Origin: Alphaproteobacteria bacterium
GTDB lineage: Bacteria; Pseudomonadota; Alphaproteobacteria; JAIXQD01
Length of the DNA: 64,000 nucleotides
Assembly: GCA_965246895.1 (NCBI GenBank)
Contig: OZ251993.1
Location: 640,490 to 704,489, forward strand
Reading direction: 5' to 3'
The notes beneath the pieces were generated by a model. That model had not been told where the DNA came from and made no database searches. It saw only the letters and a program-made list of their open reading frames with translations. Position 1 is the first letter of the stretch. Each line of letters begins with the position of its first letter. This document shows positions 1 to 64,000 of the stretch, one piece after another. The position numbers and the translations under genes are program-made.

Positions 1-1
1 A

Positions 2-190
2 CCAAACCAAGATACGCCGCTAATGCAAAGCAAGCCCGTGCTGTTCGGCAATGATGTATGGGAGCATGCCTATTATCTTAGCTACCGTAACCGGCGTGGC
101 GAATATCTGCAGAACTGGTGGAAGGTGCTCGATTGGTCAAAGGTGACCGAGCGTCATACTCAAATCAAGGCTGGCAAGGTCATCGTCTAA
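2..190 (+). CDS. Fe/Mn superoxide dismutase, C-terminal fragment (5' end outside window)
   Basis: Frame-2 translation ...LFGNDVWEHAYYLSYRNRRGEYLQNWWKVLDWSKV... matches the conserved SOD C-terminus (DVWEHAYYL); stop TAA at 188-190. Confidence 0.85.
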   Translation, partial: PNQDTPLMQSKPVLFGNDVWEHAYYLSYRNRRGEYLQNWWKVLDWSKVTERHTQIKAGKVIV

Positions 191-204
191 TATAGCATTC
201 ATGA

Positions 205-236
205 AACTGGCGCATTCTTCAATGAGTGCGCCAGTT
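205..236. terminator. Inverted repeat between convergent SOD and phosphatase genes (possible bidirectional terminator)
   Basis: aactggcgca / tgcgccagtt 10-bp stems with a 12-nt loop; weak U-tract. Confidence 0.35.
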
Positions 237-237
237 C

Positions 238-822
238 TTATGAGCCTTCGTAGCCCAGCACTGGCTCGAAATCCTCAAAGCTATCGTTCATGGCATAAGC
301 CGAATTAAAGTAGAGCGGCAGATGCCCATAGAGTAGCGATAGTTGCAATTCTGAATAAAACTCACTTTTTTTGGAGATCGCTGCCAGGTAAAGCGCAGCT
401 GCCAAACCAGTGCGGTCGGAACCACCCTGGCAGTGAATCAACAATGGTTTTTGTGCGTTTTTCATAATACCGATGAGCGCGATTAGCTGCGCATCGTCAC
501 TATATTTTGAAGCTTTCATGCGAAAGTCTAAATGCTTGGCACCAGCCTGTTCGGTTGCTGCAACTTCCGCATCGTACCAGGCCTCACCCGGATTTTTGCC
601 GCGCAGGTTCAACACTGTGCGAATTTGATGCTCTGCAATCTTTTGCGACAACTTTTCTGGCGTTAATTGTCCAGACCGGTATAATTCGCCAGGCATGACC
701 TCGTGAAAATTACCGGAGGCATGCAGTGCGCCTACATATATGCCGACTGATAAAATGACCGAACCTGCGAGCGCCAAACAGGCAAAGGTCAAGCTGTTAA
801 ATTTGGAACGGAGCAAGGGCAT
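238..822 (-). CDS. Membrane-anchored protein tyrosine/dual-specificity phosphatase
   Basis: CX5R P-loop HCQGGSDRTG; N-terminal hydrophobic segment; start moved to Met59 of the track ORF (signal/TM-like MPLLRSKFNSLTFACLALAGSV). Confidence 0.7.
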   Translation of the reverse strand: MPLLRSKFNSLTFACLALAGSVILSVGIYVGALHASGNFHEVMPGELYRSGQLTPEKLSQKIAEHQIRTVLNLRGKNPGEAWYDAEVAATEQAGAKHLDFRMKASKYSDDAQLIALIGIMKNAQKPLLIHCQGGSDRTGLAAALYLAAISKKSEFYSELQLSLLYGHLPLYFNSAYAMNDSFEDFEPVLGYEGS

Positions 823-897
823 CAAGGCAATCCTAAATCTATATCGCAGTTTTAAAGATATTAAGCTTCGTTGTGAAGGCAAATAACAGGAGGAACC

Positions 898-1149
898 ATG
901 GACTTGAAAGACAATACAGCTCAACAGCGGCTCGAACTTGAGGTCGCAGGGCAGGTGGTGTTCTGCAACTATCGTCGCGATGGCAAGATTATTCATTTAA
1001 CGCATGTTGAGGCGCCGTTTGCGTTGCGTGGAAGCGGAGCCGCCGGGCAATTGATGCAGGCTATCGTCAATTGGGCCAAATTAGAGCAATTGGAATTAAT
1101 GCCCGTCTGTTCCTATGCTGTGCATTGGCTACGTCGTCACGCGGCCTGA
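898..1149 (+). CDS. Small GNAT-like N-acetyltransferase (YjdJ/Acetyltransf_CG-like, ~83 aa)
   Basis: Strong RBS AGGAGG 8 nt upstream; sequence pattern typical of short GNAT-fold proteins. Confidence 0.55.
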   Translation: MDLKDNTAQQRLELEVAGQVVFCNYRRDGKIIHLTHVEAPFALRGSGAAGQLMQAIVNWAKLEQLELMPVCSYAVHWLRRHAA

Positions 1150-2033
1150 CGAATCTCAACGCTATCGGTTTGCATGCTGTTGATGGCCGCCGCACGGGCC
1201 GCTTCGCGAGCTACCGTCTGCTCTGCCGGAATCTTGCTGACCCGATATTCAATGACGCGCCAGGCGATTGCATCAAACAAGCGGTTTAGCCAGCCGCCGC
1301 GGCTAATGCCGACAACCGTGCCCAGCATTGATACCATGGTTGCCACATGCTGACGCTGATACAGCGGATAGACTGTGTTTAGATAGTGCCGCATATGGCG
1401 CTTGTGTTCATAAGCACCAGGATCGGTACTAAGGTTAGCCGCATAAAATGCATAGGCTAGTTCGTCATCCTCACTCTCGGCAATACGTCCCAGCGCGATC
1501 TGCAAGCGTTTTATCAAGCCCAGCCCATCGCGTTTCAGCAGCTTTTGGCCATGGGTTAGGAACATGCGGTAATGGGCATGCTCGTCGCGCGCGATTAAGC
1601 CGCAGATCTGCCGGTGCACAGGCTCCAACGTATAATCCCGGATGGCAGTATAATAGGCGCTCGTGCCAATTTCCACGATGCAACGCGCCACCATCTCGCC
1701 AGCCTGACTACCGCGTACAGACGTTATGACATTTTGCGGTAGCTGATAGCCGGTGGTAAAGGTCGTAAAGCTTTTATCGAAATCGAAAGTCGGATCGGCC
1801 AGTTCGGCCCAGCGGCGCAAAGCGCGGCCATGCTGCACTTCTTCTTCCGCCCAATCGCTCGCAATCTGTTTATATTCTGGCATGTCATGGAAGACCTCGC
1901 TTAGATAGCGCGCATACTCGCGGCCGTTATGCTCGACCATGCAGGCAGCCTTTGCGATCGCCAGCAGGCCGGGCTCGACCTTGCTTGCATCAAATTTCGT
2001 CCAGTCAATATCGTCGAGAGTCCAGCGTGCCAT
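1137..2033 (-). CDS. Ferritin-like diiron-carboxylate protein (AurF/desaturase-like)
   Basis: Two E...ExxH motifs (EEEVQHG, ARDEHAHY); ~300 aa. Confidence 0.55.
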   Translation of the reverse strand: MARWTLDDIDWTKFDASKVEPGLLAIAKAACMVEHNGREYARYLSEVFHDMPEYKQIASDWAEEEVQHGRALRRWAELADPTFDFDKSFTTFTTGYQLPQNVITSVRGSQAGEMVARCIVEIGTSAYYTAIRDYTLEPVHRQICGLIARDEHAHYRMFLTHGQKLLKRDGLGLIKRLQIALGRIAESEDDELAYAFYAANLSTDPGAYEHKRHMRHYLNTVYPLYQRQHVATMVSMLGTVVGISRGGWLNRLFDAIAWRVIEYRVSKIPAEQTVAREAARAAAINSMQTDSVEIRQAA

Positions 2034-2063
2034 GTTATTCTTTTTGCAATGCAATAAGTCTTA

Positions 2064-3155
2064 TTAATGACGGGCCTTAACGGGTTTTTCAAGATATTTA
2101 CGTAAATGTAGCAGTGTGTTGCGTTCAGCCTCGGTCAATGCTGCCAGCGCCGCCTTTTCTTTAGCGGCTGGTTTTAACTTAGCTAAACCAACCAATGAGC
2201 CATCCATGAAACTTTCGAAAATGGCAGGATGAATATAGCACTTACGGCAAATCGCGCGGGTATTGCCAAGTTTGCTGGCCACTTTGTCAATCGCGGCCAC
2301 AATTATTTTATTGGCTTTGGTTTTGGCACAGGTTTCCAGGCATAAAACTTCTGCCGCCAGCACAGTTCCGGCCCAGGTGCGAAAGTCTTTGGCTGTAAAG
2401 TCTTGGCCTGTGATCTCGCGCAGATAGTCGTTCACATGTGTCGAGCCGACGTCGCGGGGTGTACCGTCATCATCGACATATTTGAATAGTTCGTGCCCGT
2501 CGATTTCGGCGCAGCTTTTCACCACGCTGGCGATACGGCGGTCATTGATCGATAGGTTCCAGCTTTTTCCAGACTTTCCCGTAAACCGAAAGCTGATTTT
2601 GCTGCCCTTCACGTCAACATGCTGATTTTGCAGCGTAGTCAGCCCGAACGACTCGTTGCTTTTCGCGTATTCGGCATTGCCGACGCGGATCAGGGTTTTC
2701 TCAAGCAGACTGACCACAGTCGCGAGCACACGCTCGCGCGACAGGCTGCGTTGACGCAGATGGCTTTCGACTTGGGCACGAATTTTCGGCAATGCGGCGC
2801 CGAAAGCCAGCACATGCTCAAATTTAGAGCGGTCGCGCACCTCTCGCCATTTCGCGTGATAGCGATATTGCTTGCGGCCGCGGGCATCAAGGCCAGTTGC
2901 CTGGATATGGCCGTTAGCATAGGGGCAGATCCAAACATTTTCATAGGCCGGCGGCACGCCCAGACCTTTAATCCGCGCCAGCTGATCTGCATCTTTGATG
3001 GTGTTACCCTTTGCATCGTAATAGGCAAAAGTTTTGCCGCGCCGCTTCCGCGTAATGCCAGGTTTGGTATCCGTTACATACCGCAAGCCACCGCTGGCAG
3101 CCACGGCACGCGGTTCAATTGTATCTACGACGGGAATTTCAGCATCAGAAGGCAT
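2064..3155 (-). CDS. DNA topoisomerase IB (bacterial/poxvirus type)
   Basis: 363-aa ORF with Topo IB-like core; recalled family similarity. Confidence 0.7.
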   Translation of the reverse strand: MPSDAEIPVVDTIEPRAVAASGGLRYVTDTKPGITRKRRGKTFAYYDAKGNTIKDADQLARIKGLGVPPAYENVWICPYANGHIQATGLDARGRKQYRYHAKWREVRDRSKFEHVLAFGAALPKIRAQVESHLRQRSLSRERVLATVVSLLEKTLIRVGNAEYAKSNESFGLTTLQNQHVDVKGSKISFRFTGKSGKSWNLSINDRRIASVVKSCAEIDGHELFKYVDDDGTPRDVGSTHVNDYLREITGQDFTAKDFRTWAGTVLAAEVLCLETCAKTKANKIIVAAIDKVASKLGNTRAICRKCYIHPAIFESFMDGSLVGLAKLKPAAKEKAALAALTEAERNTLLHLRKYLEKPVKARH

Positions 3156-3205
3156 GCGGCCAGGCTATGATAGGCACTATAAGTTTTCTGGTGGTTAGTT
3201 GATAC

Positions 3206-3220
3206 CTGGCGGAGGAGGGG
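3206..3220. repeat. 15-bp direct repeat ctggcggaggagggg identical to the tRNA-Ser 3' end (distal att repeat of the island)
   Basis: Exact 15/15 match to 13718..13732; intergenic, at the high-GC to low-GC transition. Confidence 0.6.
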
Positions 3221-3376
3221 CGTGCCTAAACACTCCCCTAGTACTTTGATATGAAAGCCATTTTTCTTTGGCTTTGTCAAATCCGCCCGCACTTGCGCCC
3301 GTTTGATGTGTGGCTTTAACGTTACTCTATTGGAAAGTGCTGGACTAACTTTCCCATAAGTTTGTTTGTTGGCACT

Positions 3377-4312
3377 CTAAGCCGCATTTTCAAGCGCAAT
3401 ACTGTAGGTGCAATGGCTATTACCACGCTGTGATTTAGCAGCATACATGGCTTTATCCGCCAGCCGCATAATATCCTCGATATTATAATCCTGTGTAGCA
3501 TCACAAGTCATAATGCCAACGCTAATACCGCAATCGATTTCGATTGTTCCTACTTGAAGGCCGTCTTCAAATAAGTTTACGATTTTCTGTGCAATAATTT
3601 CTGTATCTTGTATCTTGGGTAAGCCTTCCAAAAGAACCGCAAATTCATCACCCCCAAAACGGGCGAGCGTGTCATAAGGCCGGAAAATCTTCTGCATGCC
3701 TGACGCAATTTCCTTCAGGAGCCTATCGCCCACAAGGTGGCCGTGCGTATCGTTTACTTGCTTAAAGCGATCCACATCGATGAACATAACGCTCAGGTTG
3801 CCGCCTATACGCTTTTGCCGAGCCAGAGCAAGTTCCAATCTGCTTTCAAAAAGTGACCTGTTGGCGAGGCCCGTTAACAAGTCATAGTTTGCACGGCGCA
3901 CCAGCGTTTCTTCAAATTCTTTCCTTAAGACGGCATAACGGACAGCGCGCCTGATCACATCTTCATCAAGCCTATCCTTGAATATATAGTCTTGCGCGCC
4001 TTGTCTGATCGCCTGATAGGCTGTTTCCTCATCTTGGTAGGCCGTCAAGAAGACTACTGGCATGCGCGGTGAGAGCGCCTGAATACTATGCAAGCCGTCA
4101 TAGCCTTCTGCATCTGGCAAGGAACGATCGAGCAATGCTATATCAAAATCTTCTTCCGATAAGCATTTAAGTGATGCCGCAAGGGTTGTTTCAGTCCGCA
4201 AAGTGTAATCTTGGGGCATAGCGCGTTTGATAGCCCGTTCGATAAGGATTGCATCGCCTACAGAGTCTTCGATCAATAAAATTCGGAGCGCAGTTTTGGT
4301 AAATGTATTCAT
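3377..4312 (-). CDS. Response regulator receiver + GGDEF diguanylate cyclase
   Basis: REC motifs (LLIEDS...LLDRSLPD), GGDEF active site GGDEFAVLL, RxxD-like region. Confidence 0.85.
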   Translation of the reverse strand: MNTFTKTALRILLIEDSVGDAILIERAIKRAMPQDYTLRTETTLAASLKCLSEEDFDIALLDRSLPDAEGYDGLHSIQALSPRMPVVFLTAYQDEETAYQAIRQGAQDYIFKDRLDEDVIRRAVRYAVLRKEFEETLVRRANYDLLTGLANRSLFESRLELALARQKRIGGNLSVMFIDVDRFKQVNDTHGHLVGDRLLKEIASGMQKIFRPYDTLARFGGDEFAVLLEGLPKIQDTEIIAQKIVNLFEDGLQVGTIEIDCGISVGIMTCDATQDYNIEDIMRLADKAMYAAKSQRGNSHCTYSIALENAA

Positions 4313-5028
4313 GATTGCACATCTCCGTTAGGCAAGGATAAAAAGAATGTTGAGCCGTGGCCAAGTTCGGACTCAATCCAGAGTCGACCCTTTAGTCGCT
4401 CAGCAATTTTGCCCGCTAGTGTCAAGCCGATGCCAACGCCCTGATAATCTTCATCGCGATGAAGTTTTTGAAAAATCTTAAAAATTCTCTCTTGGTAACA
4501 TGGATCAATGCCAATGCCATTATCCTTGATTGCAAAAGCGATCGTGTCGGCTGTCGCTTGCGCCGAGATTGAAATCTGCGGAGCACAGTTTTTAGCATGA
4601 AACTTAAGGGCATTATCCAGCAGTGTAAGAAAAATCTTTTTTAGTCCCGCACCATCCGTATAAATGGTCGGTAATATACCAATTGATAGGACGGCATTGG
4701 TCTCTCTAATTCGATCAGACAAAGCATTCTGGCAGTTTTCCATAACGGCGATGCTATCGATTTTTTCAGGATTAAAAGACATGCTGGAAAGGCGAGAATA
4801 TTCCAACAATCCATCCATCATAGCCTGCATTTTTTGGCCGCTTTGAATAATGATTGATAGGTATTCGTTTTCTTCTTCGCTGAATGCTACTGCCTGTGAT
4901 GCTCCCAAAAGTTTTGAAAACTCGACCATGGCGCGAACAGGTGCGCTAAGATCATGGGAAACGCGATGAGCGAAATCCTTATAATCTTCCGCCAGTGTAT
5001 CGTATGCGCGTTTTAGATCGTTCGGCAT
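4309..5028 (-). CDS. Cytoplasmic histidine kinase (HisKA + HATPase_c)
   Basis: H-box HRVSHDLSAPVRAM; G-boxes DNGIGID, GVGIGLTLAGKI; 4-nt overlap with downstream gene. Confidence 0.8.
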   Translation of the reverse strand: MPNDLKRAYDTLAEDYKDFAHRVSHDLSAPVRAMVEFSKLLGASQAVAFSEEENEYLSIIIQSGQKMQAMMDGLLEYSRLSSMSFNPEKIDSIAVMENCQNALSDRIRETNAVLSIGILPTIYTDGAGLKKIFLTLLDNALKFHAKNCAPQISISAQATADTIAFAIKDNGIGIDPCYQERIFKIFQKLHRDEDYQGVGIGLTLAGKIAERLKGRLWIESELGHGSTFFLSLPNGDVQS

Positions 5029-5031
5029 TGG

Positions 5032-5502
5032 TTAGCTCTTGGACGCAGTCATGAGGCTATGTGGCAGGACAGCAAGTGAAAACCAGAACTTCTCTAAAGT
5101 ATCGACAACCTCGATGAATTTTTCTGCATTCATCGGTTTCACGACATAGGCATTGGCATGCAGCTTATAGCTGCGAATAACATCCTGCTCAGCCCGCGAA
5201 CTTGACAGGATAACAACGGGGATATGGCTAACCTTGGGATCGTTCTTAATAAAATCAAGTACATCATGGCCACTCATTTGCGGCAGGTTAAGGTCGAGTA
5301 GAATAAGGTCAGGCGTTAAGCTTTCGGCATAAGGCTGTTCCTTTTTCAAATAAGCGACTGCATCTTCCCCGCTAGTAACGACGGTCAGCTCATTCGATAT
5401 TTTTGACTCGCGGAAGGCCCGCTTAGTCAGAATGATGTCACCCTTATTGTCTTCAACTAGCAGGATTCTAGCTGCGCGTTGCGCTTGTCTGAAGTCATTC
5501 AT
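5032..5502 (-). CDS. Single-domain response regulator (CheY-like)
   Basis: ILLVEDN...LILLDLNLP...VVKP. Confidence 0.85.
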   Translation of the reverse strand: MNDFRQAQRAARILLVEDNKGDIILTKRAFRESKISNELTVVTSGEDAVAYLKKEQPYAESLTPDLILLDLNLPQMSGHDVLDFIKNDPKVSHIPVVILSSSRAEQDVIRSYKLHANAYVVKPMNAEKFIEVVDTLEKFWFSLAVLPHSLMTASKS

Positions 5503-8011
5503 GGTTGGTTCTTTCTAAATCTGCCGCTTCTTTGTTCGGAAGTGTGAAGTGGAATATACTGCCCTTACCTTTTTGCGAAGTGACCCAGATTCTACCGCCG
5601 AAATTTTTGACTATCTTCTCGCAAATAGCGAGTCCTATCCCCGTACCTTTTATATCCGTCCAGTTATGCAGACGACGGAAGGGCTGGAAAATTTGCGTGA
5701 GAAACTTTTCATCTATACCAAGACCGTTATCTGCAACTTTGATCAACCATTCATCCGGCAGCTCCTCTGCGCTCACATGAATTTCCGGATGATTGCCAAC
5801 TGGCTGGTATTTTAAACCGTTCGTAATAAGGTTTTGTAATAACCTCGCAAATTGCAGAGGATTGCCGACGACGATAGGTAGCGGGTCATGTGTGATTTTG
5901 GCATGCTTTTCCTGAATCAGGTTGGAAAGACTTTGCAGCACAATCTGTAGTTCTGTTTCACAGTCTACACAGGCTGCAATCTGATTTTCCTTATTTACCC
6001 GCGCAAATTCTAACAAGTCGTTGATCATGGCCTGCATTCTTGTCCCGGCATTATTCACCAGATCCAAATATTCTCGTCCGGTTTCATCCAGTATGGTACT
6101 GTAATCATCGGTAATAATTTTGCTAAAATTAGTAATCATGCGCAATGGTTCCTGCATATCGTGTGATGCAACATAGGCAAAACGCTCAAGCTCAATGTTT
6201 GACTCGCTTAATTTTTCGAGCAGGCTATTGCGCTGATATTCTGATTCTTTGCGTTGCGAAATATCATCGCTGACACCAAGTATGAGCGGTTTTCCTTCAG
6301 AGTTATAAAAGCGTACTTTGACCGTTTGAACATCGCGCGTTTTGCCATCAGGAAAAGTGACTTTTTCTTCATACTGTACAAAACCTTCTTCAAAAGCCTT
6401 GCGATCCATTTCTAGGAATTCATTTGCTTCGTCTTCCCGGTAACTTTCTAAAGTTGTGGTGCCGACAACGCTTTCCCGGACTTCCGGCGGGTAAAGCGAC
6501 AGGAATGCAGAATTTGCCCGGATAATTTTGAAACTCTCGTCTTTAACAAAAAGATAGGAGGGAATAGTTTCAAGCACGAGATTTTGTAACTGCAGTGCAG
6601 CTTCAAGTTTTTTTTCCGCCAGCTTGCGATTGCTTATGTCATCAACAGAGCCAGCCATGTACAGCGGCTTATTGTCGCTATCCCAAATCGCAAGCCCAGT
6701 CGCCCTGATCCATACATAGTGGCCATTAGTATGACGAAGCCTGTATTCTATATCGTATGCCGTTTTATGATTCAGGTGATTTGCCACGGCCTGTTCTGTT
6801 GCCACTTGGTCGTCGGGATGCAGCCAGGTTAGGAATTGTTCGTATGTGAATGTATGGGCGAAGCTTTTATGGCCTAAAATCTCTTTGAATCGCTCTGACC
6901 AGAAGATGACATTATCTTCCATGTTCCAGCCCCAGACACCAACGCTCATACCTTTAAGAGCCAGACTGTAACGCGTTTCTTTTTCACTAATTTCCGTATT
7001 TAACTGTGCCAGAATATGGGCATGGACGCGACTCGATATAATGAAGAGCGTGGCCAAGGAGGCAAGTAACCCAATTACAAATCCTGCCAGTAAAAGCATC
7101 AATGGCAATAATGATTGTTGGGATTTAATCAGGCCTTGGGTTGGCGAGATATGCAACCGCCAGCTTTTATCGTAGATCTGAATATTCTTATCAATTGCAT
7201 ATTTGTTTCCTGAATTAATTTGGCTTGTGAGGCTTGTGAGGCTTGTGAGGCTTGTGAGGCTTGTGAGGCTTGCAAAATAACCTTTGCCGGCGAGAGCAGC
7301 GGTTCCCCCATTGTCGGCGTCAGTAATCTTATTAGAAAAATAGGCCTTGCCGTTGTACGTGATTGTAACCTTAAAGCGATCCTTGGCTTCTGTCTTTATA
7401 GTCTGCCCGAAAAAATCCTCGATGGAAAAAAGGCCAGCAATAAAGCCATCGAAGTGACCGTTTATTTTTAGGGGTAGGTAGGCGATGAAGGCATTGTAAC
7501 CCTGCACCAAAGACAGCGGCGGCGTCAGAGTGGTTCGATCTGTTTCTGCAGCGCCCTTAAGGGCATCTTCTCTTTCCTTGTTGAAAAGGACATTAAGGCC
7601 TATGGCTTTTTCATTGCCTTCGAGCGGTACAACCCACTTCACACGATATGTGTTATCTACCCACTCGATTGTTTTAAGGCCGCTAAGATGGTCGATATAA
7701 TTAGCAGCATCAGCTTTCCAGACCTTTTCTGGGGTACCTTCTGCCACGACCCAGCGCGCAGCCATACGGGCTAAGGCCGACAGCTTATCGCTAGTTTGGT
7801 TAAGAATTAACTGCTCAATTTTTGTGCTTTCTGTTTCTATGTATAGTTGGATGCCTTGCTCTTCTTTCTCACGTAGTTTTTGTGATGCCCACAAAAACGC
7901 AGAAAATAGAAGCAAGAATATTAATATGGAGAAAACCAGCGGATAAGTGTGACGAGCTTCCAAAAAGAATTTTTTTTGAGCCGTTGACGGGATGATTTTA
8001 CTGAATGGCAA
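5495..8011 (-). CDS. Sensor histidine kinase with periplasmic CHASE-like domain, two PAS/PAC domains, HisKA and HATPase
   Basis: Two TM segments bracketing a ~280-aa periplasmic domain; PAS signatures; H-box ASHDMQEPLRMI; G-box DNGLGID...GTGIGLAICEKI. Confidence 0.8.
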   Translation of the reverse strand: MPFSKIIPSTAQKKFFLEARHTYPLVFSILIFLLLFSAFLWASQKLREKEEQGIQLYIETESTKIEQLILNQTSDKLSALARMAARWVVAEGTPEKVWKADAANYIDHLSGLKTIEWVDNTYRVKWVVPLEGNEKAIGLNVLFNKEREDALKGAAETDRTTLTPPLSLVQGYNAFIAYLPLKINGHFDGFIAGLFSIEDFFGQTIKTEAKDRFKVTITYNGKAYFSNKITDADNGGTAALAGKGYFASLTSLTSLTSLTSLTSQINSGNKYAIDKNIQIYDKSWRLHISPTQGLIKSQQSLLPLMLLLAGFVIGLLASLATLFIISSRVHAHILAQLNTEISEKETRYSLALKGMSVGVWGWNMEDNVIFWSERFKEILGHKSFAHTFTYEQFLTWLHPDDQVATEQAVANHLNHKTAYDIEYRLRHTNGHYVWIRATGLAIWDSDNKPLYMAGSVDDISNRKLAEKKLEAALQLQNLVLETIPSYLFVKDESFKIIRANSAFLSLYPPEVRESVVGTTTLESYREDEANEFLEMDRKAFEEGFVQYEEKVTFPDGKTRDVQTVKVRFYNSEGKPLILGVSDDISQRKESEYQRNSLLEKLSESNIELERFAYVASHDMQEPLRMITNFSKIITDDYSTILDETGREYLDLVNNAGTRMQAMINDLLEFARVNKENQIAACVDCETELQIVLQSLSNLIQEKHAKITHDPLPIVVGNPLQFARLLQNLITNGLKYQPVGNHPEIHVSAEELPDEWLIKVADNGLGIDEKFLTQIFQPFRRLHNWTDIKGTGIGLAICEKIVKNFGGRIWVTSQKGKGSIFHFTLPNKEAADLERTNHE
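7222..7266. repeat. Perfect 9-bp tandem repeat (ggcttgtga) x5, in frame in the kinase periplasmic domain (SLT x5)
   Basis: Read directly: five identical 9-mers plus a partial sixth. Confidence 0.9.
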
Positions 8012-8020
8012 GGCGGCCCA

Positions 8021-8512
8021 CTATCGTGTCGATTGAACAAGTTGCAAAATATGGTTGAGCATCATCGGGTCGCAAGGTTTAGGAATATAACCAAGCATGC
8101 AAAGGTTAGTGCCCTTGCAAATATACTGAAAGTTATCATGCCCCGTTAGAATAACGATTGGTACTGACCGAATAACAGGCGTAGCTAGACTTAACTCCTC
8201 AAGAACCTCGAAACCGTTCATCGTTGGCAGGCAAAGATCAAGCAGGATAACATCAGGTAAATTGCCTTCACGAGCCTCTATACAATGCCAAAGATAAGGA
8301 AGCACCTCGGTACCGTTATGTAGCACTTTCAAGTCATGCTCAAAATGAGTTGAATTGATTGAGTTGCGCGTCAAGATTTCATCAGTGCGCGCATCTTCGA
8401 CTAGAAGTATGTTTAATGAATCCGGGTACAGCATATTGCGAAACGCAGGTGCTTCTGCACTTACATCTTTTAAGGTTGAATAAGCCATAACATCATACTC
8501 CATTCGTTTCAA
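8021..8512 (-). CDS. Single-domain response regulator receiver
   Basis: LLVEDA...VILLDLCLP...IPKP. Confidence 0.75.
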   Translation of the reverse strand: MKRMEYDVMAYSTLKDVSAEAPAFRNMLYPDSLNILLVEDARTDEILTRNSINSTHFEHDLKVLHNGTEVLPYLWHCIEAREGNLPDVILLDLCLPTMNGFEVLEELSLATPVIRSVPIVILTGHDNFQYICKGTNLCMLGYIPKPCDPMMLNHILQLVQSTR

Positions 8513-8618
8513 AAGCTAACCTAATATGTCTTTGTTAAATATCTCTAAAATCAAATATGTATTTTGCGTATTGCAGTGTGGTAATTAATTATTAGGGGTT
8601 TTTATTCATTCTTCCAAA

Positions 8619-9251
8619 ATGATTACTATCGGACAAATAAGGGCAGGGCGGGCTTGGCTTAACTTAAGTCAAAGAGAACTAGCCCTTGCAGCCTCAATTT
8701 CTACCGGCACGCTTAACAATATAGAACGTGGCATGCAGACCGATCCTAAAATCAGCACCTTGAAGGCCATCCAACGAGCGTTGGAAGCTCAGGGCATCAA
8801 GTTTACTGAAAATGAAAAAGGCGAGTTTGGTCTTTTGTTTGTGACGGCTAACTTGAAACCAGACCGGCCTACGATTCTGATTATCGACGACAGTCTTGCC
8901 GATCGTACATTATATAAAGCATGGCTTTCTGGCCCTTTAGGCGGAAACTATAAGATCATCGAGGCCGATAATGGTATTGCTGGGGCCGAAATACTGGTTC
9001 AGCACAATCCAGCCTGCACCATTTTGGATTTTATGATGTACGGCAAAGATGGCTTTCAGATGCTGGTAGAAATGAAGCAGCAAGAAACGAAAATCCCACC
9101 GATCATTTTTGTTACGGCTATGCAGCATGATACTTTGGAAAGCGATGTAAAATCGCTAGGTGTCAATCTTTTCATTGATAAAAAAACTTTGACTGAGATG
9201 GCATTGAACGATGCAGTTGAAAAGATTCTAAATAAGAAATGGAAACCATAG
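8619..9251 (+). CDS. Reversed-architecture regulator: N-terminal XRE-type HTH + C-terminal receiver domain
   Basis: HTH_XRE-like LSQRELALAASISTGTLNNIERG; C-terminal REC ILIIDDS...CTILDFMMYGKDG...FVTAM. Confidence 0.7.
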   Translation: MITIGQIRAGRAWLNLSQRELALAASISTGTLNNIERGMQTDPKISTLKAIQRALEAQGIKFTENEKGEFGLLFVTANLKPDRPTILIIDDSLADRTLYKAWLSGPLGGNYKIIEADNGIAGAEILVQHNPACTILDFMMYGKDGFQMLVEMKQQETKIPPIIFVTAMQHDTLESDVKSLGVNLFIDKKTLTEMALNDAVEKILNKKWKP

Positions 9252-9394
9252 TTTTTTCCATTGTGAGTTTAGAAAAAGCTGACGCCAGGATAAAGCCGTT
9301 AGCCCCAAATTATCCAACCAAGTGCTAGCCCAACAAGACAGCTTGAAAAGGCTACGAACACATAAGCGATTACTATCGGTGAAAGATTGTCGTT

Positions 9395-9626
9395 TTCCAT
9401 TGCCACCCCTTTCTGCGGGGTGGCCGGAGGTGGTAACCGTCTAAAGAAACGGCGCAACGCCTTTGGGCTTACGCCTTGGACATAACGCTGCCCTCCGGCC
9501 TAAGCCGAGGGGCATCTTTCCGGCAGATGCAATGCCGTCTCTAGTTGGGTTACCAGCCCAAGCAACGCCCGTTGTTGCGTTACAGGCATATCTAAACACC
9601 GGGAAGGCAAGCTTACAACCCACCTA
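9395..9626. other. GC-rich, highly structured non-coding element adjacent to the second integrase (att remnant or ncRNA?)
   Basis: Multiple perfect hairpins (ccacccc/ggggtgg; gcatc/gatgc; ttggg/cccaa; gcaac/gttgc; gccggagg/cctccggc); contains tggccggaggtgg, partly similar to the att core. Confidence 0.3.
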
Positions 9627-9627
9627 A

Positions 9628-10758
9628 CTATTGGTTTGCCTTTATTCGGGCTGCCAGCATGGCTGCTAATTGTTCCATGACATTGTCGTCTAAGGCCAGT
9701 TTGTCGCTCGTTTTGTCATTGGCTGCATCTCGTATCAGGTCAGCCTGTCGCTCGCTGCTGACCTGACCGTAGCTGCTGAATGTCGTGAGGATGCCGTCAT
9801 GGCCGAGGTTCTGGCTCCATGCCTTAAAGTACTCTGGGCCAAGATTTAGCTGGTAGGCCAGTTGCACAAGCATGTCGCGGAACGAGTGGGGCCGGTAATA
9901 GGCCAGGCCCGCGCCCAAGAAGGCTCGTTTGAAGATGTCACGCACGGGGGCGGCATTGGCCCAATGCTGCTTTGCGAGGCCTGCTACCTGAAAGCCATTA
10001 AAGCTATTTTGGCCGACAGCGGTTTTAGGAAAAAGCGGATCATTGTCGCCAAATAGTAGGTCTTCCCGGAGATGCTTCACCCAATCCAGCACGATCTGGA
10101 TAATATCTTCCCCAACAGGGAAGAAGAATACCTCGATGGTTTTGCTGAACTTGGTTCGCACCTCGCGTGGGTCTTGGAACACGCGCCGTTGCGCGGGGAA
10201 GACATGTTTTAGTTTCAGGCTGATAAGAGCGGCATCTCGTATGCCAGTAGCAGCAGTAAAGGCCAACAAGGCTCGGTCACGCTTCCCCATGTCCGTTTTT
10301 ACAGGCATGGCTTTAAGTGTGGCCCTTATCTGTTCAAGGGTAGGCTGTGTTTTAGGGCGTGGGGCATTGGCTTCGCGCCGTTCCTTGTTGCTTACGCTAA
10401 GGTAGGCAATATCGGCGGGCGGGATACGGCGAAAACCTTGACGCTGGCATAACCAGCCAAAAAACTCACGCAAGACATGCAGGGTGTGATCGATGGTGGA
10501 CAGGCTGATAGGTTGGCCGGATTGCTTCGACCGCGCTCTGACGAGGTGTTTTTTGAAGCCCATAGCCTGATCTGAATTGAAGGTCGAAAAGTCCTTGAAA
10601 CCGGTATAGCCTTCATAGCGGTCGATAGCACTGCGGGCCTGCTCGGCGGTGCTCTTAGCCCGCTGCTTGGCCTCGGTCAGATACAGCAGATAATCGCGCT
10701 TAATGCGATCGTTGCGTGGGTTGTTTTTAGCTGGGGGCATCTTCATTCTCCATGTCAA
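9628..10758 (-). CDS. Tyrosine recombinase / phage-type integrase (second integrase of the island)
   Basis: Catalytic R...HxxR...Y signature (YYRPHSFRD; LGHDGILTTFSSYG). Confidence 0.85.
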   Translation of the reverse strand: MTWRMKMPPAKNNPRNDRIKRDYLLYLTEAKQRAKSTAEQARSAIDRYEGYTGFKDFSTFNSDQAMGFKKHLVRARSKQSGQPISLSTIDHTLHVLREFFGWLCQRQGFRRIPPADIAYLSVSNKERREANAPRPKTQPTLEQIRATLKAMPVKTDMGKRDRALLAFTAATGIRDAALISLKLKHVFPAQRRVFQDPREVRTKFSKTIEVFFFPVGEDIIQIVLDWVKHLREDLLFGDNDPLFPKTAVGQNSFNGFQVAGLAKQHWANAAPVRDIFKRAFLGAGLAYYRPHSFRDMLVQLAYQLNLGPEYFKAWSQNLGHDGILTTFSSYGQVSSERQADLIRDAANDKTSDKLALDDNVMEQLAAMLAARIKANQ

Positions 10759-11260
10759 CAGTTAGGCGGGGTTCGGTGCAGTGGAATAAGTCGAATCCTG
10801 CCCGTTTCTGAACATCGAACATTTTCTCGATTGCAGGCATGTTGCTAAGCGCTTGGCTCTTGTTGATAGGTGTGCCGCACACCTCACAGACCGCTTTCAC
10901 GCGCACGAGCCTTGGATTTTCTTGGACAACATCCACCATATTGCCGAAAGCCCGACGCGGTGCGCGGCATTTCAGGCAGTAAAACTCATTAGGCTGGCAT
11001 TTGACCTTACGGCTGTTTTGACGAGCCTTTAGGAAGCGGGTTAACTCATCCCCGCGCACGAGATATGGCTTATGCCGATCATTTAGCCGCAAGCCATCCT
11101 TAAACCAGCGAAGCACTGCGTTTTTGTGTAGGCCATATAGCTCGGCTATTTCCTGCACTGTATAAGGCAAGGTAGCCTTCAACAGACGAGTATTATATGT
11201 GCACTTACCTCTGGGCATAGTGCGGCCTAGCGGCTTGCTGTCACGCGATTGGCAATCCAT
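10727..11260 (-). CDS. Putative DNA-binding protein (HTH + Cys4 zinc ribbon)
   Basis: HTH-like YTVQEIAELYGLHKNAVLRW; CLKC...CEVC; overlaps integrase start. Confidence 0.4.
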   Translation of the reverse strand: MDCQSRDSKPLGRTMPRGKCTYNTRLLKATLPYTVQEIAELYGLHKNAVLRWFKDGLRLNDRHKPYLVRGDELTRFLKARQNSRKVKCQPNEFYCLKCRAPRRAFGNMVDVVQENPRLVRVKAVCEVCGTPINKSQALSNMPAIEKMFDVQKRAGFDLFHCTEPRLTVDMENEDAPS

Positions 11261-11421
11261 TCCAGCACTTCAGCCTTGATCCAACCGACAGCGCGGGGGC
11301 CAAGGTTAATGCGTTGGGGAAACTTCCCCTGATCCATAAAGGCATAGATGCTGCTCCGGCTAAGGCCGGTTAGTTCTTTGACAGCATTTAAGCGAAGTAT
11401 CGATGATGGTTCTTCTTGCAT
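11227..11421 (-). CDS. AlpA-family phage transcriptional regulator / excisionase-like
   Basis: 64 aa, LRLNAVKELTGLSRSSIYAFMDQGKFPQRINLGPRAVGW (AlpA/MerR-like HTH). Confidence 0.7.
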   Translation of the reverse strand: MQEEPSSILRLNAVKELTGLSRSSIYAFMDQGKFPQRINLGPRAVGWIKAEVLEWIANRVTASR

Positions 11422-11657
11422 GACTTTGTTCTTTCTTGATTGCGATGGAACAAAGCTGGCTGAAAACGCTGCCGAATATTAGATGGGTGGGTTTAAAATA
11501 ACCTGTCTGAAAAAGCCGATGTTGCCGCCCACCTATAATGCCAAAGGGGTAGGTGGGTTTGGATTAACATGAGAATGGATAGTCGTTATTTGCTAAAATA
11601 TGGCTATATTGCTGTCTTCAGAGGGGTGGTTGGGTTAGCTTTTGTACCAGACGCTTT

Positions 11658-12272
11658 TTACTTGCGTGGTGTCTTTGAAGCCCCACCGCCCGGTTGCCAA
11701 TTCACGATCTTGGCAATTTCTTCGATGCCCTGATTGTTTGGATTGCCATCTTTTGAAGTTAGGCCGAGCCGGTCAGCGTTTTTCCGCAACCATATTTCTA
11801 TTGCTTGTTTTGGTGTTCCACCTTGTTCATGTTCTTTTGCTTCGGTTACTGATAGCCATGCTTCGACCGCAGCCGCCAATTTTGGTGCATAGAAAGGTTG
11901 ATCCTTTTGCATGTAAAACGGGACATGTGATTTACGATCGTTGAATGACCCGTCGAAAAACTCACTTTCAAAGCCTCTATCCAATAAAAACTTTTCAAAA
12001 TCCTTGAGCGTGACCGTTGTCTCAATTCCACGACCTGCAAAGTTCTCATGCGGCAGATGCTCTGAATTTACAGCCTCTAGTAGGGCTGTACGCATGGCAG
12101 GGTAGCCAACTGGTTGGCTGTAGGGGTCGATAATCTCTACGCTCTCGTTTTTAGCAGGATCAAGGCCTAACGCTAGCAATATGGCTTGCTGTAAAGTCAC
12201 TTCGTTGCATAAGCGCCAAAATCGAAGGTCACTATATTTCTGGTGCATACTTAGTTCAGGAATTTTTGCCAT
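11658..12272 (-). CDS. Hypothetical protein (island cargo)
   Basis: 204-aa ORF, no recognised motif. Confidence 0.45.
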   Translation of the reverse strand: MAKIPELSMHQKYSDLRFWRLCNEVTLQQAILLALGLDPAKNESVEIIDPYSQPVGYPAMRTALLEAVNSEHLPHENFAGRGIETTVTLKDFEKFLLDRGFESEFFDGSFNDRKSHVPFYMQKDQPFYAPKLAAAVEAWLSVTEAKEHEQGGTPKQAIEIWLRKNADRLGLTSKDGNPNNQGIEEIAKIVNWQPGGGASKTPRK

Positions 12273-12349
12273 TCAGTCTCCTTGATGCTTATCAGATGCT
12301 TTTGGACATTATCAATCTCGTAAAAGATTGGTTCAAGATAGGGATGGGG

Positions 12350-13606
12350 TCAGGCAGTTTTCTTGAATTTTCCCGCGATTATCTGGCCGCCACCGTTTAG
12401 AGCCTTATCAAGGAAGTCGGCATACACCTGCATCATTTTCTTGCGCTCCAGTAGGTATTCGGCCCGGTTATAGGCTGACCGGATTTTATCACCGTCCTCG
12501 TGGGCTAGCTGTCGCTCGATCACATCAGGTTGGAAACCCTTTTCGTTCAGGATGGTGGAGGCGAGGCTGCGATAGCCGTGACCTGTCATGCGGCCTGCGT
12601 AACCCATCCGGCGCAGGGCCATCAGAACTGCGCCATTGCTGATATGCTTGGCCTTGCCGCGCTGGCTATGGAAAATATGCTCCTTATCGCCGGTAAGGCT
12701 GCGTAGGTCGGTCATAATAGTCAAAGTCTGGTGAGAAAGCGGGACGATATGGGGCCGCTTCATTTTCATGCGTTCCTTGGGGATGTGCCATTCCTGCCGA
12801 TCCCAATCTACCTCATCCCATTTAGCGCCGATCAGTTCACCAGTCCGTACGAATGTTAGGGCCAATAGGTGCATGGCGTGGCTTGTCAGTTTATCTCCTT
12901 TATAGCTCTGCATGGCTTTAAGCAGTTTAGGCAACTCTGCGGGTGCAATGCAAGAATGATGCTTACCTACCGTGCTGGGCAGAACATCGCGCAGATCAGC
13001 AGCCGGATTATGCTGGCATAAGCCGCGCTGGGCTGCATAGCGGAAGGTCTGGCTGATAACCTGTTTGAGCCTGCGGGCGGTTTCAACCGTACCGTGCTTG
13101 GTGCCAATGGTTTCAACTATCTTCACAACTTCGGGGATCGTAATCTCGGTAATGGGCAGAGCACCGATTATAGGGAAGACATGCTGCTTCATGCGGGCGA
13201 GGGTCTGTTTTGCATATTTGGCATTTAGCTTACTGCTCTTATGCTCAAGCCAGCGCTTGCAGACCGCCTCGAAGGTGTTCTCGCCTTCATTCATCTGCCG
13301 CAGTTTCTGGACCTTCTTTTCACGCGTGGCATGTTTGCCTTGATCGACCAGTCCGCGGGCCTCGTCACGCTTCTTGCGGGCAGCAGCTAGGCCCAGCGCG
13401 GGGTATTTACCCAAGGCTAAGGATTGCTCCTTGCCATTGAAGCGATAGCGCCAGCGCCAAACCTTGCCACCAGCGGGCGTAACCTCAATGCAAAGGCCGC
13501 CTGAGTCGGCCAGTTTGTAGTGTTTAGCCTTCGGTTTAAGCGATTTAATCTTCAATTCAGTCAGGGCCACCGCATCCTCCAAATCCGCCCGCAGAAACGC
13601 CCGCAA
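12350..13606 (-). CDS. Tyrosine integrase, tRNA-adjacent (TTG start)
   Basis: P4-type integrase features (HxLRRT... YAGRMTGHGYRS... Y); start TTG read at 13604-13606. Confidence 0.85.
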   Translation of the reverse strand: MRAFLRADLEDAVALTELKIKSLKPKAKHYKLADSGGLCIEVTPAGGKVWRWRYRFNGKEQSLALGKYPALGLAAARKKRDEARGLVDQGKHATREKKVQKLRQMNEGENTFEAVCKRWLEHKSSKLNAKYAKQTLARMKQHVFPIIGALPITEITIPEVVKIVETIGTKHGTVETARRLKQVISQTFRYAAQRGLCQHNPAADLRDVLPSTVGKHHSCIAPAELPKLLKAMQSYKGDKLTSHAMHLLALTFVRTGELIGAKWDEVDWDRQEWHIPKERMKMKRPHIVPLSHQTLTIMTDLRSLTGDKEHIFHSQRGKAKHISNGAVLMALRRMGYAGRMTGHGYRSLASTILNEKGFQPDVIERQLAHEDGDKIRSAYNRAEYLLERKKMMQVYADFLDKALNGGGQIIAGKFKKTA

Positions 13607-13718
13607 TTGGGCTGGAACAGGCTGATGCGAATAGAATGGCGTTGGATGCTAACCCTTGCAAACACTTAGTGTTTCTTTGGGTAATTTAGATTTTATTGGA
13701 ACTCACTGGATGAGTAAC

Positions 13719-13808
13719 TGGCGGAGGAGGGGGGATTCGAACCCCCGATAAGCTTACACCTATAACAGTTTTCGAGACTGCCGCATTCAACCACTCTGCC
13801 ACCCCTCC
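13719..13808 (-). tRNA. tRNA-Ser (anticodon CGA), CCA encoded
   Basis: Hand-folded: acceptor GGAGGGG/CTCCTCC, anticodon loop CUCGAAA, T-arm GGGGGTTCGAATCCCCC, long variable arm. Confidence 0.85.
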
Positions 13809-13861
13809 GCAGGAATGATCGGTCGAGGGCTTATTTACCGCGCCATGGCCAAGCGCGCAAT

Positions 13862-13897
13862 AAAAAAGGCCGGCTGCCTTAGCGTGGGCAGCCGACC
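13862..13897 (-). terminator. Rho-independent terminator downstream of mlaC-like gene
   Basis: ggtcggctgcc-cacgctaa-ggcagccggcc stem-loop followed by TTTTTT on minus strand. Confidence 0.6.
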
Positions 13898-13915
13898 TTA
13901 ATCAAAATACCAAGC

Positions 13916-14539
13916 TCACTGCTTGACGACTGCGGGAGCAGCAGCCGTTTTCTTCCGCAGCAGGTCAAGCAGAGCGTCCATACTGCCACCACTGCGCTGT
14001 ACAACGCTTGCAAACTCATCACGCTGCGTTGCACTCATGCTTACGCCTTCAACCGTCACATCAACGATCTTCCAGCCATTACCTTCAGGACGCACGCGCC
14101 AAGATGTGTTTGTCGCCGGAGCGCCATCGGTATGGTTGATAACGGTTAACACGGTTTGGTCGCCGGTTGAGCCTTCAGGGCGTGCGCCTGTGACCTTGAA
14201 AGTCTCACCTGAGAAAGCGCTCAGACGTTCCGTGTAGATTTGCCGCACATAAATGCCGAATAGGCGGTCGTACTCTGCCATCTGCTCGGGCGTCGCTGTT
14301 TTGGCGGCGCGGCCCAACACAAACTTGCCGATTGCCGACAGATCGAAATTCTGTTGCATGAATTGGTTGAACTCAGCATTGCCATCAGCCGTCTTCACAC
14401 TTTTGGTGGAGAGGATGGTCAGCGCTTGATTGCCCGCGCGGCTTATGTAGTCGGATGCAGTTTCATTGGTGGCCTGGGCGCTAGCTATGTTAGCTGTCAG
14501 AAGGCCGACCAGAAGCAGAGTGAGGAGTCTGAAGATACG
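13916..14539 (-). CDS. mlaC: MlaC/Ttg2D-family periplasmic phospholipid-binding protein
   Basis: Signal peptide + toluene-tolerance Ttg2D-like sequence; start moved to MRIFRLL. Confidence 0.65.
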   Translation of the reverse strand, partial: RIFRLLTLLLVGLLTANIASAQATNETASDYISRAGNQALTILSTKSVKTADGNAEFNQFMQQNFDLSAIGKFVLGRAAKTATPEQMAEYDRLFGIYVRQIYTERLSAFSGETFKVTGARPEGSTGDQTVLTVINHTDGAPATNTSWRVRPEGNGWKIVDVTVEGVSMSATQRDEFASVVQRSGGSMDALLDLLRKKTAAAPAVVKQ

Positions 14540-14725
14540 CATGATGGTTCCTTTCATTGGTCTTTGCATAATCTAGTTTTAGCTGTCGACTGTGGCGTAA
14601 TTAAGCCATTTGCACGCAGGAACAGTGGCGGATGCGCCACCTGCCCGCAAGGTGGAAAAATGCAGGTTCCATAAACAAACGATTAGACAGTTTGCCCCTA
14701 GCTGCAGTTGGACTATTCTGAGTAA

Positions 14726-15709
14726 ATGACAGTTGCGGAGTCGCTCTTCCCGGACAGTGCCACCCTAGCGGATGAAATACCGGTCCGACGACTAAACTTG
14801 GTCGGCTATCTGCTTGATTTCTCGAAGGGCGGCGACAAAAACGGAGATGTCTTATTCGTTACGTTTGAGAATCGTGCCAGCGTGCGTACGTCTGATGACC
14901 GTCTGCCGTGGGGATTTTCTTTCCTTAAAGATGCAGGCTATGCAGTTTTGGGCGTTAAAGCTAAGCGTGCCGACTGGTATCGTGACGCCGAATTATCGAC
15001 GTTATTTGCATCTGCTGACTTCCATGCTTTTGCTAATTCTTACCGCCGCGTTATTTTTTATGGCGGTTCAATGGGCGGTACCGGTGCGTTGATGCTGGCA
15101 ACGCCTGGTTCCACGGTGCTGGTGATTAGTCCCCAAGTCACGCTCGATCCCATGCTCAGCTCCTGGGAAACGCGCTATGATGAAGCGCGCGCGTTCGACT
15201 GGTCAGGCGATCATCAGGCTGTCGCTGGCGCTGCGCGCGCATCTGCTGTTTATGTGCTGTACGACCCATTTGATCGGTTGGATTGTAAACATGTCGCACT
15301 CTTGCCACGCGCCACGCTGCACCACTTGCGATTGCCCTTTCTGGGGCATGGCGTGCCGCGTTGGATCTTGGATACCGGCTTACTGAAAGATTTGGTGCTG
15401 ATGGTGGCCGATGCCAACTTGACTCCAGCAGCCTGGAACAAGCTAGCGCGCCGCCGTCGTAACACGCCAGATTATGCTGTTCGCATGACTGCCGCCCGCC
15501 CAACGCCTTGTGTCACGCGGCTTTGCCTTATTGAAAACCTAAAACAATGGTGGCGGCTGGCGGATACCAACCGTCAAAATCTTCAACTGCAACTGCATGT
15601 TATGGATCTGCTTACGAAGACCGGACAAACTGAAGCCGCGCAACACGTAGGCCAGCGGGTGCAGGCGCTGTTAAATCTTGAAACCCCACCACCGAATCCA
15701 CGGCTATAA
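14726..15709 (+). CDS. Alpha/beta-hydrolase-like protein
   Basis: Nucleophile-elbow GGSMGG; no other assignment. Confidence 0.45.
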   Translation: MTVAESLFPDSATLADEIPVRRLNLVGYLLDFSKGGDKNGDVLFVTFENRASVRTSDDRLPWGFSFLKDAGYAVLGVKAKRADWYRDAELSTLFASADFHAFANSYRRVIFYGGSMGGTGALMLATPGSTVLVISPQVTLDPMLSSWETRYDEARAFDWSGDHQAVAGAARASAVYVLYDPFDRLDCKHVALLPRATLHHLRLPFLGHGVPRWILDTGLLKDLVLMVADANLTPAAWNKLARRRRNTPDYAVRMTAARPTPCVTRLCLIENLKQWWRLADTNRQNLQLQLHVMDLLTKTGQTEAAQHVGQRVQALLNLETPPPNPRL

Positions 15710-15770
15710 ATCCACAAAACGGCTGCGGTTGCGGCTTTCGCCTTTCCAAAAACCAGCCTAATCTTTCGCC

Positions 15771-18158
15771 ATGGCCTCAACCCCTGATTCTACTGGTTTC
15801 TTTCCGCAGCGCGCCTTGACGCTATTGCCGCTTTTGCTGGTCGCGGTTGGGCTGCTAATTATGGCCGGAGCGGCGCTGCGTCTTACCCAATTACCACCGC
15901 TGCCAAGCTTGCGCGCGATCGAACCCGTGCAGCAGGCGCAAACCGCACTGGGCTATGAGGGCTATCTCGGCGCACTGCAGCGGTATATGGCTGCCCCTTC
16001 AATGAACGGCGTCACGGAATTGCGCCGCTTTCAAACCAATGCCGAGCAAGCAATCATGACCTTGCAAAGCTTGAATGAGCCTGCGCTCGACGCTCCTGCC
16101 TGGGCTGCCGTATTGACCCTGTTTCAAAGTGCTACAGGCCGTATCGAGGATAGTTTAAGCAGTGGCCAAGCCTTGCAGCCCGATCGTTACACGCCGCTTT
16201 ATACCGCCTATCAACGTTTAGCTACGCTATCGTCAACCGTGCAACTAGCCGGCACGAACGCCACACAAGCCGCGCTGGCTAACCGCGCAGCACAGCAGCG
16301 GCAGCTGCTTTGGTGGCTGTGGGGCGGTATTCTGCTGGGGCTGACAGGCGCGCTCTGGTGGCTGTATCGCCAGCGTCAAGCCGCAGACATGGTTGTGGAA
16401 AGTGCCGATGGGCAAATGCGCCCAGGAAAATTTAACGTTCGCTTCGGCAGCGCCGCGCAGGCAACCTTCCAGGGACTAGTGGCCGAGCTTACACGCACGG
16501 TCGAGGGGCTGCGCAGTGCCGATATGCCCGCCACCTTGCAGAATGTGGAGGAGCTTTGCCGCGCATTGGCACGCACCGTCGCCCTCACGCATGAGGATCT
16601 GACCGGCACAGCCAGCGCGATGCGTGCCACGGGCGACCGCTGGCAGCAAAGCGAGGACAGGCTTGATACCCTCGTCGCTGCACTCGAAACGCGTGCCGCG
16701 ACTGTGGCGGAGATTGCCAAACTGACCGGCGCGCAGGTGCAGGGTAGCTTGAAGGATATCGTTTCTGCGCAAACGCAGATGCGCTATGCCGCAGGGCAGG
16801 TGGCTGATACCTTCACGCAATCCGGTGGCCGCGCTGAGGAGCTGAGCGAGCGGCTGCTGGCCGCGACCAATCTCTTGCGCGCCAGCGGTAAGGTGCTGCA
16901 GGAAACGGTCGATAGCGTCCGTACACGCATGCTCGATGCGACATCCGCGCTAACGCAGACCGATGCGCGCTTAACGACCGTGATCGAGCATAACAATGTT
17001 CGCCTGGGCGAACTCGCCAGCCAGGCCGAGGCCGTGCTCGCTCGCGGTGCGGAAGGGCAGGAGGCGTTAGCCACGCTAACCGCTGCCAGTGACCGCATTC
17101 ATGCCACGGCGCAAAAGCTGGAGCTTTCGGAATCTGATCTGGGGCAGGCTGTCGCGACCATGCTGGCGCAGAGTGATACTTTCGCGCCGCTGACGGAACA
17201 GCTACGCGAACTGCATGCGCAGTTGGCGCAAGGCAATGCGGCCACAACCCAAACAGCGATCATGCCGGATGCCACCGTCTCTCGCCTGGAAGCTGCGGCC
17301 GACCGCCTGGCCGATCTCACGGATGAAATGCGCAGCGGCAATGCGATTCAGCTTGCGCCATTAAATAATGCTCTTGATCAGTTGGCGCGCCTCTCGCAAT
17401 TGACGGATACGCTTGGCGCGATGTTGGGGCAGCTAGAAAAGGTTGCAACTGCGCAGCCGGTAACGACTATAGCTAGCACAGCCGCGCCCACGATCATTGA
17501 CAATGTCGAGCTCAGCGATATGGCGGCCCTTCGCATCAACGCCAGCTTGCAGCTGGTGCAGGGTCAGGTCAGCGAACTGTTGGGTCGCCTTGCGGGCGAG
17601 CAGCAGCAGCTGATTGAGCAGGTCGGTATCGTGCAGCGCACGTGCGAGCAACTACGCGGCCAGCGGTTCGACCGCGCGCATCTGGACGAGGCGCTAAACA
17701 TGCTGGGCCTGCAAATTGAGCGCAGCCATAGTGGCTTTACGGGTGAACTGACCGGTTTCTTAAACCGGTTCGAGCAGGCGCTTGCTGTGCCGATGCATGG
17801 GGACGACACTAATACTAGTCCAGAGGTAACGCCGCTGGCACGCGCTATCCTCGCCAAGCTGCGCGGTGATACGAATGGCGATACTGCAAATGCGGAATCT
17901 GTCGAAGCCGCCACGGCGGAAATATCTTTGCGCGATGCGCTGACACGCATGACGCAAATCAAGAAGCTGACAGGCGCGCTTAATCGGCAGAGCGAAGGCT
18001 TGTCGGCCATGGCTGCTGCCGCGCCAACTGCCGAGGCGACTGCGCTCGCTAATCAGGCCCGGGCGCTCATCACCGAAGTGATGGATGCCATCAGCGAGCT
18101 TTCCGCCACCGCCGCGACGATCACCGAGACGGCAGACCGATTGAACCAAGCAAGCTAA
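15771..18158 (+). CDS. Large membrane-anchored Ala/Leu/Gln-rich coiled-coil protein (hypothetical)
   Basis: 795-aa ORF, N-terminal TM, two internal TMs, extensive predicted coiled coil; antisense ORFs are GC artefacts. Confidence 0.5.
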   Translation: MASTPDSTGFFPQRALTLLPLLLVAVGLLIMAGAALRLTQLPPLPSLRAIEPVQQAQTALGYEGYLGALQRYMAAPSMNGVTELRRFQTNAEQAIMTLQSLNEPALDAPAWAAVLTLFQSATGRIEDSLSSGQALQPDRYTPLYTAYQRLATLSSTVQLAGTNATQAALANRAAQQRQLLWWLWGGILLGLTGALWWLYRQRQAADMVVESADGQMRPGKFNVRFGSAAQATFQGLVAELTRTVEGLRSADMPATLQNVEELCRALARTVALTHEDLTGTASAMRATGDRWQQSEDRLDTLVAALETRAATVAEIAKLTGAQVQGSLKDIVSAQTQMRYAAGQVADTFTQSGGRAEELSERLLAATNLLRASGKVLQETVDSVRTRMLDATSALTQTDARLTTVIEHNNVRLGELASQAEAVLARGAEGQEALATLTAASDRIHATAQKLELSESDLGQAVATMLAQSDTFAPLTEQLRELHAQLAQGNAATTQTAIMPDATVSRLEAAADRLADLTDEMRSGNAIQLAPLNNALDQLARLSQLTDTLGAMLGQLEKVATAQPVTTIASTAAPTIIDNVELSDMAALRINASLQLVQGQVSELLGRLAGEQQQLIEQVGIVQRTCEQLRGQRFDRAHLDEALNMLGLQIERSHSGFTGELTGFLNRFEQALAVPMHGDDTNTSPEVTPLARAILAKLRGDTNGDTANAESVEAATAEISLRDALTRMTQIKKLTGALNRQSEGLSAMAAAAPTAEATALANQARALITEVMDAISELSATAATITETADRLNQAS

Positions 18159-18173
18159 TAGAGGAGCCTTCCC

Positions 18174-18557
18174 ATGAAAGTTATGGTTTTCGTCAAAGCC
18201 ACTGCTGATTCCGAAACCGGTATCATGCCCGAACTGAAGCTCTTTGAAGATATGGGCAAATTCAATCAGCAGCTGATTGATGCAGGCGTCTTGGTCACGG
18301 CAGACGGTTTGAAGCCAAGCTCAGCCGGGGCGCGGGTGAAATTCAACGGCACGGATCGCAGCGTTGTGAATGGCCCGTTTGGTGGCAAGCCGGAGGACCT
18401 GGTCGCGGGCTTCTGGATCTGGGAGGTCAAGGATATGGACGAGGCGATCGAATGGGTGAAGCGCTGCCCGAACCCGATGCCATCCGAAAGCGAGATTGAG
18501 ATCCGCCCCTTTTTCAGCCCAGAAGATTTCGCAGAGATTATGCGGCAGTTGAGTTAA
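18174..18557 (+). CDS. YciI-like / DGPF-domain protein
   Basis: RBS GAGGAG; ~127 aa with NGPF motif typical of the YCII-related family. Confidence 0.55.
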   Translation: MKVMVFVKATADSETGIMPELKLFEDMGKFNQQLIDAGVLVTADGLKPSSAGARVKFNGTDRSVVNGPFGGKPEDLVAGFWIWEVKDMDEAIEWVKRCPNPMPSESEIEIRPFFSPEDFAEIMRQLS

Positions 18558-18560
18558 AGC

Positions 18561-19148
18561 TTAGCGTAGTACCATTGGCGCTAAATGCTGGCGGATAGCG
18601 GCGTTGGCATTGGTCGCGAATTGCGTCACCAGTTTATTGACGAGCGCCTTCTCGTAACCTTTCCGCACCTCCGGCGTAATGCCTTCGGGGATGGTCTGCA
18701 GGGCGGAGGCTTCAACTGTGGCAATACCGTTCCAGCGCAAGTCACGCTGTTCGCCCACGATTTCGACCGCAACATGCGCCACCAATTCTTCGCTCTGCTG
18801 CTTTGTGAAGTAACCCGTCACGCCGCCGATCTTGCCGAGTTGGCGAGAAATCACGCTGGCATCCTTGATTTTCACCTGCACGCTGCCGCTGTTGCTGCCA
18901 GCGATCAGCGTCTGCTTAGCCCAATCGTTGATGGCTTGGGCCGGGGTCACATCTAGAAACTGCTCAACATTCGGCGCGGTGCCGCGCGCGTTATACTCGT
19001 TCACCACCTGCACGCTGGCCGCATTTAGCCGGATCGTGCCGAGCTGCGCATAGTTCGGCCCGGTTGAGGCGGGGGCAAAATCTGTCGAACTGCAGGCGCC
19101 AAGCAACAGTGGCGCGGCAAGCAGGATAGCGGTAAAGATGCGGTTCAT
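18561..19148 (-). CDS. Lipoprotein, function unknown
   Basis: Lipobox LLGAC after signal peptide (start at MNRIF). Confidence 0.5.
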   Translation of the reverse strand: MNRIFTAILLAAPLLLGACSSTDFAPASTGPNYAQLGTIRLNAASVQVVNEYNARGTAPNVEQFLDVTPAQAINDWAKQTLIAGSNSGSVQVKIKDASVISRQLGKIGGVTGYFTKQQSEELVAHVAVEIVGEQRDLRWNGIATVEASALQTIPEGITPEVRKGYEKALVNKLVTQFATNANAAIRQHLAPMVLR

Positions 19149-19158
19149 ATGTTGGCTC

Positions 19159-20241
19159 CTAGGCTGACGGATAGTCAGCAGTATTTTCTTTGTCACCGGC
19201 AATGTCTAGACTGAATACTTTATCGAGGTTGGCGATCGCATCTTCGTCGAAATCATAACGGCGCCCGCAAAATTCGCAGGTCACGTCGATATGACCTTTA
19301 TTTTCATTCTCGGCTGCCATTTCAACCAATTCATCGGCAGGCATCGAACGCAGCACGTTCTCGACCCGCGCGCGCGAGCAGCGGCATTCATCACGCAGGC
19401 GATATTCCGTGCCGAACACCAATTCCTCCTCGTGGAACAGGCGCGTCAACAGCACTTCTGGTGCCAAGCTTTCGTCCAGCAGCTCGTCCGCCGTAGCCGT
19501 CGAAAGCAAAATCAGCTTGCGACGCAAGGCTTCAGAGCGCGACTCCAAATCCTGCTCCGGGCTCTCGTTTTCATTGGCATTCTCGTTGGCATTCATCAGG
19601 ATCGTCTCGCCGCCGCGCAAGCTCCCGCCGAATACATCCTCTTCCGCCCGCGGCATCCTTTGCAGCATTACCGCGCCGCCGCGCCATTCACCGGCATCAT
19701 CAGCGCCAGCTTCCTGCATCTGCTGACAGGCGACGACGAACGCGGTCGGAATTTGTTCCGATTGCTGGAAATAGTGGCTGACGCAATCGGCGATCGTGCG
19801 CCCCGACAGATCGACGATGCCTTGATAGCGCTCGGTGTTCGGGCCCTGGTCGATGGTAAAGGCCAAATGACCCTTGCCCAAGAGCAGGGCAGTGGCATTG
19901 GTACCAGGGTCCTGAATCTCCACCCGTTCGGCATCGAAGGTGGCATAGCCGCGCAGGTTCCCGCTTGAAGTCACATCGGCGACGATATTGCTGATCGCGC
20001 CGTCGCCGCGCGCCTGCAAGGTGAAGACACCTTCGTATTTCAACGCGCCCGCGAGGGCTGAGCACAGCAGCAGCGCTTCGCCTAACAGCCGCGCAACCGG
20101 GGCCGGGTAATCATGGCGGCGGACGATATGATCGATCGCCGGCCCCAGCCGCACCAGGCGGCCGCGGAAATGGTTTTGCTCCAGTTGAAATGGTTGGCAA
20201 AGATCAAGGTTAGCAGAGGGCTGGGCTGTAGAGTCGGACAT
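19159..20241 (-). CDS. hslO: Hsp33 redox-regulated chaperone
   Basis: C-terminal zinc centre CRCS...CEFCG; overall Hsp33 layout. Confidence 0.8.
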   Translation of the reverse strand: MSDSTAQPSANLDLCQPFQLEQNHFRGRLVRLGPAIDHIVRRHDYPAPVARLLGEALLLCSALAGALKYEGVFTLQARGDGAISNIVADVTSSGNLRGYATFDAERVEIQDPGTNATALLLGKGHLAFTIDQGPNTERYQGIVDLSGRTIADCVSHYFQQSEQIPTAFVVACQQMQEAGADDAGEWRGGAVMLQRMPRAEEDVFGGSLRGGETILMNANENANENESPEQDLESRSEALRRKLILLSTATADELLDESLAPEVLLTRLFHEEELVFGTEYRLRDECRCSRARVENVLRSMPADELVEMAAENENKGHIDVTCEFCGRRYDFDEDAIANLDKVFSLDIAGDKENTADYPSA

Positions 20242-20292
20242 TGCCCCTATTTAGGGATTAGAGGCCGATTTAACAAGGCGGTTCAATATAAC

Positions 20293-21222
20293 CTAGCGAT
20301 CGATGCCCAGCTTTCGCTCGCGGTAAGCCGTATAGAGCCCGCTGGCGATGATCAGCGCAGCGCCACCCCAAGTTGGCCCGTCCGGCCATTCACCCCAGAA
20401 CAGCAGGCCCGCCGCCGCCACCCAGATCAATTGCAGATAGGTAAACGGCGCGAGATAAGACGCCTCGGCCCTCTGGTGTGCTTCGGCATTACAGATCACG
20501 GCCAGGCTCGACATTGTTGCCATTAGCAAAAGTGCCGAGGCCATTTTGGCATCCGGTAGGCTTTCGATCATATCCCAACCGAACAGCGGCAAGGCCAGTA
20601 CTGCGCCACATAGTGCAGTGCCTAAGAAATTGGCGCTCGGTAACTCACGCCGCAGCTGCCGTTTCATCACGATCACGCTAACAGCAAAGCAAGCGGCGCT
20701 CAGTACCATCGCCAGCTGGCCTTGCCACAGGTTTTCATTTTCTGTATTCCACAGCATTCCGGGCCGAGCAATACAGAGCATACCGACGATACCAGCGATC
20801 AATGCACAACGCCGATGCCAGCCGACTTTTTCCTTCAAGATCAGCATCGCTAATAGGGTGATGAAAATCGGCGTCAAAAAACTGAGCGCGATCGCAGTCG
20901 CCAGCTCCAGATGTGCGAAGCCGAAATAACTGCAGATCAGCGCCATGGCTACGAGCGCGGAGCGAGTAGCGGCCCAGCGCCAGTCGACGGCTTTCAGCCC
21001 TTTCAGCTCGCCGTGGTAGGCGCAATAAAGAAAAGCGAATAGCGGGCCTAACAGCAAAATCCAACCGGTGACAACTGGCGGCTGCAAAGTCTGCTCAATA
21101 AATTTGGCTAACACTGCCGTGGCGGCAAAGGCGGCCTGGCTGCGCAGGATCAACAGCGTCGCCGAATGACGTAGAGGGGCAGTTGTATGGCTCACGATGC
21201 TGTCAGCGGAGCGTGGTAGCAT
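20293..21222 (-). CDS. DMT-superfamily (EamA-like) transporter
   Basis: ~10 TM helices, duplicated EamA-like halves. Confidence 0.7.
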   Translation of the reverse strand: MLPRSADSIVSHTTAPLRHSATLLILRSQAAFAATAVLAKFIEQTLQPPVVTGWILLLGPLFAFLYCAYHGELKGLKAVDWRWAATRSALVAMALICSYFGFAHLELATAIALSFLTPIFITLLAMLILKEKVGWHRRCALIAGIVGMLCIARPGMLWNTENENLWQGQLAMVLSAACFAVSVIVMKRQLRRELPSANFLGTALCGAVLALPLFGWDMIESLPDAKMASALLLMATMSSLAVICNAEAHQRAEASYLAPFTYLQLIWVAAAGLLFWGEWPDGPTWGGAALIIASGLYTAYRERKLGIDR

Positions 21223-22465
21223 TAACGGCGGTAATATCCGTCAGCGAAAAGATAGGGCTGTTTTGCAGACTGGTGAGTCGGTTTGTCCATTCTGGTTTAC
21301 TGGCGAATTGCGTTAGGGCTTCCAATACCTGCGGGTCATATTGCGTGCCCGCTTTCTGGCGTAATATGTCTAAGGCATCGTTCGAACTCATGCCCTGCCG
21401 ATGCGCGCGATTGGAAACCATTGCCACGAAGGTGTTGACGACAACGCAGATGCGGGCGGTCACGATAATGTCGGTGCCTCGCCGGCCTTCCGGCAAGCCG
21501 CTACCGTCGTAATGCTCATGCAGTTGGCGTAGCGTTTCAACGACCGGCAATTCAAACTGAATGATCGATAGCACGTCCGCTGCCGCCAGCATCGAGCCCC
21601 GCACTAGCGCCAATTCTTCCGCGGTTAAGGTGGTGGCTTTGGTCAGAATTGTTTGCGGCACCAGCACTTTGCCGAAATTCATAAGAACGCCTGCGATTTC
21701 TGCGGTCTCGGCATCAAGATCGGGCAGATTCATAATAGTGGCAAGGCGACTCGCAATTTCGCCGACAAGTGCTGAATGGCCAGCGGCATGCGGGTCGCGC
21801 CGATCGACGATCGCCACGCATACGTCCAGCACCTGCCGCAGCATCTTTTCACGGCGGTCGCGCTCGGTAATGACAGAGGTTATGTCGCTTTCCGTAATCA
21901 GGATCGCATCTTTAATATGCGCGGTGTCAGCTACGGGGATATAACTTGTCTGCGTAATACGGGGATTAAAGCTAGTTGGATTGTCGTCGACATGGATCAA
22001 CGGTGCGCCAGTGCGGAAGGCTGCGGTCAACCGGCTCCGCATGATCCGGGCCTGTTCTGCGCCCACCATGGTCGTGAAGGTCGAGCCGATCAATTCGTCG
22101 CTGCTGCGCCCGGCACGGCGCGCGGCTTCCTTATTCGCAAACAAAATCCGTTCCCATTTATCGGCCAGGATAATCGAGCGAGGCTCACTCGATGTCATCA
22201 GTTCGAGCAGATCGGCGCGATAGCCAAGGCGCGCTTCCAACGCTTCCGCTTCAATCGAGACTGGTGGCTGCGCCGTGACGAATTTGTAGGTCTCAGATTT
22301 CTGTTGCCAGGCGATAATGAAGAGCGCCAGCGTCGCCAAACCCGCCATCGCGGCCCAGCCGGTGGCATAATCTGGATGCGATAAGCCGGCTGCGATCGAA
22401 AGCAGAATAAGGCTGCCGGCAATCACGGCCAGAATGCGCTGGCGAAGGAAATCCGGTAAACTCAT
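21203..22465 (-). CDS. Membrane-anchored HD-GYP c-di-GMP phosphodiesterase (GYP variant GLP)
   Basis: HD motif HAAGHSALV; HEHYDGSGLPEG. Confidence 0.7.
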   Translation of the reverse strand: MSLPDFLRQRILAVIAGSLILLSIAAGLSHPDYATGWAAMAGLATLALFIIAWQQKSETYKFVTAQPPVSIEAEALEARLGYRADLLELMTSSEPRSIILADKWERILFANKEAARRAGRSSDELIGSTFTTMVGAEQARIMRSRLTAAFRTGAPLIHVDDNPTSFNPRITQTSYIPVADTAHIKDAILITESDITSVITERDRREKMLRQVLDVCVAIVDRRDPHAAGHSALVGEIASRLATIMNLPDLDAETAEIAGVLMNFGKVLVPQTILTKATTLTAEELALVRGSMLAAADVLSIIQFELPVVETLRQLHEHYDGSGLPEGRRGTDIIVTARICVVVNTFVAMVSNRAHRQGMSSNDALDILRQKAGTQYDPQVLEALTQFASKPEWTNRLTSLQNSPIFSLTDITAVNATTLR

Positions 22466-22563
22466 GCAGCTGTCATGTAATCAGGAAAAGGGTAACAGCT
22501 TGTTAATTTTGAGCTATCATGCCGCAGGCTCGTTGCGGGCGATAAACACAGTAGAGGTAACCA

Positions 22564-23873
22564 TGGGTATCAATACCAGCCTGTTTCATCACGAACGCGC
22601 ATTAAACGAGGCAGCGCAGCGCATGGAGCCGTACAAAGCGGAGCGGGTAGCGATCCAACTGCACCTATCTCGCCTACAAAAGCATCGGCGGCAACCACAT
22701 CATATTCGGATTGCGGTCGAAACGTTCGAGCATCATGTAAAACCACTAGGCGGACAGATTTTTCCACTAACATTAGGCGATATTTTTTATCTAACCGATT
22801 CGACAGATTTACTGGCAGTCGAAGCGGCTATCGAGCGGCAACGCACTTTATTTGGCGATGATCCGATCATAGAATTCGCGCCTCAGCTCAACAGCGATGC
22901 CGCAGATAATTTCTGTACCTGGTATCATCTTGAGCGCGACTACGATATTTTCATGACGGCCTGCCGGGAAGTGCACCGCGTAGCCGAGCAGTCGCGAAGC
23001 TTGCTGTTGCAAGAACAGGCAATCAAAGAAGCAGGACAACTGTTGCGCGCTGTCGATCCCGCAATATTGGGACGGCTAGAGGAAGCGATCACACGGGCTG
23101 ATCTTAGTAATATCATTCGCAGTCAGATGGCTTGCACAATGCTGCCGGGCGAGGCTTTGCAACCAGTCTTCCGCGAATATTTCGTCTCGGTTGCAGATCT
23201 ACGCGATACAGTTGTGCCGGGCATCGATCTTGATGCTAACCGCTGGTTATTCCAATATTTAACGATCGTGCTGGATCGCCGGATGATGGCGCATATCACG
23301 CACGAGCAGGAAATCCGCAGTGGCGCACAGGCTTTCAGCCTGAATATGAATATATCCACGATCCTCTCGCCAGACTTCCAGAAATTCGATGCCATGATTC
23401 CTAGCTTGTCGAGGGGGCGATTGGTAATCGAGTTTCAGTTGATCGATATCTTTGCCGATCTTGGCGCTTATATTTTTGCGCGTGATTATTTGCAAGAGCG
23501 TGGCTATCGCATTGCGATCGACGGTCTCACGCATCTAACCTTGCGTTATGTCGACCGCGCGCGGCTTGGCGCTGATCTCGTCAAACTGTATTGGACGCCA
23601 GACGGGCTCAATACATTGGATAAAACGCTGGCGCAGAATTTCCGTGATCAAGTTCTAGAAACCGGCCAGGCACGGACTATTCTTTGCCGTTGTGAGGATG
23701 AAGCTGCGCTAGAGTTGGGCCGGAACTGCGGCATCATCATGTTCCAGGGGCGCTATGTCGAACGGCTCTATAATTTCCAACGCAACCGTATGCAGCCAAC
23801 GATTGAAAGTCGTGTGCGCGATCGGGAGCGCTTGATGACGGATCTGACGCCCTTGGTTGCGACCCGGATTTGA
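22564..23873 (+). CDS. Hypothetical protein with degenerate EAL-like C-terminal domain (paralog of 61598..62857)
   Basis: IAIDGLTHLTLRYVDRARLGADLVKLY resembles the EAL DDFGTGYSSL...LKID core but lacks catalytic residues; start moved to MGINTS (RBS GAGG). Confidence 0.45.
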
Positions 23874-23876
23874 TGG

Positions 23877-24605
23877 TTAAGCTGCGGTTTTGTTGAATAA
23901 ATCCGGCCATTTATGAAGTGGGTATTTACCGAACGGCCCTTGTTGGCTACGCCAATAGTCGATGATGCGCGGAAATTGGTTTTGCTCGCCGTTGTTTGTG
24001 AGGCTGCTGTAAGCCATGCGATTGGGCAGAGGCAATAGACGAATGCCGTCCAACCGCTCGGCGCGGTTGGCATAAGCTTCGTCATCCAAATGTTCAGCTA
24101 GCGCACTGGCCAGCATAATTACCTCGTCCGTGCCAAGACGGCGCTTGGCTTCCGCGCGGCGCGCCATCAGCTGATCCAGTGCAACCTGTGCGCGGCTAGA
24201 AATCTCGTTATCTTCGGCGCGGGCGATATAGATCGCGCGTACGAAATGATGCAACTCGGCTTGGCTCAGTTCAGGCAGCCAGATCAGCATGCCGGAACCC
24301 ATGCCGGTTACGGATTCTAATTCAAAGCATTGCTCGCAAAAGATACAGGCGGTAGCGAGATTGGCCAGCGTAGGCTCACCCTGTTCGCCAGACCTGAAAT
24401 GCACACGTTGGAATTTTTCGGCGCGGAACCCGCAATAGCGACAGGTAAAGTCGTCGCGGCTCAAGACTTTATTGCGGAGCCGGGGCCAGTCCGCAGCATT
24501 AATCCGCGGCGCAGGTTTTGCATTGGATTTATCTGGTTTGCCAGCCGTCACCTTGGCGCGGGGCACGCGCCGCACGCCAAGGATCAACGGTAGGAGTTCA
24601 CTCAC
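23877..24605 (-). CDS. IcmJ/DotN-like cysteine-rich protein (type IVB secretion)
   Basis: FTCRYCGF...ATACIFCEQCFELES...LIWLPELSQAEL closely matches recalled IcmJ/DotN motifs; last gene of syntenic block. Confidence 0.6.
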   Translation of the reverse strand: MSELLPLILGVRRVPRAKVTAGKPDKSNAKPAPRINAADWPRLRNKVLSRDDFTCRYCGFRAEKFQRVHFRSGEQGEPTLANLATACIFCEQCFELESVTGMGSGMLIWLPELSQAELHHFVRAIYIARAEDNEISSRAQVALDQLMARRAEAKRRLGTDEVIMLASALAEHLDDEAYANRAERLDGIRLLPLPNRMAYSSLTNNGEQNQFPRIIDYWRSQQGPFGKYPLHKWPDLFNKTAA

Positions 24606-24618
24606 TGATGTATACTTT

Positions 24619-25056
24619 TTAACCGCCTAGACCTTGTTGAAGCTTTTCATATTGCGGTTGTGCTGTTCCGTTAAAGAACGAATCCTTCACTGTGCCGATT
24701 ACTGATGGCAACGAGAAGAGACCAGCAGCAACTGCGCCCTTAGTTACGATCTTCGGCACACCGCCCTGGAAACCTGATGGGTTTTCCGAATACTTTTTCG
24801 CATCAAGCAGCGTCGAGATGCCGAACACTGTGCCGCCAACATATGCCGCTGCCGAGAACGCTGGCAACACGCCGGACAGGTTGCCTGTCACATCGTTGAC
24901 CAAGTTTTGAACGCCGCCAGATGCCGTGTTAGCGGTTGGCACAGTACCTTGAGCAAACGCCATTTCAGGGAACGCTACAGCAAGCGTGAACATGCCCATC
25001 GCCACGACTGCATTCAACAACGCAGCCTTGCTAGTTTCGAGTTGTTTATTGACCAT
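24619..25056 (-). CDS. IcmD/DotP-like small inner-membrane protein
   Basis: 145 aa, 2-3 TMs; shares motif LFSLPSVIGTVKDSF with the next gene (paralog pair like DotE/DotP); position in block. Confidence 0.45.
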   Translation of the reverse strand: MVNKQLETSKAALLNAVVAMGMFTLAVAFPEMAFAQGTVPTANTASGGVQNLVNDVTGNLSGVLPAFSAAAYVGGTVFGISTLLDAKKYSENPSGFQGGVPKIVTKGAVAAGLFSLPSVIGTVKDSFFNGTAQPQYEKLQQGLGG

Positions 25057-25157
25057 AATCTTCTCCTCCGTTTGTATATTGGTACCACCTGTACCTGGTT
25101 TAATTCTGCTCTGTAATGAATAACCCGTCGAGCTTTTTTTATAGTTTCATATGAACA

Positions 25158-26135
25158 TTAGGTCAGGATTGCACACGAACTGCCAGGTCCGCAGCCAAGC
25201 GTTGCCTCAACCATCTTAATGGCGGGCGCGATATTGACGAGCGCCGCGCCAGCGATCAAATGCGTCATTGGTGCCATTAGGCTGCCAGGGCCGCCTTTGC
25301 CCTCAAGCGAGCCATAGAGTACCCATAAGCCGCGTAGAATCGCGATTAGCCCAATCATACCTAGCCAGACGAAGATCGCGTTGAAAACATTATCAACGCG
25401 CGCTGCATCTGCCGCCGCCATGCCGACTCTATCATAAGCTAGCGTTGATACGGCACTTGCTGTCGAAGTGCTGAATACGGTCTGTAAAACAGTTTTTACC
25501 AGTGGTGCAAAAGTAATCAGTGCTGTGCCTATGCCTAAACGCACAGCGATGCCCTTCTTGGAAACATTGTCCTGTTGATACTGATAGTTGGCTAGCGCTG
25601 AAATGCCGCCAATAATCATGAACATGCCAGACAGAAAGGCGATCAGGTTCAGTCCGATTGCCAGTGCGGGCAGCAGGTCCATAACCATACTGACCAGCGC
25701 AGAATCAAGTCCTTCACCGTTTACGGCTTCAAGTTTTTTGTTGTATGCAAACGCGTTGGTTTCTTTAAATACGCTACTTTGTAAAACACCGATTACAGAT
25801 GGCAATTGAAACAAGGCTGAAGCGCCGAAGGTTCGAGCAATTAGCCCTGTCATTTTTACTTTTTGCCCGGGCGCGGCAGAATAATCGATGGCCGAGTTCA
25901 ACACTTGAATGATCATAGCTGTGCCACCGATATAACTCACAGCTGAAATAAGAGGAATTAACCAGCGAAACTGACCGCTTGTATTCGTGATGATTGTGCC
26001 CACACTTTCCTGTGCCCACGCCATGCTTGGCAAGAGCAGAAGGCATAGCGGCAGCAGGGCGACAAAGCGCGTTATAAGCAGACGAGACGCAAAATTACAC
26101 AGCATTTTATTTATTTCATCATCAAAATGTTTCAC
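25158..26135 (-). CDS. IcmC/DotE-like polytopic membrane protein
   Basis: Signal peptide; N-terminal ~130 aa paralogous to 24619..25056 (LFQLPSVIGVLQSSVFKE); multiple TMs. Confidence 0.45.
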   Translation of the reverse strand: MKHFDDEINKMLCNFASRLLITRFVALLPLCLLLLPSMAWAQESVGTIITNTSGQFRWLIPLISAVSYIGGTAMIIQVLNSAIDYSAAPGQKVKMTGLIARTFGASALFQLPSVIGVLQSSVFKETNAFAYNKKLEAVNGEGLDSALVSMVMDLLPALAIGLNLIAFLSGMFMIIGGISALANYQYQQDNVSKKGIAVRLGIGTALITFAPLVKTVLQTVFSTSTASAVSTLAYDRVGMAAADAARVDNVFNAIFVWLGMIGLIAILRGLWVLYGSLEGKGGPGSLMAPMTHLIAGAALVNIAPAIKMVEATLGCGPGSSCAILT

Positions 26136-26173
26136 TTGTATTAATATTGGGATTTAATCATGGATTCTCAAGG

Positions 26174-26207
26174 AAAAAGCCCGACCAGATGGCGTATCTG
26201 GCCGGGC
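26174..26207 (-). terminator. Intra-cluster Rho-independent terminator/attenuator between IcmG-like and IcmC-like genes
   Basis: gcccggccagat-acgcc-atctggtcgggc stem followed by TTTTT on minus strand. Confidence 0.5.
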
Positions 26208-26239
26208 TTTATGGCATTGATGCTGCCTAATATTTAGGC

Positions 26240-27589
26240 TTAGCGGATGACGCCGCCACTGCCTTCGACAATCCAGCGGCCATTTTCCTGCCGGATGGCC
26301 GTGACCTGGCCAATGCCGGGCAGGCTATCGCCGGGCACCACGCGTTTCAGCTCGGCTGAGCCCGGTTGTGGCGATACCCATGCCATGCCAGGCGTTGCGG
26401 CACGCAGCACCCAGTTGCTCTTGCTTGCAGTCGGCGCGCGCGTCTTGGGTGAGCGCGGGGTGTTATCGTCAGCCATCATCATGCTGTCTTCAGCCGGCTT
26501 ACTAACCTTAGCTTTCGGCGTTGCCTTTGGCGAACTGCCTTTCGGCGAGGCTGCGGCCATAGCCATAGGTGCGACGGCACTGTGTGCATTTGCCGATTGT
26601 AGTTGGGCTTGTAGCGATTGTTGTGCGCGCGTCAGTTGATCGATCTTTTTCTGCAAGCTCGCGTTTTCTGCACGCATTGCGGTCAGCTCGCCATCGTTTA
26701 CGACTGGCGGCGCTGTGACAACAGCGGCCTGTGTTTGTTGCTTTTTCAAGCTAACGACTTCTGCCTGCGACGCTTGGAGAGATTGCTGCATCTGCGTTAG
26801 CTGGCTTTCTGTTTCGGCCAAGCGTGCGTTCAAGCCAGCCATCGCTTCGGTATTCGCAACTGTTGCCGCAAGTGGTGCTGCAGCAGCGCCATTAGCAGTC
26901 GTCGGTACAGCAACGGGCATAGGATTTGCAGTAGCGGTTGTAGTCGCCACTGGCGCTGCCGCTGGCTGGGCTTGCGGCGTCGGCGTGACCAAATCGTCAG
27001 GCAGGGTTGTCTGCCAACGGTTATTGCTATCCGCTGTTGGGCCGGAATTTGGCACAGGATTGCTATTATTTGCCGGAAGGGGGGCGGGGGTCGGCGCGTT
27101 GGCATCTGTTGGCACCACAACGCTCTTAACATCACTTGCGGCAGTATTGGCCGCTTGCAGCACAGTACCAGGCGAAACAGGATCGCCGCCAGTCGTGAAT
27201 GTGCGATAAGCCATATAGCCACCGCCCGCAATGACGCCGGCAATAATAATATAAAAGATCAGCGAACCAATGCCGGTGCGCGACCGCGACATCTCGGCTT
27301 CGGCAGCTTCCGCCATCTCGCCGCGATCTTCTTCAGCATCGCTGTCATCGTGGTCATGCTCGTCATATCCGGTATCGTCGCCATCGGCCAACGGGTCGGC
27401 ATCATCGACGATATCGTTCATGTCGTCGTCGACGAAATCGGCGTCGTCGTGCAAGTCACTTTTTGCACGGCGGCTGTGCGAGCCGCCAAAGTCTGCCTCG
27501 TCATCGATTAACTCTTGCGGCTCATCATGGGTTGCCGCTTCGTCCTTTGGATTGCGCGGATCAAAATCATCGATGGGATGGTTAGCCAT
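26240..27589 (-). CDS. IcmG/DotF-like protein (acidic N-terminus, single TM, coiled coil, periplasmic C-domain)
   Basis: Architecture and position between IcmE-like and IcmC-like genes. Confidence 0.5.
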   Translation of the reverse strand: MANHPIDDFDPRNPKDEAATHDEPQELIDDEADFGGSHSRRAKSDLHDDADFVDDDMNDIVDDADPLADGDDTGYDEHDHDDSDAEEDRGEMAEAAEAEMSRSRTGIGSLIFYIIIAGVIAGGGYMAYRTFTTGGDPVSPGTVLQAANTAASDVKSVVVPTDANAPTPAPLPANNSNPVPNSGPTADSNNRWQTTLPDDLVTPTPQAQPAAAPVATTTATANPMPVAVPTTANGAAAAPLAATVANTEAMAGLNARLAETESQLTQMQQSLQASQAEVVSLKKQQTQAAVVTAPPVVNDGELTAMRAENASLQKKIDQLTRAQQSLQAQLQSANAHSAVAPMAMAAASPKGSSPKATPKAKVSKPAEDSMMMADDNTPRSPKTRAPTASKSNWVLRAATPGMAWVSPQPGSAELKRVVPGDSLPGIGQVTAIRQENGRWIVEGSGGVIR

Positions 27590-27622
27590 GGTTTATCTGC
27601 CTTATAGTTTCGTTTTATATTG

Positions 27623-29224
27623 TCAGCGGTTGATGATGACGGGAGAGGTGCCGCCGGCGGGGATGACATTAATGCCGCCCCCGTAAGCGTTCGATGGGTA
27701 ACCGGATTGATAGCTGCCTTGATAGCCCTGGCTTCCCTGATACCCGGTGCCGGACGTATAGGGATTATAACCTGTCGATCCTGTGCTGGCATAGGGATTT
27801 CCATAACCACTGGTCGCACCATACTGACTACCATAGGGATTATTGCCATACTGGCCGGAGCTATATTGCCCAGCCCCATATTGGCTGCCGAACTGCGGGC
27901 TGCCATATTGGCCCCCATAGGGATTGGCGACGCCGGCCACGCCGTTAGCATAAGTTGGCTCAGGATTATTTTCGAAAACGCTGCTTGTGAAAAACAGGCC
28001 GATGGGCGTGCCGACGGCAACGCGTACTAACGGCTTAATCTTCGAGGCTTCAGTATTGATGATTTGCGAAATGCGGTCGCCTGCTTCCTGTCCGCCCTGG
28101 GCTAGCCCTTCACGCAAACCCGCGCGCGACCGCTGCGAGATGACGACGCCATCCTGCACGATCGTGGTCGAATTGCTGTCTTGTGTAAAAGCACGCGAGA
28201 AGCCTGAGATGAATTCCGCGGCTGCCGGGACGATCACTCGCGACAGATAGCGCTTGTCTGTCTCGCTCGCAACAGCGCCTAACGTCGTATCCGGGTTAAG
28301 CGCCAGAATATCGACGGGATAGTCCTTGCCTTTAAAATTGATGTTGGTGAAGCGCATGATCAGATAATCTTCCGTGCTCTCGAAACGGCCAATCACCTTG
28401 CCGCCCGAAAAAGGGCCAGAGAGAACTTGCGCCATGATCGGCCCTGGCACATCTGAATTCGCTTCGATCGACATTTGCCCATAGTTGATCGTTCCCGCTG
28501 GCACCAATGTCTTGCCGCGGTTGAAAGCTTGCTGCTGGTTTTGATCGCTACCCTGTCCGCTGCCACCTGAACCACTCGTCGTCACATCAGCAATTTTGGT
28601 CACTGAAATGATTTTTGATGCGGCAGGTTGCCAACCTTGCACAATCTGCTGCATTTGCTGTTGCATCGCGGACGCGAGATTCTGATCAAGCACTGGCTCG
28701 GGCGCAGGGGCGGGTGTGTTAGGACGAATCTGCTGTTGTTGTGCCTGTTGCTGCTGCTGAGCGGGCAGAGCCTGTGGCTGTTGTTGTTGCGCTTGCGGTG
28801 CACGGAATTCCGCCAAAGGATCGTCCGCATTTTGTGCGCCGGGCTCAAGATTGGTCATCTGCGTGGTGTCGCCCATCGGCGTGGGCATCGCGCTGCCGCC
28901 CTGCTGGGCTGCGCTTTGGGCACGCTGTTGCGAGGCTTGCGTCACGGCTTCCTGGAATGCGGGCGGCGCTTCGCCGCCAGGTGTTGCGGAAATGGTCGAG
29001 CCACCATTGACGCGGCTTTCTACGTCTTTTGGCTTGTCTGTTGAAAAAACACCGAGCGCGGCGCTAGCAATGGCGCCGCCGCCAACCAGCAACAAGAAAA
29101 TTTTGAAAACCGGGCTGGCTTGCCAGGCCGAGGCAATATTCTTGCGAATGCTACGCTTTTCGCGTGGCTGCTCATGCTCTTCTGCATCTTGTGGTGGGGC
29201 ATCGAAATCGTCGTAATCGGCCAT
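27623..29224 (-). CDS. IcmE/DotG (TraO)-like protein with VirB10/TrbI C-terminal domain and low-complexity tails
   Basis: VirB10 signature TLVPAGTINYGQMSIEANSDVPGPIMAQV...IKPLVRVAVGTPIGLFF; N-terminal TM; poly-Q stretch; C-terminal G/Y/Q/S-rich tail. Confidence 0.7.
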   Translation of the reverse strand: MADYDDFDAPPQDAEEHEQPREKRSIRKNIASAWQASPVFKIFLLLVGGGAIASAALGVFSTDKPKDVESRVNGGSTISATPGGEAPPAFQEAVTQASQQRAQSAAQQGGSAMPTPMGDTTQMTNLEPGAQNADDPLAEFRAPQAQQQQPQALPAQQQQQAQQQQIRPNTPAPAPEPVLDQNLASAMQQQMQQIVQGWQPAASKIISVTKIADVTTSGSGGSGQGSDQNQQQAFNRGKTLVPAGTINYGQMSIEANSDVPGPIMAQVLSGPFSGGKVIGRFESTEDYLIMRFTNINFKGKDYPVDILALNPDTTLGAVASETDKRYLSRVIVPAAAEFISGFSRAFTQDSNSTTIVQDGVVISQRSRAGLREGLAQGGQEAGDRISQIINTEASKIKPLVRVAVGTPIGLFFTSSVFENNPEPTYANGVAGVANPYGGQYGSPQFGSQYGAGQYSSGQYGNNPYGSQYGATSGYGNPYASTGSTGYNPYTSGTGYQGSQGYQGSYQSGYPSNAYGGGINVIPAGGTSPVIINR

Positions 29225-29236
29225 GGCGCAGGTTCC

Positions 29237-30550
29237 CTATTGTATGGCTTGTTCGGTCAGCCGCACGCGCACCAGCGCACCCGCATCGGACAGCAGCACG
29301 ACGGGCGTATCGCCAACCTCGTAAACCGTCATCCCATCGGCGCTCGATACGCTGGCATCCCAGCTTGGTGAAATCATGGATAGCGGCGTGCGCACGAAAG
29401 TACGGTCGCCCACTTTGTAAGCAGCCGTGCGGCGGTCGGTGCCAGTGACTTTCAGCTTCTTGGCGCCCGAAGGTATGGAATTATCCAAGACGGACATGAT
29501 CACATCATCGCCCGCGGTAATCTTTTGCCGTTCGATTAACGAGACCTTTGCATTCGGCCCGTTCCGCGGAATGCGCGCATCGTAGCGGTAATGCACGATG
29601 TCACCGCCGGCCGAAAGGCGGAAGGTGATGGGTGTGGCCAAATCTTTCAGGCGTACCGATAGATTGCCGTAGCCATACCGTGTCATCGGGGTGATGCGGA
29701 TGATATGGCCGTTTGTTTCTGGCGCCGGAATATCGAAATTGCCGCCAACGCCGATATCGATGATTGGCCACGGCTGGCCGGTCGCATCCAACACGGTCAG
29801 CGTTGTCACATAGCCAACTGCAACAGCAATTTCCGGCGGCGCGACGCCAGGATCAAGGTTGATCGTCGTGACAGCTACTTCCGGCTTTGGCTGGCCATAG
29901 GACGGTGGTACGGAGGCATTCTGTGTATCCTCCATCTTTTTCATAACGCCGTTAATCTGGTCAGGCGACATTGGGAACAGTCCTTTGACGGCCGAATTAT
30001 AAGCGCGGTCGTTCATCTTCGCTTCGGACTGCGCGCGGTTGGCATCGGCCTGCGCGGCAACTTCTGCGGCGCGTGCAGCTTCCTCGGCCAAGGCGGCTTG
30101 CAAAGCTTCTGTTGTCTCGCGCGTGTTGGCTGGGCGCGGCGCAGTGTTAAGCGGCGCGTTCGGATCATTCGCTACCGAGGCCGCGGTCGAGCCGGGCACG
30201 TTGCCGTTGCTATCCGGTTGTTGGATCGGCGCTGCAGCCGTAGTTGGTTCTGATCCACCCAAGCCTGGGAAGCCGCTGTTCGGCACGCCTGGTGCGGTCG
30301 CCCCGCCTAAGGGGTTGCGGGCGTCGGACGCGGTCGGGTTTTGGCCAAGGCCGCCATCAGCAGCAGGGCTATTCATTTGGTTCGCAACGTTATTCGAGGC
30401 GCGGACCAGCGATGGGCCGGACGGGGGCGGATTACTCTGCGCAAGCACCGTTCCTGGCAGCGCCATCATTAAGGCAAGCAGTCCCGGCAGCAAATAGCGC
30501 CCGAACGGCGGCTTGAAAGCGGGTAAAACAGTCAGCATGGGCATAGGCAT
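29237..30550 (-). CDS. IcmK/DotH (TraN)-like outer-membrane-associated protein
   Basis: Signal peptide, ~110-aa Pro/Gly/Asn-rich disordered linker, conserved C-terminal beta-rich domain; synteny. Confidence 0.55.
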   Translation of the reverse strand: MPMPMLTVLPAFKPPFGRYLLPGLLALMMALPGTVLAQSNPPPSGPSLVRASNNVANQMNSPAADGGLGQNPTASDARNPLGGATAPGVPNSGFPGLGGSEPTTAAAPIQQPDSNGNVPGSTAASVANDPNAPLNTAPRPANTRETTEALQAALAEEAARAAEVAAQADANRAQSEAKMNDRAYNSAVKGLFPMSPDQINGVMKKMEDTQNASVPPSYGQPKPEVAVTTINLDPGVAPPEIAVAVGYVTTLTVLDATGQPWPIIDIGVGGNFDIPAPETNGHIIRITPMTRYGYGNLSVRLKDLATPITFRLSAGGDIVHYRYDARIPRNGPNAKVSLIERQKITAGDDVIMSVLDNSIPSGAKKLKVTGTDRRTAAYKVGDRTFVRTPLSMISPSWDASVSSADGMTVYEVGDTPVVLLSDAGALVRVRLTEQAIQ

Positions 30551-30705
30551 AAGAGGATGCGGCCAGTCTCTATAATAAAGGTAGATTCAGAGTTAATGGG
30601 ATTTGCCCGCCGTGTCGAGGGTGCTGGTGGCTTTAAGCCCTCAAATGGGCCTCATTACTGGATTAAAAGCCTCTGAATAGGACAGCGGCGTTGTCGCGCC
30701 GCAGA

Positions 30706-31536
30706 CTATCCGCCCTCAATCCAATTATTGATGCCAAGACCGGTCAGGTTATGCGTCGGTGGCACGGTTACGACTTCCAGCGTTAAAATGCGGCGACTTG
30801 CGTCTGTCTGCTTACCAGATAGCACCGTGACCATGATTGGCAATTGGATCAGCCATGATTTCGTGGCGTCAGGACGTTCTTCCATATGCACGATCACGGG
30901 TGCGCCAACTGGGGCTGCCGTCACAACCTGTTCCTTGGTGACGATACGCTGCATTAGCTGTGATTTATCGACGGCAGTGGCAAAAGCCTTCCAGCCGCGA
31001 TCGGTGAATTGGTCGCGGCTCGCTTGCAGGCGTTCATTCACATTGTGAAAGCCAAAATTCATGATGCTGGTAACTTCTGCACCGGCCCAAGACAGCACCG
31101 CTTGCTGTGTATAAGTAGGCGTTGCCAGCGGGGTCAGATATCGCGCGCGACCTTCAGTATTAGTGGCCGCGTAAACGCCGTTGTCGTTTTTTTGGTCAAG
31201 CGAGAAGACCAAGGTTGCGGCTATCAAAATTAAAACGAGAGCTTGGCTGACGATTACAAATCGCAGCCGCGCGATCGAAACTGTGCCACGTGCGGCATCC
31301 AGCACAAAAGCGGGGTGCGCGGCCATGCGCGTTTCGACATGCTGCATAATGGCAGCCGCCCCGCGATAAGCTTGATGTAAGCCGCCGGTTTTAATTTTTG
31401 AATTGGCCGGTAATTGCGGCCGGCTTTTATCCAGCCGCGCCTGTTTGATCGATTTTGCCACGGCTTCGGCAATGCGCGAACTATCGCCCGCATCGGCAGT
31501 GGTAAAAGGGCGATCCGGATCGTAATCAGAAGACAT
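30706..31536 (-). CDS. IcmL/DotI (TraM)-like protein, paralog 2
   Basis: Single TM then ~160-aa periplasmic domain; paralogous to 31540..32265 (DRGWKAF / GLGINNWIEGG versus TRGWDTY / GIGIDQWILTG). Confidence 0.5.
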   Translation of the reverse strand: MSSDYDPDRPFTTADAGDSSRIAEAVAKSIKQARLDKSRPQLPANSKIKTGGLHQAYRGAAAIMQHVETRMAAHPAFVLDAARGTVSIARLRFVIVSQALVLILIAATLVFSLDQKNDNGVYAATNTEGRARYLTPLATPTYTQQAVLSWAGAEVTSIMNFGFHNVNERLQASRDQFTDRGWKAFATAVDKSQLMQRIVTKEQVVTAAPVGAPVIVHMEERPDATKSWLIQLPIMVTVLSGKQTDASRRILTLEVVTVPPTHNLTGLGINNWIEGG

Positions 31537-31539
31537 TGA

Positions 31540-32265
31540 TTACTGCTTGCCTGTCAAAATCCATTGATCGATGCCAATGCCGTCTGGATTCTCAAGATTA
31601 GGCACGCGCTGCACAACCAGCGTCAAATCGCCCGTTGTTGGCTGTGGCTTTTCACCTACGCCCAGATACTCGATCGCATATGGAAATTTCAGTACCCACT
31701 GATAGACGCCGTTGACAACGCCTTGCCGCACAATCTGCGGGGCCGCACCGGGCGTGCCTTTAATATTTAGCTGCCGCTTGTCCATCGTCTCGATAATGCG
31801 GGCACTGTTCAATGCGGAAATATAGGTGTCCCAGCCGCGCGTCGTGAATTTGGGCGAAGCCGCCTGCAGCCGCATCCGGTAATCGCTGTAGGCGAAGGTC
31901 ATGGCTTCGGTCGCAGCCTGGCTGGCCCAGGCGACCACATCTTGGCGGTACGGCTGATCAAGCGGCACGATATCGATAATGCGCCCATCGGCGGTCGTCG
32001 CAAAGAAGCGGTAGCGCGGCTGGCTAAACAGGAAATAACCGATCAGAATGCCGAGCAATACCAAGATCGCGATCAGTTGCAGCAAGGCGATCCGAATTAG
32101 GGAGCGATAACCATCCTGATAGAACGCGTTGCGCGTAAAAATGGTATGGACAGCATCGCCCCCGCGCACCGCATCCGGGTCGGCAGTGACGGCACGCGCA
32201 GGCACTTTGGCGGTTGCCTTGGCCATTGGTTTTTTTGCAAGCGGCGCTTGGGTGTTCGGAGCCAT
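31540..32265 (-). CDS. IcmL/DotI (TraM)-like protein, paralog 1
   Basis: Same architecture; start ATG overlaps dcp stop (TGATG). Confidence 0.5.
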   Translation of the reverse strand: MAPNTQAPLAKKPMAKATAKVPARAVTADPDAVRGGDAVHTIFTRNAFYQDGYRSLIRIALLQLIAILVLLGILIGYFLFSQPRYRFFATTADGRIIDIVPLDQPYRQDVVAWASQAATEAMTFAYSDYRMRLQAASPKFTTRGWDTYISALNSARIIETMDKRQLNIKGTPGAAPQIVRQGVVNGVYQWVLKFPYAIEYLGVGEKPQPTTGDLTLVVQRVPNLENPDGIGIDQWILTGKQ

Positions 32266-34391
32266 CAGGTCGCTACCTTTGCTGAGCTATGAGTCTGGCT
32301 ATTGTCGTTCAAAAAGCCGAAATTGCGCAAGAGCGGTTCCGTGCCTGCATCGCGCCCGCGGAACTTGCGATAAAGCTCAGCCGGATCCTCGCTATCGCCC
32401 GCGCTATAGACGTAATCGTGCAGTTTCTGCGCAGTTGCAGGGTCAAATACGTTGCCAGTTTCTTTAAATGCCTCGAAAGCATCTGCATCCAAAACTTGAG
32501 CCCAGAGATAGCTGTAATAGCCGGACGCATAACCGGTCGGGTTGTCGAACAGATGGCCGAAACTGGTTGATCTGTAAAATGGCTGCGCTGTTTCTGGCAC
32601 TTCGAGACGCTGATAAAGGTCTCTTTCGAATGCGCGCAGATCATCGACATCAGCGTCATCCGTCAAAGCGTGCCACGCTAAATCTAATTGGATCGAAGCA
32701 ACAAAACCCGCGGCAAAATTACCTTGCTTAAAGCGCTTTGATTGCCGAATTTTTTCGCGCAAAATCTGCGGCATCGGTTCACCGGATTTATAGTGCTTCG
32801 CATAAGTTCCCAGCACCTCGTCCGTCATCAGCCAATGTTCAAATAGTTGTGATGGCAACTCAACAAAATCCCATTTTACATTTGTGCCCGCTAACGATGG
32901 ATAGTCGGCTTTTGTCAGCATGCCGTGCAGCGCATGTCCAAATTCGTGGAACACAGTTTCAGCATCACGCAGCGATAACAAGCATGCATCGCCTGTTGCG
33001 GGTTTATTGAAATTGCAAACATTATAGATGATGGGCGTTTTCTGCTCGTCAGGCGCTAGCGGGTTATAGCCGCGCAGTTCGCTCATCCAGGCGCCGCCTC
33101 GCTTCGAGGGGCGTGCATAGAAGTCGCCCAGGAATAACGCGCGGTGCGTGCCATCGGCATTCAATACCTCCCAGGCGCGCACGTCCGAGTGATACAGCGA
33201 CAAGCCGCTGACCTCTTTGAACGTAATGCCAAATAGGTTGGTTGCAGTCGCAAAAACACCTTTCAATACTTGGTCGAGCGTCAGATATTGCTTGGCTTCC
33301 TCTGCATCAAAATCAACTAGCTTCTTACGCAGGATGTTGGCGTAATAGGCCCAGTCCCACGGTTTGATTTCAGCATTATGGCCAAGGTCACGGGCCAAGT
33401 CTTCAAGTTCAATTTTTTCGGCGAGCGCCGCCGGGCGCGCATGTGTCCAAACTTCATTTAACAGCGTCTGAACATTGGCTGGTTTCTTCGCCATGCGGTC
33501 AGCCAGCACATAATCGTTGAAGCTGACATAGCCCATTTCGCGCGCTAGGGCGCGGCGCAGCTTCACAATCTCCAATACAATAATTTTATTGTCGTGCGCA
33601 TTATCACGGTCGCCGCGATCGTTCAAAGCTTTCCACAAATCTTCGCGCAGTTCTCTCCGCGGCGAGTGCATCATGAAAGCGCTGCGGTTCGAGCCGTTTA
33701 ACGTAATGATGTGCTGGCCTTGCAAATCATGCTCGGCCGCGGTTGCTGCCGCCGCGGCAATAACGGACTCTGGCAAACCTTCAAAGTCTTTTTCGTCTTT
33801 CAGCACCAGCATATAATCATTCTGCTCGGCTAGCTTGTTTTGGCTAAATTGCGTGGTCAATTCCGATAGCTTGATGTTGATGGCGCCTACGCGCTTTTTC
33901 GCATTCTCGCCTAGCTTCGCACCGCTTTCGACGAAATCCCGGTGATACTTTTCTACTAGCCGTTGGGCTTGCGGGGGCAGCTTGGCGCGCGCTTCATAAA
34001 CTGAATCGATGCGCGCAAACAGCGCTGCATTCAGCATAACGCTATTGCCATGTTCCGCTAACTGCGGCGCAATCTCGGTTTCAGTCTTTTGCAAAGCCTC
34101 ATTTGTATCAGCGCCAGTTAAAGCCCCAAACAAATTATGAATGCGGCTCAGCAACGCGCCTGCCGTTTCCATCGCGATGATCGTATTTTCAAAAGTCGGC
34201 GCGTCAGTGTTGTTCGCGATCGCGTCGATCTCGGCCTGCGCCTGCTTGATGCCTTCGCGCAAAGCGGGCAGATAATGCTCCGACTTGATGGCGGCGAAAG
34301 GTGGCAGGCCAAACGGCGTTTGCCAAACAGTGAGAAGCGGATTGGCCAAAAGGTCGGAATGCGTATCAGTCATGCCTTCTAATATAGGCAC
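32265..34391 (-). CDS. dcp: Peptidyl-dipeptidase Dcp (M3 family zinc metallopeptidase)
   Basis: HEFGHALH zinc motif; colinear with recalled E. coli Dcp throughout. Confidence 0.9.
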   Translation of the reverse strand: MPILEGMTDTHSDLLANPLLTVWQTPFGLPPFAAIKSEHYLPALREGIKQAQAEIDAIANNTDAPTFENTIIAMETAGALLSRIHNLFGALTGADTNEALQKTETEIAPQLAEHGNSVMLNAALFARIDSVYEARAKLPPQAQRLVEKYHRDFVESGAKLGENAKKRVGAINIKLSELTTQFSQNKLAEQNDYMLVLKDEKDFEGLPESVIAAAAATAAEHDLQGQHIITLNGSNRSAFMMHSPRRELREDLWKALNDRGDRDNAHDNKIIVLEIVKLRRALAREMGYVSFNDYVLADRMAKKPANVQTLLNEVWTHARPAALAEKIELEDLARDLGHNAEIKPWDWAYYANILRKKLVDFDAEEAKQYLTLDQVLKGVFATATNLFGITFKEVSGLSLYHSDVRAWEVLNADGTHRALFLGDFYARPSKRGGAWMSELRGYNPLAPDEQKTPIIYNVCNFNKPATGDACLLSLRDAETVFHEFGHALHGMLTKADYPSLAGTNVKWDFVELPSQLFEHWLMTDEVLGTYAKHYKSGEPMPQILREKIRQSKRFKQGNFAAGFVASIQLDLAWHALTDDADVDDLRAFERDLYQRLEVPETAQPFYRSTSFGHLFDNPTGYASGYYSYLWAQVLDADAFEAFKETGNVFDPATAQKLHDYVYSAGDSEDPAELYRKFRGRDAGTEPLLRNFGFLNDNSQTHSSAKVAT

Positions 34392-34406
34392 GAACCTTAA
34401 AATTTC

Positions 34407-34904
34407 CTACATATCGCCGAAATCGAGATCGGGCAGGCGCGCGCCGGCCTCATATTCAGTCGAGCCCTTGCATTTCGGGCAAATTCGATTGTGCCGCCCT
34501 TGGCTTTGAAAGGGCACAACGCACATTAAACAGACGCGGGTCGCCACGCCCTCCTTGGGCGCCAGCGCTTCCTTTAGCTCCGCACTGCGGACGCGGCTAC
34601 GCTCCGTCTGGCGCACCCGCACCTCATCAGGGGAGCGCATCACGCGCTTCCGGCCCGGCGCGGCCCGGCGGGGGAGGCCGAGCCGTGCGGCGCGGGTCAT
34701 AATGGCGGGAACAGAGCGGCTCAGCTGCGCGCTGATCAATTCTGGTGACAGGTTACGGTGCCAAAGATCGCGGAGGATATTATCCTGCATGGCCCAGCTG
34801 GCCGGAATGCCGTCAGCCATAACCTCTTGGGCATTATCCTGCCGCAGCACGCTTGCGAAAGAGATTTCGGTGGCAGTTGGGGTCAAAACGTTCGTCGTCA
34901 TCAA
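34407..34904 (-). CDS. gcrA: GcrA-family cell-cycle regulator
   Basis: N-terminal W...LSPELISAQLSRSVPAIMTRAARLGL; C-terminal Cys-containing conserved region. Confidence 0.6.
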   Translation of the reverse strand: MMTTNVLTPTATEISFASVLRQDNAQEVMADGIPASWAMQDNILRDLWHRNLSPELISAQLSRSVPAIMTRAARLGLPRRAAPGRKRVMRSPDEVRVRQTERSRVRSAELKEALAPKEGVATRVCLMCVVPFQSQGRHNRICPKCKGSTEYEAGARLPDLDFGDM

Positions 34905-35044
34905 TCATCCCATATCCGTAATGCTCAGCCCGGTGATACGGGTGCAGCGTTTCTGGCTCTGGTTCAGATTGTGCAGAACAAACGTCAAAGCTAGGTTAAT
35001 TGCTAAATCAACATGATAAAATTAATCTTAAATTTTAGGCTTTA

Positions 35045-35103
35045 TTAACGCTCTTAACCGGCTTAACAAGGCGGTGCTTGGCGGATTTCCATAAAGCCTT
35101 AAC
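35045..35103. promoter_or_regulatory. Cluster of four TTAAC pentamers (three in 9-bp register) in the gcrA/acnA divergent promoter region
   Basis: TTAAC at ~35045, 35054, 35063, 35099; CtrA half-site-like. Confidence 0.3.
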
Positions 35104-35155
35104 GCTTTGCCCTTACGGTGCCGCAAGAACCGCTTTTTCTCGGAGATAATAAGAC

Positions 35156-37897
35156 ATGACTGACACGCTCAAGACCCGCCAAACGCTGACTGTGGGCGAT
35201 CAGACCTACGATTATTATTCAATCGCCACAGCGGAACAGGCATTAGGTGTCAGCTTTAAAGCGTTGCCTTATAGCTTGAAAATTCTTCTGGAAAATCTGC
35301 TGCGTTTTGAAGATGGCCGCAGCGTCACGACTGGCGACATCAAAGCACTCTCGCAGTGGCTGGCTGATAAGAAAAGCGATCGCGAAATCGCCTATCGTCC
35401 TGCACGGGTGCTAATGCAGGATTTCACTGGCGTGCCGGCCGTGGCCGATTTGGCCGCGATGCGCGACGGCATGGTCGATCTTGGTGGCAATCCGCAGAAG
35501 ATCAACCCGCTCTGCGATGTCGATCTTGTGATTGATCACTCGGTCATGGTCGATTATTCGGCGACGCCGCAAGCCTTCGCGCAAAACGTCGACCGCGAGT
35601 TTGAACGCAATGGCGAACGCTATGCCTTCCTGCGCTGGGCGCAGACAGCCTTCGATAATTTCCGCGTGGTGCCTCCGGGCACCGGTATCTGCCATCAGGT
35701 CAATCTCGAATATCTGGCGCAGGTTGTCTGGACGCGGAAGGATGGGGACAAGATTATCGCACTGCCCGATACCTGTGTCGGCACCGACAGCCACACCACC
35801 ATGGTCAATGGGTTGGGCGTGCTCGGTTGGGGCGTCGGCGGGATCGAAGCCGAAGCCGCGATGCTGGGCCAGCCGGTCTCGATGCTGATCCCCGAAGTCG
35901 TCGGCATGAAGCTGACGGGCAAGCTGCCGGAAGGCGCCACCGCGACTGACCTCGTGCTGGTCGTCACGCAAATGCTGCGCAAAAAAGGCGTCGTCGGCAA
36001 GTTCGTCGAATTCTACGGCGAAGGCGTCTCGCAATTGCCGCTGTCTGACCGCGCGACCATCGCCAATATGGCGCCCGAATATGGCGCCACCTGCGGCATC
36101 TTCCCGATCGACGATAAGACGCTGGCTTATCTGCGCTTCTCTGGCCGCGACGAAGCGCGCGTGCAACTGGTCGAGGCTTATGCCAAAGCGCAAGGCATGT
36201 GGTTCGACCCGAACGAGGAAAAGATTTTCACTGATACCATCGCGCTTGATCTTGGTAGCGTTGTGCCGTGCTTGGCTGGGCCAAAGCGCCCGCAGGATAA
36301 GATCGAGCTCTCGAAAGCGATGAGCAGCTTCGCCAGCGATCTCACCAGCGAGAAGGTGTTCAACGTCACCGACACCGCTGCTGAATCGCCAGTCGCCAAT
36401 ACCAACTACAGCATGCATCACGGCGATGTCGTGATCGCAGCCATCACCAGCTGCACCAATACCTCGAACCCCAGCGTGATGATCGCGGCTGGTTTGGTTG
36501 CGCGAAAAGCGCGTGCGAAAGGCTTGATGACGAAGCCGTGGGTCAAAACCTCGATGGCGCCGGGCAGCCAGGTCGTCACTGATTATTATAATGCTTCCGG
36601 CCTTACCGCCGATCTCGACGCGATGGGCTTCAACCTTGTCGGCTATGGCTGCACGACCTGTATTGGTAATTCCGGCCCGATCGACGCCGATGTATCGGCC
36701 GCAATCAAGGCGAAAGATCTCGTCGCATGCTCGGTGCTCTCCGGCAATCGCAATTTCGAAGGCCGCGTGCATCCGCAGACACAGGCGAATTATCTCATGT
36801 CGCCGCCGCTGGTCGTGGCTTACGCCATTGCTGGCACGATGCTGAAAGATATCGCGACTGAGCCGCTTGGCATGGGCAGCGATGGGCAGCCTGTCTACTT
36901 GCGCGATATCTGGCCGACCAATCAGGAAGTCGAAGATACGCTGAACGCTGCACTCACGCCCGCCATGTTCCGCAGCCGCTATGCGGATGTTTTCACTGGG
37001 CCAAACGAATGGCGTACGATCAAGGTCAAGGAATCCGAAACCTACGATTGGCAAGGCAACTCCACCTACGTCAAGCTGCCGCCATATTTCAGCAAGCTGA
37101 AAGCAGCAGAAGCGGGGCATACCAGCAGCGTTGGCGCGCTGCATGACGTCAAGAACGCGCGCCTGTTGGCCGTGTTCGGCGACAACGTCACGACCGACCA
37201 TATCTCTCCCGCGGGCGATATCAAGAAAGGCGGCCCGGCTGGCGAATATTTGATGGCGCATAATGTCGCGCCGATCGACTTCAACAGCTTTGGCGCGCGC
37301 CGTGGCAATCATGAAATCATGATGCGCGGCACCTTTGCCAATATCCGCATCAAGAACGAGTTGAACGCCGAAGGCGGACCGAAGTCGGTCACGCCGGAAA
37401 CGGTCGGCACCGTGCCGGAAGGCGGCAATACCGTGCATTATCCGGATGGCGCCAAGCTCTCGATCTATGATGCCGCCATGCAGTATCGCGCCGAGGGTGT
37501 TGCCACGATGATCATCGCCGGCAAGGAATATGGCATGGGCAGTTCGCGCGATTGGGCGGCGAAGGGACCGAAGCTCCTTGGCGTCGAATGCGTGATCGCT
37601 GAAAGCTTCGAGCGCATCCACCGCTCAAATCTCGTCGGCATGGGCATCATGCCGCTGGAATTCACGAACGGGATGACGCGCTTCGACCTCAAGCTGAATG
37701 GTGACGAAACCTTCACCGTCTCCGGCATCAGTGTCGATATCCAGCCGCGGCAGGAACTCAAGGTCGTGATGACGCGCAGCACTGGCGAGACGATGGAATT
37801 GACCACCCGCTGCCGCATCGATACGCTGGACGAGGTCGATTACATGAAGGCGGATGGCATCCTGCCGTTCGTGCTGAAGCGACTGGCAGCAGCTTAA
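35156..37897 (+). CDS. acnA: Aconitate hydratase A
   Basis: 913 aa; Fe-S cluster Cys ligands and aconitase signature regions. Confidence 0.95.
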   Translation: MTDTLKTRQTLTVGDQTYDYYSIATAEQALGVSFKALPYSLKILLENLLRFEDGRSVTTGDIKALSQWLADKKSDREIAYRPARVLMQDFTGVPAVADLAAMRDGMVDLGGNPQKINPLCDVDLVIDHSVMVDYSATPQAFAQNVDREFERNGERYAFLRWAQTAFDNFRVVPPGTGICHQVNLEYLAQVVWTRKDGDKIIALPDTCVGTDSHTTMVNGLGVLGWGVGGIEAEAAMLGQPVSMLIPEVVGMKLTGKLPEGATATDLVLVVTQMLRKKGVVGKFVEFYGEGVSQLPLSDRATIANMAPEYGATCGIFPIDDKTLAYLRFSGRDEARVQLVEAYAKAQGMWFDPNEEKIFTDTIALDLGSVVPCLAGPKRPQDKIELSKAMSSFASDLTSEKVFNVTDTAAESPVANTNYSMHHGDVVIAAITSCTNTSNPSVMIAAGLVARKARAKGLMTKPWVKTSMAPGSQVVTDYYNASGLTADLDAMGFNLVGYGCTTCIGNSGPIDADVSAAIKAKDLVACSVLSGNRNFEGRVHPQTQANYLMSPPLVVAYAIAGTMLKDIATEPLGMGSDGQPVYLRDIWPTNQEVEDTLNAALTPAMFRSRYADVFTGPNEWRTIKVKESETYDWQGNSTYVKLPPYFSKLKAAEAGHTSSVGALHDVKNARLLAVFGDNVTTDHISPAGDIKKGGPAGEYLMAHNVAPIDFNSFGARRGNHEIMMRGTFANIRIKNELNAEGGPKSVTPETVGTVPEGGNTVHYPDGAKLSIYDAAMQYRAEGVATMIIAGKEYGMGSSRDWAAKGPKLLGVECVIAESFERIHRSNLVGMGIMPLEFTNGMTRFDLKLNGDETFTVSGISVDIQPRQELKVVMTRSTGETMELTTRCRIDTLDEVDYMKADGILPFVLKRLAAA

Positions 37898-37904
37898 AGC
37901 AATT

Positions 37905-37931
37905 AAGCCGGCAGAAATGCCGGGCTTTTTT
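37905..37931 (+). terminator. Rho-independent terminator of acnA
   Basis: agccggca-gaaa-tgccgggct followed by TTTTTT. Confidence 0.7.
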
Positions 37932-37949
37932 CTCATAAGGAGTCACCTC

Positions 37950-38879
37950 ATGTCCTACATGGCCTTGTTCATCCTTGCCCTGATCGTCATTGGGTTGTTC
38001 GATGCGTTCTTCACCGTGCCGCAGGGTTACGAGCGGCTGGTGACGCGCTTCGGCAAGTCTGTTGGCGAGCCGCGGATCGCCGGGCTCAATTTCAAGCTGC
38101 CCTACATCGACCGGCCGACCGCGCCCGTCTCGACGCAGTTGCAGCAGGTGAAAGATAAGCTCGCCACCAAGACGCACGACAATATTTTCGTCGAGCTGCC
38201 AATCTCGATCCAGTATCAAGTGCGCGACACGGCGCAATATATCTTTGCGAACGACGATCCGATCGCGCAGATGCAGGCGCTCGTCAATGCCAGCGTCCGC
38301 ACGCATACGTCCGACAAGGACTTCCAGCATCTCTACAGCGACCGTGACGAGATCAGCCAGCTCGTCATCAAGGATATCGCGATGAATATGCAGGATTACG
38401 GTGTGGTGCTAACGCGTATTGTGATTGACGAACCGCACGCACCGCAGGAAATCCAGATCGCCTACAACAAAGTCCGCGCCAGCGAACGCGCCATGGAAGC
38501 CGCTAAAAACGAAGCCGAAGCCAATTACATCCGCCGCGTCAAGGATGCCGAAGCCGACAAGCAGCGTAATATTCTGATAGGCGAGGGCGTGGCCGGCTTC
38601 CGCCAGAGCATCTCGAACAATTATCTGCAGATGCAGAAGAAGTTTCAGGAGGCCGGCGTGCCGACCGAAAGCGCGACCGAGATCATGGCCAAAACCATGT
38701 ATCTCGATACGATCCGCGACGTTGGTGACAAGGGCAATATGATCATCGTCATGGCTGACGGCGGTCATGGTGGGCATGCTGATGTCGCGATGCCGCTACT
38801 CGGCAAGCTTCTGCAGAACAAGGAAGACAAACCTGCGGCAACCGATCAATCCGATAAGGCAGCAAAAGTTTGGAGTTAA
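37950..38879 (+). CDS. SPFH/band-7 (stomatin/prohibitin-like) protein
   Basis: RBS AAGGAG 8 nt upstream of ATG 37950; track start 37917 lies inside the acnA terminator. Confidence 0.75.
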   Translation: MSYMALFILALIVIGLFDAFFTVPQGYERLVTRFGKSVGEPRIAGLNFKLPYIDRPTAPVSTQLQQVKDKLATKTHDNIFVELPISIQYQVRDTAQYIFANDDPIAQMQALVNASVRTHTSDKDFQHLYSDRDEISQLVIKDIAMNMQDYGVVLTRIVIDEPHAPQEIQIAYNKVRASERAMEAAKNEAEANYIRRVKDAEADKQRNILIGEGVAGFRQSISNNYLQMQKKFQEAGVPTESATEIMAKTMYLDTIRDVGDKGNMIIVMADGGHGGHADVAMPLLGKLLQNKEDKPAATDQSDKAAKVWS

Positions 38880-38902
38880 GACCGCAAGCTTATATTATTT
38901 CC

Positions 38903-39007
38903 TTGACATTACTTTCTTAATAAGATATATCTATTGGTAACGAACAATTTGGCTCTTTTAGCCCTCCGCCTGCCTTTGCGCCGCGGAATGGCTGGAAGGG
39001 CTTTTTG
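38903..39007 (+). ncRNA. Candidate small RNA: sigma70-like promoter (TTGACA-17-TATATC) plus Rho-independent terminator ~70 nt downstream
   Basis: TTGACA 38903-38908, TATATC 38926-38931; hairpin agccctcc...ggaagggct + TTTTT at ~38960-39006. Confidence 0.35.
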
Positions 39008-39264
39008 CGTTCTGATGGGTCGTTAGCTCCTGCAGAGGTGGCGGCAAGTTGGGCAATCCCTCGCCAGGCGAAGCGCGAGGCGGTTCTGCTGTGTCTTCCA
39101 GGCATGGCAAGAAGGCTCGGCGCGTATCTTTGGCAGTCTGTACCCACCGGAAGCAGGGTGCAGAAGAATAGGGTCACTACCACCAAGCCGGATCCACGGA
39201 GGATTGCGGCCAAGACCCATATCTGAACCTTTAAAAAGCCGTATCGCCCTTCCATATCGAGCCA

Positions 39265-39921
39265 ATGCGTCCCCTTGCGACCAACAAACCTTATCTTTGG
39301 GCAGAATTTTTTGCTCTGTTTATCGGCATTCCACTCATGCTGCTGGCCAGCGTCGCCCCGCAGATGCCGCGTTGGCCCAAGTTCGCGATCCTGTGGATCG
39401 CGACCGCCATGGTGCTGCATTATCTGCATAAACAGCCGGGATTCACCTGGCGCAAGCTCTGGCACGGGCACAAAGTCTCCGACCGCAGGCTGTGGCAGCG
39501 GCTCGGCTTGCTGGCACTCTGCTGCGTGCCACTCACGCTGATTGCCTGGAAGCTGGTGCCAGATCGGCTGTTTTGGCTGCCGCGCGAGCGCCCGGAATTC
39601 CTGATCCTGATCGTCGTGTTCTATCCACTGCTCTCAGCCTTGCCGCAAGAAATCATCTATCGCAGCTTTTTCTTCCGTCGCTATGCGCCACTGTTCGGCG
39701 AAGGGGCGGGGATGATCGCCTGCAGCGCCGCCGCTTTCGGCTTCGTACATGTGATGTTTGGCAATTTCGTCTCGCCGCTACTTTCGATGATCGGCGGGTT
39801 GGTATTCGCGAAAGGCTATAGCGACGATCATTCCTTGAAATGGGCGACGATCGAGCACGGCCTTTATGGCTGCGCCGTCTTCATCATCGGCCTTGGAACA
39901 TACTTCATTTTTCCGCGGTAA
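39265..39921 (+). CDS. CPBP-family (CAAX) intramembrane metalloprotease
   Basis: EIIYRSFFF and FGFVHV motifs; multiple TMs. Confidence 0.7.
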   Translation: MRPLATNKPYLWAEFFALFIGIPLMLLASVAPQMPRWPKFAILWIATAMVLHYLHKQPGFTWRKLWHGHKVSDRRLWQRLGLLALCCVPLTLIAWKLVPDRLFWLPRERPEFLILIVVFYPLLSALPQEIIYRSFFFRRYAPLFGEGAGMIACSAAAFGFVHVMFGNFVSPLLSMIGGLVFAKGYSDDHSLKWATIEHGLYGCAVFIIGLGTYFIFPR

Positions 39922-40774
39922 AAGCCGCCTTCAGCTCCACCGGATAGTCGGTAATGAAACCTAACTGCGACAGATGCGCCAGCTTGATCGCAGCCTCGCG
40001 ACACTGTTGGATGACGTTAGCCAACGGCAGCACTTGATCCTGCCAGATGTTCACGGTCGCTCCCGCTGGCACGGCAGGCACATCATCATCTGAAAAACGG
40101 CTTAGCGGCAAATGCAGCGTTATGCCCGGCGTCACGCGTAGCACGGTTTCCATATTATCCTGTGTGAAGGTCAGACAACCTGGCTCGTCCTTCGCGACAA
40201 ATAATTGCGCCAACCGCGCGCCCGGCAGCATGCCGCGCAAAATCCGAAGATCGACGGCGCGGAAGGAGGAGAACAGCGTCTGCCCCAGCAGCCCCGCGCC
40301 ATGCACGTCATGCAAAATCGCTGTGATAAAGCCAGTTTGCGCCGCCTCACCAAAGCTTTCGCCCGTGCCTTGCAAGCCTTTGATTTCAAGGTTAAGAAAA
40401 CGCGTGCCTGTTAAGTACGGTTTTGCAGCAGCCAGCAAAGCCTGCAACGTTGGCATGCGATCTTTGGCACCGCCACGATGGCCCACAGTCAGCGTCATCA
40501 GCGTTTCCAAACTCAACTGTGCCGTCAGGCTAGCTTCAGCTGAGGGAGGGAATATGTGGTCGGCAAGCTTTGCGCTGTGCGTGACGACAAGCCCATCCCG
40601 TGCCGGCACGACGTCGAACTCGATAAAATCTGCGCCTGCCACAAAGGCGCCGATCAGGCTTTCTAATGTGTTCTCCGGCGGCAGCTCTGCCTCATCACGA
40701 TACTGCGCGCGCGCAGCCTCGCTGTCGGTCGCGCCTAACCCGCGGTGTCCGCCGATGAGGATGCGCTGGGTCAT
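39905..40774 (-). CDS. Glycerophosphodiester phosphodiesterase (GDPD family)
   Basis: GHRG, ENT, EFDV motifs; ATGA overlap with upstream NUDIX gene. Confidence 0.75.
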   Translation of the reverse strand: MTQRILIGGHRGLGATDSEAARAQYRDEAELPPENTLESLIGAFVAGADFIEFDVVPARDGLVVTHSAKLADHIFPPSAEASLTAQLSLETLMTLTVGHRGGAKDRMPTLQALLAAAKPYLTGTRFLNLEIKGLQGTGESFGEAAQTGFITAILHDVHGAGLLGQTLFSSFRAVDLRILRGMLPGARLAQLFVAKDEPGCLTFTQDNMETVLRVTPGITLHLPLSRFSDDDVPAVPAGATVNIWQDQVLPLANVIQQCREAAIKLAHLSQLGFITDYPVELKAAFTAEK

Positions 40775-41319
40775 AGCTCGAACAGCTGTTCCGTTCGGCG
40801 ATACAGCCGGTAGTTCTGGATGTCGTCCGGCATCAGCTGCATGGCTTCGGGCAGCGTCACCCAGCGCGGTTGCTTGTCACTTTCCTGCGGCGTTAGAGGT
40901 GCGCGGCTGTCGGCGATCACGAGAAAACGCAGATCGTACAAGGTGCAAGGCAGGCGCGGATTATAAGCGAGACCAATCACGCTGATGTCAAACAAAGTAA
41001 TATTAGTATCCACCGGCACCCCCGCTTCCTGCATCACTTCGCGTTGTACAGTGCAAATAACGGTGCCGTCCTCCGGCTCGTACTTGCCGCCTGGGTTGAG
41101 CCACAAGTTCAACTTATCATTGCGGATCACGAGCAGCTTTTGCGCATTTAGGTCAACCACCCAGCCAGCAGCGGTCAAGCAGCCACCGGCGCTGCGCCCT
41201 GTTGCAGGATTGAGTTCGGAAAAGAATTTACTGAACGCCTGCTTATCAGCCGCTTCTCGGGCGTCGAATGGCTGATGCGCATCCAGCAGCTTTCGCGCAT
41301 ACGCAACATCCAGCGTCAT
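40771..41319 (-). CDS. NUDIX hydrolase
   Basis: Nudix box GGKYEPEDGTVICTVQREVMQEAG. Confidence 0.75.
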   Translation of the reverse strand: MTLDVAYARKLLDAHQPFDAREAADKQAFSKFFSELNPATGRSAGGCLTAAGWVVDLNAQKLLVIRNDKLNLWLNPGGKYEPEDGTVICTVQREVMQEAGVPVDTNITLFDISVIGLAYNPRLPCTLYDLRFLVIADSRAPLTPQESDKQPRWVTLPEAMQLMPDDIQNYRLYRRTEQLFEL

Positions 41320-42212
41320 CAGGCAATCACATCCGGGGAAACGTTGATCTCGGCGGCAATCGCCCGCTTGATATAGTCGAGCGTCAGGCTGCCGCTCTCA
41401 TGCCCGTCTTTCACAAAGCGTGCGCAGGCGCCGTCCATCGCCATGATGGATTTATCGGGATTGTTGCGGTTCTTGACGTAACGCGTGGCCAGTTGCGCGA
41501 TCTGCGTGCAGGCCTCGTCCGTGATTGTGATGTTAAAATGCTGCTCGTATCCGCGGCGAATGCCTTTTAAAATATTCACCGTCTCGGCTTCGTTCGGGGC
41601 TTTCAGTACGATTTTCTGGAAGCGGCGATCGACGGCCAGGTCGCGCCGCACATGCTCGTCATATTCAACTTCAGTCGTAGCACCGATCACCTGCAGATTG
41701 CCGACCGTAAGGTAAGGCTTCAGCACATCGGCAATGCCACTTGCCGACGATGCCGTGCAGCTCCGCATAATCGTGTGCAATTCGTCGAGGCAGATGATGA
41801 TCTGCGCGCCATTGCGGGCGGCGCGCGCTGCATCGTTGCGCTCGCCGACGCCACGAATGAATGGGATCAACCGGCCTTCCAGCGCACCGCGCGACTCTGT
41901 ACCGGCACCCAGCAGCGCCAGGTCGAGTTCCAGCACGCGGGCATGCTCCAGTGATTTTGGCATACCGTTGCCCGCCACAATCTTTTGGGCGAGGGCATTG
42001 AACAACGCCGTCTTCCCGGTGCCGGCACCGCCTAGCAGCGCCACGTTCGAGCGTCCGCGGTGCAGCAAGATTGTGATGATGAGGTCGATCTCCGCCTCGC
42101 GGCCGACAATCGGGTCGTTCCGACCTTCGCGGGCGCGGTCCGTCAGATCGTTGCAGAACCGCTGGGCTAGCGCTTCGAATTCTTCATCGGGTATTTTAAA
42201 GGCTGCGGTCAT
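41319..42212 (-). CDS. Stand-alone AAA+ ATPase homologous to the D1 module of ClpA/ClpB (no N-domain, no D2)
   Basis: Colinear with the Clp D1 consensus: DPIVGRE.EI, Walker A GGAGTGKTA, IICLDELHT, sensor/arginine-finger region RRFQKIVL; 297 aa. Confidence 0.7.
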   Translation of the reverse strand: MTAAFKIPDEEFEALAQRFCNDLTDRAREGRNDPIVGREAEIDLIITILLHRGRSNVALLGGAGTGKTALFNALAQKIVAGNGMPKSLEHARVLELDLALLGAGTESRGALEGRLIPFIRGVGERNDAARAARNGAQIIICLDELHTIMRSCTASSASGIADVLKPYLTVGNLQVIGATTEVEYDEHVRRDLAVDRRFQKIVLKAPNEAETVNILKGIRRGYEQHFNITITDEACTQIAQLATRYVKNRNNPDKSIMAMDGACARFVKDGHESGSLTLDYIKRAIAAEINVSPDVIA

Positions 42213-42245
42213 GGCATTAGTCTAAACGCGCTTGCCCGTTTAAGC

Positions 42246-42593
42246 CTAGCCAAGATGTAGTGATGGCGCGTCTGGCAGCATAACAAGTTTGACACTTGGG
42301 TCACGGTCCCGCAAACCCAGCATAAAATCATCTTCCGGCCCATCGGCTAGCACATGAACGCGCAGCCCGGCGGCGTTATGCTTGAACCTTTGTACCACGC
42401 TCAGGCCTTCATCGATGCTATCGGCATAAGCGCAGCTGTCGAGCGGGTAAGAAACCCCCTCATAAGTTCCACGACCCGGCCACTCTACCATAACAAAAAT
42501 CGGCGCTTGTATTGGGCCGCAAATCGCACGCTTAGGATTGAGGATTGCCTGCACTTGTTCGTAGGGGCGTACGAAAAACATATCTAACGGCAT
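42246..42593 (-). CDS. Hypothetical protein
   Basis: 115-aa ORF, no motif. Confidence 0.35.
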   Translation of the reverse strand: MPLDMFFVRPYEQVQAILNPKRAICGPIQAPIFVMVEWPGRGTYEGVSYPLDSCAYADSIDEGLSVVQRFKHNAAGLRVHVLADGPEDDFMLGLRDRDPSVKLVMLPDAPSLHLG

Positions 42594-42710
42594 TTATGCG
42601 CTCCAAAAGTAATTTCGGGACTATTACAAAATTGGCTTTACTAATGCAAGCACTCTGGACGCTGGGGTTAATCGTCCTTACCGTGCAAGCATTATTTAAG
42701 GAGTCCGCGC

Positions 42711-43415
42711 ATGGCGCAAAAAACTTACGATAACGCCCAGGCTGCGCTGGCCGGGTTGCTGCAGGATAACCTGCTGATCGCCAGTGGCGGCTTTGGCCTC
42801 TGCGGTATCCCGGAGCACTGCCTGGCCGCGATCAAGGCAAGCGGCGTTAAGGGTCTGACCTTCGTCAGCAACAACGCAGGCGTCGATGGCTTCGGAATCG
42901 GCCAGCTGCTGGACGGTCGGCAGGTCAAGAAAATGATCTCGTCTTATGTCGGCGAGAACAAGCTATTCGCAGAACTGTTTCTGTCAGGTGAGCTTGAGGT
43001 CGAGTTCAACCCGCAAGGAACGTTGGCCGAACGCATGCGCGCGGGCGGGGCGGGCATTCCGGCCTTTTACACAAAAACCGGCGTCGGCACGCTGGTCGCC
43101 GAGGGCAAGGAAATCCGCAGCTTCAATGGCGAGGATTACGTGATGGAGCAGGGGATCATCGCTGATCTCGCCATCGTCAAGGCGTGGAAGGGCGACCGCG
43201 CTGGCAATCTCATCTACCGGAAGACGGCGCGCAACTTCAACCCGATGGCCGCCACCTGTGGCCGCGTGACGGTGGCCGAGGTTGAGGAGCTGGTTGAAGT
43301 CGGCCAGCTCGACCCCGATTGCATCGATACACCCGGCATCTACGTGCAGCGGCTCTTCCAAGGCGACCACTTCGAAAAACGCATCGAGCAACGCACGCTG
43401 CGTGAAAGGAAATAA
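42711..43415 (+). CDS. scoA: Succinyl-CoA:3-ketoacid CoA transferase subunit A
   Basis: RBS AAGGAG; N-terminal family sequence [15 protein letters not shown]. Confidence 0.9.
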
Positions 43416-43417
43416 TC

Positions 43418-44062
43418 ATGCCGCTAACCCGCGATGAACTGGCGCAACGCGCCGCGACCCATCTTGAAGATGGCTTCTATGTAAACCTCGGCATCGGCAT
43501 CCCGACACTGGTTTCCAACTATATCCCGGATGGCATGCAGGTCACGCTGCAAAGCGAGAACGGCATGCTGGGTATCGGCCCCTTCCCATACGAGGGCGAG
43601 GAAGACCCTGACCTCATCAATGCCGGCAAACAGACGGTGACGGAAATGCCTGGCACATCCTATTTCAACAGCGCCGACAGCTTCGCCATGATCCGTGGTG
43701 GGCACGTCGATATCGCCATTCTCGGCGCTATGCAGGTTAGTGAGACAGGCGATATCGCCAACTGGATGATCCCGGGCAAGCTGGTCAAGGGCATGGGCGG
43801 GGCAATGGATTTGGTTGCCGGCGTCAAAAAGATCGTCGTCGTGATGGAACATGCCGCCAAAGGCGAGAGCAAGGTCGTGCCGAGCTGCACGCTGCCGCTG
43901 ACCGGTAAAGGCGTTGTCGATGATCTGATTACCGACCTTGGCGAATTCAGCTTCAACGCGCCGGGCCGCGAAGGCAAGCTGACGCTGGTCAAGCTTGCCC
44001 CCGGCGTGACGTTGGAGGAAATTACGGCGCAGACGACAGCAAAGTTCGAAACGGCGCTTTAA
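43418..44062 (+). CDS. scoB: Succinyl-CoA:3-ketoacid CoA transferase subunit B
   Basis: Immediately follows scoA; family signature ...SENG... region. Confidence 0.9.
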
Positions 44063-44748
44063 AACTTTATAACTAATGGTGGCTTAGTAACGGCGACTGC
44101 TGAACGAAACGGCAGAATAATGCCTGTGCTTGATTCACTATTCTCTATTGGCTTCGGAACAGGCTGCCAACGACTGCCTTCTAGCATAACAATATCAATC
44201 TCACCCTGAAAAACACCGCTTTCCCGCTCCATTAATAGAGCTTGTGCGCCAAACCGTTCAGCGATTTTACGGTCCTGCACAGCATGAATAAGACGGTGCA
44301 ATTTTTTCTCGACTGGCACGATACGGCGATGGGCTCTGCGTCGCCACCACTTCAAAGTCTTTTTCCAATCGGCATGTGGCGAAAGATCAATCGGGCATGT
44401 CATTATCTGGATAGCGTGATGCAAATCCATCTCTTCTAATTGGGCGCGGCGCTCTTTATAGATTTCCTTGCGGCGTGCCTCGGACAAATTATCGTAATTC
44501 AATTCAACATCGAGCCGTAAAGTGCGACGTGCTAGATCCCAATGCTGTCTTTTAATGACTTGTGTAAACCCTTTGCGCACATAAGCGTTTTCCTTTGCGG
44601 TCAGGATCCTTACTCGATGACGCTCGAAATGAAGTCCGCAGCGTTCCAGCTGTTCAACGCGTGATTCATGCTGGCGCGGTGCAGGCCGAAGATTAATGGG
44701 GAATGGCGACGATTCTGCGAGGAGAGCGAGTTTAATGTCAGGCTGCAT
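44059..44748 (-). CDS. Hypothetical basic protein (lower GC, possibly acquired)
   Basis: 229-aa ORF, Arg/Lys-rich, AT-richer than surroundings. Confidence 0.4.
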
Positions 44749-44854
44749 ATCTTAGTCCATCGCAGACAATGCGATTCTGCCACAGCATTGTTAGGCTTGG
44801 CCGTCTTCACGAAGCACCCTAGCGTTGGAGCTTCGGGCCGCATAAACTGCTACT

Positions 44855-45436
44855 GTGTTACTTTCCACTGCCAATCTAGCTGTTCATCGCGGCACGCATT
44901 TGCTGGTCGATGATTTCACCTGTGCCATCGCGCCCGGCGAGGCCACGTGGCTAACAGGGCCGAATGGCGTTGGCAAGTCGACGTTGTTGCGCGTATTAGC
45001 AGGCTTACAGCCGCCATTGCGTGGGAGCGTCAAAATCAACAGCGATTATCTCTATCAGCCCAGCGAAACCGGGTTCGATGCCGGGCTGACGGTCACGCAA
45101 AATCTTGAATGGTGGTGCGCCGTTAATGAAGCATGGCAAATGCCAATTTCCGCAGCATTAGCGGCATGGCAGCTTACCCCGCAGGCCGACCAGATTCACG
45201 CCAGCCTGTCACAAGGGCAAAAACAACGCGCGGCGCTGGCGCGGCTCTCACTCAACCCGGCAAAACTCTGGCTACTGGACGAGCCACTAGCGCATCTGGA
45301 TCAGCAGGGTGAACAACTGTTTCAGGCTGCAGTTACAACGCATTTGCAGAACGGTGGGGCCATGATCGCCGCTACGCATGCAACCACGCTGCTATCGCAA
45401 GCGCGCGTGATTCAGTTGGGGGCTGCCATTGTTTAG
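44855..45436 (+). CDS. ccmA: Heme exporter ATP-binding protein CcmA (GTG start)
   Basis: Walker A GPNGVGKST; ABC signature LSQGQKQR. Confidence 0.85.
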   Translation: MLLSTANLAVHRGTHLLVDDFTCAIAPGEATWLTGPNGVGKSTLLRVLAGLQPPLRGSVKINSDYLYQPSETGFDAGLTVTQNLEWWCAVNEAWQMPISAALAAWQLTPQADQIHASLSQGQKQRAALARLSLNPAKLWLLDEPLAHLDQQGEQLFQAAVTTHLQNGGAMIAATHATTLLSQARVIQLGAAIV

Positions 45437-46070
45437 CGCGCTTCTTAAACGAGAGTTCCGTGTGCTTTGCGCCAGCCGTGCGCAACTGCTGACCTTGGCC
45501 GCTTATCCGTTATTGCTGCTGCTGGTCGGGGCGCTGGCGCTCGATCTGCCGCAACAGGAGCAAGGCGTGCGCGTGGCGCTGCTGTTGATTGCCTTCGCGC
45601 TGTTGCCGCTCAACCTGGTCGGTACTGTATGGCAGGCCGATCTCGGTTCGGGTGCGCTTATCCAATTGCGCCACACCCTGCTAATCGTTGTTTGGGCACG
45701 GTATGTGGCTATGCTACTTGGTATCCTCTTGCCTTTAACGATCCTGCTGCTTGCAGTAGCAGCCCTGCTGCTAAATATTGAGGTTCAGCCACTGGCCTTG
45801 CCGTTGCTGCTGGCCTTGCCAAGCCTAACCGGGTTATTGCTGTTAGTCGCCGCACTGCTGCCGGGGGCGGGTGATCAAAACGCCTTGCCAGCATTGCTGC
45901 TGCTGCCTTTAGCTGTGCCGGTCATCGTGTTATCGACGTTGGCTGTCACTGCTCCAATCGGCCTCGCTACGGCAGCCACGTATTGGCTCGCCGCGCTGGC
46001 GGTACTCAGCTTGGGCCTGTTGCCACCCGCTGTTGTTGTAGCGTTGCGGCACAAGCTGGCTTCGGTGTAG
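45429..46070 (+). CDS. ccmB: Heme exporter permease CcmB
   Basis: 6-TM protein in ccm context. Confidence 0.85.
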   Translation: MFSALLKREFRVLCASRAQLLTLAAYPLLLLLVGALALDLPQQEQGVRVALLLIAFALLPLNLVGTVWQADLGSGALIQLRHTLLIVVWARYVAMLLGILLPLTILLLAVAALLLNIEVQPLALPLLLALPSLTGLLLLVAALLPGAGDQNALPALLLLPLAVPVIVLSTLAVTAPIGLATAATYWLAALAVLSLGLLPPAVVVALRHKLASV

Positions 46071-46078
46071 AAAGCCAT

Positions 46079-46804
46079 ATGTTCGCATTCGCCAACCCTA
46101 ACCGCTTTTTCCGCATGAGTGGGCGCATCCAGCCATGGCTGGCGGCCCTAGCCGTTATGCTGCTTGGCTATGGCTTGTGGCAGGCGCTTGTCGTCTCCCC
46201 CCCGGACTATCAGCAGGGCGAGACGGTACGCATCATGTATATCCATGTGCCCGCTGCTTGGCTGGCAATGGGGATCTATACCAGCATGGCGATCGCGGCT
46301 TGCGTCAGTTTGATCTGGGGCCATCTGCTTGCGGAGCTTTACTGCCGTGCCGCGGCACCCTTGGGCGCAGCGATGACGGCGCTATGCTTGATCACAGGCA
46401 GCCTATGGGGCGCGCCAATGTGGGGCACCTGGTGGGTATGGGATGCGCGGCTGACGAGCGTCTTGGTGCTATTCTTTTTCTATCTCGGCTATCTGGCATT
46501 GGTGCGAGAAACAACGCCTGCGCCCGGCAGCGATAAAGCTTCGTCGATCCTGCTGCTGGTCGGCTTCGTCAATCTGCCGATCGTAAAGTTTTCGGTCGAT
46601 TGGTGGGCGACGCTGCATCAACCCGCAGGTGCAATCAAGCTCGGCAAGCAAGGCCTCAACTCGACGCTCGATCCATCTATGCTGCAACCGCTGCTACTTA
46701 TGGGCGCGGCTTATTTCTGTGGCTTCGCCGTACTGGTGCTAATGCGTTTGCAAACTGAATACGCACAGCGTCGCGACATGCTAGCAGCCCTCAAGGTGAT
46801 CTGA
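46079..46804 (+). CDS. ccmC: Heme exporter protein CcmC
   Basis: WWxWD tryptophan-rich motif GTWWVWDARL; start taken at ATG 46079 rather than 45983. Confidence 0.85.
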   Translation: MFAFANPNRFFRMSGRIQPWLAALAVMLLGYGLWQALVVSPPDYQQGETVRIMYIHVPAAWLAMGIYTSMAIAACVSLIWGHLLAELYCRAAAPLGAAMTALCLITGSLWGAPMWGTWWVWDARLTSVLVLFFFYLGYLALVRETTPAPGSDKASSILLLVGFVNLPIVKFSVDWWATLHQPAGAIKLGKQGLNSTLDPSMLQPLLLMGAAYFCGFAVLVLMRLQTEYAQRRDMLAALKVI

Positions 46805-46905
46805 TGGATTGGTCTGCCGCCCATGCCGATTATGTGATTGCCGCTTATGCCATAGCTTTCGTGATCATCCTCGGCTGCGTGTTCTTTACCTGGCGGGGCA
46901 AATGA
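46804..46905 (+). CDS. ccmD: Heme exporter protein CcmD (33 aa, not in ORF track)
   Basis: MDWSAAHADYVIAAYAIAFVIILGCVFFTWRGK; ATG overlaps ccmC stop (TGATG) and its stop overlaps ccmE start (ATGA). Confidence 0.6.
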   Translation: MDWSAAHADYVIAAYAIAFVIILGCVFFTWRGK

Positions 46906-47318
46906 CAATCCGTCAGCGCCGACTTGTCCTCATCCTCACAATCCTGATTTCAGTTGGCACCGCCGTTGGCCTTACGCTGCGCGGCCTGAATGAGAATATC
47001 AGCTTCTACCGCACCCCGACGCAGCTGCTGGCGGAAACGAACCTGGCTCAAACCTATCGTATTGGTGGCATGGTGGTGGTAGGTTCAGTCACGCGTGGCG
47101 CGATCAACAGCTTTCGACTGACAGACACGACAACCGAGCTACCGGTGCAGTACAGCGGCGCACTGCCCGACCTGTTCCGCGAAGGGCAGGGGCTGGTTGT
47201 CGAGGGGCATCTACAGCCAAATGGCACACTGAGCGCCACGCAAGTACTCGCCAAACATGACGAACGCTACATGCCGCCGGAAGCGGCCCGCGCTCTGTTG
47301 AAGGCGCAGCAAAAGTGA
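46902..47318 (+). CDS. ccmE: Cytochrome c-type biogenesis heme chaperone CcmE
   Basis: TM anchor + OB-fold; start MTIRQRRL. Confidence 0.85.
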   Translation: MTIRQRRLVLILTILISVGTAVGLTLRGLNENISFYRTPTQLLAETNLAQTYRIGGMVVVGSVTRGAINSFRLTDTTTELPVQYSGALPDLFREGQGLVVEGHLQPNGTLSATQVLAKHDERYMPPEAARALLKAQQK

Positions 47319-49189
47319 GTTTCCCGGAGCTTGGGCATTTCGCGCTGGTGTTAGCGCTGGCCGTCAGTTGCATTGCCGCGATGCCGTTGCGCATGTCGCT
47401 GGCGGCAAATCCGCAATGGCAAGCTTTTGGTAACCGCGCAGCGATCATCACATTCATGCTGGTCGCATTCAGCTTCGCCACGCTGATTTATGCCTTCGCC
47501 ACCTCTGACTTCTCACTAGCGTTGATCGCCGCCCATAGCCAGACGCAACAGCCGTTCGCTTATAAAATAGCTGCCGCGTGGGGCCAGCACGAAGGCTCGC
47601 TCTTGTTGTGGCTGCTGATTCTTACCGGTTGCGGCGCGATGCTAGCTTGGCGGGAGCGCTTACTGCCGCTTGCCATCAAAGCCACCGCCTTAGCCGCGCT
47701 GGCCGCGCTATCGGCCGCTTTCGCCGCGCTCAGCCTCATCACGAGCAACCCGTTCGCGCGACTGATCGAAGCGCCACTAGAAGGCCGCGACCTAAACCCG
47801 CTGTTACAGGATCCTGGTCTCGTGTTGCATCCGCCGCTGCTCTATCTTGGCTATGTCGGCTATTCCGTTTGCTTCGCAATCGCTATCGCCGCGCTTATTC
47901 ACGGCACGTTCGACCGGCTTACCGCGCACGCGCTGCGGCCCTGGGCATTGTTTGCTTGGACGGCGCTCACTGCAGGTCTCGCGCTCGGTTCCTGGTGGTC
48001 ATATTACGAACTTGGCTGGGGCGGTTGGTGGTTCTGGGATCCGGTCGAGAATGTCGCGCTTTTGCCGTGGCTCGTCGGTACGGCGCTGCTGCATTCGCTC
48101 AGAACGGTGACAAGCCGGGCAACCCTGCTGCGTTGGACGCTGTGGCTCGCGCTGGCAGCCTTTGCGCTCTCGTTGCTAGGCACCTTCCTTGTGCGCTCCG
48201 GTATTCTCACCTCCGTTCACACCTTCGCAAGCGACCCGGCGCGAGGGCTTGCCATTCTCGCGCTGTTCATGGCAGCAGTCGGCGGTGCTTTTTGGCTCTA
48301 TGCTGCACGGCTACCGAAGCTGCTGCAGGAAACACCGTTTTTGCCGCTGTCGCGTGAAGGGCTGCTGCTGCTCAATAACATCCTGCTTTGCTCCGCGGCG
48401 GGCGTCGTGCTGCTCGGCACGCTCTATCCGCTAATCGTCAGCGCGTTGCGCTTGCCGCCGCTTTCAGTCGGCGCACCGTATTTTAATAGCGCGGCGCTGC
48501 CGCTGCTACTGCCACTTCTGTTCCTGATGCCGCTAGGGATTTTTCTACCTTGGCGAGCGGGCGTGTGGGCGCGACTAAGGCGTATTATCCTGCCGCTTGT
48601 GCTGGCCAATACAGTGGTCGTAATTGCGTATCTATATTATCTTGGCTGGCATGGGGCATTGGCGCTGCTCGGCTTTGTTGGCGGTGTTTGGGCTTTAATC
48701 GGCAACCTATTAGATATGCGGCGGCATTGGCACGCCAGTGACAGGCTACAGTTGTGGCCACGCTGGCTGGCACATCTTGGCCTTGGCATCGCGGTGATCG
48801 GCATGGCCGGCGCGCCGCTGGATTTCGATATGAGCCGCGGCGTACATACCGGTGATCGTTTTAGCTTCGCCCGCTACGATCTAACCGTGGCGCAGTTGAT
48901 ACCACAGACCGGCCTGAACTATACCGATCGTGGGCTGGCACTCGACGTCGCGCAAACAGGTGAGCGGCTAACACCCGTCCAGCGCATCTATTCCGCTGCC
49001 GACATTATGACGACCGAAGCCACGATCCGGAGCGACCTGATCGGCGATTTGTTTGTCACGGTCAGTGCACCTGATGCAGATGGAAAGTATCTGCTACGCC
49101 TCCGCTATCATCCGCTGCAGGTTTGGATCTGGCTGGGCGCAATCCTAATGGCGTTGGGCGGGCTTATCGGTGTGGTATCTAGAAAATGA
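47315..49189 (+). CDS. ccmF: Cytochrome c-type biogenesis protein CcmF
   Basis: 624 aa polytopic; W-rich motif GWGGWWFWDPVEN. Confidence 0.9.
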   Translation: MSFPELGHFALVLALAVSCIAAMPLRMSLAANPQWQAFGNRAAIITFMLVAFSFATLIYAFATSDFSLALIAAHSQTQQPFAYKIAAAWGQHEGSLLLWLLILTGCGAMLAWRERLLPLAIKATALAALAALSAAFAALSLITSNPFARLIEAPLEGRDLNPLLQDPGLVLHPPLLYLGYVGYSVCFAIAIAALIHGTFDRLTAHALRPWALFAWTALTAGLALGSWWSYYELGWGGWWFWDPVENVALLPWLVGTALLHSLRTVTSRATLLRWTLWLALAAFALSLLGTFLVRSGILTSVHTFASDPARGLAILALFMAAVGGAFWLYAARLPKLLQETPFLPLSREGLLLLNNILLCSAAGVVLLGTLYPLIVSALRLPPLSVGAPYFNSAALPLLLPLLFLMPLGIFLPWRAGVWARLRRIILPLVLANTVVVIAYLYYLGWHGALALLGFVGGVWALIGNLLDMRRHWHASDRLQLWPRWLAHLGLGIAVIGMAGAPLDFDMSRGVHTGDRFSFARYDLTVAQLIPQTGLNYTDRGLALDVAQTGERLTPVQRIYSAADIMTTEATIRSDLIGDLFVTVSAPDADGKYLLRLRYHPLQVWIWLGAILMALGGLIGVVSRK

Positions 49190-49677
49190 AGCGCGTGATC
49201 CCGCTGTTCCTGATTTTGGTCTTCGGCACGCTGTTTGCCGTGCTGCTGTTGAATCCGGCGCCTAAAAATCAGCAAACGCTGCAGCAGTTGCCAGCTTTGC
49301 AACTTATTCAACAAAATGGCCAACCGCTTATGCTTCCCATCGCGGGGCAGGGGTTCGTCGTCAATGTCTTCGCTTCTTGGTGCGTACCGTGCGCCGCAGA
49401 AATGCCACTGCTGACTGAACTTGCCAAAACCACGCCCATTTATAGCATCGCCTATAAGGACGAGCCGAAAGCGTTAGCGGCTTACCTGCAGCGTTACGGC
49501 AATCCTTTTACAGCGATCATCAACGATGATGGCACGGCAACAGCGCAGCTTGGCATCACCGGTGTTCCAGAAAGCTATCTAGTTGATAAGACTGGCCGTA
49601 TTGTGCGGCATGCCGCAGGCATGCTGGATGCCGCAGAGTTAGCCGATTGGCAGACAGAACTCAAATCATGGCAATAA
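49186..49677 (+). CDS. ccmG: Thiol:disulfide interchange protein CcmG/DsbE
   Basis: WCVPC thioredoxin motif. Confidence 0.85.
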   Translation: MKRVIPLFLILVFGTLFAVLLLNPAPKNQQTLQQLPALQLIQQNGQPLMLPIAGQGFVVNVFASWCVPCAAEMPLLTELAKTTPIYSIAYKDEPKALAAYLQRYGNPFTAIINDDGTATAQLGITGVPESYLVDKTGRIVRHAAGMLDAAELADWQTELKSWQ

Positions 49678-50018
49678 GACTCCTCATCTTTTTGTTGCTC
49701 GCCAACACGGCGTATGCCGATGATCGCGCCACGTCGCTGATGCGTGAAATCCGCTGCGTGGTCTGTAACGCGCAGTCGATTGCTGATAGCGATGCGCCGC
49801 TGGCAGCTGACCTGCGGCGTGAAGTGTCGACACGTGTCGGAAATGGCGAAAGCGATAGCGCGATCAAAACCAGCCTACGCGCCCGCTATGGCGATCAGAT
49901 CTTACTGGCGCCGCCATTGCGCGCCGATACCGCTCCATTATTGGCCGCGCCTGCGATCCTGTTGGCGTTAGCGCTGGCAATATCCTGGCGGCTGTTCAAG
50001 CGGAAGCAGGGAAAATGA
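49668..50018 (+). CDS. ccmH: Cytochrome c-type biogenesis protein CcmH
   Basis: LRCVVCNAQSIADSDAPLAADLR motif; start at ATG 49668 with signal peptide. Confidence 0.8.
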   Translation: MAIRLLIFLLLANTAYADDRATSLMREIRCVVCNAQSIADSDAPLAADLRREVSTRVGNGESDSAIKTSLRARYGDQILLAPPLRADTAPLLAAPAILLALALAISWRLFKRKQGK

Positions 50019-50575
50019 TCGTCTGGTTTGCCGCCGCCATCCTCACCGCTTGCGTGTTGCTTTACACACTCGCACCACTGGCCCGCGCGGGACAGCTGCG
50101 TACTGCCTATGCGCTATCCGCATTTGTCGCGCTGTTGGCATTAGCGCTATACGCCTGGCTTGGTAACCCTAACCTATCTGCGCAACCCGCCGGGCCGCGC
50201 CAAGAAACACAGCAACAAGCTTTGGCGAAAATTGAAGATGGCGCGAATAAGCTGCGGCAGTCCCTTACGCAAAATCCAGACGATGCCGCGGGCTGGGCGC
50301 TGCTGGCCAGCAGCGAAACCGCTTTGAGTCACGACGAAGCCGCTGCCATCGCCTTTGATCATGCAGCCGCGCTTACGGATGGTGAGCGGAAAGAGACTTT
50401 TACCCAGCAAGCTAATGCCGCTCGCCTGGCTGGGCGCTATGAAGCAGGGAAGGGGGCCTGGTTGGCTGGCGATCGTAAAGGGATGGAGGCTAATTGGCGC
50501 CCTCTGCTCGACCTGTTGCCAGACGGTGCGCCCTTGCGCAGCGAATTGCTGCAAAAGCTAGACGCGCCCCAGTAG
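50015..50575 (+). CDS. ccmI: CcmI (CycH)-like protein, short form
   Basis: Two N-terminal TMs + helical repeat region; position after ccmH. Confidence 0.55.
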   Translation: MIVWFAAAILTACVLLYTLAPLARAGQLRTAYALSAFVALLALALYAWLGNPNLSAQPAGPRQETQQQALAKIEDGANKLRQSLTQNPDDAAGWALLASSETALSHDEAAAIAFDHAAALTDGERKETFTQQANAARLAGRYEAGKGAWLAGDRKGMEANWRPLLDLLPDGAPLRSELLQKLDAPQ

Positions 50576-50968
50576 TTATTTTGAGACGTCTATAAAGATC
50601 GTCTTGTTCCGCGGCGCGCGCTTGCATAGCCGCTCCAACTGCTCCGGCGCTATATCGTGATTGCGCACGATCATGACCATCGTCACGTTGCTTTCCCGCA
50701 GGGCGATCTCTAGCGAGAAGGCATCGTCAACGCTGCGGGCCGCGCTATCGCTGCAGACATGGCTGACAGCCCAGCGCTCATAAACTTCATAAACTTTGGC
50801 GCCATCAGCGCCATTATCGCGCTGACGAATGGCATTATCCTGCTGCCGCTTGAGAGTTTTTACCAAAGCTTCCAGTTCAAAACCCGACAGCAGCCGATCC
50901 GGCTGTAAGTCATCGTCACCGGTATCATCCGGGGCGAAGCTATCGTTGGCGGTGAGCTTGGTTGGCAT
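50576..50968 (-). CDS. Hypothetical protein
   Basis: 130-aa ORF, acidic N-terminus. Confidence 0.35.
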   Translation of the reverse strand: MPTKLTANDSFAPDDTGDDDLQPDRLLSGFELEALVKTLKRQQDNAIRQRDNGADGAKVYEVYERWAVSHVCSDSAARSVDDAFSLEIALRESNVTMVMIVRNHDIAPEQLERLCKRAPRNKTIFIDVSK

Positions 50969-51105
50969 CGGTTAAAAAGTATTCCCCAAAAATCTGTGGC
51001 GACGGTCACTTCCCCTGTTGGGATTCATAGCCCGTTAACCATGCATTTATGGCTCCCGCGATTCGCGTTAAGCTGGCAAGCAATCGTATTAGTTGCGCAT
51101 AAAGG

Positions 51106-51125
51106 AAATGCCTGTCGCATTGCAT
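51106..51125. promoter_or_regulatory. Palindrome AATGC-N5-GCATT upstream of the COG0523 GTPase (possible Zur/metalloregulator operator)
   Basis: Read from sequence; COG0523 genes are often Zur-regulated. Confidence 0.2.
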
Positions 51126-51194
51126 CCGTGACTGATTTGCCACAGGCCTGGCGACTAGGTATAAAGCGTATCCACGAATTTCTTAGGAACAGTA

Positions 51195-52178
51195 ATGACC
51201 GTAACAAATACCCAAAAAACAAACAGCATTCCCGTAACAATCCTCACCGGCTATCTCGGCGCAGGCAAGACGACGCTGCTCAATCGCATCCTTACTGAAC
51301 AGCACGGGAAAAAATACGCTGTCATCATCAATGAATTTGGCGAGATAGGGATCGACAATGATCTGGTCGTTGGCGCCGATGAAGAAATCTTCGAGATGAA
51401 TAACGGTTGCATCTGCTGCACGGTGCGTGGCGACCTGATCCGCATTATCGGTAACCTGCTAAAGCGCGGCGGCAAGTTCGATGGCATCATCGTCGAGACG
51501 ACAGGTCTGGCTGATCCAGGCCCGGTCGTGCAGAGCTTCTTTGTCGATGATGCGCTGCAGGCCCGCACGCAACTGGATGCCGTCGTTACTCTGATCGATG
51601 CCGCGCATATCGACGAAAGTCTGAATGCCGGGCATGAAGCGGCAGAGCAGATTGCATTCGCAGATATTATCCTGCTGAACAAAACTGACCTTGTTGATGC
51701 AGACGCGCTTGCTGCTTTAGAAGCACGCTTACGCAACATGAATCCGCTAGCGCCAATCGTGAAGACGAGCCGAAGCGACATCGCGCTCGACAAGATTCTT
51801 GGTATCGGTGCATTTGAACTGGCCCGAATTACCAATATCGAGCCTGATTTCCTAAAAACTGGGCATCACCATACCCACAACGAGGCGGTTGGTAGCGTGG
51901 CGCTGACTATGACAAGGCCCATTGATCCCGCCAAATTTGACCCTTGGATTGGGCAGTTGGCGCAGGATAAAGGCCCCGATTTGCTGCGTTATAAGGGTAT
52001 TATCGACCTTAAGGACGATGCCAAGCAGTTCGTGTTGCAAGGCGTGCATATGATTATGGAAGGCACGCCGACCCAGTTTTGGCCAAAAGATCAGCCGCGC
52101 GTCAGCAGGCTCGTGTTCATTGGCAAAAATCTGGATGAAGCAGAACTGAAGGCTGGCTTTGAGGCTTGCGCGGCGTGA
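51195..52178 (+). CDS. COG0523/CobW-family G3E GTPase (zinc metallochaperone-like)
   Basis: [10 protein letters not shown] Walker A; CICCTVRGD metal-binding CxCC motif. Confidence 0.85.
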
Positions 52179-53206
52179 CAAACAAGTCGCCGATCGCTGA
52201 ACAGTGGCAATTTGATAGCGCCGTGATGGCTTTAACACTGAGCCGCGACAATATGCGGTTGGCGATTGCCTGTGCGGATGGCGTTGCGCAAATTCTGGAA
52301 ACAGGCGAGGGCGCGCAGCCAGGAAGCGTAGCACTGCACAAAGGCGCAACACTGACAATTGCCGCTGGCTTCGACGAAGCTGATTTTGTTGCGGGCGGCG
52401 AAGATGGGCGTTTGGTTGCACTTGATGGCAATAATATAAGCGAACTCGCCGTTCACAAAAACCAATGGCTAGAACAGATCGCCGTCGCCCCGAAGTTGGG
52501 ACAAGTTTTCTATGGCGTTGGTAAAACCATTGTCCGCGTGCGTCGCGATGGCTCAGTGCCAGGCACGCCTTGGGCTATTCCGTCAACGCCCGGTAGTCTG
52601 GCGCTGCACCCGCAGGAAAAGCGGCTAGCGGTTGCGCATTACAATGGCGTCAGCATTTATCCATTGAACGCCAAGCATGCGGAGCCCATGCAGCTGAACT
52701 GGCAAGGCTCGCACCTGCTTTCGGCCTGGCACCCGAATGGCGAGATCATCTGCACAACGATGCAAGAAGCCGGGCTACATGGTTGGCGGTTGACCGATAA
52801 GGCGGAGATGCGCATGTCGGGCTACCAAAGTAAGCCTGAGGCGCTGGCATTCTTTGAGGATGGAAAATATCTGGCGACAGCCGGATCGCCGCAGATCGTA
52901 TGCTGGCCGTTCTTCGGCGGCGGGCCATGGGGGAAGGCACCGCTGATGATCGGGCCAGATACCGAGGCAGTTGTCAGTCGCCTTGCCCCTCATCCAGCAG
53001 ACTCACTGCTTGCGGTTGGCTATGACAACGGCGCTTTGACGCTACAGCCTGTACACGAAGGCAATCCATTACCGCTGTTGCAAGGTGATGGCGATAAACT
53101 GGCCGCGCTCGTCTGGACGGATGACGGTCGTGCGCTTTATGCAGGAACCGAGAGTGGCAGGCTCTATCGATTCACGGTTGAGAGTGTAAGCACCGCGTTC
53201 CAATGA
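52166..53206 (+). CDS. WD40/beta-propeller-like protein (TTG start per track; true start may be downstream)
   Basis: Repeated ...LA.G..DG.L.L.. blocks. Confidence 0.45.
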
Positions 53207-53863
53207 TTAAGCCTTAGCTTTGTCACGCTTCCGCTGCGCTTTATTCGCATAGAGCGACTTGTCTGCTTTTGCGATCAATTGGCCAGAGCTATAACCTGGC
53301 GTTACAGTGATTGCGCCATGACTGACGGCAAGTGGAAAACTGCGATTGGTGTAAGTCACCAGCTTGCTATTCAGCATAGCAACCAGCCGCGCCACGCGAG
53401 CCAGCGCCGCCTCGGGTTCAGCATCGGTCAGTAAGATTGCGAATTCATCCCCGCCAAGGCGACCCACATAATCAGTAATGCGGACGCTGGCTAATCCTTC
53501 TGATAGCGCTTTAATGTAAGCGTCGCCAGCGGGATGGCCAAAGCTATCATTAATCTGCTTTAGGCCATCGAGGTCGAACAAGACGAGGAGCGCGGTGGTT
53601 TTATTCTGGCGCTGGGCGCGGTCGACTTCGCGGGCCAAAGCCTTGTAGAAGCCACGTTGGTTAAGCACTCCCGTGAGAGGATCGGTCTGTACTTCGCTTT
53701 CCAGCGTCATAATGCGCTGTTGCTGCTTTTCAATTAGGTCGAGTGCGCGGGCGAGAGCCGCATTTGCTTCAAAGGCTGCCTGATCGGGCCACGCCATAGG
53801 ATTAACTTGCGCATTATTGAGTTGAGACTTGGCGAAAAGGGCGTTTGCAAAAGGCGGCATCAC
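53207..53863 (-). CDS. Stand-alone GGDEF diguanylate cyclase
   Basis: RLGGDEFAILL; no sensor domain. Confidence 0.8.
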   Translation of the reverse strand: MMPPFANALFAKSQLNNAQVNPMAWPDQAAFEANAALARALDLIEKQQQRIMTLESEVQTDPLTGVLNQRGFYKALAREVDRAQRQNKTTALLVLFDLDGLKQINDSFGHPAGDAYIKALSEGLASVRITDYVGRLGGDEFAILLTDAEPEAALARVARLVAMLNSKLVTYTNRSFPLAVSHGAITVTPGYSSGQLIAKADKSLYANKAQRKRDKAKA

Positions 53864-54081
53864 AGAACTCCAATTGGTTATGAGAGTAAGCTTTGCAAAG
53901 CGCGTGCCATCGTTATCTGCCCGAAATGACTAGATATTTTGTATGTGCGGGTTAAATCTGCCGATCTGTTAAGGGCCTTCCTACCCACAGCGGCATTTTT
54001 GGCGCTACCGCAAGTCTTTAAACTTTACTAACGTCTTTCGTGCTGCATTGGCGTTGGCGCTAATAGATTTTTCGACAGGAA

Positions 54082-54981
54082 GTGTTTTTGCTGAGCCGTT
54101 TCCGCATTCTAATTGTTTCTCTTCTACTTACGGCAGCGCTGTTGGTATTGGGCGTTTGGGCTTGGCCCGATGCTGCCCCAGAGCAAGAGACAGCAGCCGT
54201 GATCGCGCGTGAAGCCGCAGCGGAGTCTATCACCATCACGCCGCACCGTGCGCTTTACGATTTGCATCTAGCGGACGTGAAAAGCGACAGCGGTATCAAT
54301 AATGCAGGCGGGCAGCTGCTGTTCGTTTGGGGCGATAGCTGCGACGGCTGGACGATCGAGCAGCGCCTGAACTTGGCGTTTTCATACACCGAAGGCGGTC
54401 GCCAGAGGATCCAGACTAGCCTTGCTAGCTGGGAAGCTAAAGACGGCAGTGATTTCAGATTTTCTGTGCGGCGCAATGTGAATGGCAAGCAAAAAGAAGA
54501 GTTTGAAGGCAAAGCGCAGTTGGCCAGTGATGGCAGTGGCACAGCGCATTACACAATGCCGAATGGCCATACGGTCGACCTTGCGCCCAGGACGCTATTT
54601 CCCACAGTTCATACACTGCAGATTCTGCGGGCGGCTAAAGCCGGTAAGACAATGTTAACGCGCGAAGTATTTGATGGTGCGGACGAGGCTGGGCAGAATC
54701 AAATCACTGCATTTATAGGTGCGCAAAAAGATGTGCCTGCGGCTGCTGATGAGGCGGCCAATGCATTGAACCATGGGCGCGGCTGGCCGGTGCATATGGC
54801 GTTCTTCGCGCCCAAGACCGACGATAATGCCGATACAAGTGAGGCGGGATTGCCAGATTATGAAATGTCGATGACGTTGCTGGAAACCGGGGTCGCGCAT
54901 GATTTAGTAATCGATTATGGCGACTTTACAGTGAATGCGACCTTGCGTGCCGTCGAACCACTGCCGCAGCCGAGCTGCTGA
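54082..54981 (+). CDS. Periplasmic DUF1849/EipB-like protein
   Basis: Signal peptide; family guess from memory. Confidence 0.4.
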
Positions 54982-55379
54982 TGACCCAAACAATTGCAAA
55001 AAAAGTTCTTATTGTTGAAGATAATGAACTCAATCTAAAGCTGTTCCGCGATTTGCTGGTCGCGCATGGGTATACAACTTGCGATACACGCGAAGGCATG
55101 GAAGCCGTGCGACTGGCGCGGGTAGAAAAGCCTGACTTGATCTTAATGGACATCCAATTGCCAGAGGTTTCAGGCCTAGAAGTGATCCGCTGGCTAAAAG
55201 ATGATGCAGCATTGGCAAAGATACCGGTCATTGCTGTCACTGCATTCGCTATGAAGGGCGACGAAGAGCGTATTCGGGCCAGCGGTTGCGAGGATTATCT
55301 GTCTAAGCCAATCTCGATTGCCAAATTTTTAGAGATGGTGCGCGCTTATGCGCCGCTCCAAACTGTACAAGAAAGCTAA
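54981..55379 (+). CDS. divK: Single-domain response regulator DivK
   Basis: [20 protein letters not shown]...LILMDIQLP...SKP; followed by pleD. Confidence 0.9.
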
Positions 55380-55385
55380 GCTTAC

Positions 55386-56771
55386 ATGTCCGCCCGGATT
55401 TTGGTTGTCGATGATAATCCCCTCAATATTAAGCTACTCGCTGCTCGGCTAACGCGGGAATATTATATGGTCGAGACCGCGACAAGCGGGGCCTTGGCGC
55501 TGGAAGCAGTAGCTAATCAATTGCCAGATATTATCTTGCTCGATGTCACTATGCCGGAGATGGACGGTTTTGAAGTGTGCATGAAATTGCGCGCAGACCC
55601 GCGAGCCAAGCATATCCCCATTATCATGGTCACAGCGCTGACTGATATTTCAGATCGGGTGAATGGCCTTCGCGTGGGTGCGGATGACTTTATCTCTAAA
55701 CCTATTAATCCAGAAGCGCTGTTGGCGCGTGTACGCTCGCTCTTGCGTTTGAAATTTCTGATGGATGAGTGGCGCTTACGGGAAAATTCAGCGGCGGCTT
55801 TCGGAGGCGCCGATCCATTGCGTGCTACAGGGCCGGAAGTTGATATCAATAATATTGCCGGCGCGCAGTTACTCTATTTTAGCGAAGATTCCAGCGAACA
55901 CGGGCGTATTGCGCCAGCGTTATTGGCAGAACAAATCTCGCTTGATCAAGTAACAACGCCAGACGAGGTGCTGCCGATCTTAGCCGAAGGCGCGTACGAA
56001 GCCGTAATGCTCTCATTGCGACCCGGAGACGACCGCTCATTACAACTAATCGCGACGCTGCGCGCGGCAGAGGCAACACGTAATCTGCCGATCGTGATGG
56101 TGGCCGATGATATGGATATCGGCCGGGTGGCGCGTGCGCTGGAATTAGGCGCGACTGACTATATTCTGCGTCCACTCGATAATAACGAGCTGCTGGCGCG
56201 CGTGCGCACGCAGATCAAGCAGACGCGTACCTATCAAAGGCTGCGCGAGAATTATGAGCGCTCGCTTGCCATGGCGCTAACTGATCCATTAACTGGCGCT
56301 TTCAACCGGCGTTACCTTGATTTGCATCTGCCACGCATTTTTAGCCGTGCTCGCACAGGTGAAAAGCCGCTGTCGATGCTCTATGTCGACCTGGATCATT
56401 TCAAAGTCGTCAACGACACGCACGGTCATCCGGTTGGTGATGCGGTGCTAAAGGAATTGGTTGAACGGCTTAACCAAAATTTACGTACCTTTGACATGGT
56501 GGTGCGCGTGGGTGGTGAAGAGTTTGCTGTACTAATGCCTGAAACGGATGCCGCTACCGCTGCCATGATTGGTGAGCGCTTGTGCCGTCGTATCGCCGAA
56601 GTCGCTTTTAGTTTACCGAGTCACGAGCTGCAGCTAGCGCTTTCCGCTAGCGTTGGTGTTGCGACAATGCAGCCTAGTGATGCCGATGGCATGGCGCTGC
56701 TGGAGCGAGCCGACCAAGCGCTTTATAAAGCTAAACACGAAGGTCGAAATCGCGTCGAGATCGCAAGCTAG
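55386..56771 (+). CDS. pleD: Response regulator PleD (REC-REC-GGDEF)
   Basis: Tandem receivers then GGEEF active site; classic divK-pleD arrangement. Confidence 0.9.
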   Translation: MSARILVVDDNPLNIKLLAARLTREYYMVETATSGALALEAVANQLPDIILLDVTMPEMDGFEVCMKLRADPRAKHIPIIMVTALTDISDRVNGLRVGADDFISKPINPEALLARVRSLLRLKFLMDEWRLRENSAAAFGGADPLRATGPEVDINNIAGAQLLYFSEDSSEHGRIAPALLAEQISLDQVTTPDEVLPILAEGAYEAVMLSLRPGDDRSLQLIATLRAAEATRNLPIVMVADDMDIGRVARALELGATDYILRPLDNNELLARVRTQIKQTRTYQRLRENYERSLAMALTDPLTGAFNRRYLDLHLPRIFSRARTGEKPLSMLYVDLDHFKVVNDTHGHPVGDAVLKELVERLNQNLRTFDMVVRVGGEEFAVLMPETDAATAAMIGERLCRRIAEVAFSLPSHELQLALSASVGVATMQPSDADGMALLERADQALYKAKHEGRNRVEIAS

Positions 56772-56813
56772 AACGGTTGTTTTAATGTACAGGCCGACTT
56801 AGACTGCCGCCCA

Positions 56814-59312
56814 ATGCGCATTCTCGTCACCCTTCTGTCGCTCGTCTTTTTCGGCACCATCGCAGTGGTGGGGGCCGTCATCATTGGCATCCAGATTTAC
56901 AGCCAGGATTTACCAGATTACAGCGTCCTTAAAGATTACGCGCCGCCGACTTTGACCCGGTTGCATGCAGGGGATGGCCGCTTGCTGGCAGAGTTTGCTG
57001 CCGAACGCCGTGTCTTTGTGCCCTATGAGGCTATTCCGGAGCGCGTGCGTAACGCGTTTATCGCCGCTGAAGATAAGGATTTTTATAATCACCAGGGCGT
57101 CGATTTCCAATCCGTCATCCGCGCGGGAGTGCAAAACTTTGAGGCGCGGGGCAGCGGCAAGCGCCCGGTTGGGGCTTCGACTATCACGCAACAAGTTGCG
57201 CGTAATTTCTTTTTGACCAACGAAGTGTCTTATACTCGCAAGATCAGGGAGATCCTGCTGGCATTTCGGCTCGAACGGGCGCTATCCAAAGAACGTATTT
57301 TAGAACTTTATCTGAACCAGATATTCCTAGGGGAGCGCAGCTATGGTGTGGCTGCTGCGGCCCAAGGCTACTTCAACAAATCGCTAGACGAACTGACGGT
57401 CGCTGAATGTGCTTATTTGGCTTCGCTGCCAAAGGCGCCGAATAACTATAACCCTACCCGCAATCATGAGGCGGCACTGACCCGTCGTAATTGGGTAATT
57501 GGGCGTATGCACGAAGAAGGTTATGTCACTCAAGCCGAGATGGACACAGCTTTGAAAGAACCATTGGCGATTGCCGACCGTGATGGCAGCGAAACCGTAA
57601 CTGCCGATTATTTCGCTGAAGAAGTGCGTCGCGAGTTGGTCGATAAATATAGCGCCGACGCTGTGCTCCAAGGCGGACTTTACGTGCGCACCTCGGTTAA
57701 TCCAAAGTTGCAGGTGGAAGCCGATAAGGCTTTGCGCGAGGGTCTGATGGCCTATGACCGCCGTCATGGTTATCGCGGGCCTGTAGCGCACAATCTTTCG
57801 CTGTTGGGTTGGCCGGCGCCATTAAAGGCTATTCAGAAGCCATTAGGTGCGGAAGGCTGGGAGTTGGTAGCCGTGACAAGCGCGAGCGCGACTGAAGCCG
57901 CGATCGCTACCATGACCAGCACTGGCACGATGAGCGGCACGGATTACACATGGTCGGGCGGTAAGCTGAAGCGCGGCGATGTTGTGCTGGCCGAGAAGCT
58001 GGAAGGCAATAAATTCGCGTTGCGACAAGTGCCGCTGGTGCAGGGGGGGCTCGTCTCACTCGACCCGAACACGGGCCGCGTACTCGCGATGAGTGGCGGG
58101 TTCAGTCACGCGATGAGCGTTTTTAATCGCGTGACGCAGGCACAGCGGCAGCCAGGCTCAAGCTTTAAACCATTCGTCTATATGGCTGCGCTTGATAACG
58201 GCTTTAATCCGTCGTCGCTCATCGTCGACGGGCCGATTGCCCTACCACAAGGCCCCGGCTTACCCATATGGCGGCCAGAGAATTACGAGCATGACTTTTT
58301 AGGGCCGTCGACACTGCGCACAGGTGTGGAGAAATCCCGTAACCTCATGACGATCCGGCTTGCGCATGCGATTGGCATGGATAAGGTCGCAGATATTACG
58401 AAGCGCTTTGGCATCAACGATAATCTGCCTAAATATCTGGCAATGGCGATCGGCGCGATCGATACCACGCCGCTGAAAATGGCGACCGCTTATGGCATGA
58501 TTGTTAATGGCGGCAAGCAGATCGCGCCTAGTTTTGTCGACATGGTACAAGATCGCCGCGGGCGCACTGTCTGGCGGCGCGGCGGGCGCCTATGCACGGC
58601 TTGCATGAACGTCAACTGGCAACCAGGCATGGCTGTGCCGGAAATTCCAGATCCACGCGCGCAGATCGAAGACCCACGCACAACGGGGCAAATGGTCTCG
58701 ATCATGGAAGGCGTCGTGCAGCGCGGCACGGCGGCGGCTTTGAAAAAGACGCTCAATTTCCCAGTTGCGGGCAAGACCGGCACCACGAATGAGTCGCGCG
58801 ATGTCTGGTTCATAGGTTTCACGCCCGATTTGGTAACAGCAGTTTATGTCGGCTATGACGATCCAAAGTCGCTTGGCAAGCATGAAACGGGTGCAACCGT
58901 AGCCGTACCGATCTTTGGGCAGTTCATGAAAGCAGCGATGACTGACCGGCCAAAAGTACCATTTCGTGTGCCTGAAGGTTTGCGCTTCGTACGCATCGAT
59001 CCGCGCAGCGGACAAGAGGTTGAGCCAGGCACGCCGGGCGCGATCTGGGAAGGTTACAAGCCGGGCACAGAGCCTGGCGCTGCGCCGCAAACGATCTTGC
59101 GCGATGGTGAAGTTGCGGGCGAAGAGGGGGTTAGCGTTGAAGGCGAGAGCGCTGCCGATGGCGTCTCAGTCGATGAAGGCAGTTCAAATTCATCTGCTGC
59201 CGGGCAACCTGTCGACAATTCGATCCCAGGCGTTCCTACTGCGCCTGGCCAGGCAAATACCCCGACTTTAGGCAAACCGGAAGAGATACAGGGAACGGGC
59301 GGGCTGTATTAG
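56814..59312 (+). CDS. mrcA: Penicillin-binding protein 1A (glycosyltransferase + transpeptidase)
   Basis: GT51 motifs (EDKDFYNHQG, RKIRE); transpeptidase STxK-like, SxN, KTG. Confidence 0.9.
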   Translation: MRILVTLLSLVFFGTIAVVGAVIIGIQIYSQDLPDYSVLKDYAPPTLTRLHAGDGRLLAEFAAERRVFVPYEAIPERVRNAFIAAEDKDFYNHQGVDFQSVIRAGVQNFEARGSGKRPVGASTITQQVARNFFLTNEVSYTRKIREILLAFRLERALSKERILELYLNQIFLGERSYGVAAAAQGYFNKSLDELTVAECAYLASLPKAPNNYNPTRNHEAALTRRNWVIGRMHEEGYVTQAEMDTALKEPLAIADRDGSETVTADYFAEEVRRELVDKYSADAVLQGGLYVRTSVNPKLQVEADKALREGLMAYDRRHGYRGPVAHNLSLLGWPAPLKAIQKPLGAEGWELVAVTSASATEAAIATMTSTGTMSGTDYTWSGGKLKRGDVVLAEKLEGNKFALRQVPLVQGGLVSLDPNTGRVLAMSGGFSHAMSVFNRVTQAQRQPGSSFKPFVYMAALDNGFNPSSLIVDGPIALPQGPGLPIWRPENYEHDFLGPSTLRTGVEKSRNLMTIRLAHAIGMDKVADITKRFGINDNLPKYLAMAIGAIDTTPLKMATAYGMIVNGGKQIAPSFVDMVQDRRGRTVWRRGGRLCTACMNVNWQPGMAVPEIPDPRAQIEDPRTTGQMVSIMEGVVQRGTAAALKKTLNFPVAGKTGTTNESRDVWFIGFTPDLVTAVYVGYDDPKSLGKHETGATVAVPIFGQFMKAAMTDRPKVPFRVPEGLRFVRIDPRSGQEVEPGTPGAIWEGYKPGTEPGAAPQTILRDGEVAGEEGVSVEGESAADGVSVDEGSSNSSAAGQPVDNSIPGVPTAPGQANTPTLGKPEEIQGTGGLY

Positions 59313-59349
59313 ACAGTTGAAATCATGGTGAAAGTAAAGCGGTTGAAGT

Positions 59350-59811
59350 GTGAAAATCATTTTGCATTATACTGACAACATGCATTCCAACATTAAGCCG
59401 CATCCTAAAGAATTAGAACTGCATGCCAACACGCTGCAGCATATCGTGCGGCGGCTTGGTAATTTACGACTGAAAGAAAGTGATCCTGCGGCGCGTAAAA
59501 AGCTGGCACGGCGCATGCGGCTTTATAAAGCGGAAGAGAAGCGCGTTTTAGCGGGCAGCCCGACAGCTTACGCGCGCACCTGTGACTATCATACGCGCTA
59601 CAGCCATATCCTCTATTGCTTCAGAAACGATTTTGTTGGTATCGGCATGCCTCGACGACCTATCCGGCCATTTCATTATGAAGATTATGTGACATTGGCC
59701 TATACGCGAGACACGCTCGCTAAAATCAGAACCTTGCAAGAATATCAAACTGGACCTGCGCACGACGTTTTGCCGAAACCACACAAGGCGCGGAAATTAT
59801 CGGCTGGCTAA
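59350..59811 (+). CDS. Hypothetical protein (AT-richer)
   Basis: 153-aa ORF. Confidence 0.35.
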   Translation: MKIILHYTDNMHSNIKPHPKELELHANTLQHIVRRLGNLRLKESDPAARKKLARRMRLYKAEEKRVLAGSPTAYARTCDYHTRYSHILYCFRNDFVGIGMPRRPIRPFHYEDYVTLAYTRDTLAKIRTLQEYQTGPAHDVLPKPHKARKLSAG

Positions 59812-60078
59812 TTAGCGCTGAAAATTAGCGAGCCTAGCGACGACTGTCGGTTCTGGCTTGGCTGGGCCGGCTCTTAACTGAATCGGGCCGCCGTTTATCT
59901 TAGTTGCTTCGGCTAGCAAGCGCGCATAATTGAGAACCTTTTTATTGCGTGGCGCCTTTGCTGCTTTCATCGAGCGCAGCTTAACGCGCGCTACATATTC
60001 CGCTGCCGTCATGCCGTCTGGCAGTTCGATATTAATGACTGTCATTTTATGGCCTGTTAAATCAGGGGTCTTACTCAT
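59812..60078 (-). CDS. Hypothetical protein
   Basis: 88-aa ORF convergent with previous. Confidence 0.35.
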   Translation of the reverse strand: MSKTPDLTGHKMTVINIELPDGMTAAEYVARVKLRSMKAAKAPRNKKVLNYARLLAEATKINGGPIQLRAGPAKPEPTVVARLANFQR

Positions 60079-60153
60079 TATCCGCTCCGATTGACGTTTT
60101 AATATGAGGCGGAGTATACAAGCCGCTTACCCATTAGCGATGGATTTATTTAC

Positions 60154-61264
60154 TTGCGCGCAGAAATTGCCCAACTAGCCGACGAGATCAACAGCAGCCT
60201 GAAGCTGCTGGGGAGGCATCTTTGACCTTGAGGCTGCCACCCGCCGGCTAGAGGAACTGAACAGTCTGGCTGAGGATCCGACCCTGTGGGATAACGCAGG
60301 CAAAGCACAGAAATTGATGCGCGAGAAAAGCCAGCTTGAAACCAGCATAGGTGCTTACCGCACGATCGAAAACGGGCTCGCGGATGGTTTAGCGCTGGTT
60401 GAGCTGGGCGAGGAAGCTGATGATGCGGATACAATCCGCGAGGGCGAGCAGCAGCTACAGCAATTGAAAGCGACTGCACGGCAGAAGGAGCTGGAGAGCT
60501 TGCTATCCGGCGAGGCTGACCATAACGACTGCTATCTGGAAGTGAACGCGGGCGCGGGCGGTACCGAGGCGCAGGACTGGGCCGAGATATTGCTGCGCAT
60601 GTATTCGCGTTGGGCCACGCAGCACAATTACAAGGTTGAGCTGCTGGAAGACACAGCGGGCGATAGTGCAGGGTTAAAGTCTGCGACGATTCAAATTTCC
60701 GGGCCGAACGCCTATGGCTGGTTGAAGACGGAGGCGGGCGTGCATCGGTTAGTGCGTATATCGCCGTTCGATAGTAATGCGCGGCGACATACGAGCTTCA
60801 CCAGCGTCGCCGTCAGCCCGATCATCGACGACACGATCGAAATCGAGATTCTCGATAAAGACTTGCGGGTGGATACCTATCGCGCGTCAGGCTCTGGCGG
60901 GCAGCACGTCAATAAAACCGATAGCGCGGTGCGGATCACGCATATTCCCACGGGGATCGCCGCTGCTTGCCAGATGGGCCGCAGCCAGCACCAGAACCGT
61001 GCCGAAGCGATGAATATGCTGCGCGGAAAATTATACGAGCTGGAACTGAAAAAGCGCGAAGCGGCGACAGACGCGCTCAATGCGCAGAAAACCGATATCG
61101 CATGGGGGCACCAAATCCGCAGCTATGTGTTGCAGCCATACCAAATGGTGAAGGATCTGCGGACAGGTGCGGAAACGAGCCAATCCGCCGCTGTGCTGGA
61201 CGGGGATATTGACCTGTTTCTGGAAGCCGCCCTTGCCGCCCGCATGCAAGGCCTGCACGACTAA
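60154..61264 (+). CDS. prfB: Peptide chain release factor 2 with programmed +1 frameshift (TTG start; shift site CTT TGA C at 60220-60226)
   Basis: Frame-0 [23 protein letters not shown] preceded by SD-like GGGAGG 3 nt upstream of CUU UGA C; +1 frame continues [13 protein letters not shown]...; SPF and GGQ motifs. Confidence 0.9.
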
Positions 61265-61597
61265 CTCGAGCTTTCCAAATCAATCACTTACTATGGGGTG
61301 GGGGTGGGTTCACGTTTTCGCCCAATGGAAACAACCGCTTAGGTCTTTTCAAGGGGTCCGCAGATACAGTTTTAGGGGTAGGTTGCCCCTTTTTATTGCT
61401 CGCTTGCACTCACGAAGGTAACTGCTATGCCAGTAGCCGGTTCTGGTCTCTCGCACTTACCTAGCGATCCGGGGTGACGCAAGGGAAATGCCCGGCGACC
61501 ACTAATTCAGTAGATAAATATCATTATAAGAAATTAATGTCAAGAGAATTTAAGGATCATATAGAAAGCCTTAACGCCTCGATCATTATTTGCGCTT

Positions 61598-62857
61598 ATG
61601 CTTTTGCCAAGCTTTGGGGATCATAGCATGGAACGCGTCACCACAACCTTGCCCGGCAATCTCGTGCTTGAGCAGGATTTTATTCTGCAAGTGCGGCGGC
61701 TGCAAAAGCAGGCCGAGCGCGCGCTGGTGCTAAATGTGCAATTTGCGCAAATGCCTAATATTTCAGGCAAGCGAGAATTGCTAGATGCCGCACAGGATAA
61801 TCTGCATGATCTCGCACGCCAGCAAGGCGGCGAACTCTATTTGATGACCAATGGCGACGGCTTCCTGGTGCTGCCGCCGCAACCAGAAGGGCGAGAGCTT
61901 ATCTTCGGCGCGGAGCTTGTGGCGGCGGCTCTGCCCGTAGGGATTGACCCCGGGCGCACGCCCGTCAGTTGGTTGCAAGCCTTCCCGATGCCGGAGAGTT
62001 ACATTCCGCTGCGCGAACGCACAAATTATTACGTTGAATTGGCCAAAGAATTAGATGCAATCACAGCAGAGACGCCAGAGGCGCTTTTGCAAGCCAGCGA
62101 TGTACGCGGGCCGTTGACAGCTTATTCGCTAAGCCAAATCGAACGGCTACTCGATAATTTAGACATTCAAAAATATTTGCGCACGCAAACTGTTTGGCAT
62201 CGCCGCACAGATCGCGACTGGCTGCCTGTTTATGAAGAAAATTACGTTAGCACCAGCGAGCTGCAACAAGATAATTTCCCAATTCTTGAGCTGCGCGCTT
62301 CAGGGCGGTTGTTCTCGGAATTGGCTTCGATGCTTGACCGGCGCACGCTTTCGGCCATGCTGCGCGGCACCGATCGCTGGAAGGGACGGCCGATTGGCCT
62401 AAACCTTTCTGCGGGAACGGTGCTATCGTCCACCTTTGCGCAATTCTGCCATGTCGTGAATGGCGAGATGCGCGGGCAAGTCGTTTTCGAACTCCATATC
62501 AGCGAGTTGCTGCATGATTATGATGCCTTCATGAGCGCGCTAGAGCTTCTGACGCGTGAAGGCTTTAAGGTTGGTATCGATGGTATTCATCTGCGCTTCC
62601 TTGACTATTTAAAACTAAGCGCATTGCCAGTAAGTCATCTTAAAATCAGTGTTGGGCGCGATAACGTAAAACTCTTGCAGGATAAAAAGGTGCAAGAGCA
62701 ATTGCGGGCGCTCGACGCCGATAAACTGATTTTCATGCATGTGGATAGCGCCGCGGGGCTGGATGCAGGAAAGACCTTGGGCGTCAGCAATTACCAGGGA
62801 TTCTTTATCGACGAGCAGATGCAAATTTTACAAAGCCAACCAAATCAACAGAATTAA
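61598..62857 (+). CDS. Hypothetical protein with degenerate EAL-like C-terminal domain (paralog of 22564..23873)
   Basis: KVGIDGIHLRFLDYLKLSALPVSHLKIS aligns with the corresponding segment of the other paralog and the EAL core. Confidence 0.45.
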   Translation: MLLPSFGDHSMERVTTTLPGNLVLEQDFILQVRRLQKQAERALVLNVQFAQMPNISGKRELLDAAQDNLHDLARQQGGELYLMTNGDGFLVLPPQPEGRELIFGAELVAAALPVGIDPGRTPVSWLQAFPMPESYIPLRERTNYYVELAKELDAITAETPEALLQASDVRGPLTAYSLSQIERLLDNLDIQKYLRTQTVWHRRTDRDWLPVYEENYVSTSELQQDNFPILELRASGRLFSELASMLDRRTLSAMLRGTDRWKGRPIGLNLSAGTVLSSTFAQFCHVVNGEMRGQVVFELHISELLHDYDAFMSALELLTREGFKVGIDGIHLRFLDYLKLSALPVSHLKISVGRDNVKLLQDKKVQEQLRALDADKLIFMHVDSAAGLDAGKTLGVSNYQGFFIDEQMQILQSQPNQQN

Positions 62858-62923
62858 GAGATATTTCTAATTTCGATTTAGTTTTTTAATACTTTATCCA
62901 TTTTATAAGCGCAGCATAAATCT

Positions 62924-63784
62924 ATGAGTTTACCTGTTGCCCTAACGTCTTCGCCGGAAATGCTGGTTTTCACAGCGGCGTTGGTGGCAACCGGTTTTTC
63001 GACAAGCTTTTTGGCAGGGGTATTAGGTAGCGGCGGCGGGCTGATCCTCATTCCCATCCTGCAAATTTTGTTCACGACATTAGGCTTAAGCAATGCGGCG
63101 GCGATGGAGCTGACGGTCGGCTCGACCGCTGGCTCCATGATCCTCAGCTCCGCGTTATCGACCTGGCGCGAATGCCGCCCGACCGAGCGTAATCGTATTC
63201 GCCATGAAGCAACCGGCATGGAATGGGCGCCGATCATGCAGTGGGCACTGCCAATTATGGCTGCGGTTATCGGCATGCATTGGCTTGGCTTCAGCCAAAA
63301 TGGCCATGTGATGCAAGGCGTATTCGCCTGCGTCGTGCTGGCGCTTGGTGCCTATATGCTGTGGGGCCGGGAAGAGTGGCGCTTGTTCGAGCGCGTGCCA
63401 TTGGGGCCAAAGTGGTGGGCAATGGGTTTTGCGTTTGGGTGCATCTGTTCGCTGACGGGGATCGGTGGCGGGATCATCGCCATTCCTCTGTTTGTGGCCT
63501 GCGGCATGTCGATCCATAACGCGATCAACAGCATCGTTGTGCTGGGGATCATGGTTGGCATTCCCTCGACCTGGTATTATCTGCAAGCGCCGACGATCGA
63601 TATGCCCGGCACGATTGGTTACGTGAACTTGCTGGTCGTCGCAATTTTGACCGTCAGCAGCTATTATGGCCGTCCGCTGGGGATTATGCTGCAACGTCGT
63701 CTCTCGCCAGAAATCCTGCGCCGCGGCTTTGCAGCAGTTTTGTTTATAACGGGCACGCGGTTGTTCCTGCAGCTCGCCGCTTAA
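62924..63784 (+). CDS. TSUP (TauE/SafE) family membrane transporter
   Basis: Duplicated GGG(L/I)I..P motifs; 8 TMs. Confidence 0.8.
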   Translation: MSLPVALTSSPEMLVFTAALVATGFSTSFLAGVLGSGGGLILIPILQILFTTLGLSNAAAMELTVGSTAGSMILSSALSTWRECRPTERNRIRHEATGMEWAPIMQWALPIMAAVIGMHWLGFSQNGHVMQGVFACVVLALGAYMLWGREEWRLFERVPLGPKWWAMGFAFGCICSLTGIGGGIIAIPLFVACGMSIHNAINSIVVLGIMVGIPSTWYYLQAPTIDMPGTIGYVNLLVVAILTVSSYYGRPLGIMLQRRLSPEILRRGFAAVLFITGTRLFLQLAA

Positions 63785-63831
63785 TCTCTAAATCCTTTAC
63801 AATTCTTAACCATTCTGCGCCATACTAAGCT

Positions 63832-64000
63832 ATGGCCAGTATTGTCCCTACCGTTTACACGCAGGTCTTAAAAGACATTGCCAACGAGAAGCTCACGGAT
63901 GCGCGCAATGCGGGCATCCTCGATCCGGGCCGGACAACGCTAAACGTGCAAACAGCTTTTACGGCGAAATACGATAAGGAAGATACCTATCGCTTTCGGC
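63832..64000 (+). CDS. Hypothetical protein, N-terminal fragment (3' end outside window)
   Basis: ATG at 63832, open to window end. Confidence 0.35.
   Translation, partial: MASIVPTVYTQVLKDIANEKLTDARNAGILDPGRTTLNVQTAFTAKYDKEDTYRFR

Follow-up and report, generated by a model that had tools for sequence, protein, structure and literature searches.

An icmL-to-icmJ gene block in a Micavibrio-related alphaproteobacterium as a probable part of a dispersed Dot/Icm-type secretion system

The window analysed here, meaning the whole stretch of 64,000 nucleotides, contains eight co-located Dot/Icm-specific accessory components: two copies of DotI, together with DotH, DotG, a DotF-like, a DotE/TraQ-like and a DotP-like protein, and DotN. 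The block very likely belongs to a complete Dot/Icm-type (type IVB, pT4SSi) system for protein secretion that is chromosomal, vertically inherited and dispersed over the genome. It is an ordinary inherited trait of a large and little-studied Micavibrio-like group of Alphaproteobacteria. Its genes, and two neighbours, are as follows.

31540..32265, minus strand: icmL/dotI paralogue 1 (241 aa; single transmembrane segment, VirB8-like inner-membrane component)
30706..31536, minus strand: icmL/dotI paralogue 2 (276 aa)
29237..30550, minus strand: icmK/dotH (437 aa; outer-membrane core protein with a signal peptide, a Pro/Gly/Ala-rich linker and a DotH domain at the C-terminus)
27623..29224, minus strand: icmE/dotG (533 aa; transmembrane segment, Gln-rich linker, VirB10/TrbI domain at 241-416, G/Y/S/Q-rich tail at 417-533)
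26240..27589, minus strand: icmG/dotF-like (449 aa; acidic N-terminus, transmembrane segment, coiled coil, C-terminal DotF-like domain)
25158..26135, minus strand: icmC/dotE or IncI TraQ-like polytopic membrane protein (325 aa; the N-terminal 140 aa are an IcmD-like module)
24619..25056, minus strand: icmD/dotP or TraR-like, a small membrane protein of the VirB2 family (145 aa, with a long signal peptide and two hydrophobic helices)
23877..24605, minus strand: icmJ/dotN (242 aa; rich in Cys, a subunit of the DotL coupling complex)
32265..34391, minus strand: M3 peptidase gene (PF01432, E=4e-119)
34407..34904, minus strand: gene for a GcrA-like helix-turn-helix protein (PF07750, E=2e-4, 22.1 bits, N-terminal part only)

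The preliminary description reported eight tightly packed minus-strand genes at 23877-32265, and all eight open reading frames are indeed found there, intact and separated by gaps of 3-155 nt. They were assigned from family profile matches and from phmmer comparison with solved Legionella chains in the PDB. On this sequence evidence the L, K, E and J proteins match both profiles and solved Legionella proteins strongly (E 1e-17 to 1e-75), while support for the G, C and D assignments is weaker or transitive. The first IcmL protein matches PF11393 (E=3.8e-46) and NF038072 (E=3e-47), as well as the solved DotI (3wz4, E=5.3e-23) and IncI TraM (E=7.4e-17), and is 72% identical to its orthologue in the related locus L001. 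The second matches PF11393 with E=2.8e-33. The two copies are paralogues of each other, as had been proposed (29% identity, E=2e-24), and the gene pair is also present in 34 related loci. Coxiella likewise has two IcmL-type copies (icmL.1/L.2).

IcmK matches PF12293 over residues 193-428 (E=1.7e-75) and the DotH chain 6x62 (E=1.8e-45); a protein identical to it (P0001) sits on a contig of 1,644,468 bp. IcmE matches the DotG/IcmE profile NF033900 (E=2e-39), IncI TraO (E=2.8e-26), Pfam TrbI (E=7e-9) and solved DotG (E=4.6e-17). IcmJ matches NF038221 (E=2e-28) and DotN (5x42/5x1h, E=6e-22), with the previously noticed cysteine motifs conserved and aligned to the solved protein (CxxCGF, ACxFCxQCF and (I/Y)LPEL). 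The IcmG-like protein matches NF038218 (IcmG_DotF, E=6.1e-7) over residues 283-449, its C-terminal part only, and comparison with the PDB gave no relative; its gene lies between icmE and icmC, a placement kept in 31-37 loci.

Queried alone, the 325-aa and 145-aa proteins gave no match in the family library, apart from a weak TrbC/VirB2 pilin match for the latter (E=0.009). A hidden Markov model was built from 27 positional orthologues of icmC, and 25 of these, among 28 alignment members, match IncI1 TraQ (NF033883, best E=4e-17). The model detects both the 325-aa protein (E=4e-58) and the 145-aa protein (E=2e-13), and the suggestion that these two are paralogous holds over their first 140 residues (31% identity, E=2e-14). 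The L001 orthologue of the IcmD-like protein matches DUF6750 (E=5.5e-7). Profiles, PDB matches and the orthologue model agree with the order first read from the sequence, icmL-icmL'-icmK-icmE-icmG-icmC-icmD-icmJ.

Dot/Icm family matches extend well beyond the VirB10 domain, to DotH, DotI and DotN. This bears on a reading that accepts the VirB10 domain alone and takes the rest of the block for a P-type (VirB8/9/10) system or for a coincidental similarity. IcmE does carry a TrbI/VirB10 domain, DotI is VirB8-like, and the IcmD-like proteins give weak VirB2/TrbC matches. However, the DotH, DotN and DotI families, which by sequence have no counterparts in P-type systems, are matched strongly and specifically, and no VirB9, VirB6 or VirB4 signatures were found in the block. 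This reading is extremely improbable; a P-type VirB/VirD4 T4ASS was rejected on the DotH (PF12293) and DotN matches, the VirB10/TrbI domain being confined to IcmE.

The matches also bear out the order common to Legionella/Coxiella icmL-to-icmJ and IncI traM-N-O-P-Q-R-T, to which the block had been compared. The IncI1 (R64, ColIb-P9) and IncM (pCTX-M3) plasmids encode homologous proteins in the same order as the block, traM-N-O-P-Q-R-(S)-T-U, and homology has been stated between TraM and DotI, TraN and DotH, TraO and DotG, TraQ and DotE (IcmC), and TraU and DotO (Dmowski 2018, PMC6112013). The equivalences of TraP, TraR and TraT are proposed from operon position only. IncI TraM, TraO and TraQ models match proteins of the window or their orthologues, and the IcmC/IcmD-like pair resembles TraQ and TraR, which are VirB2-family paralogues (PMC6112013).

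Given that most genes have such counterparts (TraM, TraO, TraQ, and TrbC for the DotL of the clade), the block could belong to a conjugation system of I-type (IncI/IncM-like, MPF-I) that has integrated, or to the remnant of an integrative conjugative element, and move DNA and not proteins. Alphaproteobacterial plasmids carry such systems, as in Acetobacter persici and on the Methylorubrum extorquens AM1 megaplasmid, and a tRNA-Ser-linked integrase island lies at 9.6-13.7 kb, about 10 kb from the block. This is nevertheless very unlikely. IncI1 and IncM systems are plasmid-borne, have a NikAB relaxase and oriT, and transfer DNA, whereas the genes here lie on a chromosome between housekeeping genes, in a synteny that extends to distant species, and no plasmid homologue of IcmK (DotH/TraN) exceeds 34% identity. 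Block and flanks have equal GC content (0.52-0.58 for both), while that of the integrase island is 44-50%. Where both exist, Dot/Icm matches also score higher than their IncI equivalents (DotG 135 against TraO 93 bits; DotI 85 against TraM 65 bits). No integrase or relaxase was seen beside the block, and reading and family scans of selected ORFs recognised no relaxase or nickase in the window or beside the clusters of L005, L010, L085 and L089. A plasmid or ICE context of IncI type was rejected on the flanks, GC content and plasmid identities.

The chromosomal site is itself conserved. The order aconitase, GcrA-like, (M3 peptidase), block, EAL-like, PAS/HD, Hsp33 is common to L001 (GCA_050248995.1), L002 (a Logan contig) and a JGI contig of 313 kb, and aconitase-GcrA-like-block is also found in L004 and L088. 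Identity to L001, L004 and L048 falls in that order for aconitase (72, 66 and 62%), IcmJ (54, 48 and 43%) and IcmK (57, 56 and 44%), a co-divergence of the block with housekeeping genes. It is neither an oddity nor a mobile element. Two details of the preliminary description need correction: the window measures about 55% GC, not about 60%, and the neighbour called gcrA is present but only GcrA-like, its PF07750 score of 22.1 bits lying below the cut-off of 26.9. The GcrA-like gene is directly upstream of icmL in L001, L002, L004, L007, L010, L021, L026, L027 and L032, and on the JGI contig, and from this association a role as regulator of the block is possible. The stop codon of the M3 peptidase gene overlaps the start of icmL1 (TGATG, read from the sequence), and the gene is probably co-transcribed with the block. 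It is not a T4BSS component, and among the relatives the insertion is found only in L001 and L002.

In agreement with the earlier remark that no ATPase was in view, no further type IVB genes were found in the 64-kb window. Its ORFs of at least 60 aa were compared with T4BSS-linked genes of 86 related loci, and translations were also read by eye; apart from the block none matched, with neither the VirB4-family ATPase IcmB/DotO, nor DotL or DotM, nor the lipoproteins DotC and DotD being found. The ATPases and coupling protein may have been lost, leaving a repurposed or orphan sub-assembly that forms an envelope-spanning structure (an adhesion device, channel or scaffold) or is a decaying remnant. 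The cluster breaks exactly where icmB normally follows icmJ, and the genome is small (a contig of 1.64 Mb), which makes gene loss plausible. In addition, the 1,644,468-bp contig is absent from the best 120 matches in each of two IcmB protein searches and from the best 80 of at least 592 IcmB genome loci. This is not a negative search, since only those best matches and loci were listed. IcmB was found in every relative picked through IcmK whose contig was long enough. The eight ORFs are intact, and the block is conserved with the same breakpoint across lineages whose IcmK and IcmJ are 57% and 54% identical. DotN (PDB 5x42, 6sz9) is not known to have a role outside the Legionella DotL-DotM coupling complex, which also argues against a sub-assembly. 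This reading is unlikely overall.

The preliminary description left the choice between a split system and a repurposed sub-assembly; the first is favoured and the second disfavoured, because the relatives show every intermediate of cluster break-up, from a contiguous icmJ-icmB-dotM-dotL to icmB alone. Among 49 informative loci, in each of which the sequence extends 9 kb or more upstream of icmB, the full block adjoins icmB, directly after icmJ, in 31, only J (with C/D) does so in three, and none of the block is present in 15, so that icmB is adjacent to icmJ in 34. The two adjoin in 58 of the 80 IcmB-centred loci (the best 80 of at least 592), dotM follows icmB in only 12/60 loci, and in L006 icmB is a lone gene amid housekeeping genes. 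In three cases, in genomes chosen through IcmK and having long contigs, the block and icmB-dotM-dotL are on one contig, about 55 kb (L087/L025), 270 kb (L088/L089) and 600 kb (L003/L005) apart. Since the clade inherits the system and often scatters its genes, the motor genes absent from the window most likely lie at other sites in this genome.

It is worth adding that the system is not the rarity in this alphaproteobacterial lineage that it was first taken to be. Homologues of IcmB/DotO were confirmed by tblastn at no fewer than 592 loci in species-representative genomes, and the best 80 are all MAGs of uncultured organisms whose labels read Alphaproteobacteria, Micavibrio, "Bdellovibrionales" or the like, among them the chromosome of a MAG of Micavibrio aeruginosavorus; NCBI places Micavibrio in the Bdellovibrionales. 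The T4BSS proteins of the clade have already been named by NCBI and JGI, and its DotL/DotM match NF033890 (E=1.9e-57) and IncI TrbC (DotL, E=3.8e-111). A pT4SSi was detected in seven marine Micavibrionales, listed without description (PMC9418006). A point on the other side is that the paper on the Micavibrio ARL-13 genome reported no type IV secretion system (PMC3189940).

We therefore propose a dispersed, protein-secreting system in an alphaproteobacterium with a small genome, belonging to the Micavibrio-related radiation. The block would supply three outer-membrane/periplasmic core proteins (DotH, DotG and the DotF-like protein), inner-membrane parts (the pair of DotI/VirB8-like paralogues, and two DotE/DotP-like proteins of the VirB2 family) and, from the DotL-DotM coupling complex, the subunit DotN. 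By itself this module cannot function. The energising and substrate-recruiting parts IcmB/DotO, DotL and DotM would be encoded elsewhere in the same genome, as, by analogy, would DotB, DotA, DotC and DotD, so that the rest of the T4BSS is probably present. The ancestral cluster gcrA-like-icmL-L-K-E-G-C-D-J-icmB(-dotM-x-dotL) has been broken repeatedly in the clade, in the source lineage right after icmJ. The machine would move effector proteins, not DNA, into another cell, either a prey bacterium or a eukaryotic host.

In Legionella and Coxiella the gene order from icmL to icmJ is the same, and most relatives here continue into icmB. The Legionella system, whose DotI, DotH, DotG and DotN structures are matched here, is like that of the clade in being spread over several chromosomal regions with no linked relaxase, but gene dispersal in the clade is much greater than in Legionella/Coxiella. 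The host here is alphaproteobacterial, outside the Legionellales, and NCBIfam equivalog scores are below the curated cut-offs (IcmL 160.6 against 175, IcmJ 99.4 against 100, DotG 135 against 750 bits). DotG, with 533 aa, is roughly half as long as its Legionella counterpart (1048 aa), of which it matches only the last ~270 residues, and has the G/Y/S/Q-rich tail, seen in comparison with relatives, as a further difference. IcmC has the extra IcmD-like module, and there are no icmM/N/O/P genes upstream of the block.

Another Dot/Icm-type machine outside the Legionellales is the kib T4BSS of Pseudomonas putida IsoF, which includes dotH, dotG and dotF and carries out contact-dependent killing by delivering toxins into bacteria (PMC9519443). 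A few strains acquired kib recently as a genomic island of 67 kb that includes an integrase (PMC9519443), whereas the system described here is old, scattered and present across its clade; no effector-immunity pair was identified here. 'Candidatus Comchoanobacter' has a relaxase-less, IcmB-containing T4BSS of the MacSyFinder class pT4SSi in a reduced-genome associate, but it is gammaproteobacterial and its T4BSS is closest to that of Coxiella (PMC9418006). The kib system provides a functional precedent for the use of a T4BSS in a predatory lineage, and the system described here is a candidate organelle of predation or host attack. No effector was identified in the window; on one JGI contig, genes with Pesticin and NlpC/P60-CHAP domains lie downstream of dotL, and these are the only hint of effectors.

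The eight open reading frames on the minus strand at window positions 23877-32265 are all intact and are spaced by 3 to 155 nt. The preliminary description had assigned them, in order, as icmL-icmL'-icmK-icmE-icmG-icmC-icmD-icmJ of a Dot/Icm-like type IVB secretion system (T4BSS). These eight assignments stand, because of matches to library profiles and to solved Legionella structures and, for IcmC and IcmD, because of paralogy and matches to TraQ and to a profile of orthologues. The library matches were as follows.

Family profile matches of the block proteins
Minus strand, IcmL/DotI, two copies: PF11393, E=3.8e-46 and 2.8e-33
Minus strand, IcmK/DotH: PF12293, E=1.7e-75
Minus strand, IcmE/DotG: NF033900, E=2e-39; IncI TraO, E=2.8e-26; Pfam TrbI, E=7e-9
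Minus strand, IcmG/DotF-like: NF038218, E=6.1e-7, a weak, C-terminal match
Minus strand, IcmJ/DotN: NF038221, E=2e-28

When compared with solved structures, the window IcmL matches Legionella DotI (5.3e-23) better than IncI TraM (7.4e-17), IcmK matches Legionella DotH (1.8e-45), IcmE matches Legionella DotG (4.6e-17), and IcmJ matches Legionella DotN (6e-22) in an alignment that pairs the Cys motifs and LPEL. The IcmG-like protein has no meaningful match in the PDB. The 325-residue (IcmC) and 145-residue (IcmD) proteins, searched singly against family libraries, gave no match, and were approached through their relatives. The two are paralogous across their first 140 residues (31% identity, E=2e-14). 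In an alignment of the 325-residue protein with 27 positional orthologues, 25 of the 28 members match IncI1 TraQ (best E=4e-17), and an HMM of the orthologues made without the window sequence recovers the 325-residue protein at E=4e-58 and the 145-residue protein at E=2e-13. Published work gives TraQ as a homologue of DotE/IcmC and places TraQ and TraR as distant paralogues within the VirB2 family (PMC6112013). At the level of sequence comparison, support is thus strong for both IcmL copies, IcmK, IcmE and IcmJ, moderate for IcmG, and transitive for IcmC and IcmD.

Legionella DotG stops directly after its VirB10 domain, whereas residues 417-533 of the window IcmE (27623-27975, minus strand) form a Gly/Tyr/Ser/Gln-rich low-complexity tail of about 115 residues beyond it. 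Tails of this type, variable in sequence, occur in many relatives and are absent from two loci labelled Micavibrio (L085 and L048). ARAGORN placed a 67-nt tRNA-Arg(GCG) over the 3' end of the icmC-like gene (25155-25221, minus strand); Rfam at its gathering threshold finds only a tRNA-Ser in the window, and the tRNA-Arg is most likely a false positive.

The literature on the Legionella system and its solved structures give these proteins defined places. DotH, DotG and DotF form the outer-membrane core together with the lipoproteins DotC and DotD; DotI, which is VirB8-like, makes up a ring in the inner membrane, where the small VirB2-family proteins DotE and DotP also lie; and DotN, a protein that binds zinc, belongs to the DotL-DotM coupling complex. 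No protein of the block is able to energise transport. The window ORFs of at least 60 residues outside the block were compared with the genes that recur around T4BSS in 86 related loci, and none matched, so the earlier statement that there is no ATPase in view is correct within the 64 kb. The remainder of the window is alphaproteobacterial housekeeping, including Hsp33, an EamA-type transporter, a PAS/HD-GYP-type protein, aconitase, ccm genes, a DivK/PleD-like pair, PBP1A and RF2. A conjugative element of the I type is unlikely, because the block lies among housekeeping genes whose synteny is conserved, its GC content is native (0.52-0.58, as in the flanks), no relaxase was recognised in the window or beside the related clusters examined, and the best plasmid homologue of DotH/TraN is only 34% identical.

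An identical IcmK is found on a 1,644,468-bp contig (NCBI/ENA); other close relatives have an IcmK that is 80-88% identical (P0002-P0007). The closest relatives with context are GCA_050248995.1 (L001), a Logan contig (L002) and a 313-kb JGI contig, all with the neighbourhood of the window: aconitase, a GcrA-like gene, in some cases an M3 peptidase, the eight icm genes from icmL to icmJ, a convergent EAL-like gene, PAS/HD and Hsp33. The break directly after icmJ is common to the window lineage and these three, and block and breakpoint are kept together even where IcmJ/IcmK identity is down to 54-57%. For L001, the more distant GCA_016124955.1 (L004) and L048, identity is 72, 66 and 62% in aconitase and 54, 48 and 43% in IcmJ. 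In L004, icmJ is followed by a 993-residue protein (16668-19649) and then by DotM (NF033890, E=1.9e-57). The 993-residue protein has more than 1,300 homologues, many of them named IcmB by NCBI or JGI and coming from MAGs labelled "Alphaproteobacteria bacterium". A PDB search with the IcmB of this clade gave no meaningful match.

The cluster genes were then mapped onto the best 80 of at least 592 IcmB-centred loci, of which 49 were informative, having at least 9 kb upstream of icmB. The whole icmL-to-icmJ block lies directly upstream of icmB in 31 of the 49, icmJ alone (with icmC/icmD) in 3, and no gene of the block in 15. On the other side, dotM follows icmB in only 12 of 60 loci, then an ORF of about 170 residues, then dotL. 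One locus (L006) has icmB alone, between a PHB regulator and lysS. Three relatives were picked through IcmK rather than IcmB, and each has a distant IcmB on the same contig. Searches with the IcmB of L004 and of L025 paired IcmB with IcmK on contigs of 1.83 Mb, 273 kb and 916 kb.

Split arrangements in three relatives
GCA_037200005.1: K-E-G at 714-735 kb; C-D-J-B-dotM-x-dotL at 112-135 kb; about 600 kb apart
GCA_027485855.1: L-K-E-G at 17-38 kb; B-dotM-dotL at 80-103 kb; about 55 kb apart
JGI Ga0633754_000013: L-L-K-E-G at 550-571 kb; B-dotM-x-dotL at 270-293 kb; about 270 kb apart

From the arrangements across these loci and contigs, the ancestral order follows as gcrA-like-L-L-K-E-G-C-D-J-B(-dotM-x-dotL), broken many times and at different points. 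Gene dispersal in the clade most likely explains the absence of an ATPase from the window, and the lesson for genome scans is that in this clade a lack of ATPase genes beside a T4BSS block is put down to dispersal and is no indicator of function. The preliminary description had left the choice between a split system and a repurposed sub-assembly; its interpretation is supported, and the former is favoured. The rest of the T4BSS is quite probably encoded elsewhere in the genome, and together with the block it would make a working and complete system. This is argued by the eight intact reading frames, by the same breakpoint in distant lineages, and by divergence in step with aconitase; that the block is a remnant or a repurposed sub-assembly appears improbable.

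The number of related loci bears on the remark that such a system is unusual in an alphaproteobacterium. A scan of one genome per GTDB species, with an IcmB alignment as query, gave at least 599 pattern matches, of which at least 592 were confirmed by tblastn. The best 80 of these show 58-75% identity and all come from uncultured genomes, labelled Alphaproteobacteria, Micavibrio sp., Rhodospirillaceae, "Bdellovibrionales" or "Pseudobdellovibrionaceae"; among them is the 2.46-Mb chromosome of a Micavibrio aeruginosavorus MAG, and those of their contigs that are complete or nearly so measure 1.46-2.46 Mb (the window genome, 1.64 Mb). The window's genome is not among these best 80, and no match on its contig is among the 120 listed, of about 1,300-1,400, for an IcmB query from L004 or from GCA_027485855.1 (L025), a listing that covers too few of them to count against an IcmB in this genome. 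With at least 592 confirmed loci in species-representative genomes, a T4BSS in this Micavibrio-like lineage is not unusual, and is close to a clade-wide trait. The observation of an alphaproteobacterial T4BSS is confirmed; its apparent oddity reflects a lineage trait that is very widespread but under-described. Micavibrio is an alphaproteobacterium (PMC3189940), but NCBI taxonomy (taxid 213485) still files it under Bdellovibrionales/Bdellovibrionota. Hence the "Bdellovibrionales" and "Pseudobdellovibrionaceae" labels on many T4BSS-bearing alphaproteobacterial MAGs, and hence also surveys based on taxon names will misattribute these systems. The "Bdellovibrionales" IcmB proteins checked against the L001 MAG were not from that MAG.

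Proteins of this T4BSS are already named in the NCBI and JGI pipelines. Reviews take the T4BSS to be characteristic of Legionellales and relatives (PMC11338181, PMC8896642). The 2011 genome paper on Micavibrio ARL-13 saw no sign of a type III or type IV system and proposed secreted hemolysins (PMC3189940). A literature search for Micavibrio or Micavibrionales with Dot/Icm found no account of the alphaproteobacterial system, the sole passing mention being a 2022 survey that records pT4SSi for seven marine Micavibrionales and says no more on it (PMC9418006). We tentatively suggest, as an idea rather more likely to fail than to hold, that the T4BSS is an ancient, vertically inherited core organelle of the Micavibrio-like radiation (hundreds of species with small genomes), independent of Legionellales and serving these epibiotic predators or parasites as the long-sought means of injecting effectors into prey or hosts, with its genes dispersed and its core operon behind a conserved GcrA-like regulator, maybe tied to the cell cycle. 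If this were true, the 2011 conclusion would be wrong, and one would have to revise the idea that the T4BSS is an adaptation to eukaryotic hosts that defines the Legionellales. The significance is mostly at the level of the clade (predation or parasitism, and T4BSS evolution) and owes little to peculiarities of the window: a machine of the Dot/Icm type is a trait that a large alphaproteobacterial radiation has conserved within its chromosomes, and the evolution of T4BSS from I-type conjugation systems can be reconstructed with a second deep lineage at hand.

Genomes in the clade are small, and one of its members is an obligate epibiotic predator that feeds on Gram-negative bacteria. A Dot/Icm-type machine is a concrete candidate for the means by which epibiotic predators of the Micavibrio type kill their prey and drain it. 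The target of secretion may equally be a prey bacterium or a eukaryotic host. The T4BSS of Pseudomonas putida IsoF is able to kill bacteria by contact (PMC9519443). Directly 3' of dotL in JGI Ga0633754_000013 (L089, 17424-23021) lie a 686-residue Pesticin-domain protein and an NlpC/P60 + CHAP protein, both peptidoglycan hydrolase types and seen as a pair on one contig only; on this single observation, they could be candidate antibacterial effectors of the T4BSS.

Upstream of the block, the M3 peptidase gene ends within the start of icmL1, stop and start codon sharing a base (TGATG, 32263-32267, minus strand), and this overlap suggests that the two genes are co-transcribed and translationally coupled; the peptidase lies between the GcrA-like gene and icmL in the window lineage and L001/L002 only. 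A promoter and terminator scan of 22-35.2 kb gave counts no better than in shuffled sequence, and no operon boundaries were gained. The neighbour first called gcrA (34407-34904, minus strand, 15 nt upstream of the peptidase gene on the same strand) does have a GcrA-like N-terminal HTH, but scores 22.1 bits against a Pfam GcrA cut-off of 26.9, matches in that part only, and has a different, Cys-rich C-terminus. At least nine related loci have a GcrA-like gene immediately before icmL, so its product may serve the T4BSS operon as a dedicated regulator rather than being the cell-cycle GcrA.

Several further features of the window are worth adding. Two paralogues carry a degenerate EAL-like C-terminal domain (22434-23873, plus strand, E=1.7e-3; 61598-62857, plus strand, E=5.2e-10). 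The first converges on icmJ, with the stop codons 3 nt apart; it is kept in this position in L001/L002 (55% identity), and is probably conserved on the 313-kb JGI contig, where a 440-residue gene has the same position and orientation. A 795-residue Ala/Gln/Leu-rich protein (15771-18158, plus strand), apparently coiled-coil with an N-terminal TM segment, has no Pfam family and no homologue in the related loci, and lies in the part of the window with the highest GC content (about 0.60). A low-GC island (3000-13810, GC 0.44-0.50 against about 0.55) holds response-regulator, histidine-kinase and GGDEF genes and two tyrosine integrases (9628-10758 and 12350-13606), and adjoins a tRNA-Ser(CGA) at 13719-13808; it has the look of an integrated element, without relation to the T4BSS block. 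Finally, a 297-residue single-domain AAA+ protein (41319-42212, minus strand; AAA + AAA_lid_9, ClpA/B-like) has counterparts close to the T4BSS block of six related loci, with 70% identity to L001, and probably represents conserved synteny rather than a secretion ATPase.
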